From Gammaproteobacteria bacterium (lineage in GTDB: Bacteria; Pseudomonadota; Gammaproteobacteria; GCA-001735895): 64,000 nucleotides of DNA. The stretch spans positions 71,835 through 135,834 of the forward strand of contig JAHEKJ010000231.1 of assembly GCA_024638385.1 (NCBI GenBank). Direction: 5' to 3'. This document shows, one piece after another, positions 1 to 64,000 of the stretch. Position 1 is the stretch's first letter. The number at the start of each line of letters is the position of its first letter. The translations under genes and the position numbers were made by a program. The notes below the pieces were generated by a model that saw only the letters and a program-made list of their open reading frames with translations, did not search any database and was not told the origin of the DNA.

Positions 1-192
1 CGATTGCGGCACGATCACGCCGATCGGCTCGATCTGGTAGATCGATGCGTCGGTGCTGTAGCGGCCGCGACTGAAGGTGTCGAACAGCACCTCGCCTTCG
101 AGTTCGCGGCGCAGCCGCGCGGCGAGCGCGCGGTCGCCGATGCGCGCGGCCGCGGTGCCGGCGACGGGGGGCGGTTTGACGGCGATATCCAT
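1..192 (-). CDS. FAD-linked oxidase (GlcD / D-lactate dehydrogenase-like), N-terminal 64 codons only; gene runs off the window start
   Basis: Not in the ORF track. Hand translation of the reverse strand from ATG at 192: MDIAVKPPPVAGTAAARIGDRALAARLRRELEGEVLFDTFSRGRYSTDASIYQIEPIGVIVPQ. This is the usual lead-in to an FAD_binding_4 domain. Confidence 0.5.
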   Translation of the reverse strand, partial: MDIAVKPPPVAGTAAARIGDRALAARLRRELEGEVLFDTFSRGRYSTDASIYQIEPIGVIVPQS

Positions 193-243
193 TTGCGGGC
201 GAGTTTCGGTTCCGGATGACCAGGGTCGTATGTACACGCGACA

Positions 244-256
244 GTATCAATGATAC
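244..256. promoter_or_regulatory. Perfect 6-1-6 palindrome gtatca-a-tgatac in the divergent promoter region; candidate operator
   Basis: Read directly: 244..249 gtatca is the reverse complement of 251..256 tgatac. It lies between the divergent FAD-oxidase and aminotransferase genes, in an AT-richer stretch. Confidence 0.35.
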
Positions 257-349
257 AAGGTTATCTCAACTGCCGGCACGGGCCGGACCGATCATTGTCG
301 AAAACAATATTTCACGGCCACGCATTTAAAAATATCAATCGGAGGAAAC

Positions 350-1519
350 ATGACCTATCACCCGGGACGCCACTTCCTGCAGATTCCAGGCCCGACCAAC
401 GTGCCCGATCGCGTGCTGCGGGCAATGGACATGCCGACGATAGACCACCGCGGACCCGGCTTCGCCGGACTGACCCTCGAAATACTGCCGGGACTGAAAA
501 AGGTATTCAAGACCGAAGGCGACGTCGTCATCTACCCCGCTTCCGGCACCGGCGCCTGGGAAGCCGCGCTCGTCAATACGCTGTCGCCGGGCGACCGCGT
601 GCTGATGTTCGAGACCGGGCACTTCGCAACTCTGTGGCATGGCATCGCCAGCGATCTGGGGCTCGAGGTCGAGTTCGTGCCGGGCGACTGGCGTCATGGC
701 GCCGATCCGGCCGAGGTCGAGGCGCGGCTTTCCGCCGACAAGAACCATGCAATCAAGTCGGTCATGGTCGTGCATAACGAAACCTCGACTGGTTGCGCCA
801 GCCGCATCGGGCAGATCCGCGGGGCGATCGACGCGGCCGGCCACCCGGCGCTGTTCATGGTCGACGTGATTTCGTCGCTCGGCTCGATCGACTACCGCCA
901 CGACGAATGGCAGGTCGACGTTACCGTCGCCGGCTCGCAGAAGGGCCTGATGCTGCCGCCAGGGCTCAGCTTCAACGCGATCAGCGCGAAGGCGCTGGCC
1001 GCGAGCGAAGCGTCGAAGCTGCCGAAATCCTTCTGGCGCTGGCAGCCGATGCTCGATAACAACAAGGACGGCTACTTTCCGTATACGCCGGCGACCAACC
1101 TGCTCTACGCGCTGCGCGAGGCCCTGCGCATGCTCGACGAGGAGGGACTCGACAGGGTCTTCGCGCGGCACCGGCGCCACGCCGAGGCGACGCGTCGCGC
1201 GGTGCGCGCGTGGGATCTCGAGATCCTGTGTCAAAACCCGGACGAGTACAGCGATTCGCTGACCGCGATTCTCGTGCCCGACGGCCACGACGCCGACGCG
1301 CTGCGCAAGCTCATCCTCGGGCGCTTCGACATGTCGCTCGGCACCGGCCTCGGCAAGGTCGCGGGCAAGGTCTTCCGCATCGGCCACCTCGGCGATTTCA
1401 ACGACCTGATGCTCGCCGGCACGCTCGCCGGCGTCGAGATGGGGCTGATGCGTTCGGGCATGCCGTTTTGCCCGGGCGGCGTCGATGCCGCGCTGGAGTA
1501 CCTGGCACGGGAGGATTGA
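350..1519 (+). CDS. Class V PLP aminotransferase (serine-glyoxylate / alanine-glyoxylate aminotransferase-like)
   Basis: 389-aa ORF with GGAGG shortly upstream of the ATG. Class V pattern: IPGPTNVPDRVLRAM, HNETSTG, and SQKGLMLPPGLSF with the PLP lysine. Confidence 0.85.
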   Translation: MTYHPGRHFLQIPGPTNVPDRVLRAMDMPTIDHRGPGFAGLTLEILPGLKKVFKTEGDVVIYPASGTGAWEAALVNTLSPGDRVLMFETGHFATLWHGIASDLGLEVEFVPGDWRHGADPAEVEARLSADKNHAIKSVMVVHNETSTGCASRIGQIRGAIDAAGHPALFMVDVISSLGSIDYRHDEWQVDVTVAGSQKGLMLPPGLSFNAISAKALAASEASKLPKSFWRWQPMLDNNKDGYFPYTPATNLLYALREALRMLDEEGLDRVFARHRRHAEATRRAVRAWDLEILCQNPDEYSDSLTAILVPDGHDADALRKLILGRFDMSLGTGLGKVAGKVFRIGHLGDFNDLMLAGTLAGVEMGLMRSGMPFCPGGVDAALEYLARED

Positions 1520-1776
1520 TTCGAGCAATTGCGGTTCGCGCGATTCGATTCTCGATCGAGGTGAAACGGGTTGGTTTGCCGCCATCGTTCCCGCCCGGGG
1601 CGATTCATGTGAAACGTCATCGCCGGCTGATCAGCGGGCGGCGAGCAACGATAGTCTCGATGGCGGTTGACAAAAAATACCCTCGCACCGCGACTCTGTA
1701 GTAGCATCAATTCCCCGGCCTTATTCGAAGCGATAACAAGCGGCCGAAAATCGACATCAATCGAGAGGAGCAAACC

Positions 1777-2757
1777 ATGAAATTCCTGAAAATTCTGATT
1801 CCCGCCGCGGCGCTCGGCGCGTTTCTCGCAAGCCCGGCCTTCGCGGCCCCGCTCGAGCTCAAGTTCGGCCACGTCGGCAAGCCCGGCTCGCTGTTCGAAG
1901 CCTCCGCCAACGAATTCGCCCGGCGCGCCAACGCCAAGCTCGGCGACCGCGCGAAGGTGGTCGTGTTCGGCTCGAGCCAGCTCGGCAAGGACAAGGAGCT
2001 GCTGAAAAAGCTCAAGCTCGGCACCGTCGATTTCGCGCTGCCGTCTTCGGTCATGGCCTCGGTGGCGGACGAATTCGGATTGTTCGACATGCCCTACCTG
2101 GTCAAGGACCGCGAACACATGGCGCGCATCGAGAAAAGAATCGTCTGGCCGACGCTGGCTCCGGTGCTCGAGCCGAAAGGCTACAAGATCCTCGCGATCT
2201 GGGAGAACGGCTTTCGCAACATCACCAACAACAAGCGGCCGATCAACAGGCCCGAGGACCTGCAGGACCTGAAGCTGCGCACGCCGAAATCGGTCTGGCG
2301 GGTCAAGATGTTCAAGGCCTACGGCGCCAACCCGACGCCGCTGTCGTTCTCGGAAGTGTTCGTCGCGCTGCAAACCGGCACCTTCGACGGCCAGGAAAAC
2401 CCGCTGGCGCAGATCGCGAGCGGCAAGTTCCAGGAGGTGCAGAAATACCTGTCGATGACCGGCCACGTGTATACGCCGGCTTACGTGACGGTCAGCACTA
2501 CCCACTGGGCCAAGCTGCCCGAGGACGTGCGCAACATCCTCGAAACCACGGCGATGGAGACCCAGGAGTATGTCTACAAGACCGCGGCCAAGCTCGAGGT
2601 CGATCTGCTCAAGGAGCTCAAGCGTGGCGGCATCCAGGTCAACAATGCCGACAAGGCCGCCTTCATCAAGGCGAGCAAGCCGATCTACGACGAGTTCGCG
2701 AGCTCGGTGCCGGGCGGCAAGGCGCTGATCGACACCGCCCTGGGCCTGGGTAACTAG
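1777..2757 (+). CDS. dctP: TRAP transporter substrate-binding protein (DctP family)
   Basis: 326 aa with signal peptide MKFLKILIPAAALGAFLASPAFA and GAGGAG RBS. DctP-like stretches (WENGFRNITN, QENPLAQI). Followed by DctQ and DctM genes. Confidence 0.85.
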   Translation: MKFLKILIPAAALGAFLASPAFAAPLELKFGHVGKPGSLFEASANEFARRANAKLGDRAKVVVFGSSQLGKDKELLKKLKLGTVDFALPSSVMASVADEFGLFDMPYLVKDREHMARIEKRIVWPTLAPVLEPKGYKILAIWENGFRNITNNKRPINRPEDLQDLKLRTPKSVWRVKMFKAYGANPTPLSFSEVFVALQTGTFDGQENPLAQIASGKFQEVQKYLSMTGHVYTPAYVTVSTTHWAKLPEDVRNILETTAMETQEYVYKTAAKLEVDLLKELKRGGIQVNNADKAAFIKASKPIYDEFASSVPGGKALIDTALGLGN

Positions 2758-2765
2758 CGTCACCG

Positions 2766-2795
2766 GACCCCGCCCCGCGTAAGCGGAGCGGGGTC
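2766..2795 (+). promoter_or_regulatory. Intercistronic stem-loop between dctP and dctQ
   Basis: gaccccgc-c-ccgc-gtaa-gcgg-a-gcggggtc: 12 paired positions with one internal mismatch and a GNRA-type GTAA loop. No following T-run, so more likely an mRNA-stability or attenuation hairpin than a full terminator. Confidence 0.4.
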
Positions 2796-2803
2796 GATTT
2801 ACC

Positions 2804-3328
2804 TTGACTGATCCGATGCAAACGACGGGCGGGTTCGCGACCGCGCGCAGGCTGTTCGAGCGCCTGCTCGAGGTGATCGCCGTGCTGCTGATCATCAGCC
2901 TGGCGGTAGTGGTCGTGCTCGGCGTGGTCTTTCGCTGGTCGGGCGAGGCGTTGTCGTGGTACGACGAGGTCGCGTCGGTGCAGCTCGCATGGCTGACCTA
3001 TTACGGCGCCGCGCTGGCGGCGCTGAAGCGCGCGCATATCGGCGTGCCGGGATTCATCGCCTCCGTGCGGCCGGCGGTGCGCATGCCGCTGGTGCTGATC
3101 GCGGAAATCGTGGTTATCGGTTTCTTCGCGATCCTGGCCTGGTACGGCTACATCGTGCTCGTAATCCTGGAAGGCGACACGCTGATCAGCCTGCCCTTCG
3201 TCAGCACCCAGCTCACGCAGTCGGTCATCCCGATCGGCGCGATCCTGTTCATTCTCGCCGAGCTGTTCAATTTGCCGCAGGTCTGGCGCGAAGCCAGCGG
3301 CCAGGTCGCGGTGCTGCGCCATGATTAA
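2804..3328 (+). CDS. dctQ: TRAP transporter small permease (DctQ family)
   Basis: 174 aa with four hydrophobic helices, located between the DctP and DctM genes. The track start is TTG; the true start is uncertain. Confidence 0.8.
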   Translation: MTDPMQTTGGFATARRLFERLLEVIAVLLIISLAVVVVLGVVFRWSGEALSWYDEVASVQLAWLTYYGAALAALKRAHIGVPGFIASVRPAVRMPLVLIAEIVVIGFFAILAWYGYIVLVILEGDTLISLPFVSTQLTQSVIPIGAILFILAELFNLPQVWREASGQVAVLRHD

Positions 3329-3346
3329 GCCGGGGGTGCGCCGACG

Positions 3347-4627
3347 ATGATCGTGCTGTGCATGTTCCTCGGCCTGCTGGTGCTGGTCATGATCAACGTG
3401 CCGATCGCGGTCGCGCTGGCCGTGGTCGCGAGCGGCGCGATGGTCTACGCGCACGGCATCGACGTGCTGCCGAACGTCGCGCTGGTGATGATGGACGGCG
3501 CGACCAACTTCCCGCTGATCGCGATCCCGTTGTTCATCCTCGCCGGCGCGATCATGAACTCGACCGGTATCTCGCGGCGCCTGATCGCGTTCGCCTCCGC
3601 GCTGTTCGGCTTCGTCCGCGGCGGACTGGCGATGGTCAACATCGGCACTTCGCTGTTCTTTGCCGAAATATCCGGCTCGGCGGTCGCCGACGTCGCCGCG
3701 CTGGGCTCGATCCTGATCCCGGAAATGAAACGCAAGGGCTATCCCGGCGCGTTCGCCGCCGCGGTCACCTCGTCGTCGGCGACGCTCGCGGTGATCATTC
3801 CGCCGTCGATCCCGATGATCCTGTACGCGGTCATGGCGCAAAGCTCGGTGGTGCAGTTGTTCGTCGCCGGCATCGTCCCGGGCGTGCTCGGCGGCATGCT
3901 GATGATGTTCGTCGCCTACCGCTTCGCGGTGCGCTACAACTACCCGGTCGAGGAAGTGTTCAGGATCGGCCGCCTGGTCGAAACCTTCAAGGATGCCGCG
4001 CTCGCGTTCACCCTGCCGATCATCATCCTCGGCGGCATCTTCGGCGGCTTCGTCACCGCCACCGAGGGTGCGGGCCTCGCAGTGGTCGCGGCCATCGTCA
4101 TCGGCATCATCTACCGCGAACTCGACTGGCCGCACCTGAAGCGCGCGATGGTCGACGGCACCGTGCAGACCGCGGTGGTCATGCTGCTGGTCGCAGCCTC
4201 GGTGCTGGTCGGCGAGTACCTGACCGAGGCGCAGGTGCCGCAGCGGCTCGCCAGCGGCATCAGCGACTTCACCCAGAACAAGTACCTCGTGCTGGCGCTG
4301 TTGAACCTGTTTTTCCTCGTCGTCGGCCTGTTCCTGCACTCGGCCGCGGCGATCATCCTGGTGGTGCCGATCGTGATGCCGCTGGTGCACCAGGTCGGCA
4401 TCGACCCGGTGCATTTCGGCATCATCGTCACCTTGAATCTCGGCATCGGCCAGCAGACGCCGCCGGTCGCGAGCGTGCTGGTCACCGCCTGCTCGGTGGC
4501 CAAGGCCGACATCTGGGAGGTCAGCAAGATCAACGTCTACTTCATCGCCGTGCTGTTCACGATGCTGATCCTGGTCACCTACGTGCCGGCGGTCCCGATG
4601 ACGCTGGTCGAATTCTTCTACCGCTGA
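3347..4627 (+). CDS. dctM: TRAP transporter large permease (DctM family)
   Basis: 426-aa polytopic membrane protein with DctM-like stretches (PLIAIPLFILAGAIMNSTGISRRL, FAEISGSAVADVAALGS). Confidence 0.9.
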   Translation: MIVLCMFLGLLVLVMINVPIAVALAVVASGAMVYAHGIDVLPNVALVMMDGATNFPLIAIPLFILAGAIMNSTGISRRLIAFASALFGFVRGGLAMVNIGTSLFFAEISGSAVADVAALGSILIPEMKRKGYPGAFAAAVTSSSATLAVIIPPSIPMILYAVMAQSSVVQLFVAGIVPGVLGGMLMMFVAYRFAVRYNYPVEEVFRIGRLVETFKDAALAFTLPIIILGGIFGGFVTATEGAGLAVVAAIVIGIIYRELDWPHLKRAMVDGTVQTAVVMLLVAASVLVGEYLTEAQVPQRLASGISDFTQNKYLVLALLNLFFLVVGLFLHSAAAIILVVPIVMPLVHQVGIDPVHFGIIVTLNLGIGQQTPPVASVLVTACSVAKADIWEVSKINVYFIAVLFTMLILVTYVPAVPMTLVEFFYR

Positions 4628-4646
4628 AGCCGCGAGGAGCGAATCC

Positions 4647-5429
4647 ATGAGTAGCGACTACATACTGGTCGAGCGCGACGACGATATCGCGACGGTCATC
4701 CTCAATCGCCCGGAAAAACTGAACGCGCTGATCAAGCCGATGTGGCAACGGCTGGGCGAGGTCGTCGCCGAACTGTCGGCCGACGACAGCCTGCGCTGCG
4801 TCGTGCTGCGCGGCGCCGGCGACAAATCGTTCGCGCCCGGCAACGATATCTCGGAATTCGAGGAGTCGCGCTCCAACAGCAAGGACGCGAAAATCTACGG
4901 CCAGATCCACCACGCGGCGCTGGCCGCGCTGGGCGAATGCCGCCACCCGATGGTGGCGCTGATCCAGGGCATTTGCGTCGGCGGCGGGCTCGAGATCGCG
5001 AGCCTCTGCGACCTGCGCATTTGCGGCGAGTCGAGCCGCTTCGGCATCCCGATCAACCGCCTCGGCCTGTGCGTCGGTATCCGCGAAATGAACGCACTCT
5101 ACAGCCTCGTGGGCAAGGCCGCGACGCTCGAAATCCTGCTCGAGGGACGCGTCTTCGGCGCCGACGAGGCGCTGCACAAGGGCCTGGTCACGCGGGTCGT
5201 CGCCGACGGCGAGGTCGAGGCGGAAGCCTATGCCACGGCGCGGCGCATCGCCGACGGCGCACCGCTGGTGGCGCGTTGGCACAAGCAGTTCATGCGCCGC
5301 CAGGTCGACCCGGCACCGCTGAGCGAGGAGGAGAAAGACCTGAGCTACCTGTGCTACGACACCGAGGATTTCGAGATCGGCTACCGGTCTTTCCTCGCCA
5401 AGACCAAACCCGAGTTCAAGGGCCGCTAG
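4647..5429 (+). CDS. Enoyl-CoA hydratase/isomerase (crotonase) family protein
   Basis: 260 aa. Crotonase pattern: ILNRPEKLNAL, GAGDKSFAPGNDI, GICVGGGLEIASLCDLRI. GAGGAG RBS. Confidence 0.85.
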   Translation: MSSDYILVERDDDIATVILNRPEKLNALIKPMWQRLGEVVAELSADDSLRCVVLRGAGDKSFAPGNDISEFEESRSNSKDAKIYGQIHHAALAALGECRHPMVALIQGICVGGGLEIASLCDLRICGESSRFGIPINRLGLCVGIREMNALYSLVGKAATLEILLEGRVFGADEALHKGLVTRVVADGEVEAEAYATARRIADGAPLVARWHKQFMRRQVDPAPLSEEEKDLSYLCYDTEDFEIGYRSFLAKTKPEFKGR

Positions 5430-5430
5430 C

Positions 5431-6648
5431 ATGCCGAACGGTCCGCTCGATGGCCTCAGAGTTATCGAACTCGCCCACATCATGGCCGGGCCGGTCTGCG
5501 GCCAGTTCCTCGCCGATCTCGGCGCCGACGTGATAAAGGTCGAAAAAATCCCGGGCGGCGACGATACCCGGCGAATGCTGCCACCCGACATCGGTGGCGA
5601 GTCGGCCGCGTTCATGGTCATGAACCGCAACAAGCGCGGCACCGCGATCAACCTCAAGAGCGACGCCGGCAAGGCCGTGTTGAGGCGCCTGCTCGACGGC
5701 GCCGACGTCGTCATCGAGAATTTTCGCGTCGGCACCATGGAGCGCCTCGGGCTCGGCTACGAAACCCTGCGCCGGAGCAACCCCGGGCTTATCTACTGCC
5801 AGATCACCGGTTTCGGCGCGACCGGTCCGTACGCCGAGCGCCCTGGCTTCGACCTGATCAGCCAGGGCTTTTCCGGCCTCATGAGCGTCACCGGCGAAGG
5901 CGCAGGACGCCCGCCGATCAAGGCCGGCGTACCGGTCGGCGATATCGGCGCCGGCATGCTCGCCGCGATGGGTATCCTCGCGGCCTATATCCACCGCCTG
6001 CAGGGCGGCGAGGGCCAGCTGGTCGACACCTCGTTGCTGGAGGCGAGCATCGTCAACACCGCGTGGCTTTCGGCAATCTTTCTCGCCACCGGCGTCTCGC
6101 CCGGCGCGATCGGTTCGGCGCATCCGATGGCGGCGCCCTACCAGGCGATGCAGACCGCCGACGGCTGGATCAATATCGGCGCCGCCAACCAGGCCAACTG
6201 GCTGCGCCTGGTGAAGGTCGTCGGGTTACCCGAACTGGCAGACGACGCGCGCTTCGCCGACAACGCGGCGCGCATGCAAAACCTGCCGGCGCTGATCGAA
6301 ATCCTGACGGCGCGACTGCGCGAGCGCGGAACCGAAGACTGGCTGGAGCGCCTGGAAGCGGTTGGCGTGCCGGCCGGCCCGGTTTTGTCGATCGGCGAAA
6401 TGCTGCAACACCCGCAGGTGCGCGCGCGCGACATGGTGGTCGAGGTCGAACACAGCCGCATCGGCCCGGTCGAGATCCTGGGTTCACCGGTCAAGTTTTC
6501 GCGCACGCCGACCAGCATCCGCCGCGGCCCGCCGGCGCTCGGCGAACATACCCGCGAGGTCCTCGCCGAATTCGGCTACGACGACGCCGAGATCGATGCG
6601 CTGGCCGCATCGGGTGACGTGATCCTGGATCGAAACCGCGAGTCGTAA
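5431..6648 (+). CDS. Family III CoA-transferase (CaiB/BaiF)
   Basis: 405 aa. Pattern: LDGLRVIELAHIMAGPVCGQFLADLGADVIKVE and GVPVGDIGAGMLAAMGILAA. Starts 1 nt after the upstream stop. Confidence 0.9.
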   Translation: MPNGPLDGLRVIELAHIMAGPVCGQFLADLGADVIKVEKIPGGDDTRRMLPPDIGGESAAFMVMNRNKRGTAINLKSDAGKAVLRRLLDGADVVIENFRVGTMERLGLGYETLRRSNPGLIYCQITGFGATGPYAERPGFDLISQGFSGLMSVTGEGAGRPPIKAGVPVGDIGAGMLAAMGILAAYIHRLQGGEGQLVDTSLLEASIVNTAWLSAIFLATGVSPGAIGSAHPMAAPYQAMQTADGWINIGAANQANWLRLVKVVGLPELADDARFADNAARMQNLPALIEILTARLRERGTEDWLERLEAVGVPAGPVLSIGEMLQHPQVRARDMVVEVEHSRIGPVEILGSPVKFSRTPTSIRRGPPALGEHTREVLAEFGYDDAEIDALAASGDVILDRNRES

Positions 6649-6653
6649 CGGTT

Positions 6654-7469
6654 ATGAATACGGTCTCGCGGGAACCTCGATTCAATCATCGAACCAATCC
6701 AAAAGAGACAACCGGTGACACGTCCCGGCAAGCGCCGCCGACGCCACGCTCGCCGACTCCGCCGAAAGAATTGGCGGGGAGCTGGAAACTGGCTCGCCAA
6801 CGGCTGCTATATGCGCTGCTGCTCGCGACCGCGCTTGCCGGTCCCGGCTTGCAGGCGACGATGCACCTCGACGAGGATGCGCCGGACTGGACCTGGGACG
6901 ACTTCGATCCCGACACTGACGAGGTCAGCGACGGCGAACTGCGATTCCTCGCCGAGCGGCCCGCCGAAGCCGTGCATCATCATCACAACAACGTAACCCT
7001 CGCCGCGCGCAGCCGGATCGACGGCTGGGTGCGGCTGCGCCAGTGCCATACCCACCTCGACGCCGTCGCGCGCGCGCAAGTCCTGTTCCGCGCCGGCTAT
7101 ATTCGCAATCTCACCGTCACCGAGAGCCGCAACATCGGCCGCGCCTGGGTCGAGGACCACAGTGTGCAACTCACCGATATCGGCAAGGACGCGCGCCTGT
7201 GCATCGACGCCGAGAGCCTCGCCCTCGTCGCCAACGCCGACGGTAGCTACAAACTCAGCAATGGCCCGTTCATGCGCCGCTTCCTCGACGGCTATTACCC
7301 GATGCGCGTGTCGAGCGAAGTCACGCTCGCCGGCAGCGGTCTGCGCTTCGCCGGCATCACGCCGCTACACCAGCCGGGATTCAGCGTCGAGCTGACGAGC
7401 GGCTCGATTCGCTTCGACGCCTGGTTCGAGGGCCGGCTTCACACCGAAATCAGGCTCGTACCCGACTAG
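6654..7469 (+). CDS. Hypothetical exported protein
   Basis: Long ORF in the coding strand run. The first ~40 codons are low-complexity. An in-frame TTG at 6771 would give a clean signal peptide (AGSWKLARQRLLYALLLATALAGPGLQA). No family recognised. Confidence 0.45.
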   Translation: MNTVSREPRFNHRTNPKETTGDTSRQAPPTPRSPTPPKELAGSWKLARQRLLYALLLATALAGPGLQATMHLDEDAPDWTWDDFDPDTDEVSDGELRFLAERPAEAVHHHHNNVTLAARSRIDGWVRLRQCHTHLDAVARAQVLFRAGYIRNLTVTESRNIGRAWVEDHSVQLTDIGKDARLCIDAESLALVANADGSYKLSNGPFMRRFLDGYYPMRVSSEVTLAGSGLRFAGITPLHQPGFSVELTSGSIRFDAWFEGRLHTEIRLVPD

Positions 7470-7658
7470 GCATCGCGAACAACTGCCGGCGCCGCGGGGC
7501 ACCGCGACGCGACTACCGCCGGGTAACCACGCCGCCGTCATTGGCAAGGATTCGCCACCCGTTGTCGAATCGCTGGCGGACCATCGGGGTCGACGATATA
7601 ATCGCGGGGCCGGGCCGGTCCACAAGATCGAATCATCGAGCACCCCCGGTGGAGCAAC

Positions 7659-8825
7659 GTGCAGAAATCCGCGATGCACATTTCCTCCGCCAACGACGCT
7701 GCCATCGCGACCGCGCCGGCCGTGCCCTTCGGCATACTCGCCTACGTCGGCGCCGGCGCCTCGGTGTTCGTCTGCTACGGCAAGGTCACGATCCTCGCCG
7801 CGATCAGCGCGTTCGGCATCCAGGATGTCGGATTCAACCCGCACCTGCAGGCAGCGCTGATGTGGTTGCTGGGACTGGTCGCGATCTACGGGCTCTACTC
7901 GGACCGCCAGCTGCATCGCAAGAACTATCCACTCGTGCTCGGCATCGCCGGCGTCCTGGTCATCATGGTGACGCTCTATACTGTTTACGATTCGGCAATC
8001 GAGGGGTCCGGCTACATCCTGCTGGTCGTGGCTGCGGTGCTGAATCAGAACGCGCGCCTGTTCCAGCTCAAACGGGAAGTCGAGGCGCAGGCCGAGGTCC
8101 TGTCGCGCCAGACCGACGAGCTCAGCCGGCTTAACCGAAATCTCGAGCAGCGAGTCGGCGAACAGGTCGACGAAATCGACAAGCTCGCGCGGCTGAAGCG
8201 CTTCCTCGCGCCCGAGGTCGCGAAAATCGTGCTCGCCGACCGGGGCGACTCGATGCTGCAAAGCCACCGCAGTTACATCGCCGCGCTGTTTTGCGATATT
8301 CGAGGCTTCACGCGCTTTTCCGAAACGATGGAGCCCGAGGAAGTCATGGACGTCTTGCAACGCTTCCACCAGGGAATGGGGCAGCTCGCGGCCGAGTACG
8401 GCGGCACGATCGACCACCGCGCCGGCGACGGGCTGATGATTTTCTTCAACGACCCGCTGCCGTGCGACGAGCCCGAGCTGACGGCGACGCGAACGGCGTT
8501 GGCGATGCGCGCACGGTTCGAAGATCTCAATCACGAATGGAAGAAGCACGGTTACGAACTCGGGCTCGGCATCGGCATTGCGAGCGGCTACGCGACGCTC
8601 GGCCTGGTCGGCGACGAGGACCGCTTCGACTACACCGCTAACGGCAACGTCGTCAATCTCGCGTCGCGCCTGTGCGACGAGGCCGACGACGGTCAAATCC
8701 TGATCAACCACCGGATGCGGGTCGCGCTCGAAGACCGCTGCGAAGTCGACAAGATCGGCGAGCTGGACCTGAAGGGGCTGAGCAAGCCCGCGCCGGTTTA
8801 CGACCTGAAGCGTCTCGCCGAGTAA
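7659..8825 (+). CDS. Membrane-anchored class III adenylate/guanylate cyclase
   Basis: 388 aa. About 130 N-terminal residues with four hydrophobic segments, a coiled-coil linker, then a cyclase homology domain (ALFCDIRGFTRFSE, GDGLMIFFNDP, DYTANGNVVNLASRL). Confidence 0.85.
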   Translation: MQKSAMHISSANDAAIATAPAVPFGILAYVGAGASVFVCYGKVTILAAISAFGIQDVGFNPHLQAALMWLLGLVAIYGLYSDRQLHRKNYPLVLGIAGVLVIMVTLYTVYDSAIEGSGYILLVVAAVLNQNARLFQLKREVEAQAEVLSRQTDELSRLNRNLEQRVGEQVDEIDKLARLKRFLAPEVAKIVLADRGDSMLQSHRSYIAALFCDIRGFTRFSETMEPEEVMDVLQRFHQGMGQLAAEYGGTIDHRAGDGLMIFFNDPLPCDEPELTATRTALAMRARFEDLNHEWKKHGYELGLGIGIASGYATLGLVGDEDRFDYTANGNVVNLASRLCDEADDGQILINHRMRVALEDRCEVDKIGELDLKGLSKPAPVYDLKRLAE

Positions 8826-8897
8826 CCGTCGCGCAGCCAGGCACCCGCATCGAATCCTTTCGCTGTTTCGCCTCCGCGACTCGTGTCCGCGGTTCTC

Positions 8898-9407
8898 TTA
8901 TCGGGCAAGCGCCCGGACTTGAGCGAGCAATTCGGGATCGTCCCACTCGCGGCTGCCGACGGCGCGGAAGACGATGCGTCCCGCTGGATCGACGACGTAG
9001 GTAGTCGGCAGGCCGCGCACGGCCCACTGGCCAATCACGCGCGAATCGCGATCGAGCAGCAGCGGGAAATCGACCGGGTAGTCGGCGGTGAACTGGAAAA
9101 TCGTGTCCTCGTCCTCGCCGACGTTGATGCCGAGCAGCAAAATGCCTTCCGCCTCCAGTTGCTCCCACGCGCGCTGCATCGACGGCATTTCGTCGCGGCA
9201 CGGCGGGCACCAGGTGGCCCAGAAATTGATCACGAGTACCCGCCCGCGATGGGCCGACAGGCGGAAGACGTTGCCGTCGATGTCGGCCAACGCGAAGTCC
9301 GGCGCCGGCGCCGGATCGGGCAACCGCGTCAAGCCCGCGCCGGGTTGCTGGGCGAAGGCGAGCAGCGGCAGCAAACACAAACAGGCGAGCAGGAGCAACC
9401 GGCTCAC
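8898..9407 (-). CDS. TlpA/ResA-like periplasmic thiol:disulfide oxidoreductase
   Basis: C-terminal part of the 403-aa track ORF. GTG at 9407 gives signal peptide SRLLLLACLCLLPLLAFA and a thioredoxin fold with WATWCPPC. The GTGA overlap with the upstream gene's stop supports this start. Confidence 0.8.
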   Translation of the reverse strand: MSRLLLLACLCLLPLLAFAQQPGAGLTRLPDPAPAPDFALADIDGNVFRLSAHRGRVLVINFWATWCPPCRDEMPSMQRAWEQLEAEGILLLGINVGEDEDTIFQFTADYPVDFPLLLDRDSRVIGQWAVRGLPTTYVVDPAGRIVFRAVGSREWDDPELLAQVRALAR

Positions 9408-10081
9408 GGCGGGTTCACCGAGCGATCGTCGGCGCAGGCGACCCCGGCGATGCGCCGCGTCACCCGCTCGCCGCCGAGCGCCACGACGATCTCGAGGTCG
9501 AATGCGCTCCCCGGCGGCAGGCCGAAACTGGTCATGCCCCAGTTGTAATCGCCGGGCTCGAAGCGCTGGCGAGTCGGCAGCAGGGCCCAGTGCAACGCGA
9601 TGCGGGCGGCCTCGCTCGTCTCGCCACGCCGCCAGATTTCGCTCCAGCGCTCGCGCGTCAGCAGCCGGCGCGGCGCACCGCGTCGACGGACCTGCCAGTC
9701 GTTCAGGTCGTAGTCGACGGGCATACCGCCGTCGTTGCGAAATATCGTTTGCATGACACAGGCTTCGGCAATCCGGTCGGCGTCCGCGCGCTCGAATCCG
9801 CGGGCGAGAAAGAAAGCCCGGTTCTGGTCCGGCAATCGCTGCACGAGCTCGATCGAGACACCCGCCTCGCGCCACCGCCAGCTGCGCAAGCCGGTATCCG
9901 GATCGTCGCTGATCGCGATCTCGGCCGCCACCGCGGCAGGTAACAACGCGAGCAGCCAGCACCAGCGCCGGATACCGCGCAGCGGTGATTCGCGATCCGG
10001 TCCAATCGCGGCGGAGCGAGACGGCAATCGGCCGGTCACGGATCCAGTCGAGCCGGGCGACGCCGTCGTTCGCTTCGCCAC
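9404..10081 (-). CDS. Hypothetical exported protein (twin-arginine-like IRRWCWLLALLPAAVAA)
   Basis: 225-aa ORF in frame with the coding run. Its stop overlaps the TlpA-like start by 4 nt. No family recognised; the start (GTG at 10081 or downstream) is uncertain. Confidence 0.45.
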   Translation of the reverse strand: MAKRTTASPGSTGSVTGRLPSRSAAIGPDRESPLRGIRRWCWLLALLPAAVAAEIAISDDPDTGLRSWRWREAGVSIELVQRLPDQNRAFFLARGFERADADRIAEACVMQTIFRNDGGMPVDYDLNDWQVRRRGAPRRLLTRERWSEIWRRGETSEAARIALHWALLPTRQRFEPGDYNWGMTSFGLPPGSAFDLEIVVALGGERVTRRIAGVACADDRSVNPP

Positions 10082-10093
10082 CGTATCCCGAAC

Positions 10094-11524
10094 TCAACCC
10101 TTGACGCAAACCAGCGGCTTCAGGCGCGCGATCTTGCGCGCGAGCCCGGCGTGGTCGGCGGCGTCGACGACGGCGGCGACGTCCTTGTAGGCGAGCGGCG
10201 CCTCCTCGGCGACGCCGCGCAACGACGGGCTGCGAACGACGATACCCTCGCGCCTGAGATCATCGACGATCTGTCGGCCCTGCCATTGCCGCTTGGCCTG
10301 ACGCCGGCTCATCGCGCGCCCGGCGCCGTGGCAGGCCGAGCTGAAAGCGCGCTGCTCGCTCTCGAGGGTGCCGGCAAGCACGTATGAGCAGGTGCCCATC
10401 GAACCGCCGATCAGCACCGGTTGCCCGGCGTCGCGCAGCGCCGGCGGCAAATCCCGATGCCCGGGACCGAAGGCGCGCGTCGCGCCCTTGCGGTGCACGT
10501 AGAGTTCGCGCGCCTGGCCGTCGATCTCGTGGACCTCGAGCTTGCAGGTGTTGTGCGATACGTCGTAGAGCAAATCGAGCCGGCTGTCGGAAAAGACCGC
10601 GTCGAAGGCCTGCCGCGTCAGGTGGGTTATGATTTGCCGATTGGCGAGCGCGCAATTGATCGCCGCGCGCATCGCGCCGAGGTAGGACTGGCCGAGGTCC
10701 GACCTGATCGGCGCGCAGGCGAGCTCACGGTCGGGCAACGCGATGCCGTAGTCGCGCGCGCTACCCGCCATCAGCCGCAGGAATTCGGTGCCGATTTGAT
10801 GACCCAGACCGCGCGAGCCGCAGTGAATGCTGACGACGACGTCACCCGGGTGCAGGCCGAAGCGCGTCGCGACCTCGTCGGCGTAAATCTGGTCGACGTA
10901 CTGGACCTCGAGGTAATGATTACCCGAGCCGAGCGTACCCATTTCGTCGCGCTGCCGGCGCTTGGCCTTGTCCGAAACCTGGCTCGGGTCGGCGTCGCGC
11001 ACGCAACCTTGCTCCTCGATGCGCTCGAGATCCTCGGCCGAACCGTAGCCCTGCTCGACCGCCCATTTCGCGCCGCCGCCCAGCATCGCGTCCATGCCCC
11101 GGCTATCGAGCCGGATGCGGCCGGTGCTGCCGACGCCGGCCGGTACGCGCCGGAACAGCTCGTCGGCGAGCGCATCGTTGACCGGGGTTATATCGTCCCG
11201 ACGAAGCCCGCTGTGCAGGCAGCGCACGCCGCAGGAAATATCGAAACCGACGCCGCCGGCGGAGACCACTCCGCCCGCGTCGGCATCGAAGGCAGCGACG
11301 CCGCCGATCGGAAAGCCGTAGCCCCAGTGCGCGTCGGGCATCGCGAAGGAGTGATCGACGATGCCCGGCAGCGTCGCGACGTTGGTCACCTGCTGGTAGA
11401 CCTTGTCGTCCATCGCCTCGATCAGCGCGCGGTCGGCGTAGATGATCGCGGGTACCCGCATCTTGCCGTGCGCCGGGATTTCCCAGGTGTTTTCGTCGCG
11501 TTGTTCGAATCGGTTGATGTCCAT
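10094..11524 (-). CDS. rtcB: RNA 3'-phosphate/2',3'-cyclic phosphate ligase RtcB
   Basis: 476 aa. RtcB pattern: LPGIVDHSFAMPDAHWGYGFPIGGVAAFD, GFDISCGVR, SGNHYLEVQ, HCGSRGLGHQ, SACHGAGR. Confidence 0.95.
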   Translation of the reverse strand: MDINRFEQRDENTWEIPAHGKMRVPAIIYADRALIEAMDDKVYQQVTNVATLPGIVDHSFAMPDAHWGYGFPIGGVAAFDADAGGVVSAGGVGFDISCGVRCLHSGLRRDDITPVNDALADELFRRVPAGVGSTGRIRLDSRGMDAMLGGGAKWAVEQGYGSAEDLERIEEQGCVRDADPSQVSDKAKRRQRDEMGTLGSGNHYLEVQYVDQIYADEVATRFGLHPGDVVVSIHCGSRGLGHQIGTEFLRLMAGSARDYGIALPDRELACAPIRSDLGQSYLGAMRAAINCALANRQIITHLTRQAFDAVFSDSRLDLLYDVSHNTCKLEVHEIDGQARELYVHRKGATRAFGPGHRDLPPALRDAGQPVLIGGSMGTCSYVLAGTLESEQRAFSSACHGAGRAMSRRQAKRQWQGRQIVDDLRREGIVVRSPSLRGVAEEAPLAYKDVAAVVDAADHAGLARKIARLKPLVCVKG

Positions 11525-11542
11525 GATTTCACCCTCGCGGTT

Positions 11543-11965
11543 CTAGACGTCGATGATGCATTGCGCGATCCATTCGCCGTTGTCCGCCTGATATACCCCG
11601 AGCTCGGTCAGCGTGGCGCCCTTGACCTCGACCGCCGGCTGATGCTTGCCCGGATTCGCGGTCTCGCCGTAGAGCCGCGCGGTCAGCCGATGATCGTCGA
11701 TCACGACATCGAAGCGGCCGAACAGCATCTTGCGGGTCGCCATCTGGTAGACGATCTCGTTCAGCCAGTCGACCAGCAGCATTTCGTAGTCCGCCGCTTC
11801 GCACTCGACGGCGACCGCTTCGGCCGGCTCGATCCGGTCGAGATCGGTGACGACCGCGGACATCGCCAGCGCCGCCCGGGCGAAGGCTTGCGCCGGGTCG
11901 GCACCGCGCCCCCTGACGCCGATATCGGCGCCGTGCTCGAGGTGTTCCCATTCGGGTGCCGTCAT
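11543..11965 (-). CDS. Archease (RtcB activator family)
   Basis: 140 aa. Starts EHLEHGADIGVRG and ends KGATLTEL...IIDV, the conserved archease termini. Ends 18 nt upstream of rtcB. Confidence 0.85.
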   Translation of the reverse strand: MTAPEWEHLEHGADIGVRGRGADPAQAFARAALAMSAVVTDLDRIEPAEAVAVECEAADYEMLLVDWLNEIVYQMATRKMLFGRFDVVIDDHRLTARLYGETANPGKHQPAVEVKGATLTELGVYQADNGEWIAQCIIDV

Positions 11966-12132
11966 TGATCGGTTCCGCCAGCGGTTCCTGCACTCAGGCG
12001 AGAGTTTATCACCGGTCGCCCGGCGGGCCGTGATCTTTGTCGAATAGCGCGCGACCGCGCGAACGATGGCGTTTGGTCAGCGCCGGGGATTTGATTACCA
12101 TGGCGTTCCGATCGCTGCGAGACAACGCATCC

Positions 12133-13479
12133 ATGGCCAGCAATACCGAACCGACGCGGGTCGTCATCATGGGCGCCGCCGGGCGCGATTTTCACAATTT
12201 CAACCTGGTCTACCGCGACGATCCCGGCTGCCGTGTCGTCGCCTTCACCGCCGAGCAGATTCCCGATATCGCCGGACGCCGCTACCCCGCATCGCTGGCC
12301 GGGGCGCTCTACCCCGAGGGCATCCCGATCGTCGAGGAAGCGGCGCTCGAATCCCTGTGTCGCGAAGAAAACGTCGACGAAGTCGTGTTCGCCTACAGCG
12401 ACGTCAGCCACGACCAGCTCATGCACGAGGCCTCGCTGGTGCTCGCGGCGGGCGCCGATTTCCGCCTGCTGGGGCCGCGCCGCACGATGCTGCAGGCGCG
12501 GGTGCCGGTGATCGCGATTTGCGCGGTGCGCACCGGCTGCGGCAAATCGCAGACCACGCGCTGGCTCGCCAGCCGGTTGAAACAAAAGGGGCTGCGGGTC
12601 GCCGTGATTCGCCACCCGATGCCCTACGGCGATCTCGAAAAACAGGCGGTGCAGCGGTTCGCCGCGCGCGCCGACCTCGACGCCGCCGACTGCACGATCG
12701 AAGAGCGCGAGGAGTACGAGCCTCACCTCGCCGCGGGCTCGATCGTCTACGCCGGTGTCGATTACGCCGATATCGTCGCGCAGGCAGAGCGGGAGGCCGA
12801 TATCATCCTGTGGGACGGCGGCAACAACGACTTCTCCTTCATCCGCCCCGATCTGCACGTCGTGCTCGTCGACCCGTTGCGCCCGGGCCACGAGACCAGC
12901 CACTATCCCGGCGAAACCGTGCTGCGCATGGCCGACGTGGTCGTGCTGGCGAAAGTCAACTCGGCCGCCGATGCCGACGTGCAGCGCGTCAGCGACAACG
13001 TGCGCGCGATCAATCCCGAAGCCCCGATCGTGCGTGGCGCGTCTCCCGTCCGGCTCGACAACCCCGACGCGGTGCGCGGCAAGCGCGTGCTGGTCATCGA
13101 AGACGGCCCGACCATCACCCACGGCGGCATGCCCTACGGCGCCGGTTACGTCGCCGCGACCCAGGCGCAGGCGGCGGAGATCGTCGACCCGCGCGCCGCG
13201 GCGAGCGCGAGCATTGCCCGGGCTTACGCGCGCTATCCGCACATCGGCAGCGTCCTGCCCGCGCTCGGTTATCACCCGGCGCAGCTCGAGGACCTGCGCG
13301 CGACGATCGCCGCGGTCGATGCCGACGTCGTCGTTGCGGCGACGCCATGCGATCTCGGCGCGCTAATCGAAATCGACAAGCCCGTCGTGCGTGTGTTCTA
13401 CGAGTTCACCGAGATCGGCGAGCCGTCGTTGAGTGGGCTGGTTGACGCATTTCTGGAACGGGATAAAACCGCCCGCTAG
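12133..13479 (+). CDS. Cyclic 2,3-diphosphoglycerate synthetase-like P-loop protein
   Basis: In-frame ATG at 12133 ([24 protein letters not shown]); the track ORF starts at TTG 12037. Walker A RTGCGKSQ. Resembles cpgS-like proteins often annotated as GTPases. Confidence 0.6.
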
Positions 13480-14408
13480 CCCCACCAGCGGATCGGGTCG
13501 TCGTCGCGCGTGATCACGGTACCGGCATCGCCGGCGAGGATCGCCGCCGCGTCCGCGAGCCGGCCGATGCCGGCAATGCCGCCAGCGTGCGCGGCAAACT
13601 CGCAGGCCGCCTCGACCTTCGGCGCCATCGACCCGGCCTCGAACTCGCGTTCGCGCGCGGCGCCGATCGATATCCGCCGGATCGCCCGCGCGCCCGGCGT
13701 ACCCCAGTCCGCGTAGACGGCGTCGACGTCGGTCAACATCAAAAAGGCATCGGCTTCGAGTTCGCGCGCGAGCAGCGCGCTCGCGAAATCCTTGTCGATC
13801 ACGGCCTCGACGCCGACGAGCCGCGCGTCGTCGCGGCGTACGACCGGGATACCGCCGCCGCCGGCGCAGATCACGATCACCTGCTGCGCGAGCAGCAGTT
13901 CGATCACGCCGAGCTCGAGGATGCGCCGCGGCCGCGGTGACGGCACGACGCGGCGAAACGCCTTGCCGTCGCGCGCGATCGTCCAGCCACGACGGTCGGC
14001 AATCTCGCGAGCCTCGGCCTCGTCGTAGACCGGACCGATCGGCTTGCTCGGACTGACGAAGGCGGGATCCCGCGGGTCGACCTCGACCTGGGTCAGCAGC
14101 GTCGCACAGCGCCGCTCCGGCGGCAGCAGGTTTTGCAATTCCTGCTCGATCAGGTAGCCGATCATGCCCTCGGTCTCGGCGTCGAGCACGTCGAGCGGAT
14201 AACTGACGTCGTCGCCGCAGGCCGCGTCCTGCAGCGCCAACAGCCCCACCTGCGGGCCGTTGCCGTGGGTGATCACGAGTTCGTGCGCGGCCGCGAGCGG
14301 CGCCAGCGCGGCGGCCGCGATCCGAACGTTGCGGCGCTGGTTTTCCGCGCTCAGGACCTCGCCCCGTTCGAGCAGGGCGTTACCGCCGAGGGCGACGACG
14401 ACGCGCAT
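13476..14408 (-). CDS. arcC: Carbamate kinase
   Basis: 310 aa. Pattern: [32 protein letters not shown]. Confidence 0.9.
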
Positions 14409-15407
14409 TCAGTCCTCCAGGGTCGCAACCAGCACGGCCTTGATCGTGTGCAGGCGATTTTCCGCCTGCGCGAACACGATCGACGCGTCGGATTCGAATA
14501 CCTCGTCGGTGACTTCCATCGCGTCGAGGCCGTACTGCCGGTAGATCCGCTCGCCGATCTCGGTTTCGCGGTTGTGGAAAGCCGGCAGGCAGTGCATGAA
14601 TTTGACCGCCGGGTTGCCGGTTAACGCGAGCAGCTCTTGATTGACCTGGAAGGGCTCGAGCAACTCGATGCGCTCGGCCCAGACCGACTCCGGCTCGCCC
14701 ATCGAGACCCAGACGTCGGTGTAGACGAAGTCGGCGCCGGCGAGCGCGGTCGGCAGATCCGCGGTGATTTCGAGCCGGCCGCCGTTCTCCTGCGCGATAT
14801 TGTGGCAGCGCGCGATCAGCGCGGTGTCGGGATGCAGCGTGTCCGGCGCGGCCATGCGGAAGTCCAGCCCCATCTTGGCCGCGCCTACCATCAGCGAATC
14901 GCCCATGTTGCCGCGGCCGTCGCCGACGTAGCACAGGCTGATCTCGGACAACGGCAGTTCCGAGAATTCCTCCATCGTCAGCAGGTCGGCCAGCACCTGC
15001 GTCGGGTGGTACTCGTCGGTCAGGCCGTTCCAGACGGGCACGCCGTGACGCCCCAGTTCTTCCGCGGTTGCCTGGCCGAAGCCGCGGTACTCGATGCCGT
15101 CGTACATGCGCGCCAGCACCCGCGCGGTGTCGCGCATCGATTCCTTGACCCCGATCTGGCTGCCGCTCGGGCCGAGGTAGGTGACGTTGGCGCCCTGATC
15201 GAAAGCGGCGACCTCGAACGCGCAACGCGTGCGCGTCGACGTTTTCTCGAAAATCAGCGCGACGTTCTTACCGCGCAGTTTCGCCTGCTCGATGCCGGCG
15301 TACTTGTCGGCCTTGAGTCGCGCCGCCAGGTCCAGCAGGTAACGGATTTCGGCGGGCGTGAAATCCAGCAGTTTCAGAAAGTTGCGCTGATTCAGGTCCA
15401 GTTTCAT
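14409..15407 (-). CDS. Ornithine carbamoyltransferase (ArcB/ArgF family)
   Basis: Start taken at [16 protein letters not shown] (ATG 15407), 9 codons inside the track ORF. Carries STRTR, HPTQ and HCLP motifs. Its stop abuts the arcC start with zero gap. Confidence 0.92.
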
Positions 15408-15508
15408 GAGCTGTTCGCCAGAGCTTCGATACAACCGGCACCAATATACCCGGCGAATCGGAGCTTTTGTTGTTGAATATCAATGCTCGCCCGACTAGTT
15501 TACCGGCT

Positions 15509-16621
15509 ATGCGGATCGAGCCAATCGCCAATGCGCCGTTCGGCGTTACCGTCAAACAAGTCGATTGCGCGCGCGCGGAACCGGATGCGATCGACGCGCT
15601 GCGCGCAACGCTGCACGAATACGAGCTCCTCCTATTCCCCGGCCAACAGCACCTGACGCCGCGCGAAGAGGTCGCTTTCTGTCGCGCGATCGATGTCGAC
15701 GGCAAGGGCGTCTGGCGCGACCAGGTCAACAACCCGTGGGAAGTCTACAAGGTCGAACAGGGCAACGCGGCCGGCACCTACCAGCTGCCCGGCGAGCCCG
15801 GCGTGCTGGTGCTCGGCCAAGGCGAGATCGACCACTTCGGGCTGCGCGTCACGCTCGGCGGCGAGCGCCGCGCCTACGGCGCGGAGCGCGGCTCGCAGGT
15901 ACTCGGCGGTGGAGTGTTGCAATGGCACATCGACGGCGCGTTCTACGATCACGCGCCGTGCCGCTACACGCAGATGCGCTGCATCGAGGCGCCATCAGGG
16001 GACGGCCACTGGCTGTCTTACGACGACGGCTCCGGCGATCGACTGCGGTGCGCCGCCGGCGCGACCGCGTTCGCCAGCGGGCGGATCGCGTTCGATTTGT
16101 TGCCCGAGGATGAGCGGGAAATATGCCTGCGCACCCGCGTGCATTACGCCAGCAACCCGTTCCAGGCCGCCTACAGGCTCGGCAACAGCGGTAACGGATT
16201 GCGCATCGTCGACCCCGACACCGAGGCGCGCTACGCGCGCGGCGACGAGCCACCCGGCGGACCGCTCGACGACCCGCGCGCGCAGGTTTACCCGCTGGTC
16301 TGGACCTGCCCGGATACGCAACGCCACGCGCTGATGCCGCACCCGCGCTGCCTGCACGCGCTCGAAATCGAAACCGATTCGGACAGTCGCTTTCTCGGCC
16401 TCACCGAATCGAGATTGCTGGTGGAAAAGTGGATGCGCCCCGCGATCGACCCGGCGCGCGTCTACGTGCACGCGTGGCGGCCCGGCGATCTCGTGCTCTG
16501 GTACAACCGCTCGGTCTGGCACTCGGCCACCGGCAAGCTCGCCCCCGACGATCGCCGCGTCATGCACCTGACCGCGTTCAACGGCGCCGAGACGCCTCGC
16601 CGCGACTCCGGCAACGACTGA
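15509..16621 (+). CDS. TauD/TfdA-family Fe(II)/2-oxoglutarate dioxygenase
   Basis: Start taken at MRIEPIANAPFGVTV. Has WHIDGAF (HxD iron ligands) and a C-terminal WYNRSVWHSATG-type histidine region. Confidence 0.7.
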   Translation: MRIEPIANAPFGVTVKQVDCARAEPDAIDALRATLHEYELLLFPGQQHLTPREEVAFCRAIDVDGKGVWRDQVNNPWEVYKVEQGNAAGTYQLPGEPGVLVLGQGEIDHFGLRVTLGGERRAYGAERGSQVLGGGVLQWHIDGAFYDHAPCRYTQMRCIEAPSGDGHWLSYDDGSGDRLRCAAGATAFASGRIAFDLLPEDEREICLRTRVHYASNPFQAAYRLGNSGNGLRIVDPDTEARYARGDEPPGGPLDDPRAQVYPLVWTCPDTQRHALMPHPRCLHALEIETDSDSRFLGLTESRLLVEKWMRPAIDPARVYVHAWRPGDLVLWYNRSVWHSATGKLAPDDRRVMHLTAFNGAETPRRDSGND

Positions 16622-16707
16622 TTTTCGCTGCAGAAAGAAAAATGGAGCGCGCCCGGTGCTGATGTAATGGGGAGTTCCAGGCGCGCCCCATTCAATACTA
16701 CTCTGGA

Positions 16708-17391
16708 CTAATCGTCGTCGTTACCGCCCGTTTTACTGATCGTGATTTTCGCGACCGGATTGCGCCAGTCGTAGACCGACGCGGCGAGATCGCCGATGCC
16801 GTGGATCCCGCGGTGAATGTGGATATAGCCTTCGTCACCCGGATCGGCCATTGGCGACAGCCCGCCGCCCTGGCAGGTCGGGCCCGGAATGTTCAGGCAC
16901 AGCTCGTCGTTGGGCTCGGTGCCGGCATCGTAACCGGGCGACCAATAGCTGCGCGTGCCGTGGCGGGGGGCCTTGACGCTGTCGAGTGCGATGAAGCCGT
17001 CGTTGGTCGGCAGCATCATCGACGCGAGGCTGATGCGTCTGGTGCCGCGCCGCGCCTCGACCGTGACCGTGACCGAATCTCCGGGCAACAGCAAGCTGCC
17101 CGAATTCTGCACGTCGCCGACGCCGGCAAGGCCCGACAGCAGCGCGGTTGCCGGCCCGACGTCACCGGCCTCGGCGATCGCGGCAAGCTCGTCGATCGCC
17201 GGATCGCCCGGCTCGAACAGGTCGACGCTGCTGCGGTGGGTTACCACCAGGATCGGTGTAAACGTGATCGAATGGGTGAGATTCGTGATCGTGACGTGAT
17301 AGCGTACGCCGTCGCCGGCGGTCGCCGCGGAGGCGAACAGTAAGGTGGCAACAAGCCCGGTCAGAGCCAGGCGAACGGAGGGATTGAACAT
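16708..17391 (-). CDS. Secreted spondin_N-domain protein
   Basis: 227 aa with a signal peptide. Pattern: YHVTITNLTHSITFTPILVVTH ... AIAEAGD ... MLPTNDGF, as in bacterial spondin N-terminal domain proteins. Confidence 0.65.
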   Translation of the reverse strand: MFNPSVRLALTGLVATLLFASAATAGDGVRYHVTITNLTHSITFTPILVVTHRSSVDLFEPGDPAIDELAAIAEAGDVGPATALLSGLAGVGDVQNSGSLLLPGDSVTVTVEARRGTRRISLASMMLPTNDGFIALDSVKAPRHGTRSYWSPGYDAGTEPNDELCLNIPGPTCQGGGLSPMADPGDEGYIHIHRGIHGIGDLAASVYDWRNPVAKITISKTGGNDDD

Positions 17392-17592
17392 GATGCTCTC
17401 CTGATAGCTTCGAAGAGCACAGCATGCGCGCCGGAAATCACGCGCGTTTCACCAATTTATAACATTTCCGTCACGCCATTGGTTCGGGGTCAATCTCGCT
17501 GTTACCGGCAAAGCGGATGCGGGTACTGCGGTACGTCAGGTCAAACGGGTTTGCCGCCCCTCTGTTTTAGGGAAAAACCTGGCGGTGCAGAA

Positions 17593-19068
17593 TCACGCGC
17601 TGATCGGCAGCGAGAATTTGATGGTCGTGCCGCGCTCGAGCGCGCTGTCGACGCAGAGTTGGCTGCCGTGCAATTCGACGATGCGCGACGCGATCGTGAG
17701 CCCGAGACCGAGGCCCGCGTGCTCTTCGCCGCCGTTGGCCTGGTCCTTGCGGTAATAGCGTTCGAGCACCCGTGGCAACGCTTCGGCATCGATGCCGGCG
17801 CCGCTATCCGACACCGCGACCTCGACGTTGCCATCGAGCTTCGACAGGCGCAACGCGATGCGCCCGTCCGCCGGCGTATGCTTGAACGAATTGTCGATCA
17901 GGTTTTCGAGCACGCGCTCGATCATACCGACGTCGGCGAGCACGTACGGCACCGATTCGTCGGCGATCACTTCGAAATCGATGTGCTTTTCGCGCGCGCG
18001 CAGGTGGAACTGGTGCGACAGATCGAAGGCGAGCTCGGCAAGCGAGAATTGCTCGCGCTGCGGTTGCACCTCGTTGAACTCGAGCTTGGCGAGCTCGAAC
18101 AATTCGTCGACCAACGTGCGCAGCCGTGCGGCATTGTCACAGGCGATGTTCAGGTAGGCCTGCTTCTCCCCGTCGCTGAGCGTATCCGCCTTGAGCTGCA
18201 GGGTTTCGAGGAAACCCGACAGCGACGCCAGCGGCGTACGCAGATCGTGCGAAACGTTGGCCACCAGCTCGCGACGCAAGGACTCGGCTTCGCGCAGACC
18301 GTCGACTTGCTGCTGAATTCGCCGCGCCATCGCCTGAAAGGTCGCCGCCATGGACTCGATCTCGTCGAGCTTTTCGCTATCAAAGTCGGCTGGAGCGTCG
18401 GCCGGTAGCAGTTTGGCGGTCTTGAATTCCTGCATCGCGGCCGACAGCAGACGCAACTTGCGCATCAAGAAGAAGAACATGACGAGCCCGGCGACGAAGG
18501 CGAACGCGAGCGCGATGACGATCGCGCCGAGGCTCCATTTCATGATCAGGCTGCGCTGCAGGACGTCGGTGACGTGGGCGATCTTCTCGCTGCCGAGAAT
18601 CGCGTAGATATAGCCCCGGCGCTCGTTGCCGAAGTCGATCGGCGCGACGGTAAAGCTGTTCTGGCGATTCTCGTGGCCGGGATCGTCGCCCATTATCAGT
18701 CCCCGTTCGTCACCAGCGAGAAACGCCCTGATCGGACCGAGCGAAATCCAGCGGCGCTTGACCCGGTCGCGCGGCATCGAGTGCGCGACGACCTGGCCGT
18801 TCGGATCGAGCAGGTAGAGCTCGAGACTCGGGTTGATCGTCATGACGTTACGAAACAGCTCGCCGAGATTATCGCGCCGCACCTGGCCGTCCTCGACCAG
18901 CACGTGCTCGTTGACGATATAGGTCGCGAGATCGCGATTGAGCCGCTGGCTGACCTCTTGCTGGTACATCGGCGCGGTATACATCGCGACCGCGAGAAAC
19001 ACCGCGCCGATCAGGATGAACAGCGCGAACAACACGAGGACCAGCTTGAGATAGAGACTGTGCAGCAC
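17593..19068 (-). CDS. Sensor histidine kinase (two TM segments, HAMP, HisKA, HATPase_c)
   Basis: 491 aa. H-box VANVSHDLRTPLASL, N-box ENLIDNSFKHT, G-boxes DSGAGI and GLGLGLTI. Confidence 0.9.
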   Translation of the reverse strand: MLHSLYLKLVLVLFALFILIGAVFLAVAMYTAPMYQQEVSQRLNRDLATYIVNEHVLVEDGQVRRDNLGELFRNVMTINPSLELYLLDPNGQVVAHSMPRDRVKRRWISLGPIRAFLAGDERGLIMGDDPGHENRQNSFTVAPIDFGNERRGYIYAILGSEKIAHVTDVLQRSLIMKWSLGAIVIALAFAFVAGLVMFFFLMRKLRLLSAAMQEFKTAKLLPADAPADFDSEKLDEIESMAATFQAMARRIQQQVDGLREAESLRRELVANVSHDLRTPLASLSGFLETLQLKADTLSDGEKQAYLNIACDNAARLRTLVDELFELAKLEFNEVQPQREQFSLAELAFDLSHQFHLRAREKHIDFEVIADESVPYVLADVGMIERVLENLIDNSFKHTPADGRIALRLSKLDGNVEVAVSDSGAGIDAEALPRVLERYYRKDQANGGEEHAGLGLGLTIASRIVELHGSQLCVDSALERGTTIKFSLPISA

Positions 19069-19077
19069 GGCCGGGCG

Positions 19078-19833
19078 TCAGGTCTCGCGGAAGCGGTAAC
19101 CCACCCCCCAGACGGTCTCGATATAGCGCGAGCGCGCCGGGTCCGGGTCGATCTTCTTGCGCAGGCGGTTGATGTGAGAATTGACCGTGTGTTCGTAGCC
19201 GTTGTGGCTGTAGCCCCAGACCCGGTCGAGCAGCTGCGCGCGGCTGAAGACGCGCCCCGGGTGGCGCGCGAAGCACAACAAGAGATCGAATTCGCGCGCC
19301 GTCAGCTCGACCGCCTCGCCGTCGAGAATCACCTGGCGCCCGGCGACGTCGATCTCGAGCGCATCGAGCTCGAGCCGCTCGACAGCCACCTCCGGCTGCG
19401 CGGCGCGTCCGACCCGGCGCAGGATCGCCTTGACCCGCGCCTGCAATTCGAGGATCGAGAAAGGTTTGGTCAGGTAGTCGTCGGCGCCGAGCTCGAGCCC
19501 GAGCACGCGGTCGAGTTCGGTCGACTTCGCCGTCAGCATCAGAATCGGCACGCCCGAGCTTTGTTCGCGCAGACGCCGGCAAACCTCGATACCGTCAATT
19601 CCCGGCAGCATCAGGTCGAGGACGATCAGCGCGTAGTCGCGACTGCAGGCTTGCTCGAGACCGGTAACGCCGTCACCGGCGACATCGACCTCGAAAGCGC
19701 CTTCGCGCAGGTGGATCTCGAGCAAATGGCTGATGTCGGGGTCGTCCTCGACCACGAGAATGCGTTTCGCCGCGATTCGATCCGGCGAGTTGTGTCGCCC
19801 GGTCCTGGCGCCGGTTGCGAGTGGTTGGCTCAC
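19078..19833 (-). CDS. OmpR/PhoB-family response regulator
   Basis: 251 aa. REC domain (ILVVEDDPDI, LIVLDLMLPGIDG, LTAK) plus winged-helix domain (LTAREFDLL, VWGVGYRF). Confidence 0.92.
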   Translation of the reverse strand: MSQPLATGARTGRHNSPDRIAAKRILVVEDDPDISHLLEIHLREGAFEVDVAGDGVTGLEQACSRDYALIVLDLMLPGIDGIEVCRRLREQSSGVPILMLTAKSTELDRVLGLELGADDYLTKPFSILELQARVKAILRRVGRAAQPEVAVERLELDALEIDVAGRQVILDGEAVELTAREFDLLLCFARHPGRVFSRAQLLDRVWGYSHNGYEHTVNSHINRLRKKIDPDPARSRYIETVWGVGYRFRET

Positions 19834-19882
19834 GCGTTCCTCCCTTGTCCGTTGGAGTTGGATCGCGATTCCACGGTCGAGT

Positions 19883-20665
19883 TCAACCCGGTCGGTCGAA
19901 TTGCCAACGCGCGAGCGGGTCCTGGCGGTAATAGCGACGCAACTGCGCGTAAACCGCCGGATAATGCCGAACCAGCAAATCGGGGCGCTCGAAGAAGACT
20001 TCCGACATCACGGCGAAAAACTCGGCAGGGGACTCGGCCGCGTAGCAGTCGATGCCGGTATCCTCGCCGGCATCGCAGCGACGCGCGAAGTCGTCGTAGC
20101 CCTTGCTGAGAATATCGGTCCAGGTTTTCGGGTCCATGTCCGGGTGCAGCGGCGGAAAGCCGTTGGCATCGCCGTTTTGCATGTCGAGCTTGTGCGCGAA
20201 CTCGTGGATCACCAGATTGATGCCGTCGCGCTCGCCGGCGCTGACGGCTTCGTCCCAGGCGAGCAGCACCGGGCCGCGCTCCCAGGCTTCGCCGTCGAGG
20301 TCGCGTTGCTCGATATGCTCGACGCCGAATTCATCGACGTAGACCTGGTGGGTTTCGAAGCCGGACGGGTATACGATCACGGCCGACCAGCCGTCGTATG
20401 CCTCGAGGCCGAGCTCGAGGACCGGCAGGCAGGCCTGCAGGGCGATAATCAGCGCCATCTCGCGCGTTACCGCCATGCCGTGCGCGCCCTCGAAGGCCTT
20501 GCGGTGCTGAAACAGGATCACGAGTTCCCGCAGACGACGCTGTTCATCGTCGTCGAGGCCGTCGAGCAGCGGCAAGGCGGCGAAGGCGGCGCGCCATTCC
20601 TCCGGGGTAATGTCCGAACGCGCGACCGCGCGGCGGTCCAGCCAGTTGCGAAACATTTCGATCAT
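19883..20665 (-). CDS. mtfA: MtfA-like zinc peptidase (M90 family)
   Basis: 260 aa with HEFAHKLD zinc motif and the AESPAEFFAV segment typical of MtfA. Confidence 0.8.
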   Translation of the reverse strand: MIEMFRNWLDRRAVARSDITPEEWRAAFAALPLLDGLDDDEQRRLRELVILFQHRKAFEGAHGMAVTREMALIIALQACLPVLELGLEAYDGWSAVIVYPSGFETHQVYVDEFGVEHIEQRDLDGEAWERGPVLLAWDEAVSAGERDGINLVIHEFAHKLDMQNGDANGFPPLHPDMDPKTWTDILSKGYDDFARRCDAGEDTGIDCYAAESPAEFFAVMSEVFFERPDLLVRHYPAVYAQLRRYYRQDPLARWQFDRPG

Positions 20666-20693
20666 CGATCAGCCGGGGCGCGGCGGAGCGGCA

Positions 20694-21890
20694 TCAGTCC
20701 GGCGTCGAGAAATGCGCCAGCTCCTCGAGCAAGGCATGGCTCAGGACCAGGCGGTCGCGGTACGGAAGGTCGCGCAGGAATCCGGACTGGCCGATGTGCA
20801 GCATGAATTCGTTGTAGGCGGTAAAGCCGTCGACGATGATCATCTTGCGCGAGCTGTCGGTATCGAACCGGGCCCAGTTCGACTTCAGGCCGGGCGGCAA
20901 ATCCTCGAGCGATATGATGATCTGCCGTGACGGGTCGCCGGCATCCACCAGCACGAGATTGGCCAGCCGGTGCGGGATGCCGTCGACGCAGCGCACGTCG
21001 TGCAGCTCGTAGAAGCTCGCGTAGTCGCGACCGTCGAGGCTGTAACTCAGGGTCTTGATCGAATAGATCGCGTTGCGCTCGGCGAGCACGAAGTCGAATC
21101 GCAGGCCGAGACCGGTGCCGAAGATCTTCGCGCTCAGCTGCGCGTCGGCGGCGCTGCTGACGCGGCAGCGCAACGCGTTCATGCGCGCGAGGAATTCGAC
21201 GACCGTCGCGGCGCTCTCGCCGGCGCGCTCGCTGACGAAGGCGCCGAACTCGGCAAGCCGTTCGTCGACGAACTGCGCCGGGCTGCCGACGCGAATTTCG
21301 GGCAGGACCCGATCCGAACGGTTCGACAGCTTGAGCAGCCGGCCGCCGTCGACCAGCGGCCGCGAGATGCGGCCCTCGACGACCGTCGCGTCGACGCCGG
21401 CGGGCCGGGTCAGGCGGACGACGTAGTATTCCGGCGCCTCGCCGATGATTTCGACCGGCGTCGATGCGTCCTTGGTCGCGGCGCGCGAGATCTGCGCCAG
21501 TACCTCGTCCGAGTCGAGCGCGCGGATGTTGATGTTGTAGCCGAGCGGCAACAGAATCTCGTCGTCGCCGAGCGCGGTGACGAGGTCATCGCGGATATAG
21601 CCGGCAAAGCCGATGTTCGAGCGCACCCGCAGGTAATTTTCGTAAACGTCGTCGGAGTAATTGAATATTCGCGTCTTTGGCGCGGACGCGTCGTAGCTGA
21701 CCACGGTGCCGATCGGCAGATAACCGATCCGCGGCCGGCGCGCGTTGCGATTGCCCGCAGGCGCCTCGCCGAGCAGGACCGCGCCGAAATGCACGTAGGC
21801 CTGCGCGGTTTCGGCTTGCGCGGCGACAAACGCACCGGGCACCAGCAGCAGGGCCAGTAATACCCTTCGCATCGTCCCGGATGAAATCAT
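20694..21890 (-). CDS. Hypothetical secreted protein
   Basis: 398-aa ORF with signal peptide (MRRVLLALLLVPGAFVAAQA; likely start ATG at 21872). No family recognised. Its stop is 28 nt upstream of the mtfA start. Confidence 0.5.
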   Translation of the reverse strand: MISSGTMRRVLLALLLVPGAFVAAQAETAQAYVHFGAVLLGEAPAGNRNARRPRIGYLPIGTVVSYDASAPKTRIFNYSDDVYENYLRVRSNIGFAGYIRDDLVTALGDDEILLPLGYNINIRALDSDEVLAQISRAATKDASTPVEIIGEAPEYYVVRLTRPAGVDATVVEGRISRPLVDGGRLLKLSNRSDRVLPEIRVGSPAQFVDERLAEFGAFVSERAGESAATVVEFLARMNALRCRVSSAADAQLSAKIFGTGLGLRFDFVLAERNAIYSIKTLSYSLDGRDYASFYELHDVRCVDGIPHRLANLVLVDAGDPSRQIIISLEDLPPGLKSNWARFDTDSSRKMIIVDGFTAYNEFMLHIGQSGFLRDLPYRDRLVLSHALLEELAHFSTPD

Positions 21891-22046
21891 GCGCGCCTCG
21901 CAGTTGGAATCGCCAGATTGTGTTGCAAAGCCGAACCAGGCGCAACCGCGCCCGGAATAGCGGCGCCGCTACGCCGGGATGACGCAGCCCGGTTGCCGAA
22001 TCGAGCCCTCTTCGCGGGGACTCTCAGCGCGTAAGGTCCCGCCGGT

Positions 22047-22811
22047 TCAGCCCCTGCCCGCGCGGGCGAGGAACGCGCCCGCGCCGACGCCGACGAGCCG
22101 CGGCAGGTGCGTGTAAACGTAGAGCGCGCCCGATCCCAGCACCGAATCGACGTTGTCGGCCGTGGCCGGCAGACCCGGAATCTTGCCGGCGGCGACGATC
22201 TTGCGCAAGGTTTGCTCGATCGCTGCGGCAACCGGCTCGGCCTTCGGGTCGCCCGGGTAGCCCATCGACTGCGACAGGTCCGATGGGCCGATGAAGAAGA
22301 CGTCGATGCCGTCGACCGCGAGGATTTCGTCGACCCGCTCGATCGCGGCGGCGTGCTCGAGCTGCACGCAGACCAGCGTCTCCACGTTGCTGCGCTCGAC
22401 GTAGTCGCGCATCGATCCCGCCAGGCCGTAATCGCCCGGCCGCGTGCCGGCGGCCAGCCCGCGGTTGTCGCCGGGGCCGAACTTGACCGCGGCGACCACG
22501 GCGCGCGCGTCGGCGGCGCTGTTGACGTGCGGCACCTGCACGCCCATCGCGCCGCGATCCATGACGCTTGAAACATCCGATTTCGCATTGCTGCGCGGCC
22601 GCGCGATCGGAGTCACGCCAGCGGCTTCGGCGGCCATGATCATCAGTTCGGCGGTTTCCAGGTCGATCGTGCCGTGCTCGAGGTCGAGCAGCACCCAGTC
22701 GAATCCGGCATGGCCGACCATTTCGACCATCTGTGGCGACGGCACCATGATCGAGCAACCGAGCGCTGCCTCGCCGGCGTAGAGCTTGCGTTTCATGCGA
22801 TTCGGATTCAT
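22047..22811 (-). CDS. HpcH/HpaI-family aldolase
   Basis: 254 aa. Pattern: GFDWVLLDLEHG, VQLEHAAAI, IDVFFIGPSDLS. Confidence 0.85.
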   Translation of the reverse strand: MNPNRMKRKLYAGEAALGCSIMVPSPQMVEMVGHAGFDWVLLDLEHGTIDLETAELMIMAAEAAGVTPIARPRSNAKSDVSSVMDRGAMGVQVPHVNSAADARAVVAAVKFGPGDNRGLAAGTRPGDYGLAGSMRDYVERSNVETLVCVQLEHAAAIERVDEILAVDGIDVFFIGPSDLSQSMGYPGDPKAEPVAAAIEQTLRKIVAAGKIPGLPATADNVDSVLGSGALYVYTHLPRLVGVGAGAFLARAGRG

Positions 22812-23698
22812 TTCTGCGACTCCCGCGATATTCGCCCGAGCAGCCGGGTGACGACCTCGCCCATGTCGTCCGGCCTGGCGGCGAATTCCGCGCTCAGATC
22901 GTACCGCGTCGAACGTTCGAACAGGCGAAGGGTCGCATCGGTCATGACCGGGTCGACCCCCAGCTCGGCGAGCAATTCCCGTACCTGGACCATTTCATGG
23001 TAACGCCGGTCGTGCGCAAGTGCATGCGAGCAGACCCAGTTGCGCGCGACCGGCTCGAACCCGTCACCGGCCATCAGCGCGGTGACTTCGTGCCACAACT
23101 CGTCGCGCAGGCCGGCGCGCTCGCCGGCGAGCAGGAATTCGAGCAACAACGCCTCGAGTCCCTTCGAGAAAACGCTGCGCAGCAGCTTGAAGGTCGACGC
23201 GCGCCCGATCTCGGGGCCGTAGTCGACCGCGTCGAGACCGTATTCGTTGAGCCGCAGCGCCAGTTCGCCGGCGCGCGCGCCGCCGAGCAGTATTTGCGTG
23301 CGCGCGCCGCTGACGCCGATCGCGCCGAGAATCGCGCCTTCGACAAATCCGGCGCCGCTGGGCGCGACCAGTTCGGCGAGCTCGCGCTTGACCGCCGGCG
23401 CGGTCGAATTCAGGTCGCAGTAGACCTGGCCGGATTTCAGGCAGGGCAGACAGGCGCGCGCCGCGTCGCGCGCGGCCGTCGTGGTTACCGTGGACAGGAT
23501 GATTTCGGTCGCGTCGAGCAACGCCGGCAAGCGGCGGAAATCGATCTCCGGATATGCGGCGTTGCGTGCCGCGAGGCTTGCATCGTCGTCGGCGTCCCAC
23601 AGGCGGTCGTAGCACGACACCGCCGCGCCGGCCGCGGCCAGCGCGGCGGCGAAAGTCGAGCCGGCTTCGCCAAACCCCAGGACACCGATGTGGGTCAT
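22808..23698 (-). CDS. NAD(P)-dependent oxidoreductase (6-phosphogluconate dehydrogenase-like)
   Basis: Start taken at MTHIGVLGFGEAGSTF (Rossmann GxGxxG), ATG at 23698. The longer track ORF has an implausible leader. 4-nt overlap with the aldolase start. Confidence 0.7.
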   Translation of the reverse strand: MTHIGVLGFGEAGSTFAAALAAAGAAVSCYDRLWDADDDASLAARNAAYPEIDFRRLPALLDATEIILSTVTTTAARDAARACLPCLKSGQVYCDLNSTAPAVKRELAELVAPSGAGFVEGAILGAIGVSGARTQILLGGARAGELALRLNEYGLDAVDYGPEIGRASTFKLLRSVFSKGLEALLLEFLLAGERAGLRDELWHEVTALMAGDGFEPVARNWVCSHALAHDRRYHEMVQVRELLAELGVDPVMTDATLRLFERSTRYDLSAEFAARPDDMGEVVTRLLGRISRESQK

Positions 23699-23814
23699 GC
23701 TATCGATCCGGGTTCCCCCGCGAGTCGAACCGATTCCGAGCATAAAAGCCGGACCGCGCGAAGTCCATACGGGCTGCCGGATCGGCGCGGAATCCGGCAA
23801 ATGCCGCGACCAAA

Positions 23815-24528
23815 TCAGACCTTGTCACCGAGGAACACGCGTCTGACTTCGTCGCTGTCGATGAGCGCTTCGGAGTCGCCCGACACGACGAGCTTGCCGC
23901 TTTCGAGCACGTAGCCGCGGTCGGCCATCGACAGCGCGAGACGAACGTTCTGCTCGACGAACAGGATCGAGATGCCTTCGGCGACGACGTTTTTGAAGAT
24001 GCCGATGAGATCCCTGACCACCATCGGCGACAGGCCGAGAAACGGCTCGTCGACCATCAGCAGCCGCGGCAATCCCATCAGCCCGCGCGCGATCGCGAGC
24101 ATCTGCTGCTCGCCGCCCGACATCGTGTGCGCGAGCTGGTCCGCGCGCGTCTCGAGTTTGGGGAAGATGCCGTAGACCTTTTTCAGCGACTCCGCGCGCG
24201 CGGCTTTCGCCTTGTCGTGCCAGGCGCCGAGCAGCAGGTTTTGCAACACGGTCAGGTGCGGGAACACGCGCCGGCGTTCGAGCACGTGGGCGATGCCGAT
24301 GCCGGTGCGTTTGAAGGTCGGCTCGTCGCCGATCGGCGTGCCTTCGAACGCGATCTCGCCGTTGCGATGCGGTACGAGGTTGCTGATCGTGTTCAGGATC
24401 GTGCTCTTGCCGGAGCCGTTCGGCCCGAGCAGCGCGACCATCTCGCCGTCGCCGACCTCGAGCGACACGTCCCAGATGACCTGGAAATCGCCGTAGAGCA
24501 CGTCGATATTCCTGATCTCAAGCAACAT
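23815..24528 (-). CDS. livF: Branched-chain amino acid ABC transporter ATP-binding protein (LivF-like)
   Basis: Start taken at MLLEIRNIDVLYG (ATG 24528). Walker A GPNGSGKST, signature SGGEQQM, Walker B LLMVDEP. Confidence 0.9.
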   Translation of the reverse strand: MLLEIRNIDVLYGDFQVIWDVSLEVGDGEMVALLGPNGSGKSTILNTISNLVPHRNGEIAFEGTPIGDEPTFKRTGIGIAHVLERRRVFPHLTVLQNLLLGAWHDKAKAARAESLKKVYGIFPKLETRADQLAHTMSGGEQQMLAIARGLMGLPRLLMVDEPFLGLSPMVVRDLIGIFKNVVAEGISILFVEQNVRLALSMADRGYVLESGKLVVSGDSEALIDSDEVRRVFLGDKV

Positions 24529-25240
24529 CGACGGTACCGAGATAGGCGTCGATGACGAGCTGGTCGTTCTGGATCTCGCGCGGCGGGCCGAAGGCGATGC
24601 GCCGGCCCTGGTCGAGCGCGAGGATGTGGTCGGAGACATCCATGATGATGTTGATGTTGTGTTCGATCGTCGCGATCGTGACGCCGGCGTCGCGCATCTT
24701 CTTGATCAGCGCGACCAGCCCGGGAATCGTCTTCTGGTCGACGCCGCCGGTGACCTCGTCCATCAGCAGCAGGCGCGGCTCGATCGCCATCGCGCGCGCG
24801 AGCTCGAGGCGCTTGCGCTGCCCGGTCGACAGCTCGCGCGCGAAGTGATGACGTTTCTCGAGCAGGTCGACGAACTCGAGAATCTCGAGCGCCTTGTCGC
24901 GCGCGTGACGGATGTCGGGCTCGTGGGCGAACGCGCCGATCATGACGTTTTCGAGCAGCGTCAGGTCGGCGAACGGCTTGAGTTTCTGGAAGGTGCGGCC
25001 GACGCCGAGCCGGCTGATGACGTCGGGCCGCTGGCCGAAGATTTCGCGGCCGTCGAAGACGACGCTGCCCGAATCGGGCCGCGTGAAGCCGGTAATCAGG
25101 TCGAACAGGGTCGACTTGCCGGCGCCGTTCGGGCCGATGATGCCGAGGATTTCGCCGGCCTGGATCTCGAACGAGATGTCTTCGTTGGCGTGGATGCCGC
25201 CGAAGGCCTTGCTCAGATTTTCGACTTTGAGGATCGTCAT
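24518..25240 (-). CDS. livG: Branched-chain amino acid ABC transporter ATP-binding protein (LivG-like)
   Basis: Start taken at MTILKVENLSKAFGG (ATG 25240). Walker A GPNGAGKST, signature STGQRKRL, Walker B LLLMDEV. The 518-aa track ORF is an upstream extension artefact. Confidence 0.9.
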   Translation of the reverse strand: MTILKVENLSKAFGGIHANEDISFEIQAGEILGIIGPNGAGKSTLFDLITGFTRPDSGSVVFDGREIFGQRPDVISRLGVGRTFQKLKPFADLTLLENVMIGAFAHEPDIRHARDKALEILEFVDLLEKRHHFARELSTGQRKRLELARAMAIEPRLLLMDEVTGGVDQKTIPGLVALIKKMRDAGVTIATIEHNINIIMDVSDHILALDQGRRIAFGPPREIQNDQLVIDAYLGTVDVA

Positions 25241-26250
25241 CGCTGGCGCTCGCGTTCGAGCACGTGCTTCGGGAACAGCGAGATCAGCCCGGCCGGGCGG
25301 AAGATGCAGATCAGCATCAGGATCAGGCCGTAGAGGATCAGGTCCTCGGCGCCGCCGGTGCCGCCGAGGTAGATGCGCGAGTATTCCGAGATCGGGATCA
25401 GGATCGCGACGCCGAGCAGCGGCCCCCAGATCGTGCCGATGCCGCCGAGCACGGTCATCAGCAGCACCAGGATCGAGATCTCGAGGTTGAACATGCGCTC
25501 CGGGTCGACGATCAATATGTATTGCGCGAACAGGCTGCCCATCGGCGCCATGATCACGGCCGAGATCGCGTAGGCGATGATCTTGTGGTTGGCCACGTTG
25601 ATGCCGAGGCTTTGCGCGGCCTGCGGGTCGTCGCGCACCGCGCGCAGGCGAAAGCCGAGCTTGGAGCGGCCGAGACGCCAGACGACGACGTAGCTCACGA
25701 CGAAAAACGCGAAGAAGACATAGTAGTAGGGCGCCTTGCTGTCGTGGAACTGCAGTGCCGACCACGAGCTTTCCTCGGTCAGCGGCACCCACAGTCCCGA
25801 CGCCGCGCCGACGTATTCCCAGCGCTGGAACACGACCTGGCAGCCGATTCCGATCAGCAGCGTCGCGATCGCGAAGTAGTGGCCCGACAGGCGCAGCATC
25901 GGGATGCCGATCAGCACCGCGACGACCGCGCAGATCGCCATGCCGACGACGATGCCGAGCCATGGCGTGATGCCGTAGTTGACGTACAGCACCGAGCTCG
26001 CGTAGGCGCCGATGCCGAAGAACATGCCGTGGCCGAGGCTGATCTGGCCCGATAGCCCGGCGATCACGTTCCACGCCTGCGACATGACCGCGTACATGAA
26101 GATCAGGATCATCAGGTGCAGGTAGAACGGCCCCGGGCCGAGCAGCGGGAAGCCGACGAGAAACAGCGCGAGCGCCGCGAGCAGCGCGATGATCCGGTTG
26201 TTGACGTGCCAGACCGGTTCGGCGCGGGCGGTATCGAGCGCGTTGCTCAT
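25237..26250 (-). CDS. livM: Branched-chain amino acid ABC transporter permease (LivM-like)
   Basis: Start taken at MSNALDTARAE (ATG 26250), which overlaps the livH stop as ATGA. Polytopic; GQISLGHGMFFGIGAY motif. Confidence 0.85.
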   Translation of the reverse strand: MSNALDTARAEPVWHVNNRIIALLAALALFLVGFPLLGPGPFYLHLMILIFMYAVMSQAWNVIAGLSGQISLGHGMFFGIGAYASSVLYVNYGITPWLGIVVGMAICAVVAVLIGIPMLRLSGHYFAIATLLIGIGCQVVFQRWEYVGAASGLWVPLTEESSWSALQFHDSKAPYYYVFFAFFVVSYVVVWRLGRSKLGFRLRAVRDDPQAAQSLGINVANHKIIAYAISAVIMAPMGSLFAQYILIVDPERMFNLEISILVLLMTVLGGIGTIWGPLLGVAILIPISEYSRIYLGGTGGAEDLILYGLILMLICIFRPAGLISLFPKHVLERERQR

Positions 26251-27116
26251 CAATACCTCCCGAACAGGCCCTGCGGCCGGTAGATGACGACCAGCAGGTA
26301 GATCGCGAACACGTACAGGAGCTTGTACGACGGGTCGATCAGCAGCCCGCCGAGCGCCTCGACGAGGCCGATGATGATTCCGGCATAGAGGCAACCGATC
26401 ACGCTGCCGAAACCGCCGAGCGCCACCGCGACGAACGCGAACAGCGCGAAATTGACGCCGACGTCGGTGAAGATGAAGAAATAGTTCGACATCATTGCGC
26501 CGGCGACGCCGACGCAGCCCAGCCCGATGGCCCAGCCGAGCGCGAACATGCGGTCCGACGGGATGCCGAGGATCTCGGCGGCCTGGCGATCCTGCGCGGT
26601 CGCCTGCAGCGCGAGCCCGGTCTCGGTGCGGGTCACGAACAGGTAGAGCCCGGCGAACGCCAGCAGGCAGACGAGCCCGGCGGCGAGCTGCGGCTGGCCG
26701 ATGAACAGCGGCCCGAGCTCGATGCGGCCCTCGAGCAGCGGCTCGTCGACGGTGCGAAAATCCGGCGTCCACAGCAGTTGCGCAATCGAGCGCAGGAAGA
26801 TCGACAGGCCGAAGGTCGCGCAGATCTGGATCAGCATCTTGGCGTGCAGGATGTAGCGGATCAGCAGGTAGTGCGTCGCGATTCCGCACAGCGCCATCAT
26901 CGCGACCGTGATCGGCAGCGATACGACCGGATCGAGGCCGAACAGCGACCACAGCCAGAACGACGAGAACATCGACAGCATCAGGTGCTCGCCGTGGGCG
27001 AAATTGACGATTTCCATCAGGCCGAAGATCAGCGACAGGCCGGCCGCGATCAGCGCGTAGATCAGCCCGATCAGCAGACCGCCGACGATCGCCTGCAGGA
27101 TGATGTCGAAAGTCAT
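26250..27116 (-). CDS. livH: Branched-chain amino acid ABC transporter permease (LivH-like)
   Basis: 288 aa, polytopic. Pattern: GLIYALIAAGLSLIFGLMEIVNFAHGE. Confidence 0.9.
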   Translation of the reverse strand: MTFDIILQAIVGGLLIGLIYALIAAGLSLIFGLMEIVNFAHGEHLMLSMFSSFWLWSLFGLDPVVSLPITVAMMALCGIATHYLLIRYILHAKMLIQICATFGLSIFLRSIAQLLWTPDFRTVDEPLLEGRIELGPLFIGQPQLAAGLVCLLAFAGLYLFVTRTETGLALQATAQDRQAAEILGIPSDRMFALGWAIGLGCVGVAGAMMSNYFFIFTDVGVNFALFAFVAVALGGFGSVIGCLYAGIIIGLVEALGGLLIDPSYKLLYVFAIYLLVVIYRPQGLFGRY

Positions 27117-27268
27117 GTCCTCGCGCTGCCCGGCGTCGGCTTGTCAACCACCTGATCCTCCTCGACATTTATTGCCGCTGCCGATCGAACCTCGGCGCGG
27201 CATGGCTATGTTATGATTGTCGGCCGGTTAATCAGACCAACCGCAGCTTAACGCAAAGGGGGCGTAAA

Positions 27269-28519
27269 ATGAAAAAGATAATCCTTCCAATTCTCTCGCT
27301 ACTCGCCGGATTCGGTGCGGCGCACGCGGCCGAGACCGTCAAGATCGGCGTGCTCTACCCGCTGACCGGGCCGGTCGCCCAGGTCGGCAAGGACGCCGTC
27401 GCCGCGGTCGAGACCGCGCTCGACATCATCAACAACAGCCATGACATCGACATGCCGCTGGCCAGGAGCGCCGGCCTGCCGGGCCTCGGCGGCGCCAGGA
27501 TCGAGATCGTCGTCGGCGATCACGGCGGCAAGCCGGAAGTCGGCGTCGGCGAGACCGAGAAGATGATCAACAACGACAAGGTGCACGCGATGTTCGGCGC
27601 CTACTATTCGTCGGTGACCGGCGCCGCCAGCCAGGTCGCCGAGCGCGCGCGCATCCCGTGGGTCAACGGCGAGTCGACGTCGCCGCAGCTGACCACCCGC
27701 GGCTTCAAGTACTTCTTCCGCGTGACCCCGCACGACGGCGAATTCACGCAGCTGATGTTCGAGTTCATGGAAGACTTCAACAGGAAAAACGATAATCGGC
27801 TCAAGACCATCGGCATCATCCACGAAGACACGCTGTGGGGCTCCGACAGCGGCGGCACGCAGGACAAGATGGCGAAGCAAAAGGGTTACGAGGTGATCGA
27901 GAAGATCAGCTACAAGGCCAAGACGACGACGCTGAACTCGGAGATCCAGCGGCTCAAGGCGAAGGACGCCGACGTTCTGATGCCGTCGTCGTACACCTCC
28001 GACGCGCTGCTGTTCCTCAACACCGCCAAGGAACTCGACTACAACCCGAAACTGCTGGTCGCGCAAAACGCCGGCTACACCGATCCGAAGTTTCTCGAGA
28101 CCATGGGCAGCAAGGCCGAGGGCATCATCACGCGTTCGCCGTTCAACACCGACCTGGCGAAGACGATCCCGCTGATCGGCCGGGTCAACGACATCTTCAA
28201 GACGCATTCCGGCGGTCGCGACCTGTCCGACGTGCCGGCGCGCGCTTTCACCGGCTTCATGGCGCTGGCCAACGCGATCAACAACGCCGGCTCGACCGAC
28301 CCGAAGAAGATCCAGAAAGCGCTGCAAAAGCTCGACATGGGGCCGGAATCGCTGATCGTGCCCTACCGCGGCATCAAGTTCGGCAAGGACGGGCAGAACG
28401 AAAAGACCCGCGGCATCCTGATGCAGGTGCAAAACGGCAATTACTGCACGGTCTACCCGTTCGAACTCGCCGCCTGCGAGCTGGTCTACCCGATGCCGCG
28501 CTGGTCGCAGAAGAACTGA
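27269..28519 (+). CDS. ABC transporter substrate-binding protein (LivJ/K-type, Peripla_BP_6)
   Basis: 416 aa with signal peptide MKKIILPILSLLAGFGAAHA. ETVKIGVLYPLTGPVAQVGKD is typical of this SBP family. Divergent from the livHMGF genes. Confidence 0.85.
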   Translation: MKKIILPILSLLAGFGAAHAAETVKIGVLYPLTGPVAQVGKDAVAAVETALDIINNSHDIDMPLARSAGLPGLGGARIEIVVGDHGGKPEVGVGETEKMINNDKVHAMFGAYYSSVTGAASQVAERARIPWVNGESTSPQLTTRGFKYFFRVTPHDGEFTQLMFEFMEDFNRKNDNRLKTIGIIHEDTLWGSDSGGTQDKMAKQKGYEVIEKISYKAKTTTLNSEIQRLKAKDADVLMPSSYTSDALLFLNTAKELDYNPKLLVAQNAGYTDPKFLETMGSKAEGIITRSPFNTDLAKTIPLIGRVNDIFKTHSGGRDLSDVPARAFTGFMALANAINNAGSTDPKKIQKALQKLDMGPESLIVPYRGIKFGKDGQNEKTRGILMQVQNGNYCTVYPFELAACELVYPMPRWSQKN

Positions 28520-28588
28520 CGCGCAGCGCGCAGAATCGAAAAGACCGGGTTCGACCCGAATGGCGCTTGGCTTAAACCCCTAAAACAG

Positions 28589-28680
28589 CGTCATTGCGAG
28601 CTGCGCAGCGGCGAAGCAATCTCCCGAGATCGGGCAGGGCCGAGGAGATTGCTTCGTCGCTACCGCTCCTCGCAATGACG
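28589..28680. repeat. Imperfect ~36-bp inverted repeat (REP-like palindromic element of the gtcattgcgag...gaagcaatctcc type)
   Basis: Left arm cgtcattgcgag-ctgcgcagcg-gcgaagcaatctcc. Right arm ggagattgcttcgtc-gctaccgctc-ctcgcaatgacg. The outer 12 bp and inner ~14 bp are complementary; a 19-nt loop separates them. Confidence 0.7.
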
Positions 28681-28822
28681 CGTCGTTGTCGGCTCGCGCC
28701 TCCTCGCAATGACGCGTCGTTGTCGGCTCGCGCCTCCTCGCAATGACGCGTCGTTGTCGGCTCGCGCCTCCTCGCAATGACGCGTCGTTGTCGGCTGGCG
28801 TTTCCTCGCAATGACGCGGCGC
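28668..28822. repeat. Tandem array of about 4.5 copies of a 34-bp unit (cctcgcaatgacgcgtcgttgtcggctcgcg...)
   Basis: The core cctcgcaatgacg recurs at 28668, 28702, 28736, 28770 and 28804, an exact 34-bp period. Copies 1-3 are identical, copy 4 has 1-2 changes, and copy 5 is truncated. Copies abut with no unique spacers. Confidence 0.85.
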
Positions 28823-28896
28823 CATGATGAAGGTGACAAGCTAAAGTAATGGCCATTCGGTCCCACCCGGCTTTTTTTTGCGCGACCGATTCGCCG

Positions 28897-29607
28897 TCAG
28901 CTATCCTGCTTGATCAGCTCGACGAACTTCGCCGGCACGCAATCCTCGTCGATACGGCGCACGGCCTGCTTGAAATCCGCCAGCGCAAAGTTGTAGGTCC
29001 ACTGGCGAACCGGCTTTTCGAGCTGAAACACCGGGAAGCGAATCGCGATGTCGACGCTTTCGGATTTGTGAATCAGGTCGTCCGCCTTCAACAGGTTGAC
29101 GTTGAACTGTTTCAGGTCGATCGGTGAACCGTCGCCGAGGGTTTCCCAAACGCCGGTCTGCGCCTGCTTCTCGCCCAGCGTCTCGCTGAACAGGCTGGCG
29201 TCGTCGACGGCTTGCAAGGCCTGCACCTGGATGCCGACGCGCTCGTGCGCGGCCAGCGAGACGTCGACGCCCGTGAACAGCCCGTAATTCTTCGAGACCA
29301 GGACGGGATCCTTTGCGTCGACGCCGCCGCCGGATTTGTCCGACAGGGAAATCACCAGCTTGCACTGGTACATCAGCTGCCCGAGCTTGCCGAGGCGACG
29401 GGGATCGCTGTTCTTGAGTCCGCGCAGCGAATCGTTGGTCTCCGGGACGAATCCGATCAGCGTCAGTATCGCGACGCCGGATTCGGTGGTCTCGTAGTCG
29501 TAAACGATCTCGGCTTCGCCGATCGTGATCGTTTTGATTTCGGCGGCCATGAGCAGGGTGGTCATGGCAGGCAACACCCCGAACAGCAACGCGGCAAACG
29601 CTTTCAT
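28897..29607 (-). CDS. Hypothetical secreted protein
   Basis: Start taken at [21 protein letters not shown] (ATG 29607), preceded by GGAGGAGA. The remainder of the 580-aa track ORF is Arg-rich upstream read-through. No family recognised. Confidence 0.55.
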
Positions 29608-29889
29608 CTCGTCTCCTCCCGCGATCTCGCCGCCGTCGGTCGTCGCTCGCGGCGCGGCTCGATCGTCGTTTCGGATCACCCTACACCGATTCGCAAAGGG
29701 TGTCGAATGGAGCAAGGATCGCGATTCGACGCAACCAGCGTCGCGACCGCAGGCACTTGTGAACCGGGGCAGGATTTGCGCCGAACCCTCGCCGCGGCGC
29801 GCCGCGGCGGCGAGCCAAACGCCGATTTCTCGCTTATACTCGGGAACCATCGCAGCGACGCTAACTTGCAAGGATTTTCTCGACTCGCC

Positions 29890-31596
29890 ATGGATCCCCA
29901 CCACGTACTCGGCATCGGCTACAACGCGACCCAGGACGAGATCAAGCAAGCCTATCGCCGGCTCGCGATGAAGTGGCATCCCGACCGCAACCGCGACTCG
30001 GTCGAGGCGAAAGAGCGCTTTCACGAGGCGGCCGAAGCCTACAAGACGCTGTTCGAAGGGGCGAAGACGCGCGGCAACGGCAACGGCGAAGACCGCGCGG
30101 GCGGCGATTACCGGCAGTACCGTTCGGACGCCTACGGACAGGAATACGATCCCGGCGAGGACGCGCAGGAAGAGTTCGCCGAGTCGGTCTTCTGGGACGT
30201 CATGCTCGACTACGCGATCAAGCTCGCGCAGACCGGCATGAACGAACACGAGATCGCGATCGACATCTGCAAGAACGGTTGCGGCGAAAAGCTCGCGCGG
30301 CGAATCGCCGACAAGGCCTACAACATCCATGCCCACTATACGCGCGACCCCGAAGCCGGCAGGCGGCGCAAGGCGAAACCGGATCGATCGACCTTCAGGG
30401 AAGAGCGCCTCGACGGCGATCTGTATCGCGCCTTCGTCGGCCAGCGCAGCTACGTGCTGAGTCCGCGCCGGGCGACGGACGACTACCTCGTCGTGTTCCG
30501 CGCGTTTCGCCGCGCGGCAGCGGGCAGCCCGCTCGCGTGGATCAGCCCCAACCGGCGCCTGCTGCGGATCCTCAATTTTGCACTGGTGCTGTTCACCGTG
30601 CTGCTGCTCGCGGTTTACTACTTTCCGGGCCCGTCGCAATACAAGCTGCTGCCCGACAAGCTGCTATTGCAATTGCCTTTCCTGGTCCTGCCGCTGATGT
30701 TCGTCTGGATGCTTTATCGCAGGCTGTGGAACGCGACCCTCGTGATGCTGCCGGTCTACGCCGCGACGATCGCCTGGTATAACGCGTCGGTGCCGGAGGC
30801 CGTGCACCGGGACCTTTACGCGCTGGCACCGGTCGCGCTGGCCGGTTTCGCGCCGTTCGCGCTGATCGCGCTGTTCGGCAACTATCTCTACTACCGCAAG
30901 GCCCGGGGCATGATCCGGCAGGCCAAGAACCTGTTCACCGACCATATCGATCAAATGGTCTGGATCAAGAACCGGGCGGGCACTTCGGCGACCGCCGCCT
31001 TGCTGTTCACGCTGGTGTTCGGCGCGGCGCTCGTGCACCTGGTCCCGCGCAACTGGGAGGTATCGGGGGCGGTCGGTTTCGCCGTATTCCCGGCCGAGCG
31101 CGCCTACCGGGCGGAGCGGCTCGAAAAGATCCAGCGGCGATCGAGCGAGGCACGGCAATTCTTCGACATCGCCGAAGCGCATTTCAACGCCAGCCCGCCC
31201 GACTACGTCAAGGCCGAGATGGCATACAGCACTTCCGCCGACAACGGTTCGCTGCTGTCGGCCTACAAGCTCGGCTACATGTACTTCACCGGCGAGGGCG
31301 CCGGCCAGAGCGACCGGCTCGCGTTCGAATACTTCCTGCGCGCAACCGACGCGCCGCTCGCATTCCAGCCCCACAAGCTCGAGCTGACCACCCGCTTTCT
31401 CGCCGAGTCCTACAACAATCTCGGCCTCATGTATCAGCACGGCCTCGGCACCCGCAAGAACCCGCGACGCGCCGCCGAGATGTACCGGCGCGCGGCCGAG
31501 TTCGGCGCCAGCGATGCGCGGCGCAATCTCGACCGGGTCGAATGGCCGGCAGGGGACGCGGACCGGCCCCGGGTTGCCTACCCGGATTATCGCTGA
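29890..31596 (+). CDS. J-domain (DnaJ-like) / polytopic membrane / Sel1-repeat fusion protein
   Basis: Start taken at [34 protein letters not shown] (HPD motif), ATG 29890. About five hydrophobic helices in the middle. C-terminal Sel1-like repeats ([48 protein letters not shown]). Confidence 0.75.
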
Positions 31597-31649
31597 GGAA
31601 ACCGGCCCGCGAGTCGTGAGCAAACCGGCCAGACCGAGGAAACAATTCG

Positions 31650-32447
31650 ATGAATAATGTATCGAGACGAAAAACCCGCCGCTGGATCTGGATCGCGCTG
31701 ACGTGCGGCGGCACCGCGTTCGCGGGCCAGGACGACCTCGACCGCGCGACCGCGCGCTACTATGCCGGCTATCCCGCCGATGCGATCGCGATGCTCGAGC
31801 CGCTGGCGCGCGCCGGCGACGTCGCCGCGCAATACCTGCTCGGCAACATGAGCTACGCGCTGCGGCAGGCCAACGCGGCGGGCGACTACGACCCGATCGC
31901 GTGGTATCGCATGGCGACCGAGCGCGGCTCAGCCGAGGCCGCCTATGCGCTCGGCGCGATTTACAACAACCGCTGGCTCGAAAGCCGCACCGAAGAGGAC
32001 GCGCGCCTCGCCGAATTCTACTACCAGCAGGCGGCCGACCGGGGTTACGTCAAGGCCGAGGCGCCGCTGCTCAAGCTCGCGACGCGCAACAGCGCCCGGC
32101 CGAAAGCCCGCTCGCTGACCTACACCAACGAATCGTTCGCGAGCCAACAGCCGTCGCTGCCGGCAAGCAGCGAGCAAGCCACGGCCGCGGCCGGAACCTC
32201 CGGCATCGCGCCGAGCGGCGATCCGCTTGCCGACGCGACGCGACTCGCGGAAACGCTCAGGCAGCTGGGCGTCGGCGAGGATCTCCTCGGCGGCATCGCC
32301 AACGACGGCAAGGCGCCCGACAAGCAGGCCCTGCGCGGCCTGCTCGGCGGCCTCGGCGCCGACGCCCAGTTGATCGACAACCTGATGAAACTGATGGATC
32401 ACGTGCAATCGGTCACCGAGCACAGCCTCGCGCCCGGCGCGAATTGA
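31650..32447 (+). CDS. Sel1-repeat (TPR-like) exported protein
   Basis: 265 aa with an N-terminal hydrophobic segment. Sel1-like repeats: AQYLLGNMSYA, AAYALGAIYNN, FYYQQAADRGY. Confidence 0.7.
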   Translation: MNNVSRRKTRRWIWIALTCGGTAFAGQDDLDRATARYYAGYPADAIAMLEPLARAGDVAAQYLLGNMSYALRQANAAGDYDPIAWYRMATERGSAEAAYALGAIYNNRWLESRTEEDARLAEFYYQQAADRGYVKAEAPLLKLATRNSARPKARSLTYTNESFASQQPSLPASSEQATAAAGTSGIAPSGDPLADATRLAETLRQLGVGEDLLGGIANDGKAPDKQALRGLLGGLGADAQLIDNLMKLMDHVQSVTEHSLAPGAN

Positions 32448-32629
32448 TCGACGACGACGTCCGGCGGCAACCGCGCCCGGCGCGCTGGCCCCTGCCCGAT
32501 GGCCCGGGACGCCGCAATCCGGGCATTGTCGGACCGCGAGATTGCTCCGACGAACCCCGTTTCCGCTCAACTTTTCGCACGCGCGGCCGATCTTCGAAGG
32601 GATGACTCCGACGATGAAAACGGCCGCAG

Positions 32630-35600
32630 ATGCCTGGCGAAAAAACTGACGTCGATAACCGCAAAAACCCGGATGAAGACAAGGTCTTCGAGAGAGATTT
32701 GCGAAACGAGAATCGGCGGCTGAAGCAACAGCTGGCGGCGACCGAAGCCGAGCTCAGATTGAAATACGAGCGCGAGGAAACACTGTCGGCCTCGATCAAG
32801 CTCGGCTTCTGGGAATGGGACGAAATCGAAAATCGGCCGAGCTATCTGTCTCGGCAGTTTGCCGAGATCATAGGAATCAGTCACGATGAAATCTACGATC
32901 TCTATCGTTGCGAGGAAGATTTATACAAATACATCCACCCCGACGATCTCGAGCTTTACCGCCACCATATCGATTTGCATGCCCTTGAAAAAAACGCGGG
33001 GGACGGGGCGCACGTATTCGATTATCGGATTGTCAGGCCCGACGGCGAGATTCGCCACGTGCGGGAGATGGAAATCGGCGTGTTCGAGGCGGATGGCAAG
33101 CTGATTCGCTCGTACGGCGCGGTCCAGGACACCACCGAGTATCACCGACTGCTCGAGGCCAGCCGCAAGAGCGAGGAGCATTACAGTTCGCTGTTTACGC
33201 AGATGCCGCTGGGCTTCATGGAGCAAAACTACTCTGCCATCAAGCGGAAAGTCGACCGGCTGCGGGCCGACGGAGTCCAGGATCTGAAAAGCCACCTGGA
33301 GGCCCACAGCGACGAACTGTGCCAGATGGTGATCGACACATCGGTTACCCGCGTCAACGACGCGCTGCTCGAAATGTACCATGCCGAGGACCTCGGCGAT
33401 TTCACCGAGGACGACGACGACGTCCGCTCCTGGTGGAACGACGAATGGGCGAGATTATACGCCTCCGAGATTGCCGGCCTCGCGGCTGAGGCCAATGTTC
33501 ACGAGGCCGGGCTGGTCGAGGAACGGATCGACGGCACCTTTTTCGAGGTGCGCATGATCACCAAGGTGGTCCAGGGCTACGAGGACACCTGGGAGCGCGT
33601 GATCACGATCTACGAGGACGTCACCGAGCGCAAACGCAACGAAGCCGCGCTGATCGAGGCCAAGGAGGCGGCGGAACAGGCGAGCAAGGCGAAGAGCGAA
33701 TTCCTCGCGACGATGAGCCACGAAATCAGGACACCGATGAACGGCGTGCTCGGCATGACCGAGCTGCTGATGGACGGGGATCTCGACCCGCAGGCCCGGC
33801 GCCTCGCCGCCACGGCCCACCGATCGGCCGAATCCCTGCTCGAGATCATCAACGATATCCTCGACTATTCCAAGATCGAGGCCGACCGGCTGGAGCTCGC
33901 CGACGCCGATTTCAACCTCCGGGGAATGCTCGAGGACGTCCTCGAGATGGTTGCCTCCCAGGCCCATCGCAAGGGGCTCGAGTGTATCGCCAACCTGCCG
34001 CCCGACCTGCCGCAGATAGTCAACGGCGACGAGCTGCGCCTGCGCCAGGTGTTGATCAACCTGCTCGGCAACGCGGTCAAGTTCACCGAGCGCGGCGAGA
34101 TCGGGCTGTCGGTCAGCGTCACCGATCGCGGCATTAACCATTTCGACGCCTCGTTCGAGATCTCCGATACCGGCCCCGGGATACCGCTCGAACACCAGCA
34201 ATCGATATTCGAGGCATTCAACCAGGTCGACAGCTCGGCCAGCCGTCGCCATGACGGCACCGGCCTCGGCCTGGCGATCGCCAGCCGCCTGGTGGACCTG
34301 ATGCAAGGCGATATCGAACTGGAAAGCACTCCGGACAGTGGCGCCCTGTTTCGCCTGCAAATTCCGCTGGCCGTCGCCGCGGAAGACGTCACCAAACCGC
34401 AACCCCCCGAGGCACTCGCCGGCCTGCGCGTCCTGATCGTCGACGATCACGCGGTCAACCGGGAAATCCTGCATAACCAGGTCGTTTCCTGGGGAATGCG
34501 CAACGACAACGTTAATTCCGGGCAAAAGGCGATCGAGCATATTCGCCGGGCGCAGGCGCAGGACGACCCCTACCAGATCGTCCTGCTGGACTGGCACATG
34601 CCCGACATGGATGGCCTCGAGCTCGCGCAAACGCTTACCGCCGACCCCGCCATCCACGTGCCGCAACTCGTGCTGCTGAGCTCGACCGGATTCGACACCC
34701 GGTCCGCCACCGCGCGCAAGGCATCGATCGCGCGGTACTTGCAGAAACCGGTAAAACAGCGGGCGCTGCTCGACTGCCTGAGCGACGTGATCGGCGACCG
34801 CACTGCGGTCAAGGCGGCCACGACCGGGCAAAGGCAACATTTCGCCGGCGCGATACTGCTCGCCGAGGACAACGAAGTGAACCAGGAAGTCGCCATCGGC
34901 ATGCTGATGGCGCTCGGCTGCGAGCCGGACCTTGCCGAAAACGGTGTCGCGGCCGCGGACGCGGCCGCGAGCAAACGCTACGACCTGATTCTGATGGATT
35001 GCCACATGCCGGAGCTGAGCGGTTTCGATGCGAGCCGGCGGATTCGCGATCACGAAATCGAGAATGGCTTGGCGCGGACTCCGATCGTCGCGCTTACCGC
35101 CGACGTCAGGAAAGGAGTCGAGGCGGAATGTGCCGAGGCCGGCATGGACGGCTATCTGGCCAAGCCTTTCAGCCAGCCGAAACTGGCGACCGTACTCGCG
35201 CAATGGCTCGAAACGACGGAACCGGAAGAAGACGCGAAAATCTCGCCGAAGGCCTTGCCGGGCGAAGCGGCGATCGATCCCGGTGTCCTCGACGAATTGC
35301 GCAAGCTGTCCCAATCGACCGGGCGCGACATTCTCGGCAAATCGATTCGCGCCTATTTGCGGCAAGCTCCCGGAGATGTCGTCGAACTGCGCCGGGCCCT
35401 GAGCCAGCCGGACCTGGAAGCGCTCGGGACGCTTGCCCACAGCCTCAAATCGTCGAGCGCCAATCTCGGCGCGACGGAATTGTCGGATTTATGCTTTCGC
35501 CTGGAGAACGCCGCCTACGACGAAGCCATCGATACCGCTGCCGATCTCCTCCCCGCAATCGAGGACTGCCTGTCGCCGGTTCTGCAGGCTTTGCGGCAAC

Positions 35601-37771
35601 GGCTCGACGGCGGCGACGAGGCGCCGGAGGCACCGGCCGAATCCCTGCCCGATGCGGCCGCGGCCGCGCCGACCGTACTGGTCGCCGACGACGACGATGC
35701 GTTTCGCCTCACCACGAGCGAGGCGTTCAGGGGCGCCGGGTTCCGGGTCGTCGAGGCGGACAGCGGGGAAGCGGCGCTGTCGGTGCTCGCCGAATCCTTG
35801 CCCGATCTCGTCCTGCTGGACGCAATCATGCCCGATGTCGAGGGTTTCGAGGTTTGCCGGCAGCTGCGTAAAAAGCACGATGCGCGCGCGGTCCCGGTCA
35901 TGATCCTGACCGGGCTCGGCGACATGGAGTCGGTCAACCGGGCCTTCGAATCGGGCGCCACCGACTTTATCGTCAAGCCCGTGAACCATTCGGTGCTGAC
36001 CTCGCGCGTTCGCTTCCAGCTGCGCGCCGCGGCAACGCAGCGAAAACTCCAGATCAGCCAGCAGTGGCTGGCGAGCGCGCAACGGATAGCTCGCGTCGGC
36101 TACTGGCAGTGGAATTCCGCCAGCGACGATTTCGAGTTCTCTCCACAGCTCACGGAAATGCTCTCGCTGGGCGACAGCCCGGGCGCGCGCAAGCTGGATG
36201 ACTTCATCGAAATGATCCACCCGGAGGATCGCGAGTTCATTCGAAACACGATCGTCAATGTCGGCATCGGCGGCGAGCCCGGTTCCTGCGACTATCGTCT
36301 GAACACCCTCGAGTCGAAGACGCTGATCGTGCACCAGGAGCTGGCGCGACCGCGCGAGTCCGGCGATATCGTGCTGGGGACGGTGCAGGATATCACCCGG
36401 CAACGCGAGTCGGAGAGGAGGATCCGCCAGCTCGCCTATTCCGACGAATTGACCGGGCTCGCGAGCCGCGCTTATTTCCACAAACACCTGGAGGACGTGA
36501 TCAAGGCCGCGCACCGCCGCAGCGAACGTTTCGCGCTGATGTTCCTGGACCTTGATGGGTTCAAGGACGTGAACGACAGCCTGGGCCACGACGCGGGCGA
36601 CATGTTGCTCAAGGAAGTCGCCCAGCGGCTTCGGGATGCCTTGCGCGAAACCGACTTCGTCGCGCGCCTGAGCGGCGACGAATTCTGCATCATGGTCGAC
36701 GACATTACCGACCAGTACGACGCGGCCCATGTCGCGAGCCGCTGTCTCGAGGCACTGAATGCGCCGATACGGCTGGGGCACCAGACCATCCGCCCGCGCT
36801 GCAGCATCGGTATCGCCTATTACCCGGCCGACGGCGAGGAATCCAAGGCCTTGCTGAAGGCGGCCGACAGCGCGATGTACGCTGCCAAGGAGGCCGGCAA
36901 ACACCGTTACGTGTTCTATCAGCCGGAGTTCACCGAAAAAGCCGAAAGCCGGCTGACGATCGAACAGGACCTGCGCCAGACCATCGACAACGACGAGCTC
37001 GAGCTGCATTACCAGCCGCAGATCGACGTCAGGAGCGGCCGCATGGTCGGGGTCGAGGCCCTGATTCGCTGGAATCACCCGGAGCGCGGGCTGATCCCGC
37101 CCGGGGACTTCATCGAAATCGCCGAGCGCACGCGGTTCATCAAACCGATGGGCGCGTGGGTACTGAATACGGCGTGCCGCCAGGCCATGGAATGGCGCGC
37201 CATGGGATTGCCCCACTTCCGCATGGCGGTGAATATTTCGTCCAGCCACTTCCGCGATCCCGATTTCCCCGACATGGTCGAACAGGCGATTACGGACAGC
37301 GGCTTTCCCGGCGCGGCGCTCGAGCTCGAGATCACCGAAAGCGTGACCCAACCCACCGCGGAAAACCTGTCGATCTTCGACCGGCTCAAGGCCATGGGGA
37401 TCAAGATCGCAATCGACGACTTCGGCACCGGATACTCGTCGCTGGCGTCGTTGAAACATCTTCCCATCGACCAGCTCAAGATCGACCGGGCCTTCATCAT
37501 CGACATCATCGAGGACCCGAAGTCGTCCATACTGCTCGGCACGATCGTCGGCGCCGCGCATGCGCTGGGGCAGACCGTGGTCGCCGAGGGGGTCGAGGAA
37601 GAAAATCAGGTGAAGGTTCTGGGCGCGCTGGGTTGCGATATCATCCAGGGCTATTACTTCAGCAAGCCGGTCCCCGCCGACGCCATCCCCGAACTGTCGC
37701 TGCGCGAATTCTCGAGCCGTTGCGGATCGGCCGGACCGCAACGCCCCGAACGGCAGGCGAAGACCGGATGA
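32630..37771 (+). CDS. 1713-aa hybrid sensor kinase / phosphorelay / diguanylate cyclase-phosphodiesterase (PAS-PAS-HisKA-HATPase-REC-REC-HPt-REC-PAS-GGDEF-EAL)
   Basis: Single uninterrupted ORF. Hand-mapped motifs: H-box SHEIRTP (His364), REC Asp654 ([11 protein letters not shown]), REC Asp790 ([11 protein letters not shown]), HPt His937 ([12 protein letters not shown]), REC Asp1064 ([11 protein letters not shown]), SGDEF at 1348-1352 with RETD I-site, EAL at 1476-1478. Confidence 0.92.
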
Positions 37772-38634
37772 GCGCCAGCCCGACGACCGCCGAAGCGCCC
37801 TGCTTGCAGCGGCTCAGCACGCTGAAATTGCCGACCCTGCCGGCCGGGACGCTGTTCCTGTTCGAATCCCTGACCAACGAGCATATCGACTTCGCCGAAC
37901 TGGCCGGGGTACTGGAAAAATTTCCGAGCATTGCCGGCAAGCTGATATCGCTGGCCAACTCGGTCTGGTCGGCGCCCACCTCTGAAGTGACCTCACTGGA
38001 GAACGCCTGCGCGCGCCTCGGTTTCGGCGTCGTTCGAAGCACCAGCATCGCGCTCGCGATCGCCGCCCCGTTCGATTCGGCGAGGTGCCCTTCGTTCGAT
38101 CCCGAGCGCTATTGGTGCAGCGCCCTGTTGACCGCGGATGCCGCTTCGCGATTGGCGCTCGCGGTGTCCGTCGACGTCGGGCTAGAGCCTTCGACCGCCC
38201 GCGCCGCTGGGCTGTTGCACGAACTGGGCCTGCTGTGGCTGGTCGACAAGCTGCCCGACGAGGTCGATCAGGCCCTCGTCATGGTCGAGAAACAGCTCGA
38301 GGCAAACCTGCAATTGGCGCTGTCGCGGGTGCTGGGCTTCGACCAGGAAAAAGCGACGGCCCGTCTCGCCGACGCCTGGGGTCTGCCCGAAACCATGGCC
38401 AGGGCGATGACGCATTATCGTGATATCGGATATCGGGGCCCGCAAGAAGCGATAGTCGCTAACGTCGGGCTGGCGGTTACGCTGGTATCGGCGATTCTCG
38501 CGGACCAGCCCTGCCCGCCGCCCGATGGGCGCTTGCCGGCCCTCGGCATCGCGGCAGCGCATTTCGCCGAAATCCATGCGACGCTGGCAGGGCAACTGGA
38601 AAGAACCAGGGCAGTCGCCAGGGTACTGGTCTGA
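37768..38634 (+). CDS. HDOD-domain signalling protein
   Basis: Start taken at ATG 37768, which overlaps the upstream stop as ATGA. HDOD pattern: [42 protein letters not shown]. Confidence 0.8.
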
Positions 38635-38733
38635 TTGTCCGTACCGGCTCGGAACCCGGCAAATATCGCGTCTCCCGCCCATCGCCTCGAGAGAGGACCC
38701 GCTCGGCCAGGATAATCATGATAGCCGCGAGGA

Positions 38734-38793
38734 TGGTGCCCAGGGGCGGAATCGAACCGGTCCGCGCTCGGCACCGACACGGGGATTTTCAGT
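38734..38793 (-). repeat. Partial duplicate of the tRNA-Phe 3' half (distal att-like direct repeat), split by a 14-nt insertion
   Basis: 38734..38758 is identical to 49422..49446 (25/25). 38773..38793 is identical to 49447..49467 (21/21). The insertion ggtccgcgctcggc lies at 38759..38772. No 5' half of a tRNA is present. Confidence 0.85.
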
Positions 38794-38985
38794 ACGAGCT
38801 GCGAAGTAAAAAGCTCTATTTTTCAAAAACTTAAGGGGCGTCCGTTGCGGGACTCTGCATTACGAATGCATAACCGTGCACAACTGATCCCCGCAAAACT
38901 CCGTGCGAAACAGGGTTGGCGCAGGCGGTGATACCTTCATATTTAGCTACGATTGGAAGAGCCTGGTTATCAACCAGCTGCTCGC

Positions 38986-40209
38986 TTAATTTTCCAGGGT
39001 CAGGGCATGATCTTCGGTTAGCTGCAAACGGATTCCCATAGATCGGCCTTCGCGGTTCAGGGTTTCCTGCAGCCACAGGCTGTCGCCTTCCGCGGCATGC
39101 CGCAGACTGAATTGTTTGATTTGCATCGGTACCAGCTTCAATTGAATCAGTTTTCCGGAGCCGGGATCGATATCGGCGAAATACATTAGCACCAGGTCAT
39201 CCCGGTATTCCTCATAACCACTAATACCTTCATAGTCATTGATGAAATCACCACTGCCATAAATAATCAGTTTGCCGTTATATACTTCGAGCGGCTTTGG
39301 ATGATGTGAAGAATGACCATAGATAACATCGACGCCAGCTTCATCGATAAGTCGATGGGCAAAATCGATATGGCCCCGGGGAATGGCATAGCCCCAGTTA
39401 CTGCCCCAATGAATGGAGGCAACAACGATATCGCCAGCCTGCTTCAAGGTGCCGACCTGTTGCTTGACCCGCCGCACGGTGCGGGCTGTCATATTTGGCA
39501 ACAGGTTCACGCCCGCTTTATCCGCCTGCGCCGCCCACTCAGATGGAATGCCGCTTGATCGGAAGCCATAGGAATACACGATGACTCTACCTTTCTCTGC
39601 CACATCGATAATCGCAGCCTGTTCCGCCTGCCGCCGATTCTCGCCCGCGCCTGAAAACCTGATCTTGCTGCCTGCTAATGAAGCCAGTGTTTCCGTGAGC
39701 CCGGAGTAACCCCAATCAAGCACGTGGTTATTCGCGAGCGAGCAGTAATCGATACCGGCTTCGGCAAGACAGCCAATATTTTTGGGATGCATCTTGTAAT
39801 GAATTCCCTTACCCGGCCAATAGTCATGGCTCGTGGTAACGCTTGTTTCCAGGTTTATGAGTCTCACATCCGGCGCGATCCGTTGCCATTCCAGCAATGC
39901 CTCTCCCCAGAGCGTCTTACATTGTAATGGCGTCTGAATCGGGCCATTAACGGCTTCTGCCAGCGCAACATAACGCCTCGCATCTTTAACGAACGACTCA
40001 TGTAAACGAGGATTACCCGGATAGGGTAATGCCTGGTCGATACCGCGCCCGGTCATGACATCACCGGCCATGAACAGGGTAATGATGTGACTTCCGGGCA
40101 TCTTTGCAGCATACGCCACTGTTGGCAGACCCGCAGTAACAAGTAACAGGACAAAGCTGTAGAGTCCGAATTTGCCAGGCACCAGGATGTTCAGCACATG
40201 TTTCGTCAA
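38986..40209 (-). CDS. CapA-family protein (poly-gamma-glutamate synthesis / metallophosphatase-like)
   Basis: 407 aa with an N-terminal membrane anchor. Pattern: LFMAGDVMTGRGID, INLETSVT, CSLANNHVLDWG, ASIHWGSNWG, IYGHSSHHP. Confidence 0.75.
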   Translation of the reverse strand: MTKHVLNILVPGKFGLYSFVLLLVTAGLPTVAYAAKMPGSHIITLFMAGDVMTGRGIDQALPYPGNPRLHESFVKDARRYVALAEAVNGPIQTPLQCKTLWGEALLEWQRIAPDVRLINLETSVTTSHDYWPGKGIHYKMHPKNIGCLAEAGIDYCSLANNHVLDWGYSGLTETLASLAGSKIRFSGAGENRRQAEQAAIIDVAEKGRVIVYSYGFRSSGIPSEWAAQADKAGVNLLPNMTARTVRRVKQQVGTLKQAGDIVVASIHWGSNWGYAIPRGHIDFAHRLIDEAGVDVIYGHSSHHPKPLEVYNGKLIIYGSGDFINDYEGISGYEEYRDDLVLMYFADIDPGSGKLIQLKLVPMQIKQFSLRHAAEGDSLWLQETLNREGRSMGIRLQLTEDHALTLEN

Positions 40210-40214
40210 ACCTG

Positions 40215-40564
40215 CTATTCCTTGAACCGCAACAAATCTTGAAGCATCCTTTCAAGCCCCTGAACGACATGGCCCATCCTGCCATAATCGACTTTGTCCA
40301 GGGTATCCTGTGGCATGTGGCAATAAGGAAATCGATACAATGCGGTATCCGTGAACATGACTGCGGGATAGCCCTGTTTCCGGATGGACCTGTGATCAGA
40401 CCAGTCGACCCCGGGGATGAAGGCCGGGGCGGCAATCCCCTCTGACGCGAAGGTTGCATGTGCCCTGAAAGCGCCAGGAAAGCGCCAGGAAAGCGCGTCA
40501 CCAGGCTACGGGAGCGCAGATTGCCGACAAAAGCAATGAAATTTCCCTGGTTCGGATACAACAA
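40215..40564 (-). pseudogene. 5'-truncated, frameshifted remnant of an M28-family metallopeptidase gene
   Basis: Two reverse-strand frames carry consecutive M28 C-terminal sequence (see the 40215..40564 finding for the two peptides). They are separated by an 11-bp tandem duplication at 40471..40492. Confidence 0.6.
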
Positions 40565-40602
40565 ACCGAACGATAGCCTAAAAAAAGCTAAGCCTTTTAA
40601 GA

Positions 40603-41739
40603 TCAGGTGCCATTGTCAGTCTCACCAAGCCGTGCAACACGATGCGTTATCCCGGTTACGATTTCGTAATTAATCGTCCCGAGTATGTCCGCCAGTTCGT
40701 CCGCGCCGATCTCTGCCTCGCCCTGCCGGCCGATAATCACGACTTCGCTGCCCAGGCCGACACGGCCGCGCAGCCGGGTAACGTCCAGCAAACTCTGGTC
40801 CATGGTGATGCGTCCTACCTGTGGACAGCGCAGCCCCCCAACCAGGACTTCGAACCGGTTGGAAAGGTTGCGGTTGAGACCATCGCCATAACCCAGCGGG
40901 ATGGTCGCAATCAACGAAGGCTGCGTGGTGTGAAAGCTATGGCCGTAACTCAGGCCGACACCGACAGGCACTTCCTTGAGCATGGTGATCTGTGTTTTCC
41001 ATTCCAGTACTGGCTTCAGCTCATTAACCAACGGATTGGCAATTTCCCGGGAAGGACGCAATCCGTACATGGCGATTCCCGGTCGCACCGCGTCAAAATA
41101 CGAGCCCGGCAAATCCAGAATCCCGGCGCTGTTTGCCAGATGGCATATCTCTATGCCGCAAGATCTGGCTAGCGCCGCCAGACCCTGAAATCGCCTGATT
41201 TGTTCATGGGAGAGCGTCTTGTCTTTCTCATCGGCACAGGGAAAGTGGCTCATAAGCCCGCGTACCCGTAATCTCGGAAATGCCTGACATTGTGCCAGGA
41301 AGGACTGGACTTCGGACGGCGTAACACCAATCCGCCCCATACCCGTGTCCACCATGAGATGCACCGAAATTTGCCGGTCGGCCTTTTCCGCCTCGACCAC
41401 CAGTGACTCCACCATCTCCATGGTGCACACCGCAGGTTCACAACCATAGGCGACGATTGCCTCACTGTGCTCGGGAAGTGTGGCTGATAACAGCAAATAA
41501 TTTGCGTGCAGGCCTGCGTCAACAAGTACCACCGCTTCGCTGATATGGGCAACACAGATGGTGTCGTAGCCCGACTTGAGCAGGTGGCGGGCAACGAGTT
41601 CCATTCCATGCCCATAGCCATTCGCCTTGATGGCCGGCCACATGGGCCGCGCTCCGACCAGATTCTGTAACAGACGCAGGTTATGCGTCAGCCGGTCGAG
41701 GTGGATATGAGCCCTGCTGAGGTGGCGTGTCTCACTCAT
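40603..41739 (-). CDS. alr: Alanine racemase
   Basis: 378 aa. PLP-lysine motif AIKANGYGHG and typical C-terminal TINYEI. Confidence 0.9.
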   Translation of the reverse strand: MSETRHLSRAHIHLDRLTHNLRLLQNLVGARPMWPAIKANGYGHGMELVARHLLKSGYDTICVAHISEAVVLVDAGLHANYLLLSATLPEHSEAIVAYGCEPAVCTMEMVESLVVEAEKADRQISVHLMVDTGMGRIGVTPSEVQSFLAQCQAFPRLRVRGLMSHFPCADEKDKTLSHEQIRRFQGLAALARSCGIEICHLANSAGILDLPGSYFDAVRPGIAMYGLRPSREIANPLVNELKPVLEWKTQITMLKEVPVGVGLSYGHSFHTTQPSLIATIPLGYGDGLNRNLSNRFEVLVGGLRCPQVGRITMDQSLLDVTRLRGRVGLGSEVVIIGRQGEAEIGADELADILGTINYEIVTGITHRVARLGETDNGT

Positions 41740-41741
41740 AA

Positions 41742-42833
41742 CTACCGGTCCACCCGCAGGTCTTTGCTCAGTGGATACTTTTTCACATATTCCGAAGTCA
41801 TTGCCGCAACCAGGGCACTGTAGTTGGGCACGAAACTTAGCTCGTCGCCGATGCGAAAAGCCGCGGTCGCAGCGGTCATATCGACAATCAAATAGCCGCT
41901 GGAAGCACCAACAATGCTAATACCCGGCTCACGGGGTGTAAGGCCAGCCACATCTACATCTTCGCGACCCAGGTTCAACAGCCCCCGCAACACTACACCC
42001 CGATCCTCGAATTGCGGCAATCCGCCGAAAGCATCTTCGCCTCGATCGCCGACGGGAAGCGATGGTTTATTTTTAATTTCCAAAATTTCGGCATGAATCA
42101 CGAAGGCATCCTGGAAGGTATCCGGCCAGGGCTTGCGTTGCGTGGTTTCACGGCCGAGCAGGATGGCTTCGCCGATACGGGCATGGTTAATCCTTGCCGG
42201 CATCTTGCCCGCCGCGATCAACTCGAGTCCGCTGGAGTTTATGCCGGAAATCCATTCCAGCGTGAGGCCGAAGGTCTGCTCTATCTCAACCGCAAGCTCC
42301 ACCAGGCCCCGCATATTTTCTGCGCCGGGCACAACCCCGCCAAAACAGGCCAGATTAGTGCCCAAACCCTTGATACGGATACCCGGCAATGCGATCGCGG
42401 CGCGCACCAGCGAGACCAGATCATCCGGCCAGACGCCTTCCCGCAAATCGCCCAGATCCACCATGACTATCACATCATGGATTCGATTGTGGCGCTGCGC
42501 CGCATCAGACAAGGCTTCCATTACGCCGAACTCCGAGTTCAGGCTGACATCCACCTTCTCGACCACGGCATCCACCGTGCTTATGGCTGGAATCCGCACC
42601 ATCATAAACGCCGTATCCACGCCAGCCGCCTGCATCCGCTGGATATTTTCCAGGCGTGAATCCGCAATCGAGGAAACGCCACCACGCAGCATTGCGCTAG
42701 CAACATCCGGTTGACCACAGGTTACTTTGGTAACACCGGTTACTTCGATGCCGTTTGTCCGGCACAGACTAACAATGGTGCGGGCATTGTGCTCAATTTT
42801 CTCGAGATCCATGGTCACCCTGGGAGTCATCAT
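41742..42833 (-). CDS. orr: Ornithine racemase-like PLP enzyme (alanine racemase N-terminal domain family)
   Basis: Start taken at MMTPRVTMDLEKIEHNARTI (ATG 42833), 4 nt after the oraE stop. GVTKVTCG carries the PLP lysine. About 363 aa. Position directly after oraSE matches ornithine-degradation clusters. Confidence 0.7.
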   Translation of the reverse strand: MMTPRVTMDLEKIEHNARTIVSLCRTNGIEVTGVTKVTCGQPDVASAMLRGGVSSIADSRLENIQRMQAAGVDTAFMMVRIPAISTVDAVVEKVDVSLNSEFGVMEALSDAAQRHNRIHDVIVMVDLGDLREGVWPDDLVSLVRAAIALPGIRIKGLGTNLACFGGVVPGAENMRGLVELAVEIEQTFGLTLEWISGINSSGLELIAAGKMPARINHARIGEAILLGRETTQRKPWPDTFQDAFVIHAEILEIKNKPSLPVGDRGEDAFGGLPQFEDRGVVLRGLLNLGREDVDVAGLTPREPGISIVGASSGYLIVDMTAATAAFRIGDELSFVPNYSALVAAMTSEYVKKYPLSKDLRVDR

Positions 42834-42837
42834 CGCC

Positions 42838-45027
42838 CTATTCCGTTTCACGTAATCTGCGCACGATGAAACTGGCCACGTCCTGCCCGGTCGTACCCCG
42901 ACCGAATCCAGCATCCAGGCCGCATTCACGTGCCAGGTCGTCGGTTACCTGGGTGCCGCCGGCAACGAGCAGCAAATGCTCCCGCAGTCCACGCCCGGTG
43001 GCCAGTTCATGCAGGTGCCGCATGTGCTGCCGATGTATATCCGCGTGGGTGACGATAGTGGAGATCAGTACCGCACGGGCACCGGTTTGTTCGGCTACAT
43101 CGAGAAGGCGCGCCACGGGTACCGAGGTGCCCAGATCATGGCAATAAAAGCCGTACTTTTCGATGCCGCCGTGTTTGATATCGAGAATTTCGTGCAGCCC
43201 CACCGAGTGTTCATCTTCGCCCACCGTAGCCGCCACCAGGTGAATGTCACGCGGACGCACCCAGGCCTCGATCTCCTCATCCCCCAGAACTTCGACAGGT
43301 TGCGGCATCGGTAGCTGATCGATGGCGATGGCAACATCGAGCACCCCCTTGATTTCGAACATGCTGCCCTCCGCCGGGTGCATGACCCTGCGGTTGATGA
43401 CCTTCGGATCCTGCAGCCCCATGTGTACCGCCATTTGCAGCGCCGCCGCTTCGGCCACTCGCGGACTCTCAGGCACAAACAGTGTCACGCAAACGATATT
43501 GTCACCGTGTTTTTCAACCTCGGGCCGCAGTAAGCCTTCATTGCGTTCCGCGAGAGTCCGCTGCAAACGATTGGTCACGTTATCGTCGGCGTCCAGTTCA
43601 TCGATGTACTGGATCTTTGCCGGATCACACAGGGTGCAGCCGCCATAGCCGTCGCATTGCTTGCCCGCGCCCTGATCATAGCTATTGTTACCGAAATGAC
43701 TGCAGACCGGCGCGCCATAGTCGGGGGCACGCGCGATTACCGTACCTGCACCATCACCGCTATCGGGATCACGCACGATGCCGTCGCCTTTGCGTTCCGG
43801 GAAGAATCCCTGGTCGACAAACTGGCCCGCCGCCACCGCCGCATAATAACCACCGTTCTCCAGGATCTCCTCCACGAACAACACGGCGCGCTCTTTGAGT
43901 TCACGCGCCTGCTGTCGCAACGGCCCATCGTCTTTCAACGTAAGTTGCTCCGCCAACCCATCGATACCCATGAGCGTCTGCCGCGCCGTGTTCACACCAG
44001 CAACATTGTTATAATGCCAGGGAATATTACGGCCCTCATCCGGCGTGATCGTGCTCTGGATATCGGTTGTGGTCAGCCGTGAAATCAGCGTGTCGAGAAC
44101 ATGCGTGACGCTGGCCTCCACCGTGTCAGCCTCCATGTAACGGGTATTTTGCTGGGCGCGGAACCGGTACCCTGCAAAAAGTTCGCGCAGGGCGACGGCG
44201 TAAGGCAGGTCGAGTCGCAGCTTCGGTGCCGGCGGTGCGGTGGGCGGTACCGTCGACAATGCAATCAATTCCTGCGGCATCCCCGCCGCGCGCGAATAGG
44301 CACAATTGATCGCATGTTGTACAAACAGTTCCGGCGTGACCTTCCAGGCCTCCTTGGCGGTGGCGTTGGCATTATGCGCGCCGTCCAACTGCAGGATGCC
44401 GGCATCCGCCAGCACTCGCTTGGCCTCGGCAGCATCGATGAAGGAGCGGTGCATATTGACGTCACGGTAAAGCACGTTGTACTGGGGATCCTGATGCGCA
44501 CCATTGACACCCTCCTCGGCGAACAGCACGGCAATGTCCGGGCCGGCGAGACCGCTCACATAAGAATGAAAATTGATCGGCCTGCCTACTTCGTCTTCGA
44601 TGGCATCGAGTGCCTTACGCGTGGCACGTATTTGTTTGCGTGAAATGGGAATCCCGCCAACACCTTCCGGAGTACCCTCGACCAGGCCATCGATATGGGA
44701 TTGGCCGGTAGTGCGAATCACCATTATATGGTCAGCGCCATGCCAGGCCGCCATGCGCATTCGGCGCAGGTCATCCTCGAAACGTCCGGAGGCAATCTCC
44801 GTGGTAATCACCATGTCACACTGCGGATCTATGTTTCCGAAATAATGTGCGGCAGCCAGTGGCACGGAACGCTCGAGACTGGCGGAACTATTTTTATAAA
44901 CGAAGGGCCCGAGCTGCTGGTTTTCGATTTTCCGACGCCAGCTCCAGCCTTTGCGTTTCGGCCGATACCGATCCAGATCCCTGAGGACCTCTTCCACATC
45001 GAGTTTCTGCTCGGGATCAAGCTTCAT
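42838..45027 (-). CDS. oraE: D-ornithine 4,5-aminomutase large subunit (AdoCbl- and PLP-dependent)
   Basis: 729 aa. Long stretches recognisable as OraE (TTEIASGRFEDDLRRMRMAAWHGADHIMVIRTTGQSH, VNGAHQDPQYNVLYR, TVPPTAPPAP). C-terminal B12-binding DxHxxG motif (VGEDEHSVGL). Confidence 0.88.
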   Translation of the reverse strand: MKLDPEQKLDVEEVLRDLDRYRPKRKGWSWRRKIENQQLGPFVYKNSSASLERSVPLAAAHYFGNIDPQCDMVITTEIASGRFEDDLRRMRMAAWHGADHIMVIRTTGQSHIDGLVEGTPEGVGGIPISRKQIRATRKALDAIEDEVGRPINFHSYVSGLAGPDIAVLFAEEGVNGAHQDPQYNVLYRDVNMHRSFIDAAEAKRVLADAGILQLDGAHNANATAKEAWKVTPELFVQHAINCAYSRAAGMPQELIALSTVPPTAPPAPKLRLDLPYAVALRELFAGYRFRAQQNTRYMEADTVEASVTHVLDTLISRLTTTDIQSTITPDEGRNIPWHYNNVAGVNTARQTLMGIDGLAEQLTLKDDGPLRQQARELKERAVLFVEEILENGGYYAAVAAGQFVDQGFFPERKGDGIVRDPDSGDGAGTVIARAPDYGAPVCSHFGNNSYDQGAGKQCDGYGGCTLCDPAKIQYIDELDADDNVTNRLQRTLAERNEGLLRPEVEKHGDNIVCVTLFVPESPRVAEAAALQMAVHMGLQDPKVINRRVMHPAEGSMFEIKGVLDVAIAIDQLPMPQPVEVLGDEEIEAWVRPRDIHLVAATVGEDEHSVGLHEILDIKHGGIEKYGFYCHDLGTSVPVARLLDVAEQTGARAVLISTIVTHADIHRQHMRHLHELATGRGLREHLLLVAGGTQVTDDLARECGLDAGFGRGTTGQDVASFIVRRLRETE

Positions 45028-45377
45028 AACGGCAGGTTCTCCCAGTATCGTCCCGCCAGCAGCGCGTTACCCGCCTCGCGCACGGAAATACCTTTTTTCC
45101 TGGACAGCTCCAACACAAGGCGCCCTGCGCCATGGCCAAGCAGTCCGTGTTGCCCGATGGCATCGACCAGCGCCCCGGCCTCGAGACTCGAAAAACCCAT
45201 GCGCAACAATACCGAGCGCTCGATAGACGGCGTCGTGTGAGTGCGCGCCTCTTCGATCAGGGGTTCGACGATTTTTTCCACCAGGCTCCAGAAATGCGCA
45301 TGCAGCTCTTCATCCGAGAGACCGCGCAAGCGCTGGCGGCGCGCTGCAAAGTCGTCTTCTCGCTCAGGACATTTCAT
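45024..45377 (-). CDS. oraS: D-ornithine 4,5-aminomutase small subunit
   Basis: Start taken at MKCPEREDDFAARRQRL (ATG 45377), about 117 aa. ATGA overlap with the oraE start. Size and position fit OraS. Confidence 0.7.
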   Translation of the reverse strand: MKCPEREDDFAARRQRLRGLSDEELHAHFWSLVEKIVEPLIEEARTHTTPSIERSVLLRMGFSSLEAGALVDAIGQHGLLGHGAGRLVLELSRKKGISVREAGNALLAGRYWENLPL

Positions 45378-46776
45378 CGATAACCTCCTCGACGTAATCC
45401 TGGCTGCTGCGGGTTTCGGCGGCAAGAAATTCGATATCGACCTCGTTTAGACGAACACCCTCGGGGAGCGACTCGATGGCATTGCGCAAGTACGACCGCC
45501 TGACCTGGTCCAGGTCGATGTCGGCTACGGCGATCTGAGACGGACACTCCGGAATCACGATATTCTGCCCGGGTTTACTATCCCTGGGATCACCCCGCCG
45601 CACCTCGATACCCAGCTGTTTGGCAAGATTGAGTTGCGCCAGCGGATGCTTGCCGGCGCCGGTGTACTCGGTCTCCTGCACCACGACGATCCTGTCCCGG
45701 TCGAGTTCCCGGGCGATGGCAAAGGCGGCCGCGAGCGAAGTATTTCCGGCAGGCCCGCGCTCGAGCCCCTCCAGTTCCGCCAGAACCTGGGTAATGTAGA
45801 ACACCTCACCCTGGGTTACGGTGACAAAACGATCCATGTAGCGCAATGGCCGCGCGGCATTGCGCGGCACATCGGCACGATCCGGCCAGGTGGTGAACGG
45901 CATCGAGAAACCGGTGTGGCCGGTAGTAAACGATTTACGGTTGAAATCATGGTCCGATGCCATGTGCAGTCCGGCGAGATCGACGCTGGCGGCAATCACC
46001 CCGGTGTCCAGGGCTCCGGCTTGCTTGAGCCCCCGGGCTGTGCCCGTCAGATTGCCTCCGCCGGCGTGCGTGGCGATCACCAGGTCGGGATAGCGCCCGC
46101 ATTGCTGCTGCACCTGTTGAGCGAGTTCGTAGCCCAGGGTTTCGATCCCGAGTATTGAATACGGTGTGTAAAGCGAAGCGTTGAAGAAGCCGCTTTCCTC
46201 GAGCACGCCTAAAAAAACAAAAAACAGTTCCGGGCCGACCGAAACCCGAATGACTTCTGCGCCATAGGCCTCGCAGGCCCGGGTTTTCTCCGCAATTTCC
46301 GGTTGCGCGATACCTCGGCTGTCAAAAGCTTCCTGTACCACGACACAACGCAAGCCGGCCTTGGCTGCCTGTGACGCCACCGCGGCACCGAAATTCCCGC
46401 TGGTTGCCGCGGCGACACCGACATGACCACGGCTTTTGGCCTCGCGGACCGCCAACGCAGCGCGACGATCCTTGAACGAACCCGACGGATTGGCCGCTTC
46501 GTCCTTAACGAATATTCGCGCCCCTTTGCCAGGCTGGGCGACGGCACGCACCAGTGCGGTGATATTCTCGAGTTCCAGCAATGGGGTATCGCCGACCGCG
46601 GTACGGCGCTGCACCACGCGCACCTGATCGATCGTATAACCCGTGTCGCTAAGCAACCGTTCGTAGTCAAAGGCCAGCGCGCCGTTAGCGTATTGGCTAT
46701 AGTCGATGCCGAGCGATGCCTTGATGATTTCGTCCCGCCGTCCCATGATTTTGGCGTAACCGAATTCCCCGCTCAT
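45364..46776 (-). CDS. ortB: 2-amino-4-ketopentanoate thiolase beta subunit (PLP-dependent, tryptophan-synthase-beta fold)
   Basis: 470 aa. FVKDEAANPSGSFKDRRA (PLP lysine) and AATSGNFGAAVASQAA. Preceded by the small OrtA-like gene with an ATGA overlap. Confidence 0.78.
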   Translation of the reverse strand: MSGEFGYAKIMGRRDEIIKASLGIDYSQYANGALAFDYERLLSDTGYTIDQVRVVQRRTAVGDTPLLELENITALVRAVAQPGKGARIFVKDEAANPSGSFKDRRAALAVREAKSRGHVGVAAATSGNFGAAVASQAAKAGLRCVVVQEAFDSRGIAQPEIAEKTRACEAYGAEVIRVSVGPELFFVFLGVLEESGFFNASLYTPYSILGIETLGYELAQQVQQQCGRYPDLVIATHAGGGNLTGTARGLKQAGALDTGVIAASVDLAGLHMASDHDFNRKSFTTGHTGFSMPFTTWPDRADVPRNAARPLRYMDRFVTVTQGEVFYITQVLAELEGLERGPAGNTSLAAAFAIARELDRDRIVVVQETEYTGAGKHPLAQLNLAKQLGIEVRRGDPRDSKPGQNIVIPECPSQIAVADIDLDQVRRSYLRNAIESLPEGVRLNEVDIEFLAAETRSSQDYVEEVIDEMS

Positions 46777-47087
46777 CGGACCCGCCCCTGTTCACGGAGG
46801 ATGGCACGCACTTCTCCGCCTATGCCGGAGAGTTCGGGGATAGGCGGCCCGAAGCTGTGGTTGTAGGCGGGATTGGTTGCGATTAATCTGCCCCGCAGAC
46901 ACCTTCCCGTTAGCGTCTCGATCTCGGCCTCGTCACCCATGGCCGCAGCAGTGACGAGAAAGCCCTTCACTCGCAGTTCCAGGGGAACTTGCCGGGTATC
47001 CTCGGGCACCTGCGCCGCACGTTCTCCCGCATCCAGTGCAATTTTGTGGATCTCAACCCAGGCGCCCTGCGCGATCAGTTCAGACAT
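46773..47087 (-). CDS. ortA: 2-amino-4-ketopentanoate thiolase alpha subunit
   Basis: 104-aa ORF (AWVEIHKIAL ... VKGFL ... TNPAYNHSFG) of the size and position of OrtA, between the ord and ortB homologues. Confidence 0.65.
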   Translation of the reverse strand: MSELIAQGAWVEIHKIALDAGERAAQVPEDTRQVPLELRVKGFLVTAAAMGDEAEIETLTGRCLRGRLIATNPAYNHSFGPPIPELSGIGGEVRAILREQGRVR

Positions 47088-48147
47088 GCCTGACCTCGAT
47101 CAGTTCCTCGGGCAAGAAACGGCGCGCATCGGCCAGCATTGCAGCAGACACCGGCAGGTCCGCCATGCTGTGCAGTCCGGGTGCTGCATTCAGCACTCGT
47201 GGAATCGTGTTTACCGCAAGCGCCATGGTTGCCTGTCCTCCCGGAATTTCAGGACTGCCGGCAAGGCTAACATGTGGCGAGCCTTTTATTTCGATGCTGT
47301 CTCCAGTCTGAATACCCGCGAGTCGCGGCTCTATTTGCTGCGGATGAACAAGTGTAATTACCGGCATGCCGCCCACGTACGCTATCGCCGTGTGGTGACA
47401 ACCGGCTACCTGGCCGGGCTCTACGGCCACAAAGGCCGTGGCGCGTTTTACCTGCGAGACAATGGGCTCGCGCGTTTCCTGGATCTGCTCGATCTCCCAG
47501 CCGATAGCCCTGGCAATCATGTGCATCGACTCGATAAATCCGACATGTCCGACGATGGTGCCATTTTGCACACCCTCGTGAAACGCTTCCGGTGTCAGGC
47601 CCACACCCTGGCTCATGAGCACCGATGGGCCGTAAGGAGAAAGATCATTGATGCGTCTGGCCGTAATCGTGTGGATATCGGCGCATACCCCGGTCAGTGT
47701 AATTACCAGTAAATCGAGTATAAAACCAGGGTTAACACCGGTGCCGAGTATCGATATCCCGTGGCTGACTGCCTCCCAGTGCAGCGATTCCGCCAATGCC
47801 GGATATTTATGCCGGGGGTACGCCATCTCTTCGGCAATAGAGATGACGTTGATGCCGTGTCGTACCAGGGTGGATATTTCGCCTGCCGCATCGGTAGCAC
47901 GGGAACAGGTAGCCTGAATTGCCACCTCGGGTCGCGTTTCCTCGATGACCCTTTCGAGGTCAACGCTAATCGGAATGCCTAGCGCTTGATCGAGTCCTAT
48001 CGCCTGGCCGAGGTCCAAGCCAACACGATGAGCCCTTCTGCCAAAGGCTCCGACCAGCTCCAGGCCTCGTTTGGCAAGCACCATTCGGGCAATTCCAGAG
48101 CCCATTTGCCCGGTCCCTAAAATCAGCACTCGGATAGAATCTCGCAT
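47080..48147 (-). CDS. ord: 2,4-diaminopentanoate dehydrogenase (DapB-like NAD(P) oxidoreductase)
   Basis: Start taken at MRDSIRVLILGTGQMGSG (Rossmann), ATG 48147. Contains ILGTGVNPGF. First gene of the operon. Confidence 0.78.
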   Translation of the reverse strand: MRDSIRVLILGTGQMGSGIARMVLAKRGLELVGAFGRRAHRVGLDLGQAIGLDQALGIPISVDLERVIEETRPEVAIQATCSRATDAAGEISTLVRHGINVISIAEEMAYPRHKYPALAESLHWEAVSHGISILGTGVNPGFILDLLVITLTGVCADIHTITARRINDLSPYGPSVLMSQGVGLTPEAFHEGVQNGTIVGHVGFIESMHMIARAIGWEIEQIQETREPIVSQVKRATAFVAVEPGQVAGCHHTAIAYVGGMPVITLVHPQQIEPRLAGIQTGDSIEIKGSPHVSLAGSPEIPGGQATMALAVNTIPRVLNAAPGLHSMADLPVSAAMLADARRFLPEELIEVRHV

Positions 48148-48286
48148 ATGATTTTGGCTGCACCGCAACACGGCTATCTTATAAGCTGAATCGATAGCTT
48201 GATTGACGATCATCAGCTCCGTCTGCTTCAAATTGATCTAGATTTGCACAAATATGCCGACGCTGGATCCAGGCAGGAGGAAAACC

Positions 48287-48640
48287 ATGCAAACCATAGA
48301 AATCACTAGAGACAATTGGCAAAGCTTTTTCGACCAGGTTTCCAGAGCGCTACGGGGCAAACTTATCCAGATCGAAGTCGACAGCCTCGAACTGGGTGCC
48401 CAGATCGAAGTGGATAAATTGTCACTTAACGGCTTAACCTACGATGTAAAAGATGATGCGTTTATCGTCAGCACAGATGAAATCGAGCACGTTATCCGCT
48501 CACCGCAACAGATTTTTGCCGCTGACGGAAGCGACGGGATTAACAGCCTCAAGGTTCACTCGGCGGATGGTACCGAGCAAATAATCAACTTTTCGGAACC
48601 ACTGGCGCTACCGCCGTCGAATCAGGAAGAATCCGCATGA
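48287..48640 (+). CDS. DUF5335-like small protein
   Basis: Start taken at MQTIEITRDNW, preceded by AGGAGGAAAACC. IEV..LELGAQIEV...L.GLTYD pattern. Confidence 0.55.
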   Translation: MQTIEITRDNWQSFFDQVSRALRGKLIQIEVDSLELGAQIEVDKLSLNGLTYDVKDDAFIVSTDEIEHVIRSPQQIFAADGSDGINSLKVHSADGTEQIINFSEPLALPPSNQEESA

Positions 48641-48918
48641 GCCTGAGAGAGACCTATGAAAAGAAAATGCAGGCACAGCTTCACCAGGTGAAAACGGAGA
48701 TCGACGAACTCAGGGAAAAGGCCGATCAGGCGGAGACCAACCTGGAACTTGAATATTACACGCTAATCGAAGAACTGCATTTAAAACTGGACACAGCCAG
48801 TCAAAAGTTCCAATTGCTCAAGCAGGCCAGTGAGGAGAATTGGGATGAATTTAAATCCGAGTTCGAGACCGTCTGGAATTCACTACGTGAGCTGATTAAA
48901 TCAATAACTGCTCCCTGA
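48637..48918 (+). CDS. Small coiled-coil protein
   Basis: 93 aa, heptad-rich (KMQAQLHQVKTEIDELREKADQAE). ATGA overlap with the upstream gene. Confidence 0.5.
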   Translation: MSLRETYEKKMQAQLHQVKTEIDELREKADQAETNLELEYYTLIEELHLKLDTASQKFQLLKQASEENWDEFKSEFETVWNSLRELIKSITAP

Positions 48919-49068
48919 ACCCACCAGCCCTGGACGACTATCACAACTGATTCAAGATCTTTGGCAATACGCAATTCGTCGGTGGCGGCTGTCTGGTAAG
49001 ATTAGACTGGATGCGGAACTAAAATAAAACCAGTAAAAAATACACACGAAGTTAACCCGATTTCAGAG

Positions 49069-49296
49069 TTATGCCCTGACAAACAGGTATTCCGGCCCGT
49101 GCAGGCTGGACTGTCGTGGCGCAATCCAGAGAACCTGGACAGTGTCCTTGCCTAATTGGTCAATCAGAGCGCGAAGCAGATCCGTTTCAGTCAGAATGCC
49201 TGCAATCTAGCCATTGGCATCTACAACGGGCAGGCCTCCGATTCGACCATCGATCATTTGTTTGGTTGCCTCTGCCAGTAGTTCGCCAGGTGCCAT
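49069..49296 (-). pseudogene. Decayed CBS-domain gene fragment (in-frame TAG, upstream frameshift)
   Basis: Hand translation of the reverse strand: MAPGELLAEATKQMIDGRIGGLPVVDANG*IAGILTETDLLRALIDQLGKD. This is a typical CBS repeat interrupted by TAG (plus-strand cta at 49207..49209). The upstream CBS lead-in (YREIAHSGR) is in another frame. Confidence 0.5.
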
Positions 49297-49421
49297 AGTA
49301 ATTAGAACCGTCCTGAATGCGCGATTTCACGATAACTTTGAACCAGGATAGTCACGAAACAAGCGCTATCGCTGATGGACGACCCATGGACTATAAGTCC
49401 CCGTGTCATTCATCGGAATAA

Positions 49422-49497
49422 TGGTGCCCAGGGGCGGAATCGAACCACCGACACGGGGATTTTCAGTCCCCTGCTCTACCGACTGAGCTACCTGGGC
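49422..49497 (-). tRNA. tRNA-Phe (anticodon GAA), CCA encoded
   Basis: Reverse complement: GCCCAGGTAGCTCAGTCGGTAGAGCAGGGGACTGAAAATCCCCGTGTCGGTGGTTCGATTCCGCCCCTGGGCACCA. Folds as a canonical cloverleaf: acceptor GCCCAGG/CCTGGGC, D arm GCTC/GAGC, anticodon stem GGGGA/TCCCC, T arm GGTGG/CCGCC. Confidence 0.95.
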
Positions 49498-49703
49498 ATG
49501 GGATCGCGGAAGCGCGTATTAAATCCGCGCGCGGGCGATCCGTCAAGTCCGGCGCGGCGCGCGGGCGGAAATCCCGCAAATTTCGCTAATCTGCGGCAAA
49601 TCATGCCGTTTATCGCCAAAATTAAGCCGTTTATTCGGCAAAACACGCTTTCTAGACCTGGTTCACCCCGCCGGCACAGGGATTTTCTATATGATGCGTT
49701 ACC

Positions 49704-49719
49704 GGTGTCGATCGACACC
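49704..49719. promoter_or_regulatory. Perfect 16-bp palindrome ggtgtcgatcgacacc upstream of the DUF4382 gene; candidate operator
   Basis: Self-complementary as read. It abuts the first in-frame ATG (49720) and lies 43 nt upstream of the more plausible TTG start. Confidence 0.4.
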
Positions 49720-49761
49720 ATGGCGAACTGCGCCACAACGGCGGGTCGAGGAAGAGCCTAC

Positions 49762-50712
49762 TTGAAATCGTCGGTCGCAATATTCAAACGCACGACCGCT
49801 CCAATCGCGGCGGCGCTGCTCGCACTCGGCCTCGCCGGTTGCGGCGGCGGTAGCGGCGGCGGTTCGTCGGGCGACGGCGCCGAGATGGGCGAGTTCTCGC
49901 TGCGCCTGACCGATGCGCCGTTCAACGAGGCAGCGGTCGTCAAGGTCACCTTCAAGGCCGTACACCTCCAACCCGCCGACGATGACGACGACTGGGTACG
50001 TCACGTACTGCCAGAGCCGCTGTCCGTCGACCTGATGACCCTGCAGGGCATGGCGGCGGCCGAACTCGTCGTCGACCTGCCGGTACCGACCGGCGACTAC
50101 AAGGAAATCCGCCTGCTGGTCGACGACAGCGACCCGGCGAACAATCAAATCGAACTGAACTTCGTGGGTGGCGGGCCTTTTCCCCTCGATATCCCAAGCG
50201 GCAGCTCTTCCGGCCTCAAGATCGAGGGGGATTTCACGGTCGGTGCGGAGCGGCCGACGACGCTGACCGCCGACATCGACCTGCTGCAGTCGCTGGTGCT
50301 GGTGGGCCCCGGCGATTATCGCCTGCACCCGGTCATCCGGCTGGTCGAAAACAGTGGTGCGGGCCACCTGCGCGGCAAGACCGATGTTTCGAAGCTGGAC
50401 GGCTCGACGACGAGCTGCTCCGACGGCGATCCGACCACGCACAATGCGGTCTATGTCTATGCAGGCCATGATGCCGATGTCGAGGATATCGACCAGTCCG
50501 ACAAGGACGACGACCAGCCGCTGACGACGGCGATGATCAAGCTGGATAAAAGCGGAGGTTACGTTTACGAGGTCGGATTCCTGCCCCCCGGCGATTACAC
50601 GCTTGCCTTCACCTGCAAGGCCGACCTCGAAAATCTGGACAGCGACGACGACTTGTCGTTCTTCGATATTCGGGACGTCACGATCCTGGTCAGTAACGTT
50701 CTGTTCCTCTAG
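49762..50712 (+). CDS. DUF4382-domain lipoprotein
   Basis: TTG at 49762, preceded by GAGGAAG, gives a lipoprotein signal (KSSVAIFKRTTAPIAAALLALGLAGC). An alternative ATG lies at 49720. DUF4382 pattern: LRLTDAP, DLMTLQG, GDYKEIRLLV, PSGSSSGLKI. The 445-aa track ORF overlaps the tRNA and was trimmed. Confidence 0.7.
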   Translation: MKSSVAIFKRTTAPIAAALLALGLAGCGGGSGGGSSGDGAEMGEFSLRLTDAPFNEAAVVKVTFKAVHLQPADDDDDWVRHVLPEPLSVDLMTLQGMAAAELVVDLPVPTGDYKEIRLLVDDSDPANNQIELNFVGGGPFPLDIPSGSSSGLKIEGDFTVGAERPTTLTADIDLLQSLVLVGPGDYRLHPVIRLVENSGAGHLRGKTDVSKLDGSTTSCSDGDPTTHNAVYVYAGHDADVEDIDQSDKDDDQPLTTAMIKLDKSGGYVYEVGFLPPGDYTLAFTCKADLENLDSDDDLSFFDIRDVTILVSNVLFL

Positions 50713-50772
50713 AGCGGTCTCGGTTTTCCGGCGCCCCGAAGGATCGACCCGGCGAGGTAACTGCTAATACTC

Positions 50773-52782
50773 ATGTTCCGTCTCAAGGCAATTCTCCCGA
50801 CGATACTCGCGCTCGCGCTTGCCAGCGCCGGGTCCGCGGCGGCGCAACAGCTGGACGACGCCGGACTCGAGGCGCTGCTCGAAATTCTGGACCAGCAAAC
50901 CACCCTCGCGACCAGCAGCAAGCTCAACGCCGATTTCGTCCCCGGCATGGTCAGCGTGCTGAGCGCGCGCGAGCTCGAACGCCGCGGCCTGCGCGACCTG
51001 TGGGAAGCACTCGACCTGCTACCCGGCGTGCGCACCTATCTCAACGCCACCGGCATGCGCGCGATCACGGTACGCGGCATCGGCGACCTGTTCGAACCGG
51101 GCAAGGTCAAGCTGCTGCTCAACGGCGTGCCGCTCAACGCGTCGGCGAGCGCGACCACCGGCACGATCTTCGATACCCCGGTTGCGCAGATCGAGCGCAT
51201 CGAGCTGATCCGCGGCCCGGGCTCGGCCGTGCACGGCGAATTCGCCTATGCCGGCGTTCTCAATGTCATCACGCGCAAAGACATCACCCAATATGCCGCC
51301 GGCCTCGAGACCGGCGGCGGCAGCGCGGCGGCGTTATTCGATTTGACTCCGCCAAGCGGCGACTTCGAGGCGAGCCTGAATCTCGCGGTGCGCGCGAGCG
51401 ATGGCGAGGATATCGATTCCGGGCGCGATCGTGCCGGAGCCCTGCCGAGCAATGCGCCCGGTTCGATCAACAACCGACGAGAATTCGTTTCCGCGATCCT
51501 CGACGTCGAGGCCGGCGACTGGCACGGGCTCGTCCAGCTGCAGCGGCTCGGCCGGGGCGATTATTTCGGCAGCAACGACCTGTTGTCGCCCGACGCCTCG
51601 GGCGAGATCATCGTCCACGAAACGTTTTCCGCCGTACTGACCCGGAACTTCGGCTTCGGCGACGGTATCGACGGCGCCTGGACGCTCGGCGCGCTATACA
51701 ACCGGAGCGACAAGGACGGCCTGTTTCTCGGACCTCCCGAGGCCTTCGGCGGGCTGGCCGGCGACGCCGACGTGTTCGCCGATTCCGTGCTCGAGGAACG
51801 GCGGCTCGACGCCAAAGTCAGCCTGCGGGCGGTGCGCGGCGCGCATACCTGGTACGGCGAACTGTCGGGCGCATTGGTCAAGGCGCTCGAGTCCGAGCAG
51901 TCCGGCAACCTGGACCCGGACAATCCCAACCTCATTTCGCCGACGATCAACGATTTGCCGACACCGGTCGATGCCGGCGACGAGCGCAGGTCGATTAGCC
52001 TCGTACTGCAGGACGAGTACCGAATCGACGCCCTGACGACCCTGACTACCGGGCTGCGCCTCGACGACTACGAACACGTTGGCGAGCACCTGTCGCCGCG
52101 TATCGCGCTAGTGCATCGCTACGACGATAACCACGTCTTCAAGACCCAGCTGGCGCGCGCGTTTCGACCGCCGTCACTCATCGAGGAAGCGGGCGCGATC
52201 GGCGACATCGACCCCGAAATCAACGACACGATCGAGTTCGGCCATATCTTCGAGCGTGGCGACCGGGTCTTGCGCAACACGCTCTACTACACCCGTCTCG
52301 ACGACCTGATCTGGTTCCAGGACAGCCCGCCGTTCGGCTACCGCAACGTCGGCTCGCAGGAGCTGACCGGCTACGAAGTCGAACTCGAGCAAACCCTGGC
52401 CCCCGACTGGGACCTCAACGCGAGCCTGTCGCTACAGGACTATGCCGACGAGGGCCTGCCCGGCGAGACGCCGTGGATGCTAAAGCTCGGCATCGGCTAC
52501 ACGCTGGCGCCGCTGACCGATCTCTACGTGCAGCTCAACGCGATCGGCGAGCGCGATCGTGCAGAGGAGGACGCGCGCGGCGATTTCGAGCAGACGGCCC
52601 GGCTCGACCTGGCGCTACGCCGCCGGAATCTCGCCGGCGTCGGCGGACTCGATCTGCGTGCCGGTATCCGAAATTTGCTCGACGAGCGGCTCGAGTACCC
52701 GTCGCCGGCGGACACCTATCCCGGCGACTATCCCTACAGCGACGGCGCGCTGATATGGCTGCAACTGGTGTACCGGCCGTGA
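50773..52782 (+). CDS. TonB-dependent receptor
   Basis: 669 aa with a signal peptide. Plug-domain pattern (VSVLSARELERRGLRDLWEALDLLPGV, IERIELIRGPGSAVHGE) and a C-terminal beta-barrel ending in an aromatic-rich strand. Confidence 0.85.
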   Translation: MFRLKAILPTILALALASAGSAAAQQLDDAGLEALLEILDQQTTLATSSKLNADFVPGMVSVLSARELERRGLRDLWEALDLLPGVRTYLNATGMRAITVRGIGDLFEPGKVKLLLNGVPLNASASATTGTIFDTPVAQIERIELIRGPGSAVHGEFAYAGVLNVITRKDITQYAAGLETGGGSAAALFDLTPPSGDFEASLNLAVRASDGEDIDSGRDRAGALPSNAPGSINNRREFVSAILDVEAGDWHGLVQLQRLGRGDYFGSNDLLSPDASGEIIVHETFSAVLTRNFGFGDGIDGAWTLGALYNRSDKDGLFLGPPEAFGGLAGDADVFADSVLEERRLDAKVSLRAVRGAHTWYGELSGALVKALESEQSGNLDPDNPNLISPTINDLPTPVDAGDERRSISLVLQDEYRIDALTTLTTGLRLDDYEHVGEHLSPRIALVHRYDDNHVFKTQLARAFRPPSLIEEAGAIGDIDPEINDTIEFGHIFERGDRVLRNTLYYTRLDDLIWFQDSPPFGYRNVGSQELTGYEVELEQTLAPDWDLNASLSLQDYADEGLPGETPWMLKLGIGYTLAPLTDLYVQLNAIGERDRAEEDARGDFEQTARLDLALRRRNLAGVGGLDLRAGIRNLLDERLEYPSPADTYPGDYPYSDGALIWLQLVYRP

Positions 52783-53366
52783 GCGCTCGGCCCAAAACCG
52801 CAGCCCTGCGCAGCGTCACTGCACGCTGCCTGCTCATGCTCGCGCTCGCTGCGCAACCGTTGACCGCGTCGCATTCGCAGGCCCAGCAAAATCTCGAGCC
52901 GCGACTGCAGATCGGAATCGGCCTGCTGCCGGCGGTGCTGGCGGCCGACCAGACGCACGCCGCGGGCGGTAGCATGGCCGGGGTCGCGGTCTACCTGGTC
53001 TACCTGAACGATCGCCACGTCGCCGAACAGTTGCGCGCCCACCTCGAACACGTCGAGGCAATTCGGCAAAGCCCGGTGGTGCCGGTCGTCATTTCGCTCG
53101 ACGAATTGCTCGACGACAACCCGGCGCCGCACAGCGCGGTCTTCATCGCGGAACCGCTGGGTGCGCGCCTCGACGAAGCGATCGAATTCACGGCCGGGCG
53201 CCGACAACTGCTGTTCTCGCCGTTCAAGGGTGACGTCGAGCGCGGCGTCGCCGCCGGTTTCCGCGTCAGCGACAAGATTCTGCCGCACGTCAATCTCGCG
53301 GCGCTGAAGCGGTCGAAGATTCAACTAAAGGCGTTTTTTCTGCGCATCGCGGTGAAACATGAGTAA
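52779..53366 (+). CDS. YfiR-like (DUF4154) periplasmic protein
   Basis: A GTG at 52779 overlaps the receptor stop as GTGA (alternative ATG at 52755). Signal peptide ARCLLMLALAAQPLTA. C-terminal LLFSP...GVAAGF...NLAALKRSKIQLKAFFLRIA resembles the YfiR/DUF4154 pattern. Assignment is from memory only. Confidence 0.45.
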   Translation: MSARPKTAALRSVTARCLLMLALAAQPLTASHSQAQQNLEPRLQIGIGLLPAVLAADQTHAAGGSMAGVAVYLVYLNDRHVAEQLRAHLEHVEAIRQSPVVPVVISLDELLDDNPAPHSAVFIAEPLGARLDEAIEFTAGRRQLLFSPFKGDVERGVAAGFRVSDKILPHVNLAALKRSKIQLKAFFLRIAVKHE

Positions 53367-55314
53367 ACAGAATTTTCTCGGGAGCCTGTCTCCGACGATG
53401 GATCTCAGGTACTCGATGCTGTTCCTGATCGTCGGCGTTATCATCATTTCGCTGTCCGTCTGGAACTGGCACTACGACATTCGCCCGCGGCTGGTCAGCG
53501 AGGCCGAATCGAACGCCCGGGTGCTCGCCGCGTCGCACGCCAAGTCGATCGAGGCGCAGTTTCAGAACGTCACCGGCAAGGCAGACATTTCGATCATCCA
53601 CAACTCGATCAACGAGATGCTGCTGATCAACGATCCGAACACCGGCGAGACCCTCTACCGGGGTATCGAGCTCGAGGTCGACTACGACGTTTTCCCCGAC
53701 GACTACGAACTCACCAACCTGTCGGTCGGCAACACCGCGTGCACCGAGTGCATCGTCACCGAGAACCCGGTCTTCATTCACCGGACCGGTGAGCTCGCGG
53801 CGATTCTGCGGGTCTATGCCAACCCCGTGTTCTACCAGCGCCTGGTCGACGACATCGTCGACGCCCTCGCGGTCATGCTGATCGGCGTCGTCGCGGTGCT
53901 CGTGATCGCCTGGCTGACGTCCAACCGGTTGCTCAATAGCCTGAGGTCGCGGGAACGCAGCCTGATGTTCGAGGTCGCCGAGCGCAAGGCGGTCGAGGCG
54001 CGGCTACAGCAGATCGCGGCCTACGATCCGTTGACCAACCTGCCGAACCGCTACCTGCTACAGACGGATTTCACGCGCAAGCTCGAGGAATCCTCGCGCC
54101 ACAAGAAAATGCTGGCGACGCTGTTTTTCGACATCGATCATTTCAAGGAGGTCAACGACGTGCACGGCCACGAGGCCGGCGACCGGCTGCTGGAGGAAGT
54201 CGCGTCACGGATCTCCGACGTCACGCGTAACTACGACCTGCTCGCGCGCTTCGGCGGCGACGAGTTCGTCATGATCATGTCCAACGTCGACAACCGGTCC
54301 GACGTGATCTACGTCGCCGAGAAAATCATTTCGAGCTTCAAACCGTCGTTCGTGATCAACGACACGCCGCTGCAGGTGACCACCAGCATCGGCATCAGCA
54401 TTTTCCCCGAGGATGGCAGCGACCCATCGGAACTGCTGAAAAACGCCGACCTCGCTATGTACCGCGCCAAGGCCGAGGGCCGCAACGGCTACCAGTTCTT
54501 CAATGCCGAAATGAACCTCGAGCTGCAGTTTTCGCAATGGGTCGAATCGAACCTGCGCGAAGCGCTCGACAACGGCGAGCTCGAGCTGCATTTCCAGCCG
54601 CAGGTCAACCTCGATACCGGCAAGGTCGTTTCCTGCGAGGCGCTGATTCGCTGGCCGCAGCAAGACGGCGACAAGGTCAGCCCGGCGGATTTCATTCGCA
54701 TCGCCGAACGCTCCGGGCTGATCAACGACATTTCCACCTGGGTTTTCAACGAAGCCTGCCGCACGCTCAATCGCTGGACCGACGAAGGTTTCGACACGGT
54801 ACGCGTCGACATCAATCTCTCGGGCAAGGACTTCATCGAAAAGGGCGTGCTCTACCGTTTCCTGCAAACCCTGCGCAAGTACCAGCTGCAACCGCACCAG
54901 ATCGGTATCGAGATCACCGAGAACGTGTTGCTGGAATCGACCGAGCAGGTCATCAAGTCGCTGTCGGTGCTGCACAACTCGGGGGTGCACATCTCGATCG
55001 ACGACTTCGGCACCGGTTTCTCGTCGCTGAACTATCTCAAGAAGCTGCCGCTGTCGGGCATCAAGATCGACCAGAGCTTCATCCACGAAGCGCCTAGTAA
55101 CAAGGACGACCTGATCATCATCCAGGCGATTACGCTGGTCGGGCACGGCTTCGGCCTCGACGTCGTCGCCGAGGGCGTCGAGACCGAATGGCACCAGTCG
55201 CTGTGCAAGGGCGTCGGCTGCAACACGATGCAGGGCATCTTCGTGTCGAAACCGCTGCCGGCCGACGAGTTCGCCGACCGCTACCTGAAGCGCATCGACA
55301 GCAAGGCCGAATAG
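53359..55314 (+). CDS. Inner-membrane GGDEF-EAL protein with ~145-aa periplasmic loop
   Basis: 651 aa with two TM segments. GGDEF (ARFGGDEF with RNYD I-site) and EAL (CEALIRW, DDFGTGFSSLNYL). 8-nt overlap with the upstream gene. Confidence 0.9.
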   Translation: MSKQNFLGSLSPTMDLRYSMLFLIVGVIIISLSVWNWHYDIRPRLVSEAESNARVLAASHAKSIEAQFQNVTGKADISIIHNSINEMLLINDPNTGETLYRGIELEVDYDVFPDDYELTNLSVGNTACTECIVTENPVFIHRTGELAAILRVYANPVFYQRLVDDIVDALAVMLIGVVAVLVIAWLTSNRLLNSLRSRERSLMFEVAERKAVEARLQQIAAYDPLTNLPNRYLLQTDFTRKLEESSRHKKMLATLFFDIDHFKEVNDVHGHEAGDRLLEEVASRISDVTRNYDLLARFGGDEFVMIMSNVDNRSDVIYVAEKIISSFKPSFVINDTPLQVTTSIGISIFPEDGSDPSELLKNADLAMYRAKAEGRNGYQFFNAEMNLELQFSQWVESNLREALDNGELELHFQPQVNLDTGKVVSCEALIRWPQQDGDKVSPADFIRIAERSGLINDISTWVFNEACRTLNRWTDEGFDTVRVDINLSGKDFIEKGVLYRFLQTLRKYQLQPHQIGIEITENVLLESTEQVIKSLSVLHNSGVHISIDDFGTGFSSLNYLKKLPLSGIKIDQSFIHEAPSNKDDLIIIQAITLVGHGFGLDVVAEGVETEWHQSLCKGVGCNTMQGIFVSKPLPADEFADRYLKRIDSKAE

Positions 55315-55469
55315 CCGCAGGTCCGGAGTAATCGAATTCGTTTTGACCACCGGAGAGATTGCGCGGTCCGGCGTCCCGGCTCGGGGCCGTAATGACCGGG
55401 TAAATTCGTCGTTTCGATGAGCGTTTGCATTGCGATACGACGGCGCTACACTGGCAGACCGATTTAGGG

Positions 55470-56558
55470 ATGCTAAGCCAGATGCCCGATACGTATCGAC
55501 TCGTCGAAACCGCGTTGCAGGAACCGCTGGACAACGGCGACGTCGTCTGCAACCTGTGCCTGTGGCGTTGCCGCCTGCGGCACGGCCAGCGCGGTTTTTG
55601 CCAGGCGCACGTCAATCGCGGCGGCACGCTCTACAACCTGTCATACGGCATCGTCTCGGCGATCGAGGTCGAGTCGATTCGCAACAAGCCGGTCTATCAC
55701 TACCGCCCGGATTCGACCGTCATGTCGATCGGTTCCTACGGCTGCAACTTCCGCTGCAAGGGTTGCCACAACCTCGAGATATCCTGGGGCGTCGAAGCGC
55801 TCGACCGGCTCGCCCGCGGGCAGTCGACCGACGCCTGGGTCACGCCCGAGGCGATGGTCGAAACCGCGCTGAAGCACGGCGTCGACGGAATCGCCTTTAC
55901 CTATTCCGAGCCGGCGGTCTGGCTCGAATACGTGCTCGACGTATCGCGGCTGGCCCACGACGCGGGGCTTTTCACCGTCTACGTATCGAACAGCTTCGTT
56001 ACCGACGAGGCGCTCGAGCTGATGGCGCCGCACATCGATGTGCTTTGCTCGGACATCAAGAGCCTGTCGGCCGAATTTTACCGCGACATCTGCCCTGTGA
56101 GCACGGTCGAGCATGTGCTCGATTCGATCCGCCGTGCGCACGAACTCGGCATTCACGTCGAAACGCGTACCAACGTGATTCCGACGAAAAACGATGACCT
56201 CGAAGAGCTGCGCCGCATTGCCGAGTGGATTCGCGACCACCTCGGGGTCGATTCACCATGGCACGTGACCAAATTCTTCCCGGCTTACAAGCTCGCCCAC
56301 CTGCCTCCGACCGACAACGCGATTATCGACGCGGCGGCCGCGGCCGGGCGCGAGCTCGGCCTGCAACACGTTTACGCGCACACCGACATTTCCTGCGACT
56401 GCGCGAGCGAAAACGCCCCCGTGTCGGCCTGGTTCGAGCTCGATCCTGCGGAGCTTTCGGCGGTCAAGAAATGCGCCGCCGCCTGTTGCGGCGACGAGGG
56501 CATACTCGTCAAAAAGTTCGAGCGCGAAGCCGACCTGCTCGGCGAGAAAGCCTCCTGA
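55470..56558 (+). CDS. AmmeMemoRadiSam-system-type radical SAM enzyme
   Basis: N-terminal Cys cluster CNLCLWRCRLRHGQRGFC, then CNFRCKGCHN (CX3CX2C) and IAFTYSEP. Start uncertain (ATG at 55470 or 55482; the track ORF starts at 55425). Confidence 0.75.
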   Translation: MLSQMPDTYRLVETALQEPLDNGDVVCNLCLWRCRLRHGQRGFCQAHVNRGGTLYNLSYGIVSAIEVESIRNKPVYHYRPDSTVMSIGSYGCNFRCKGCHNLEISWGVEALDRLARGQSTDAWVTPEAMVETALKHGVDGIAFTYSEPAVWLEYVLDVSRLAHDAGLFTVYVSNSFVTDEALELMAPHIDVLCSDIKSLSAEFYRDICPVSTVEHVLDSIRRAHELGIHVETRTNVIPTKNDDLEELRRIAEWIRDHLGVDSPWHVTKFFPAYKLAHLPPTDNAIIDAAAAAGRELGLQHVYAHTDISCDCASENAPVSAWFELDPAELSAVKKCAAACCGDEGILVKKFEREADLLGEKAS

Positions 56559-56745
56559 CTTACCGCGTCCGGGCGATACGCCAACCGTCGAACAACTAGT
56601 TCGACTGGCGCTCGCCACCGGCATCTTCAAGACACCGTCCCAGCCCCGATTTCACGATTCGTGGGTTTGGGTGTACACTACTAGGTCCGCACAAAGCCTC
56701 AACCAGGGGAAAGGGAATGATTCCCGTCGACACTGGAGGTATATC

Positions 56746-57315
56746 GTGGATATAAAAATACTTAAAATTCCAGGGATGGTGGTAATGCTCATGTTCGTGA
56801 GTATGCAATCCTTCGCTTATCACAACCTCGCTGGAGGCCCGATCATCGTCAACGGAGAGGAGCTCGACAAGCACCAGGGCCGCGCCCTGCTGATTCTCTA
56901 TGGCCAGATCCCGGCCGGCAATTACTGGTACGATCCGACGTCCGGCCTGTGGGGCAGGGTCGGCGGTCCTGGCGACGGTCAGCTTCTGCCCAACATGGGT
57001 ATCGGCGGCAAGCTCGACCCCGGGGCTTCCGGCGGCGACACCGACGTTTTCGTCAACGGCCGCGAAATCCACATTCAGGAACTGAACCGTTTACAGGAAC
57101 TTTACGGTGAGGTGCAACCCGGACGTTACTGGATGAATGCCAGGCTCGTCGGCGGACGCGAGGGCGAACCCGCGATCTTCAATCTGAACGCCGCCACCGG
57201 CAACCAGACTGCCGGTTACAACCAGAACACGGCGGGCGGCGGACTGATGAGCGACGGCAGCTGCGCCGGTTACCTGCACCCGGAGGGTGCGACGGTCCTG
57301 ACCGGCAATTGTTAG
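56746..57315 (+). CDS. Hypothetical secreted Gly-rich protein
   Basis: GTG at 56746 lies 6 nt after GGAGG. Signal peptide ILKIPGMVVMLMFVSMQSFA. No family recognised. Confidence 0.5.
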   Translation: MDIKILKIPGMVVMLMFVSMQSFAYHNLAGGPIIVNGEELDKHQGRALLILYGQIPAGNYWYDPTSGLWGRVGGPGDGQLLPNMGIGGKLDPGASGGDTDVFVNGREIHIQELNRLQELYGEVQPGRYWMNARLVGGREGEPAIFNLNAATGNQTAGYNQNTAGGGLMSDGSCAGYLHPEGATVLTGNC

Positions 57316-57424
57316 AAGCTTACGCCGGGTCCGGCACGCGGGCCCGGCCCTTCTTCCGGGTTTCCGTCGACCTCGCTTCGAATTCAATCGGCCGGTCGGA
57401 AAACGGGCCCGTCCCGAATAACGA

Positions 57425-57745
57425 TCAATCCAGGGTAACCGCGGTACCGCTGACGCTGACCATCAACATGCCGCCCTGCGAACCGACCGTTTCGTAGTCG
57501 ATATCGATGCCGACGACGGCATTGGCGCCGAGATCCTGCGCCTGCTCGGTCATTTCCTCGAACGCGATCCGGCGCGCCTTCTGCAATTCCTGCTCGTAGG
57601 CCGCCGAGCGCCCGCCGACGATGTCGCGAATGCCGGCGAAGAAATCCTTGAAGATGTTCGCGCCGAGGATGGCTTCACCGGTTACGACGCCGTGGTACCG
57701 GGCGATGGATTTTCCCTGAATTTCGGGCGTGGTCGAATGCAGCAT
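57425..57745 (-). CDS. YbjQ-family (UPF0145) protein
   Basis: Start taken at [12 protein letters not shown]. Contains [29 protein letters not shown], a YbjQ signature. Confidence 0.85.
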
Positions 57746-57857
57746 GTCTCTCTCCTGTGCAATTGATCCGCGAATTCTACCTCGCACCCGCAATACCCGG
57801 GTGGATGCCGGCCGCGCGGACGCGATTCTGAATCAGCGCGGAGAGCTTGCCGGCGTT

Positions 57858-58343
57858 TCAGCGAGCCCGGTGGCAGGCCGTGCAGCTGCCGGCGAGTCGA
57901 CCCAGGGCGAAGTAGTTGGGCGGATCGGCGCTCGCATTGCGAATCGCCATGTTCAGATCGACCTTGAACGCGTCGATGTATTCGTCGACCAGGAGATGGT
58001 TGGTCTCGACGTTGCCGGCGCCGAGCTCGTCGGTAATATCGTCGATGCGGTTGAGCATCACGATGATCTCGGCCTGTTGCGCGCTGCTGATCGTCGTATC
58101 GTCGGCCAGGATTTCGTCGATCCGGCGCAGGTAGAGGCTCATCGACGCCATCCGGCTAACGACCTGCTTGCGTTCGAGGTAAACGAAATCCGGCGGGTAA
58201 GTCACCTTGCGCAGCTGAGCGCAAGCAGCCAGTAGCGTGCCCAGGATCAAAGCGATCAGGATCCTGTTTGCGACGCCTCCGGAAATTCGCCGTCCCGAGG
58301 GCGGCGCTACGATTCGGTCAGGTTTCAAGCGCAATACCTCCAT
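57858..58343 (-). CDS. Putative lipoprotein class II c-type cytochrome (cytochrome c'-like)
   Basis: Lipobox LLAAC, predicted helical body, and a single CxxCH (CTACH) four residues from the C-terminus, as in class II cytochromes c. Start uncertain (the track ORF runs to 58376). Confidence 0.45.
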   Translation of the reverse strand: MEVLRLKPDRIVAPPSGRRISGGVANRILIALILGTLLAACAQLRKVTYPPDFVYLERKQVVSRMASMSLYLRRIDEILADDTTISSAQQAEIIVMLNRIDDITDELGAGNVETNHLLVDEYIDAFKVDLNMAIRNASADPPNYFALGRLAGSCTACHRAR

Positions 58344-58528
58344 ATTCGATTTTTTCGACCAGTTTCCGATTACCAATACAGCATCGATTCGCCCCCGGCT
58401 TATTGATGCAGGTCAGGGTGGTGTGTTCCGGAACCACCGCGCGCCGGGTCGAACCGGCAAGCGACTCCCGATTCGAAAACGCGCTTCGCGGGCCGAACAG
58501 GTATAGCGATTCGCCGCACGGACGCCAT

Positions 58529-59602
58529 TTACCCCGGATCCGTGCCCGGCGCTCTGGCCAGCGACGACAGGAGTTTGCGCACCGGCGTCGGCAGGCCGCG
58601 AGAAGCCAGATCGGCGGGATCGACCCAGGCGTAGTTGTCGGTATCGGCGATTCGCGACGGCAACGAATCGAGCTCGATGATCGCCAGCGAAATATCGAGA
58701 CTGTAGTGCGTGAACTGGTGACGGATGACGTCGGGCTGGACTTTCTGCGGCGCCCGCGCTGTTTGCAGAAAGCTTTGCTGCCACAACGGGATCGCGGCCT
58801 CGTTGTCGACCTCCGGCAGCGACCAGAGCCCTCCCCAGATCCCGCTCGGCGGCCGCCGCCAGAGCAGGATCCGGTAGTCGCAGCGATGCAGCAGCATCAG
58901 CGTGCGCCTGTGCGGCCTGGCCTTGCCGGGCTTTTTTTGCGGGTACTGCGCCTGGCTGTGGTGGTGGTAGCTGAGGCAGATTTTCTTCAACGGGCAGGCT
59001 TCGCACTTCGGGCTGGATTTGACGCAAAGCATCGAGCCGATGTCCATCATGCCCTGGTTGAATTCCGCCGCGTTCTGCTCCGGCGTGATCGACTCGGCGA
59101 GGTACCACAGCTGTTTCATCGTATCGCTGCGTCCATACCAGCCCGCCACCCGGAAACAGCGCGCGAGAACCCGCTTGACGTTGCCGTCGAGGATCGGCCA
59201 GCGCTGGCCGGCGGCAAAGCTCAGGATCGCGCCGGCGGTCGAGCGGCCGACGCCCGGCAGCGCGGCGACCTGCTCGAACTTGCGCGGAAAGCGGCCGCGA
59301 TGACGATCGCGTATCAGCCGGGCGGCCTTGTGCAGGTTGCGCGCACGCGCGTAGTAGCCGAGTCCCTGCCATTGTTGCAAGACCTCGTCGACGCTCGCCT
59401 CGGCGAGCGTCTTGAGGGTCGGAAAGCGCTTGACGAAGGCCCGGTAGTACGGGATGACCGTCGCCACCTGGGTTTGCTGCAGCATGATCTCGGACAGCCA
59501 CACGCGGTAGGCGTTCTGCCCCTGCCAGGGCAGGTCGTGGCGGCCATAACGGCGGTACCAGTCGAGCACCGCGCGCGCGAAGCTGGCCGCGTCCACGTCC
59601 AT
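58529..59602 (-). CDS. mutY: A/G-specific adenine DNA glycosylase
   Basis: 357 aa. Pattern: LPWQ...YRVWLSEIMLQQTQV, GLGYYARARNL, a C-x6-C-x2-C-x5-C FeS cluster (CVKSSPKCEACPLKKIC) and a NUDIX-like C-terminal domain. Confidence 0.92.
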   Translation of the reverse strand: MDVDAASFARAVLDWYRRYGRHDLPWQGQNAYRVWLSEIMLQQTQVATVIPYYRAFVKRFPTLKTLAEASVDEVLQQWQGLGYYARARNLHKAARLIRDRHRGRFPRKFEQVAALPGVGRSTAGAILSFAAGQRWPILDGNVKRVLARCFRVAGWYGRSDTMKQLWYLAESITPEQNAAEFNQGMMDIGSMLCVKSSPKCEACPLKKICLSYHHHSQAQYPQKKPGKARPHRRTLMLLHRCDYRILLWRRPPSGIWGGLWSLPEVDNEAAIPLWQQSFLQTARAPQKVQPDVIRHQFTHYSLDISLAIIELDSLPSRIADTDNYAWVDPADLASRGLPTPVRKLLSSLARAPGTDPG

Positions 59603-61477
59603 TCAGTCGAGCAGCTTCTTCAACAGCTCGTCTTTCTTTTCCTGTTTCTTTTGCTCGAGCTTCGCGCGTTCTATTTCCTTGCGCTTTTCGAGTTCGCGCC
59701 GGCGCGAATCCTCGAGCGCCTTTTTCTCGGCCTCCAGGGCTTCCTGCACCGCGCGCTTTTGCGCCTCGATCTCGCCCTTGAGGCGAGCCTTCTCGGCATC
59801 GGCGCGCGCCTTCAGCATTTCGTCGAGCAACACGTCGATCTTCGGCGCCGCGAAGGGCCCCTTGATGCTGACCGGAATCTCGAGCCCGGCGAGTTCGTCG
59901 GCCGCCTTGCCCTGCTGGCCCTCGGCCGTGCCGACGAGCTTGGCGTTGACGAGATAGTTGATCGTATTGTCGACCAGGTTCGCGCTGCCGCTGCCGCGCG
60001 CGCGCAGCAGCGGCGCCTGCAAATCGAGATCGTTGCTCGAAAAGACGCCCTGCGAAATGACACCGGCCAGTGACAGCGACGAGAAATCGGTTTTCAGGTC
60101 CTGTCTGGGCGGCGGCGGCTCCCCGCGCAGCTTCGCCTTCGCGGCCTCGATCGACTGGCGAATATTGACGCCCTTGAGCGCACCGTCGAGCACAGCGAGC
60201 TTCATCCGACCATCGCTGTTGGCGCGCAGCTGGCGCACCGATTCACCGCGGGTCCTGACTTCGACGTCGGCCGAGAGCGCGCCGGAAAGGGTATCCAGCG
60301 CGGCGTAGTCGACCAGCATGCCGCCGACCTCGACCCCGTCGATTTTTTTACTGATCTCGTATACCGGCACCGCGCCGCGGACGTCGACCGTCGCCGCGAC
60401 CTCGACCGTGCCGCTGTAGGTTTTCATCGTGATCGGGCCGAGCGCGACGATGCCGTCCTTCGCCTTCAGCGTAACCCTGACGTCGCTCATCCTGAGGTTT
60501 TGCAACTTCATTTGCGCGATCGCCAGGCGGCCGTCGATGTCGAGCCCGCGCAGCGTCTCGACCGGCAATTCGATCGGCGTATCCTCGGCCGGCGAGGTAC
60601 CCGCGGGCGCATTCGCGGCCTCGAGATTATCCTCTTCGCCGAAACCCGACGCGGCCAGCAGCGAATCGACATCGAGCTCCTCAGATTCGAGATCGAAGCG
60701 CAGCACCGGTTGCGAGAAATCGCTAAGCTGCACGCGGCCATCGAGCCGGAACCGGTTGAGCCCCAGCGACAGGGATTCGAGGGTCAACTGCTGGCGATCG
60801 ATCAGGTATTCGACCTCGCTCTTCAGATCGATATTGATGTCGATATCGCCGGCGGCGCTGGCGTCGAGCTTGAGCGCGAGCGGAAACGGCTTGTTCGGTT
60901 CGATTCGGCCGGTGCTGATATCGAGGTCGGTGATGCGAAACTCGGTGCCGGCCTGCCTGTCCAGCCAGACGAGGCGAATGTTCTGCAGGTCGAGACCGCC
61001 GAAGGCCCCGCGCAGGCTCATGCCGCCGGTGGTCTTATCGTCGGCCCTCGCGCCCTGCGCGACGGGTTTGTCCGCGGGAACGAGGTCATCCCAGTTGGTC
61101 ACGCCGGCCTCGTTCCTGACCAGGAAGACGTCGAGATCGCGCAGCACCAGCTTGTCGATCTCCGGCGTCATCGTGATCAGCGACGCGAAGTCGACGCTGA
61201 CGCTCGCCTCCTCGACCTTGATCATCGGCTGCCCGCCGAAGCTCGGCGGATTGGAGAAACGCATCGCGCCCAGTTTCATGCCGAGCGCCGGGTAAATCGT
61301 CAGGCTGACGTCGCCGACGAACTCGAGGTCCCGGCCGGTCTTCGCGCGCACCAGCTCGGAAAGATCGTCCTTGTAGGCGTTGGCGTCGAACACGGCAAGA
61401 AATATCGCGACGATCGCAACGAGGAAAGCGATGCCGGCGACGAGGCCGAGCATCAGAAAACGCATCAGTTTTTTCAT
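59603..61477 (-). CDS. AsmA-family outer-membrane biogenesis protein with Lys/Glu-rich coiled-coil tail
   Basis: Start taken at MKKLMRFLMLGLVAGIAFLV (ATG 61477). AsmA-like N-terminus (DANAYKDDLSELVRAKTGRDLEF) and repetitive beta-rich body. Confidence 0.8.
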   Translation of the reverse strand: MKKLMRFLMLGLVAGIAFLVAIVAIFLAVFDANAYKDDLSELVRAKTGRDLEFVGDVSLTIYPALGMKLGAMRFSNPPSFGGQPMIKVEEASVSVDFASLITMTPEIDKLVLRDLDVFLVRNEAGVTNWDDLVPADKPVAQGARADDKTTGGMSLRGAFGGLDLQNIRLVWLDRQAGTEFRITDLDISTGRIEPNKPFPLALKLDASAAGDIDINIDLKSEVEYLIDRQQLTLESLSLGLNRFRLDGRVQLSDFSQPVLRFDLESEELDVDSLLAASGFGEEDNLEAANAPAGTSPAEDTPIELPVETLRGLDIDGRLAIAQMKLQNLRMSDVRVTLKAKDGIVALGPITMKTYSGTVEVAATVDVRGAVPVYEISKKIDGVEVGGMLVDYAALDTLSGALSADVEVRTRGESVRQLRANSDGRMKLAVLDGALKGVNIRQSIEAAKAKLRGEPPPPRQDLKTDFSSLSLAGVISQGVFSSNDLDLQAPLLRARGSGSANLVDNTINYLVNAKLVGTAEGQQGKAADELAGLEIPVSIKGPFAAPKIDVLLDEMLKARADAEKARLKGEIEAQKRAVQEALEAEKKALEDSRRRELEKRKEIERAKLEQKKQEKKDELLKKLLD

Positions 61478-61559
61478 GGCTGCGCGCGGCTTTATCGAGC
61501 CACGCCGATCTGTTCTAATGGCCGGCAATGTGTCACGAAACGGACGCCGATTCAAGCTA

Positions 61560-62615
61560 ATGGAAAATCGACTCGACGACTGGCGCGGCCGCCTCGCCGG
61601 AGGGAAGCCTGCGGGCGGTGGCCAGGCCCGGTCCGGCCGGCTTCGGCCGATTGCGCTCGCGGTCGGCCTGGTTCTGCTGCTGCTGGTGCTGATCGGCGTC
61701 TACTGGAGCGACGAACCCGACCCATTCGACATCGAGCAGGCCGCCATCGCGCATGCGCCGGCGACCGAATCGCGCCTGACTACCGGCAGCTATACGACCA
61801 GCGCGCTGATCACCGCGATGGAAACCCTGCTGAACAAGCGTGGCGGCTACCTCTCCAACGACATCACGCCGCCGTCGATCTGGCTAGACAATATCCCCAA
61901 CTGGGAGTTCGGCGTGCTCGTGCAGTGCCGCGACCTCGCCCGCTCGATGCGCAACGATTTCAGCCGCTCGCAGTCGCAATCGGTAGAGGATGCGGACCTC
62001 ATCGTGACCGAGCCCAAGTTCAACTTCGACAATAATTCGTGGTTCCTGCCCGCCAGCGAAAGCGTCTACCGGGAAGGTATCGGCGCGCTCTACGGCTACC
62101 TCGAGCGGCTGCAGGACCCGAACGATCCCGACGCGCAATTCTATGCCCGCGCGGACAATCTCAACGGCTGGCTCGACCAGGTCGGCAGCCGGCTCGGCAG
62201 CCTGTCGCAGCGGCTGTCGGCGAGTGTCGGCCAGGTCCGGCTCAATACCGACCTCGCCGGCGACCCCGAGGCCGAGCAGTCGACGCCGACCAGTCCGCAG
62301 CAGCTCGTCAAGACGCCCTGGCTCGAAGTCGACGACGTGTTCTACGAAGCGCGCGGCGCGAGCTGGGCGCTGGTGCACTTCCTCAAGGCGGTCGAGATCG
62401 ATTTCGAGCCGATCCTGCAAAAGAAAAACGCGTTGATCAGCCTGCGGCAGATCATTCGCGAACTCGAGGCGACGCAGGCAACGCTGTGGAGCCCGATGGT
62501 GCTGAACGGCAGCGGCTTCGGCCTGTTCGCCAACCACTCCCTGGTCATGGCGTCGTACATCTCGCGCGCCAACGCCGCCATCATCGACCTGCGCGCGCTC
62601 CTCGCCCAGGGCTAG
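61560..62615 (+). CDS. DUF2333-family membrane protein
   Basis: Start taken at MENRLDDWRG (ATG 61560). One TM segment, then GGYLSNDITPPSIWLDNIPNWEFGVL, typical of DUF2333. Confidence 0.65.
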   Translation: MENRLDDWRGRLAGGKPAGGGQARSGRLRPIALAVGLVLLLLVLIGVYWSDEPDPFDIEQAAIAHAPATESRLTTGSYTTSALITAMETLLNKRGGYLSNDITPPSIWLDNIPNWEFGVLVQCRDLARSMRNDFSRSQSQSVEDADLIVTEPKFNFDNNSWFLPASESVYREGIGALYGYLERLQDPNDPDAQFYARADNLNGWLDQVGSRLGSLSQRLSASVGQVRLNTDLAGDPEAEQSTPTSPQQLVKTPWLEVDDVFYEARGASWALVHFLKAVEIDFEPILQKKNALISLRQIIRELEATQATLWSPMVLNGSGFGLFANHSLVMASYISRANAAIIDLRALLAQG

Positions 62616-62646
62616 TCACGGCAAGGTCTCCCGCAAGGCGCGCGGG

Positions 62647-62664
62647 ATGCCGGCGGCATTTTTA
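62647..62664 (+). terminator. Candidate rho-independent terminator after the DUF2333 gene
   Basis: atgcc-ggc-ggcat hairpin (5-bp stem) followed by ttttta. Weak stem, so low confidence. Confidence 0.35.
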
Positions 62665-62758
62665 CTTCGAGCCGAATTCGGCCAACCCGCGCCACCGGGT
62701 TGGTTCCGATTCCCCTCGGGATTCCGCGATCGAGTCGAGGGATGACGCTACCAGGGTA

Positions 62759-62780
62759 ATCCCGCGCACAGGCGCGGGAT
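62759..62780. repeat. REP-like hairpin atcccgcgc-acag-gcgcgggat
   Basis: 9-bp perfect stem with a 4-nt loop, preceded by gagggatgacg. Resembles the widespread gtaatcccgcg...cgggat intergenic palindromes. Confidence 0.4.
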
Positions 62781-62927
62781 CCGCCGGGATGCTCAATGGA
62801 CCACAATCAACAACAGCCGCGCCACCGGCACACCGCAGGCTCTGAGCCAGCGAGCCCGTGAAACTCCGTGAGAAAACTCGCCGCCGGATAGGACGATGGC
62901 CGCATACCAGGCGCGCGATCTCCGCAA

Positions 62928-64000
62928 TCAGGTGGCTTGCTTGCGGGACGGCAGCGCGGTGGTCTTGTCGACCTCGACGCGGTTGCGGCCGTTGCGCTTG
63001 GCGGTGTACAGCGCGCGGTCGGCGCGCAGCACCACCTCGTCGAAGGTCTCGACGTCGCGGCTCACCGCGACACCGATACTGGTCGTGATCCTGCCGACCG
63101 GTTCGATCAGCCGGTTGGCGACCATCGCGACGAGTCGCCCGGCGAATTCGGCGGCTTCATCGATACCCGAATTGCGCGCGAGGATCATGAATTCCTCGCC
63201 ACCCCAGCGGCCGAACTCGTCGACATCGCGAAGGGCTTCGCGAATGCTGTTGGTGAATTCCTTCAGCACCAGGTCGCCGGTCTTGTGACCCCACTGGTCG
63301 TTGACGTTCTTGAAGTGGTCGATATCGAGCAACAGCACCGCAAACGAGGTCTTGTAGCGGCGCGCTTCGGCCCCGAGTTTGGCGCCGACCTCCTCGATCG
63401 CGCGCCGATTGTAGATCTGGGTCAACTCGTCGGTGCTGGCGATGATCTCGAGGCGTTCGTTGGTCAGGTGCAGCTTGAACTCGACCGCCTCGCGCTCGGC
63501 GATTTCCCGCGCCAGCTGGTCGGCCCGGCCCTGGTCGATGATCGCGCGGCCGCTCAGAATCAACAGGAATGTCGACAGCGCGATGGTGAACATCAGGCCG
63601 GTCACGAAAACACCCCACAGCGTCCACAGGTGCGTACCCGACAGGTACTCCGGTGCCGCCACGATTTCGTACGACCAGTTGCGCTTGCCGAAACCATAGG
63701 TCTTCTGCCAACGCATCGCGCCGTCGTCGATCACCTCGTCTTCGACCGGCAGCATACGGCCCTGGTCGCGCCGGTAATGCGCCAGCGGCATCGGCCGCGC
63801 GGCGTTGTCAACATCGGTCAGGCCCAGTATGACGTTATTCATACCGCTGCCTTCGGTCGCTTCCATCAGCAGGCTACCGATGCGAAACACGCCGACGACG
63901 TAACCGCTCGGCAAATCGGCGGCGGCGGCCAGCTGTCGCGAGGCCGACGGGTAACGCTCGACCGGCAGGAAGAACAGCACGCCGGCCTGGCTGCCCGATT
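62928..64000 (-). CDS. Membrane diguanylate cyclase with periplasmic sensor domain (CHASE-like), N-terminus beyond the window end
   Basis: GGDEF domain (GRWGGEEF with RDVD I-site). One TM segment (LWTLWGVFVTGLMFTIALSTFLLIL) preceded by sensor-domain sequence that continues in frame to the window edge. Confidence 0.85.
   Translation of the reverse strand, partial: SGSQAGVLFFLPVERYPSASRQLAAAADLPSGYVVGVFRIGSLLMEATEGSGMNNVILGLTDVDNAARPMPLAHYRRDQGRMLPVEDEVIDDGAMRWQKTYGFGKRNWSYEIVAAPEYLSGTHLWTLWGVFVTGLMFTIALSTFLLILSGRAIIDQGRADQLAREIAEREAVEFKLHLTNERLEIIASTDELTQIYNRRAIEEVGAKLGAEARRYKTSFAVLLLDIDHFKNVNDQWGHKTGDLVLKEFTNSIREALRDVDEFGRWGGEEFMILARNSGIDEAAEFAGRLVAMVANRLIEPVGRITTSIGVAVSRDVETFDEVVLRADRALYTAKRNGRNRVEVDKTTALPSRKQAT

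Follow-up and report, generated by a model that had tools for sequence, protein, structure and literature searches.

An integrase-less 10.6-kb island carrying an ornithine degradation operon, probably the relic of an insertion at a gammaproteobacterial tRNA-Phe gene

The tRNA-Phe gene, its displaced fragment and the DNA between them

The window analyzed here, a 64,000-nucleotide stretch of a gammaproteobacterial contig, contains an intact tRNA-Phe(GAA) gene with an encoded CCA, on which ARAGORN and Rfam agree with the original prediction, and, 3' of this gene, a 10.6-kb stretch closed at its far end by a displaced, same-orientation copy of the tRNA 3' portion (Table 1). The tRNA is identical in three relatives (L168-L170). 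The 25- and 21-nt blocks from which the repeat had been deduced are exact (38734-38758 = 49422-49446 and 38773-38793 = 49447-49467), and with one further matching base apiece they reach 26 nt (38733-38758) and 22 nt (38772-38793), together covering the 47 contiguous bases of 49421-49467; 48 of 48 bases are identical between the repeats, with no substitution in what is an unselected remnant. Neither block has more than two occurrences in the window, even at 3 mismatches (none expected from shuffles), and sensitive blastn finds no further copy. The displaced fragment at 38733-38793 is not called a tRNA by ARAGORN or Rfam. Its blocks are parted by a 14-nt insertion, GGTCCGCGCTCGGC, which sits 21 nt 3' of the anticodon loop and leaves the anticodon-loop core the same at both ends. 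The insertion resembles GGACCCGCTCGGC at 38695-38707 (12 of 14 aligned columns) and may be templated; an independent Logan contig, L001, includes its first 5 nt and confirms the host flank and the displaced fragment up to 38763. Within the island, 15-34 nt past the tRNA 3' end, lies an inverted copy of the anticodon arm that is improbable locally, yet at noise level over the 16-kb region, and may be either what is left of a recombinase site or a coincidence. An Rfam scan found no riboswitch and no RNA besides the tRNA, and promoter and terminator scans stayed at shuffle level.

Base composition breaks at both repeats: G+C falls from 64.0% to 48.8% across the left one and rises from 49.0% inside to 61.8% outside across the right one, with means of 56.1% for the island versus 64.5% for the host. 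GC3 of island genes is 0.56-0.69 versus 0.79-0.84 for host genes, and the island is the sole tetranucleotide outlier within the window, its tetranucleotide breaks also falling at the repeats. The foreign composition suggested by four hand counts of G+C, all of them exact (0.40, 0.583, 0.517 and 0.683), is thereby borne out by profiles of G+C, tetranucleotides and GC3.

The operon treated below is flanked by other genes and gene remnants. The PGA_cap gene (52% G+C, GC3 0.56) is absent in all 160 related ornithine-cluster loci. Beside it, the M28 peptidase remnant marks an internal mosaic junction and has no relatives among the fetched loci. The original prediction had placed decayed fragments at both ends of the island; this holds for the CBS remnant at the tRNA end, whereas the M28 remnant lies 1.4 kb inside, behind the intact PGA_cap gene. 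The DUF5335 segment is 100% identical to Logan contig L174. The CBS pseudogene is interrupted at 49207-49209 by a nonsense codon (CAG to TAG) and has lost its N-terminal half, on the side that faces the tRNA. It matches a CBS gene of L005 over 42/62 aa and 162/194 nt (84% nt), and in L005, a relative of 52% G+C, that gene is an ordinary part of the chromosome, so part of the island resembles related-lineage chromosomal DNA rather than a mobile-element backbone.

Table 1. Features of the island and its tRNA-Phe repeats, in window coordinates
Feature	Position	Strand	Evidence
Direct-repeat copy 2 (attR), displaced tRNA-Phe 3' fragment; 26-nt and 22-nt blocks identical to copy 1	38733..38793	-	
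14-nt insertion between the repeat blocks, disrupting the T-stem of the displaced fragment	38759..38772	.	Read from sequence
PGA_cap (CapA-like) gene, N-terminal hydrophobic segment, module A	38986..40209	-	Pfam PF09587, 256.6 bits
M28 peptidase remnant, C-terminal end (profile positions 143-187 of 193)	40218..40505	-	Pfam PF04389, 24.7 bits, E 2.2e-5
alr, alanine racemase	40603..41739	-	TIGR00492, 316.5 bits (cutoff 168); Pfam
orr, ornithine racemase-like	41742..42929	-	NF040742 best match, 408.7 bits, below 480 cutoff
oraE, D-ornithine 4,5-aminomutase B12/PLP-binding subunit	42838..45027	-	NF040743, 1215.6 bits (cutoff 800)
oraS, D-ornithine 4,5-aminomutase small subunit	45024..45425	-	Pfam PF16552, 158.2 bits
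ortB, 2-amino-4-oxopentanoate thiolase subunit	45364..46776	-	NF040741, 785.2 bits (cutoff 550)
ortA, 2-amino-4-oxopentanoate thiolase subunit	46773..47087	-	NF040739, 124 bits (cutoff 70)
ord, 2,4-diaminopentanoate dehydrogenase	47080..48231	-	NF040740, 455.6 bits (cutoff 400)
DUF5335 gene, G+C 50%	48254..48640	+	Pfam PF17269, 115.3 bits
sll1863-family stress-response protein gene, G+C 46%	48637..48918	+	NF052504, 82.2 bits (cutoff 35)
CBS-domain pseudogene remnant, residues 69-130 of a 130-aa CBS-pair protein	49138..49323	-	Pfam PF00571, 43.4 bits
Inverted 17/20 copy of tRNA-Phe anticodon arm and variable loop	49388..49407	.	Repeat search
Direct-repeat copy 1, 47 nt: tRNA A31 through A76 and one base 3' of CCA	49421..49467	-	
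tRNA-Phe(GAA), intact, encoded CCA	49422..49497	-	ARAGORN; Rfam RF00005, 70.3 bits

The ornithine operon

The cargo is an operon for oxidative ornithine degradation, ord-ortA-ortB-oraS-oraE-orr-alr, all seven genes of which are intact, so that the pathway set orr, oraS, oraE, ord, ortA and ortB is present together. The position of orr is syntenic with that of orr in relatives; its true start is probably near 42824, and that of ord probably ~28 codons downstream of the listed one. The predicted pathway, of a kind described in PMC8803604, would lead from L-Orn through D-Orn, 2,4-diaminopentanoate and 2-amino-4-oxopentanoate to acetyl-CoA and alanine, the enantiomers of which Alr would interconvert. 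Judged from its gene content, the island would give a 64.5% G+C gammaproteobacterium a predicted B12- and PLP-dependent oxidative ornithine pathway. The original prediction had not recognized this operon.

As far as PMC8803604 relates the clostridial orr, oraSE, ord, ortAB locus of Fonknechten et al. (2009), the same six pathway genes are found here, intact, whereas the order on the island, ord-ortA-ortB-oraS-oraE-orr-alr, is proteobacterial, alr being added and orr following oraE directly. Here the locus lies in a high-G+C gammaproteobacterium, on an island adjoining a tRNA. The operon gene order is kept in about 150 loci, and the gene cluster occurs, with OraE identities of 77-81%, in Granulosicoccaceae, Nitrosomonas, Sedimenticola, Methylococcaceae, Binatia and Deltaproteobacteria MAGs; the closest relatives of ord (81-84% aa) are stand-alone genes. 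Related ornithine clusters often differ in G+C from their own flanks. No tRNA-Phe lies beside such a cluster in the 56 longer loci scanned, and the search for plasmid relatives of OraE returned none, its sole matches being two chromosome-sized records. The Methylomicrobium lacus cluster (L019) was considered as a tRNA-Arg island and rejected: that tRNA is unrepeated and has purE/purK, MFS and CstA for neighbors. Such modest value as the locus has lies in this cargo, a Stickland-type B12/PLP-dependent ornithine-oxidation operon, best known from Clostridia and here borne by an island that has precise bounds and was acquired recently; the operon's nearest relatives are scattered over very different Proteobacteria, making it a mapped, concrete example of pathway movement between lineages.

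Origin of the island

As the original prediction had stated, no ORF resembles a recombinase: Pfam finds no recombinase domain in island or window ORFs of at least 60 aa and no integrase remnant, up to an E-value of 1, in 33 gap fragments, and an integrase HMM built from 8 sequences (7 from tRNA-Phe-associated IMG/VR contigs and 1 from L063) returned only noise from 1189 six-frame window fragments (best E = 2.8). Among the island proteins there is no integrase, relaxase or T4SS domain; a search for phage structural genes, T4SS, relaxase and oriT came back empty, the ten proteins all being metabolic or stress-related. Internal att copies that would mark tandem accretion were sought in the island and none was found.

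Relatives, which were reached through a protein database instead of a genome scan, tell us what the flanks look like elsewhere; the scan of genome contigs with the right-flank DUF4382 found no close relative. An empty tRNA-Phe site, which the original prediction had proposed to look for, may be present in one relative. In L002 (HDOD 82% aa), HDOD is followed, after ~240 bp and with no island, by tRNA-Phe sequence that continues 8 nt past the repeat boundary, an empty-site-like junction that consists of one 2.1-kb contig ending inside the tRNA. In the closest HDOD relatives (L003, L171 and L172; 85-86% aa), by contrast, HDOD is followed by a trypsin-like protease gene and not by a tRNA. In more distant HK-HDOD relatives (L004-L007; 57-62%), the genes that follow HDOD are unrelated and a tRNA is lacking, so these loci are uninformative on the empty site. 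On the right, the flank tRNA-Phe-DUF4382-TonB-DUF4154 is kept in L168, L169 and L170, and L168 carries other cargo, likewise low in G+C, 3' of that tRNA-Phe. The independent contigs cross neither junction: L001 ends at 38763, and L174 is confined to 48145-49192.

Elements that use the same target are present in IMG/VR, where the 32-nt att core occurs in 11 contigs and the exact 46-nt att in none. The tRNA-Phe 3' fragments of L175, L177, L178, L183 and L184 start at positions 28-31, and in L175, L176, L178, L179, L183 and L185 a tyrosine integrase lies beside or opposite such a fragment; Int_N and Phage_integrase genes are confirmed by Pfam in L175 and L176, and homologous integrases by phmmer/HMM in L178 and L183. 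The island shares with these elements the target tRNA and the sublocation (fragments starting at 28-31 and ending in CCA). They encode an integrase, whereas the island does not, and outside the tRNA no DNA or protein similarity or shared backbone connects it to them.

We posit that the 10.6-kb segment is probably the relic of a tyrosine-integrase insertion at a tRNA-Phe anticodon-loop att site, the integrase having been deleted afterwards. This reading is supported by the canonical geometry (intact tDNA, same-orientation 3' fragment, island 3' of the tRNA), the composition break at the repeats, the truncated tRNA-facing side of the CBS gene, the relatives (the HDOD-to-tRNA-Phe junction of L002, the conserved right flank and the other cargo in L168) and the IMG/VR tyrosine integrases that use the same tRNA-Phe sublocation; it sustains the earlier proposal of a site-specific integration footprint enclosing foreign, integrase-less DNA. 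We counted against it that there is no integrase or remnant in the island, that related ornithine clusters do not lie beside tRNA-Phe, that the empty site is a single 2.1-kb contig and the closest relatives have a protease gene after HDOD, that neither junction is crossed by an independent contig and that the CBS remnant is chromosome-like.

Under the integration model, the intact tRNA-Phe acts as attL and its 3' 46 nt are island-derived. The incoming DNA would have supplied the new tRNA 3' part, from A31 to CCA, and the host's original 3' part would have been displaced by 10.6 kb to 38733-38793, where it would later have gained the 14-nt insertion. In such islands the integrase usually lies beside the intact tRNA; here it may have been lost in a deletion that also took the 5' half of the CBS gene, so that the tRNA and the CBS remnant are now 98 nt apart. 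What was left would be a three-module mosaic: A, the M28 remnant and the CapA-like gene; B, the intact ord-ortAB-oraSE-orr-alr operon; and C, the DUF5335/sll1863 pair and the CBS remnant. That the island is old, as had also been proposed, is doubtful because the repeats are identical (no substitution in 48 bases), the composition is unameliorated (GC3 0.56-0.69, host 0.79-0.84) and none of the seven operon genes has decayed.

The island may still be mobilizable in trans. In this variant of the integrase-insertion reading, which we regard as unlikely, it is a CIME-like island whose attL and attR would be usable, for excision or accretion, by a tRNA-Phe-specific integrase encoded at another site of the genome or brought in by another element. 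CIMEs are a recognized class (ICEberg 2.0, PMC6323972) and, as in these elements, att repeats flank the island, neither a recombination nor a conjugation module is present, the genes for integration and transfer are missing, and derivation from a larger element by deletion is plausible. By definition CIMEs keep intact attL and attR and are mobilized by accretion with a cognate ICE (PMC6323972), whereas attR here is disrupted by the 14-nt insertion, albeit with the anticodon-loop core and ~21 nt on its 3' side intact. Identical repeats (48/48), unameliorated composition, intact cargo, the variation of the tRNA-Phe 3' side among relatives and the existence of integrases that use this sublocation are consistent with continued mobility; against it, no arm-type sites, excisionase or oriT were recognized in the island, and no partner integrase is encoded within the 64-kb window. 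It is quite unlikely that, on a broader scale, trans-supplied tRNA-Phe-specific integrases shuttle the ornithine pathway among unrelated Proteobacteria, with the island as an integrase-less hitch-hiker; if true, this would explain both the scattered taxa (OraE 77-81%) and the clusters whose G+C is often unlike that of their flanks.

Very unlikely, in our view, is an acquisition that was not site-specific, for example of a lower-G+C relative's chromosomal segment via the tRNA and an illegitimate join, with the displaced fragment as a local duplication. The absence of an integrase, the mosaic content with gene remnants at module joins and the tRNA-adjacent CBS remnant, whose nearest match (84% nt) is chromosomal, in a related gammaproteobacterium of 52% G+C, would fit such an event, but the fragment starts exactly at A31, in the anticodon loop, and ends with CCA and one base, which is the integrase sublocation; its orientation and end are both correct, and homologous exchange would not duplicate the 3' part of the tRNA. 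An assembly chimera, in which another organism's low-G+C segment was joined to the MAG contig via shared tRNA-Phe sequence, is highly improbable even though the tRNA-Phe is identical in several co-occurring populations, the relatives' contigs L002, L169 and L170 break inside the tRNA and no independent contig confirms a junction: two false joins would be needed, the attR side shares just 26 + 22 nt with the tRNA, too short for collapse in final-k assemblies, the sibling run SRR12825416 also contains island DNA, and L001, assembled independently, has the displaced fragment and the start of its insertion next to HDOD, so the host truly carries a tRNA-Phe fragment there, itself an insertion scar.

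Relation to known tRNA islands

Under the integrase-insertion reading, the island is an ordinary, degenerate case of a well-known genomic-island type. Islander records a 3' fragment in 3760 of 3919 islands and an anticodon-centered attP in 2083 (PMC4383910). As in the anticodon-centered 'A' attP class of its tDNA islands (Hudson, Lau and Williams 2015, PMC4383910), an intact tRNA lies at one end here and a displaced, same-orientation cognate fragment at the other, with the island 3' of the tRNA, an identity block that starts at the anticodon loop and reaches the 3' end, foreign composition and metabolic cargo. Unlike members of that class, the island holds no tyrosine integrase gene and would therefore fail the Islander integrase filter, and its displaced fragment is split by an insertion. 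The architecture of tRNA gene, foreign DNA and displaced tRNA fragment is textbook, and derivatives without an integrase are known already; island finders that demand an integrase would miss an island of this kind. Among other islands at this target, those at pheV and pheU of E. coli are tRNA-Phe islands, and the 500-kb symbiosis island of Mesorhizobium loti reportedly lies at a phe-tRNA gene, as Sullivan and Ronson are said to have described in 1998. The M. loti and E. coli islands have the phe-tRNA target and adaptive cargo in common with the one described here but are much larger, with P4-type integrases, often transfer genes and unrelated cargo.

The tRNA-Phe repeat and the borders of the island

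The sole tRNA of the window, a tRNA-Phe(GAA) called by both ARAGORN and Rfam (70.3 bits), shares its 3' part with a displaced fragment at the far border of the island in two exact blocks, plus-strand 49421-49446 with 38733-38758 (26 nt) and 49446-49467 with 38772-38793 (22 nt), which together cover 47 contiguous bases on the tRNA side. Read in the direction of the tRNA, the shared sequence begins with A31, the final base of the anticodon-stem 5' strand, and extends through the anticodon loop, variable loop and T-arm to CCA plus one base. Each block occurs twice in the 64 kb at up to three mismatches, where none is expected by chance, and sensitive blastn with the whole tRNA as query found no additional tRNA-Phe copies in the window. 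The distal blocks are separated by a 14-nt insertion, GGTCCGCGCTCGGC (38759-38772), which disrupts the T-stem 5' strand and thus leaves this copy a dead remnant that ARAGORN and Rfam both fail to recognise as a tRNA. The insertion resembles GGACCCGCTCGGC at 38695-38707, in the host flank 64 nt away (12/14 aligned columns), and may be templated.

At 100-nt resolution, a break in composition falls at the repeats: G+C is 62-67% in the flanks and 47-61% in the enclosed DNA, changing from 64.0% in the final 500 nt of the left flank to 48.8% in the initial 500 nt of the island, and from 49.0% to 61.8% across the right border on the same scale. The island averages 56.1% versus 64.5% for the remaining window, GC3 is 0.56-0.69 in island genes versus 0.79-0.84 in four flanking genes, and among 2-kb windows across the whole stretch tetranucleotide outliers are confined to 39-50 kb. 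Milder G+C dips at the 5' end of the histidine-kinase gene (54%, 32500-33250) and across 53000-55500 (58-60%) both stay below the tetranucleotide-outlier level. The repeat coordinates, match counts and four hand-counted G+C values of the original prediction all proved exact on recheck.

The window belongs to a 156-kb NCBI MAG contig from an uncultured gammaproteobacterium. Its left flank carries a hybrid histidine-kinase/GGDEF/EAL (HK) gene and then an HDOD gene, and its right flank genes for a DUF4382 lipoprotein, a TonB-dependent receptor and a DUF4154 protein. The right flank and tRNA-Phe are kept, in the same place and orientation and with a conserved tRNA-to-DUF4382 spacer, in three relatives, L168, L169 and L170 (70%, 67% and 64% DUF4382 amino acid identity, respectively). 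In a fourth relative, L002 (HDOD 82% identical), the tRNA-Phe 3' end lies ~240 bp after the HDOD stop, without the 14-nt insertion, and the match runs 8 nt beyond the repeat boundary into the anticodon-stem 5' strand before the contig ends; this junction looks as an unoccupied site should. The DNA 3' of the tRNA in L168 (ENA XULI22-1 scaffold_2538, 1-2627) is low in G+C (48-56% vs 60-68%) and holds a different cargo, a single BNR/sortilin plus FadL-like outer-membrane protein (>785 aa), with no integrase within 2.6 kb. The 3' side of tRNA-Phe is therefore a variable spot in this lineage, which suggests that different islands use it as a hotspot. A caveat to these comparisons is that the relatives nearest by HDOD (L003, L171 and L172; 85-86%) have a trypsin-like protease gene and no tRNA after HDOD, so gene order downstream of HK-HDOD is fluid even among them; this lipoprotein protease gene (L003:1815-2324, L171, L172) is absent from the entire window.

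No independent contig crosses either island junction: of two Logan contigs, L001 stops at 38763, five bases into the 14-nt insertion, and L174 spans 48145-49192. Contigs of several metagenomes break within the tRNA-Phe 3' half, at the end of L002 and at the starts of L169 and L170, a pattern that fits branching of the assembly graph where co-occurring strains have the same tRNA but differ in the DNA downstream of it.

An ornithine operon in a mosaic island

Gene content and the stumps between gene groups make the island a mosaic of three modules, whose joins are marked by gene stumps; its large genes all read away from the tRNA.

Genes of the island and the adjoining tRNA-Phe, in window order
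Feature	Position	Strand	Evidence or state
PGA_cap/CapA-like gene, past alr	38986-40209	minus	intact
M28 peptidase gene, C-terminal remnant, past alr	40218-40505		Pfam 24.7 bits, E 2.2e-5
alr	40603-41739	minus	NCBIfam equivalog, 316.5 bits (cutoff 168)
orr		minus	best match for its ORF, 408.7 bits (under 480 cutoff)
oraE		minus	NCBIfam equivalog, 1215.6 bits (cutoff 800)
oraS		minus	Pfam OAM_alpha, 158 bits
ortB		minus	NCBIfam equivalog, 785 bits (cutoff 550)
ortA		minus	NCBIfam equivalog, 124 bits (cutoff 70)
ord	47080-48231	minus	NCBIfam equivalog, 455.6 bits (cutoff 400)
DUF5335 gene, tRNA side of ord		plus	
sll1863-family stress gene, tRNA side of ord		plus	
CBS-domain remnant	49138-49323	minus	Pfam 43.4 bits
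tRNA-Phe(GAA)	49422-49497	minus	ARAGORN, Rfam

The seven genes from ord to alr are, by family assignment, those of oxidative L-ornithine degradation, a pathway described for Clostridia that proceeds through racemisation, a B12/PLP-dependent 4,5-aminomutase, NAD(P)-dependent deamination and thiolysis to acetyl-CoA and alanine (PMC8803604, citing Fonknechten 2009). A complete B12-dependent operon for ornithine oxidation in a high-G+C gammaproteobacterium is the most notable feature of the island.

Related loci have these genes in the order ord-ortA-ortB-oraS-oraE-orr, and most continue with alr. In the proteobacterial clusters (L008-L029, L095-L167), alr mostly comes directly after orr and no gene separates oraE from orr; loci from Firmicutes, Actinobacteria and Riflebacteria have a ~1.4-kb gap between oraE and orr. 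In a GTDB-wide scan, the best OraE matches reach only 77-81% amino acid identity and are scattered over Granulosicoccaceae, unclassified Gammaproteobacteria, Nitrosomonas, Sedimenticola, Methylococcaceae and Methylomicrobium lacus, and further over Alpha- and Deltaproteobacteria, Binatia and Deferrimicrobiaceae; Nitrosomonas, M. lacus and Sedimenticola are unexpected hosts for an ornithine cluster. Cluster G+C is 5-15 points off that of the flanks in several related loci, so horizontal mobility seems to be a general trait of this operon; the L019 cluster has 64.5% G+C and its left flank 48.7%. Among the loci scanned for tRNAs (the closest and the longest), no tRNA-Phe lies beside the ornithine cluster, and the fetched ornithine-cluster loci contain no homologues of the PGA_cap, DUF5335 or sll1863 genes.

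The closest Ord homologues, on JGI metagenome contigs of ~50% G+C (L088-L094), are 81-84% identical in amino acids and ~82% in nucleotides to window 47107-48260 and are stand-alone, with no adjacent ortA or ortB; cluster-linked Ord proteins reach 74% or less. These matches hint at a separate history for the ord end, and either exchange between contexts or cluster decay would explain the stand-alone genes. The CBS remnant covers residues 69-130 of a CBS-pair protein 130 aa long, carries a CAG-to-TAG nonsense codon and lacks its N-terminal, tRNA-facing half. Window 49097-49290 is 84% identical in nucleotides (162/194) to an intact chromosomal CBS gene of a relative with 52% G+C, where this gene closely precedes the HK-HDOD operon (L005:3856-4248); on this match, a related gammaproteobacterium of lower G+C is the probable source of the tRNA-proximal module. 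No intact CBS gene lies upstream of the window's own HK gene. The M28 stump, which had been placed with the CBS stump as a remnant at the island's ends, is internal.

Integrases and the probable attachment site

The absence of a recombinase from the island, as originally proposed, is confirmed for the whole window by two approaches. Pfam found no recombinase family among all ORFs of at least 60 aa in the window or, at E up to 1, in 33 stop-to-stop fragments of three non-coding gaps. An integrase HMM of eight sequences from fetched loci (seven tRNA-Phe-associated IMG/VR contigs and L063) detected all of its positive controls (E below 1e-80) and gave 2.8 as its best E over the full set of 1189 six-frame fragments from the 64 kb. 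A hidden remnant is argued against because non-coding DNA makes up only ~1.1 kb of the island, of which the CBS and M28 stumps occupy ~0.5 kb.

Scanning IMG/VR with a 32-nt tRNA core yielded 11 contigs, five of which (L175, L177, L178, L183 and L184) lack the tRNA and carry a 3' fragment extending from tRNA positions 28-31 to CCA. Six contigs encode closely related tyrosine integrases, recognized in L175 and L176 by Pfam (Int_N and Phage_integrase) and matched to these in L178, L179, L183 and L185 by phmmer and HMM; L177 has a more distant integrase-like ORF, and L184 has no integrase. The integrase adjoins the fragment in L175 and lies at the opposite end of the 9-11 kb contig in L178 and L183. 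These fragments belong to the anticodon-centred class of tDNA sites in Islander, which comprises 2083/3919 islands, 3760/3919 having a 3' fragment (PMC4383910). The window's repeat, starting at A31, has the same sublocation, but the island and the IMG/VR elements have nothing else in common. The predicted footprint of integration at tRNA-Phe is thus supported by the displaced 3' fragment, the composition break, the junction in L002 that resembles an empty site and this shared sublocation.

Proposed course of integration, and age

The most economical history would have three steps: (i) recombination in or close to the anticodon loop would have joined the host tRNA to an element whose attP bore the tRNA-Phe 3' part; (ii) the element's integrase, which usually adjoins the intact tRNA, would have been lost by a deletion with its other endpoint inside the CBS gene; and (iii) the displaced fragment would have gained the 14-nt insertion afterwards. 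The element is an integrase-less tDNA island, an already known kind; it may still be mobilisable by integrase supplied in trans, as CIMEs are (PMC6323972). We find no evidence that the island is old, as had been proposed, since the unselected displaced fragment has 0 substitutions in 48 bases, composition remains far from that of the host and all seven operon genes are intact; the gene stumps may predate the transfer.

Two minor elements lie near the borders. The tRNA-Phe anticodon arm and variable loop recur as an inverted copy, matching at 17/20 positions (GGACTATAAGTCCCCGTGTC; 49388-49407 vs 49450-49469), inside the island, 15-34 nt past the tRNA 3' end; by our estimate this copy is locally improbable, yet a 16-kb repeat scan gave many pairs of this sort, and the copy could be a recombinase-binding relic. 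In the stretch that separates the displaced fragment from the PGA_cap stop, a nested hairpin (38846-38898) pairs TTGCGGG with CCCGCAA around the palindrome TGCATT-ACG-AATGCA; it could act as a terminator or bind a protein.

Follow-up and report, generated by a model that had tools for sequence, protein, structure and literature searches.

If a pathway known from anaerobic clostridia is encoded in the DNA of an uncultured gammaproteobacterium, it must be asked whether the genes are what they appear to be, whether they are still maintained by selection, and from what source they came. These questions are raised by a seven-gene block within the 64-kb stretch analyzed here (hereafter, the window), which the original prediction interpreted as a complete operon for oxidative ornithine degradation; such a gene cluster was reportedly described in Clostridium sticklandii by Fonknechten and colleagues in 2009. 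The explanation that best accommodates the evidence as a whole, and that we regard as quite probable, is that the block is a real operon of this type, in all likelihood functional, belonging to a proteobacterial lineage and carried as island cargo.

The seven genes and their products

Open reading frames read from the DNA form a minus-strand block, ord-ortA-ortB-oraS-oraE-orr-alr, from 48147 to 40603:

47080–48147, minus strand: ord, 2,4-diaminopentanoate dehydrogenase, 355 aa
46773–47087, minus strand: ortA, 2-amino-4-oxopentanoate thiolase alpha subunit, 104 aa
45364–46776, minus strand: ortB, 2-amino-4-oxopentanoate thiolase beta subunit, 470 aa, PLP
45024–45377, minus strand: oraS, D-ornithine 4,5-aminomutase small subunit, 117 aa
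42838–45027, minus strand: oraE, D-ornithine 4,5-aminomutase large subunit, 729 aa
41742–42833, minus strand: orr, ornithine racemase, 363 aa
40603–41739, minus strand: alr, alanine racemase, 378 aa

Direct reading of the junctions confirmed the predicted co-directional arrangement and coordinates, along with each overlap and gap: ord and ortA overlap by 8 nt (ATGTCTGA), ortB and oraS by 14 nt (ATGAAATGTCCTGA), and both ortA/ortB and oraS/oraE by ATGA, while 4 nt separate oraE from orr (TAG-GGCG-ATG) and 2 nt separate orr from alr (TAG-TT-ATG). The overlapping start and stop codons suggest translational coupling. The lengths predicted for OraE and OraS, and the DEHSVG motif of OraE (residues 605–610), are also as described.

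Identities were assigned with NCBIfam/TIGRFAM profile models and their curated equivalog cut-offs, together with Pfam, and every match covers the full length of the protein. Five of the seven exceed the NCBIfam equivalog cut-off: OraE (NF040743, 1215 bits vs. 800), OrtB (NF040741, 785 vs. 550; SFKDR lysine motif at residue 100), OrtA (NF040739, 124 vs. 70; also a Pfam OrtA match), Ord (NF040740, 456 vs. 400; Pfam DAP_DH_C, 310 bits) and Alr (TIGR00492, 316 vs. 168; the Lys of KANGYGHG at 38 and the Tyr of SYG at 264–266). OraS is recognized by Pfam OAM_alpha (PF16552, 159 bits). By these scores all of the predicted gene assignments hold, although that of Orr is mixed: its full-length match to NF040742 (409 bits) falls under the 480-bit cut-off, but Lys36 and Cys163, the residues with catalytic roles (PMC13397332), are present, and both columns are invariant in 60 Orr sequences.

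OraE consists of a TIM barrel, a dimerisation domain and a B12 Rossmann domain, and matches the solved C. sticklandii enzyme (PDB 3KOW) with 998 bits. All of the active-site and substrate residues named for the crystallized enzyme (PMC3958899, PMC4413051) are kept, i.e., Glu81, Tyr160, Ser162, His182, Tyr187, His225, Arg297, Gln299, Glu338, the DxHxxG histidine and Lys629. Lysine 5,6-aminomutase was considered as an identity and rejected, the match to the KamD/KamE chains being about 125 bits; the original choice of OraSE over KamDE is therefore upheld. KamDE (PDB 1XRS, 8T0V, 9Q1A) shares the PLP-binding TIM barrel and the B12 Rossmann domain with its base-off/His-on DxHxxG motif, but the regions equivalent to the N- and C-terminal portions of OraE are divided between two chains, KamD and KamE, and there is neither an OraS-type subunit nor an OAM dimerisation domain.

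It might be supposed that the mutase and its partners act on some other diamino acid (e.g., lysine, beta-lysine or 2,4-diaminobutyrate) in a paralogous pathway, given that the enzymes of this clade are known from sequence alone, that Orr scores under its equivalog cut-off, and that some relatives have no orr at all. We consider this very unlikely: Every residue through which the crystallized enzyme binds the D-ornithine carboxylate and alpha-amine is conserved, the lysine 5,6-aminomutase models reach only 157 bits (cut-off 600) and 144 bits (cut-off 280) on the window proteins, Ord, OrtA and OrtB all lie above their equivalog cut-offs, and the linkage to ornithine carbamoyltransferase (see below) points to ornithine.

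A genomic island at a tRNA-Phe gene

The operon is situated within a 10.7-kb island (38733–49446), the other features of which are as follows (L-numbers denote comparison loci):

49422–49497, minus strand: tRNA-Phe (GAA), the integration target (ARAGORN; Rfam, 70 bits)
49069–49296, minus strand: CBS-domain pseudogene with an in-frame stop (translation; Pfam CBS, 39 bits)
48637–48918, plus strand: 93-aa open reading frame, cargo, syntenic with L085 (86% nucleotide identity to L085 5932–6262)
48254–48640, plus strand: divergent DUF5335 gene, 128 aa, cargo (Pfam PF17269, 115 bits; L085 synteny)
40220–40577, minus strand: what is left of the 3' end of an M28 peptidase gene (its translation matches Pfam PF04389)
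38986–40209, minus strand: CapA/PGA_cap-family gene, 407 aa, intact cargo (Pfam PF09587, 257 bits)
38733–38793, minus strand: distal attachment-site repeat, incompletely copying the 3' half of tRNA-Phe (exact-match search and sequence reading)

That the genes were horizontally acquired as part of an island, as originally proposed, is borne out by the tRNA-Phe gene, whose 3' end points toward the island, by the distal repeat, and by base composition: G+C drops from 0.64–0.66 to 0.53–0.59 over 38.9–49.4 kb, and GC3 is 0.56–0.69 in island genes vs. 0.80–0.95 in host genes. The TRAP, TonB-dependent receptor and AsmA genes noted previously are indeed present in the host DNA. The repeat is composed of 26 nt matching 49421–49446 and 21 nt matching 49447–49467, and because a 14-nt insertion interrupts these two segments, the island is probably fixed. 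Like the islands that P4-type integrases establish at tRNA-Phe and other tRNA genes, this one was inserted at a tRNA 3' end, has a direct repeat of the tRNA 3' half at its far end, deviates in composition and carries a metabolic operon; it differs in having a broken repeat and no mobility gene, in that Pfam and translated searches found no integrase, excisionase or other such gene left in the island. In agreement with the original prediction, searches of the island yielded no transporter; they yielded no regulator either, and an empty insertion site was sought but not found.

Much of what surrounds the operon has been eroded. The CBS pseudogene indicates that the island is decaying, and the M28 remnant, which in nucleotide sequence is 86% identical to the terminal part of the L081 M28 gene and 78% to L085, is a deletion scar starting about 25 nt past the alr stop codon. 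The CapA/PGA_cap gene has a GC3 of 0.56 and a 3' end syntenic with L085 (blastn, L085 15852–16128); the 93-aa frame has no Pfam match.

The seven genes themselves are under purifying selection. Calculated against the 91%-identical L083 copy, and thus averaged over both lineages, dN/dS is 0.09–0.28 across all seven (0.09 for oraE and ord, 0.14 for ortB, 0.16 for alr, 0.17 for orr and 0.26 for oraS). A competing possibility is that the operon is silent or useless cargo on a dead island, not yet disabled by mutation, in a host with no promoter, reactivase or source of AdoCbl for it; and the absence of an integrase, the decay of other island genes, and the prior loss of orr from the relatives L085 and L086 would each fit. 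So would two negative results: A consensus scan upstream of ord detected no sigma-70-like promoter (though such a scan carries little weight at a G+C content of 64%), and the 64-kb window contains no cobalamin riboswitch and no gene for B12 uptake or synthesis (BtuB, cob). However, neighboring island genes are pseudogenes or remnants and the seven operon genes are intact and full length against their profiles; deletions reach both ends of the operon and none falls inside it; and the host carries an ornithine-producing gene pair that accompanies the operon elsewhere. Together with the low dN/dS values, this makes silent cargo rather improbable, and favors a functional operon.

Donor, relatives and gene content

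The characterization of this operon as Clostridium-type, and unexpected in Proteobacteria, was overstated. OraE shares 61–66% identity with most of the versions from Firmicutes, actinobacteria and other distant groups, vs. 76–81% with those of a clade spread across Gamma-, Beta-, Alpha- and 'Delta'-proteobacteria, Binatia and Deferrimicrobiaceae, and 92–95% with metagenomic gammaproteobacterial contigs. The clade extends to 15 GTDB species and, at identities of at least 78%, more than 120 metagenomic protein clusters. It occurs in Gram-negative bacteria, for the most part Proteobacteria, among them nitrifiers, methanotrophs and sulfur oxidisers; cultured members include Methylomicrobium lacus 22M6SE5-12 and Sedimenticola. 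In a neighbor-joining tree of OraE, built without bootstrap support, the 19 included loci that lack a GlmL gene (the window, the 15 GTDB species, L081, L085 and L086, with L082–L084 left out) form one group, which falls within a set of GlmL-bearing lineages that includes Desulfobacterota and Spirochaetes. Judged by these comparisons, the operon belongs to a compact, Proteobacteria-dominated sub-lineage of the ornithine pathway, of which we found no mention in the searchable literature.

The donor was a related, lower-G+C gammaproteobacterium. The window is 91.4% identical in nucleotide sequence to L081–L083 over exactly 48147–40583 (i.e., the seven genes), the flanks being different, and synteny to L085 spans 38892 to 48959; that the donor was a relative is indicated by the 74–78% nucleotide identity between donor-like contigs and the host genes for ornithine carbamoyltransferase, RtcB and archease. 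Direct acquisition from an anaerobic Firmicute, which would be a startling transfer, could be suspected because the characterized examples, and the papers found that name these genes, all concern Clostridia, and because the catabolic Orr cluster occurs mostly in Firmicutes, actinobacteria and thermotogae (Phillips et al. 2025). Yet the OraE identities, the position of OraE in the tree (with Desulfobacterota and Spirochaetes as sisters of its proteobacterial clade), the resemblance of donor-like contigs to host genes, and a gene order unlike that of Firmicutes all run against such an origin, to which we assign the slightest of chances.

In Clostridium (Acetoanaerobium) sticklandii and Clostridioides difficile, the cluster comprises ord, ortA, ortB, oraS, oraE, the GlmL-like or-4 and orr (Pruss et al. 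2022, PMC8803604). The window operon shares the six enzyme genes and their relative order, along with the cofactor motifs, active-site residues and predicted chemistry, and arginine/citrulline catabolic genes are often linked to both. It differs in lacking the GlmL-related gene between oraE and orr, in the addition of alr as a seventh gene, with no transporter, in its location on a tRNA-Phe island within a clade of Gram-negative hosts, and in a protein identity to the clostridial enzymes of 40–66%. A tblastn search of the whole 64-kb window detected no GlmL/MutL-type reactivase homologue. The original prediction was thus correct that the island has no mutase reactivase, but this is a clade-wide trait instead of an oddity of the island: None of the 19 clade loci has the gene, and 55 of the other 65 have it, between oraE and orr. 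The clade has lost the GlmL-related 'Or-4' accessory gene, a putative reactivase, and it usually carries alr. The lack of a reactivase counts against the functional reading, given the suicide inactivation described for ornithine aminomutase (PMC3958899). The nearest operons outside the clade, from Desulfobacterota, Spirochaetes and 'Proteobacteria bacterium F1-120' (L015, L016, L018, L019, L021, L022), encode OraE proteins 69–73% identical to that of the window, and L018 has a co-linear alr (61% identity), but these operons still carry a GlmL-related gene of 1.4 kb (NF040744, 549 bits; Pfam MutL, 472 bits).

The proposed functional link between alr and the operon is strengthened by its co-inheritance, since alr comes after orr in 9 of the 13 clade species that could be assessed and accompanies the operon in all of the closest relatives, and the clade versions are 62–68% identical to the window alr, vs. 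36–42% in other phyla. Its role could be other than the one suggested below: The enzyme might be a broader racemase that supplies D-ornithine, rendering orr dispensable, or might divert D- or L-alanine to the cell wall. In L085, orr has an internal deletion and alr is intact; in L086, a complete gammaproteobacterial MAG, orr is wholly absent and alr directly follows oraE; and loci of the Halanaerobiales type likewise lack orr, with an alr-like gene immediately behind oraE. These losses in L085 and L086 suggest that the module can erode or work differently. Against a broader or diverted role, Alr scores far above the alanine racemase cut-off and only 27 bits with the Orr model, shows the usual Lys/Tyr pair of alanine racemases, lacks the Cys of Orr, and is accompanied in the window by an orr that is intact and under purifying selection. 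We view such a role as unlikely, if not negligibly so.

Ornithine supply and the proposed route

Two host genes outside the island bear on the source of the substrate:

14409–15434, minus strand: ornithine carbamoyltransferase (NF003286, 530 bits vs. 515)
13476–14408, minus strand: carbamate kinase (NF009008, 470 vs. 361 bits; TIGR00746, 381 vs. 358 bits)

The kinase gene lies directly downstream of the carbamoyltransferase gene, as an arcB-arcC-like pair. One or both of these genes adjoin the operon in eight loci (L002, L003, L005, L007, L011, L018, L020 and L022) and in several Firmicute and actinobacterial loci, and L081–L083 contain a 108-aa carbamoyltransferase fragment after alr. This frequent adjacency points to a route from citrulline or arginine through ornithine to acetyl-CoA and alanine, and the most likely source of ornithine is citrulline or arginine by way of the host carbamoyltransferase and carbamate kinase pair, the carbamoyltransferase acting by phosphorolysis of citrulline.

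Orr (PLP, Lys36/Cys163) would then convert L-ornithine to D-ornithine, and OraS/OraE (AdoCbl and PLP) would move the 5-amino group to C4, giving (2R,4S)-2,4-diaminopentanoate. Oxidative deamination by Ord would yield 2-amino-4-oxopentanoate, NAD(P)H and NH3, from which OrtA/OrtB (PLP, CoA) would form acetyl-CoA and D-alanine, the latter being returned to L-alanine by the operon Alr. We envisage that the island was copied from the related lower-G+C gammaproteobacterium into the tRNA-Phe 3' end, and that its integrase and most neighboring genes were subsequently lost as the seven genes were kept. Combined with the carbamoyltransferase and carbamate kinase, the operon would constitute an ATP-yielding, low-oxygen route; alternatively, it may serve in the aerobic assimilation of carbon and nitrogen. 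The operon represents a widespread proteobacterial form of a B12-dependent pathway that has been studied only in anaerobic clostridia, a form lacking the usual reactivase-like helper gene.

The operon and its gene products

Seven co-directional open reading frames occupy the minus strand exactly where the original prediction had placed them, and a direct reading of the DNA reproduces every junction that it described: from ord to alr, overlaps of 8 nt, ATGA, 14 nt and ATGA, followed by gaps of 4 nt and 2 nt. This seven-gene arrangement is not the result of chance.

Genes of the ornithine degradation operon (window coordinates)
40603-41739, minus strand: alr, 378 aa
41742-42833, minus strand: orr, 363 aa
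42838-45027, minus strand: oraE, 729 aa
45024-45377, minus strand: oraS, 117 aa
45364-46776, minus strand: ortB, 470 aa
46773-47087, minus strand: ortA, 104 aa
47080-48147, minus strand: ord, 355 aa

When each product was compared with protein-family profiles, as had been proposed with the original prediction, five passed NCBIfam equivalog cut-offs in end-to-end alignments: OraE (NF040743, 1215.6 bits vs. a cut-off of 800), OrtB (NF040741, 785 vs. 550), OrtA (NF040739, 124 vs. 70), Ord (NF040740, 456 vs. 400, with an additional 310 bits to Pfam DAP_DH_C) and Alr (TIGR00492, 316.5 vs. 168). No NCBIfam model matched OraS, which exceeds the Pfam cut-off for OAM_alpha (158.9 bits vs. 29.7) and whose gene lies immediately upstream of oraE, joined to it by the ATGA overlap. 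Alr contains both Pfam racemase domains, the PLP lysine in KANGYGHG at residue 38 and the catalytic tyrosine in SYG at residue 264. Orr is the one soft spot among these identities: its best match by far, NF040742, spans the full length of the protein and scores 409 bits, below the cut-off of 480. Orr has Lys36 and Cys163, the positions of the two catalytic residues of ornithine racemase (PMC13397332), and neither position varies across an alignment of 60 Orr homologues.

The Pfam domains of OraE are Lys-AminoMut_A, OAM_dimer and B12-binding. The two models for lysine 5,6-aminomutase (KamDE) score below their cut-offs (NF052384, 157 bits vs. 600; NF052385, 144 vs. 280), and there are no separate KamD and KamE subunits, the TIM barrel, dimerisation and B12 domains being fused on one 729-aa polypeptide. 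Moreover, OraE matches the C. sticklandii enzyme (3KOW) with 998 bits vs. about 125 bits for the KamD and KamE chains. These scores bear out the assignment to OraSE rather than KamDE: judged from sequence, OraE is an ornithine and not a lysine aminomutase. When aligned to 3KOW with HMMER, OraE keeps the cofactor residues, i.e., the base-off/His-on motif DEHSVG with its DxHxxG histidine and the PLP-binding Lys629, together with Glu338 and the residues that bind D-ornithine, namely Glu81, Tyr160, Ser162, His182, Tyr187, His225, Arg297 and Gln299 (listed in PMC3958899 and PMC4413051). Beyond about residue 190, the PDB sequence runs 3 positions out of step with the published numbering, and residues were therefore paired by their sequence context.

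OraE also contains four cysteines (APVC-x15-C-x5-C-TL-C; residues 442, 458, 464 and 467) between the TIM barrel and the dimerisation domain. An alignment of 48 OraE sequences from the loci surveyed (L001-L086) shows this motif in nearly all lineages; the crystallised C. sticklandii enzyme retains just one of these cysteines, and part of the motif is also missing from Halanaerobiales-type and Muiribacterium sequences. It may be a metal site absent from the structural model organism and, as a side possibility, one relevant to stability.

An island at tRNA-Phe and its donor

The operon lies where G+C content drops, between 38 and 50 kb, to 0.53-0.59 from 0.62-0.69 outside, and every gene from 38986 to 48918 has a GC3 of 0.56-0.69 vs. 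0.80-0.95 in host genes. One end of this region is marked by a tRNA gene whose 3' end faces the island:

49422-49497, minus strand: tRNA-Phe

The last 26 nt of the tRNA are repeated exactly at 38733-38758, followed by a 14-nt insertion and then by a further 21 nt of the tRNA (to 38793). From this repeat at the far end, we infer an island of about 10.7 kb (38733-49446). A tRNA gene with a distal direct repeat is the classic structure of elements integrated in the 3' half of tRNA genes, and deviant composition is likewise shared with tRNA-inserted genomic islands; in contrast to these, the mobility gene is missing, there being no integrase or other mobility gene among the island's open reading frames or in six-frame translations of its border regions, which contain only CBS and M28 remnants. 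The remaining cargo includes an intact CapA/PGA_cap-family gene, a divergent DUF5335 gene, a 93-aa open reading frame, a CBS-domain pseudogene with an in-frame stop and a peptidase M28 gene reduced to its final ~116 codons. The CapA/PGA_cap gene (38986-40209) is the only intact island gene of a recognisable family besides the operon and DUF5335. An empty site was sought through six metagenomic relatives of the flanking HDOD-domain gene (60-76% identical), whose contigs end before any tRNA, and the single match in a search for plasmid carriage (PLSDB) was a chromosome-sized Acetoanaerobium record.

The closest OraE proteins, 92-95% identical, are encoded on metagenome contigs that also point to the donor. 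Three of these (L081-L083) share 91.4% nucleotide identity with the window over 7,565 bp, in a match that begins exactly at the ord start codon and stops 20 nt past the alr stop, with differing flanks. In contig L085, synteny extends over nearly the entire island (window 38892-48959) and takes in DUF5335, the 93-aa open reading frame, M28 and the final part of the capA-like gene. The G+C content of these contigs, about 0.53-0.61, is like that of the island and unlike that of the host, and their genes for ornithine carbamoyltransferase (OTC), archease and RtcB are 74-78% identical in nucleotide sequence to the host's own copies at 10-15 kb. Composition, these shared genes and operon identity together indicate that the donor was a related gammaproteobacterium of lower G+C content and not a Firmicute. 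Horizontal acquisition on an island, as originally proposed, is thus upheld by the tRNA-Phe repeat, the shift in GC3 and the donor-like contigs.

Several further features of these sequences were recorded. Window 10094-15434 and L081 14441-19485 are syntenic through OTC, intervening genes, archease and RtcB; named matches to the host OTC are only to 'MAG: Gammaproteobacteria bacterium' (81-82% identical). A truncated OTC fragment directly borders the ornithine operon on the donor-like contigs. Only the last ~60 codons of the CapA-like gene survive in L085, the reverse of the situation for M28, which is whole in L085 and a remnant in the window. Among the host genes, a 1713-aa multi-domain sensor (histidine kinase, several receiver domains, HPt, PAS, GGDEF-EAL) and an HDOD-domain gene occupy 32630-38634; the latter ends about 100 nt before the island's distal repeat, and the pair is syntenic in metagenomic relatives. 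A catabolic cluster at 350-7469 encodes a TRAP transporter (DctP, DctQ, DctM), an enoyl-CoA hydratase, a CaiB-type CoA-transferase and a homologue of BhcA-like aspartate-glyoxylate aminotransferase (460 bits, below the cut-off of 650), and an AmmeMemoRadiSam-system radical SAM enzyme (55425-56558; 222.6 bits vs. 220) lies downstream of a GGDEF-EAL protein.

A clade without the GlmL-related gene

A survey of one genome per GTDB species yielded 80 loci, in each of which all seven genes were mapped. In 15 species, OraE is 76-81% identical to that of the window: Granulosicoccaceae, two Nitrosomonas, two Sedimenticola, Methylococcaceae, the isolate Methylomicrobium lacus 22M6SE5-12, several unclassified Gamma-, Alpha- and 'Delta'-proteobacteria, Binatia and Deferrimicrobiaceae. 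In all 15, orr directly follows oraE. At the remaining loci (Desulfobacterota, Spirochaetes, Firmicutes, Actinobacteria, Riflebacteria and others), oraE is usually followed by a 1.4-kb gene for a 'GlmL-related ornithine degradation protein' (NF040744, 549 bits; Pfam MutL, 472 bits), a putative mutase reactivase, which tblastn recovered in 55 of these 65 loci. The same search found no match in the window, in the 15 species (L001-L013, L017 and L020) or in contigs L081-L084; L085 and L086 (the latter a complete gammaproteobacterial MAG, CP070646.1) likewise have no called MutL-family gene. The lack of a mutase reactivase noted in the original prediction therefore holds for the window, and the absence of GlmL extends to the loci of the whole clade.

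A neighbor-joining tree of OraE (midpoint-rooted, without bootstrap) groups together all 19 included GlmL-less loci (the window, the 15 species, L081, L085 and L086). This clade sits within GlmL-bearing lineages such as Desulfobacterota and Spirochaetes, with Firmicutes and Actinobacteria distant. The simplest reading of this tree is a single loss of the GlmL-related gene at the base of the clade. M. lacus is the only cultured member of the clade that we saw, and its operon sits in a patch of 0.60-0.69 G+C adjoining DNA of 0.46-0.52, which suggests that it, too, was acquired by transfer. The M. lacus locus (L012, chromosome positions 1729955-1748126) has no alr and has CstA and MFS transporters downstream.

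Of the 13 clade species whose downstream sequence is long enough, 9 have alr after orr, as do all of the closest relatives. Clade copies of alr are 62-68% identical to that of the window, a range similar to that of orr (59-69%), from which it follows that alr travelled with the operon; the GlmL-bearing sister L018 also has alr (61% identical). Two close relatives have lost orr: alr directly follows oraE in L086 (12195-13331), where orr is wholly absent, and in L085 (12195-12548) orr is internally deleted, only Orr residues 1-53 and 130-169 being left beside an intact alr. This means either that some hosts can do without orr or that the module is subject to erosion.

Other arrangements were seen outside the clade. 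In L037, L056, L057 and L060 (Halanaerobiales and a Bacillota MAG), the GlmL-like gene is placed between ortB and oraS, oraE is directly followed by an alr-like gene (40-42% identity to Alr of the window), and no orr is within reach. In L042, L043, L047, L052 and L072 (Riflebacteria and similar), oraS-oraE occur without ord, ortA, ortB, orr or GlmL in the available flanks. Possible reasons are that the mutase works in a different pathway there or that the genes are scattered.

Ornithine supply and significance

Each of the seven genes has a dN/dS of 0.09-0.28 relative to L083, and the neighboring island genes, unlike the operon, are broken, the M28 deletion stopping about 25 nt from alr. The host OTC (530 bits vs. 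515) is immediately followed by carbamate kinase (CK; 470 bits vs. 361) at 15434-13476. Homologues of OTC and/or CK are found directly beside the operon in six clade species, including the full pair, in the order orr-alr-OTC-CK, in L005 and L007. The operons of the sister loci L018 and L022, and those at several loci from Firmicutes and actinobacteria, have such neighbors too, and a 108-aa OTC fragment follows alr in L081-L083. From this recurrent linkage, we infer support for a route from citrulline or arginine through ornithine to acetyl-CoA. In such a route, citrulline or arginine would give carbamoyl phosphate (yielding ATP) and ornithine; ornithine would be converted to acetyl-CoA, NH3, NAD(P)H and D-alanine, with the order of steps as drawn for C. 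difficile (PMC8803604); and Alr would convert the D-alanine to L-alanine. This last role, assigned to alr in the original prediction, appears right, given that the gene travels with the operon.

Searches for a sigma-70 promoter upstream of ord or an intrinsic terminator flanking the operon gave nothing convincing, counts being no higher than the shuffled expectation. The island contains no transporter or regulator, in keeping with the initial reading that it has no dedicated transporter, and the window contains no cobalamin riboswitch, BtuB or cob gene. A TonB-dependent receptor (50773-52782) was rejected as BtuB (79 bits vs. a cut-off of 600), and the nitroreductase upstream of ord in L081, L085 and L086 proved to have a SagB-type dehydrogenase domain rather than being BluB or B12-related. 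The flanks of the Nitrosomonas, Sedimenticola and M. lacus loci hold no conserved transporter or B12 genes, and when flanking genes were clustered across the clade, the recurrent neighbors were limited to OTC, CK, a fatty-acyl-AMP ligase and the nitroreductase. Suicide inactivation does occur in ornithine aminomutase, at roughly one-tenth of the rate for lysine aminomutase (PMC3958899), so the absence of a reactivase-like gene raises a real question.

The papers that we found to name these genes all concern Clostridia, and we found none pairing the enzyme names with proteobacterial taxa; public annotation pipelines nonetheless already name these proteins correctly in proteobacterial MAGs. We therefore regard the operon as a variant of a known pathway rather than as a system of a new kind. 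The ornithine cluster was reportedly defined by Fonknechten et al. 2009; for its canonical gene content, we relied on NCBIfam names and our own locus survey. Relative to the clostridial cluster, what is new here is the lack of a GlmL gene, the addition of alr, the proteobacterial host range and carriage on an island. A 2025 survey assigned the catabolic Orr cluster mostly to Firmicutes, actinobacteria and thermotogae (Phillips et al. 2025). Of the original interpretation, the genes, pathway, horizontal acquisition, missing reactivase and role of alr stand; the label 'Clostridium-type' does not, the operon belonging to a Proteobacteria-rich clade from which Firmicutes are distant in the OraE tree, nor does the degree of surprise, in that 15 GTDB species and more than 120 protein database clusters (at least 78% identity) carry OraE of the proteobacterial clade. 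For annotation, the message is that current models name the genes correctly and that the surprise lies in distribution and gene content rather than in a new enzyme.

It is possible, though we consider it rather doubtful, that the GlmL-less, alr-bearing operon is a distinct, reactivase-independent form of the pathway that is spreading horizontally among respiring Proteobacteria (ammonia oxidisers, methanotrophs, sulfur oxidisers) for fermenting or assimilating ornithine, citrulline or arginine at oxic-anoxic interfaces. If so, a supposed clostridial Stickland speciality would be a common capability of environmental Proteobacteria, and ornithine aminomutase would have no need of a GlmL-like protein in vivo. 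If functional, these operons would take an amino-acid fermentation that depends on B12 and PLP beyond anaerobic Firmicutes, its only known hosts, and into many environmental Proteobacteria, including supposed obligate aerobes and chemolithotrophs (Nitrosomonas, Methylomicrobium), with a bearing on the survival of such hosts in anoxia and on environmental cobalamin demand. Clade-wide loss of the GlmL-like gene constitutes a natural experiment on the need of ornithine aminomutase for a reactivating chaperone, and the recurrent alr would be a genetic answer to the fate of the D-alanine end product. The most interesting consequences would be that the mutase of this clade works without a GlmL-type helper and that nitrifiers, methanotrophs and sulfur oxidisers catabolize ornithine by this route.
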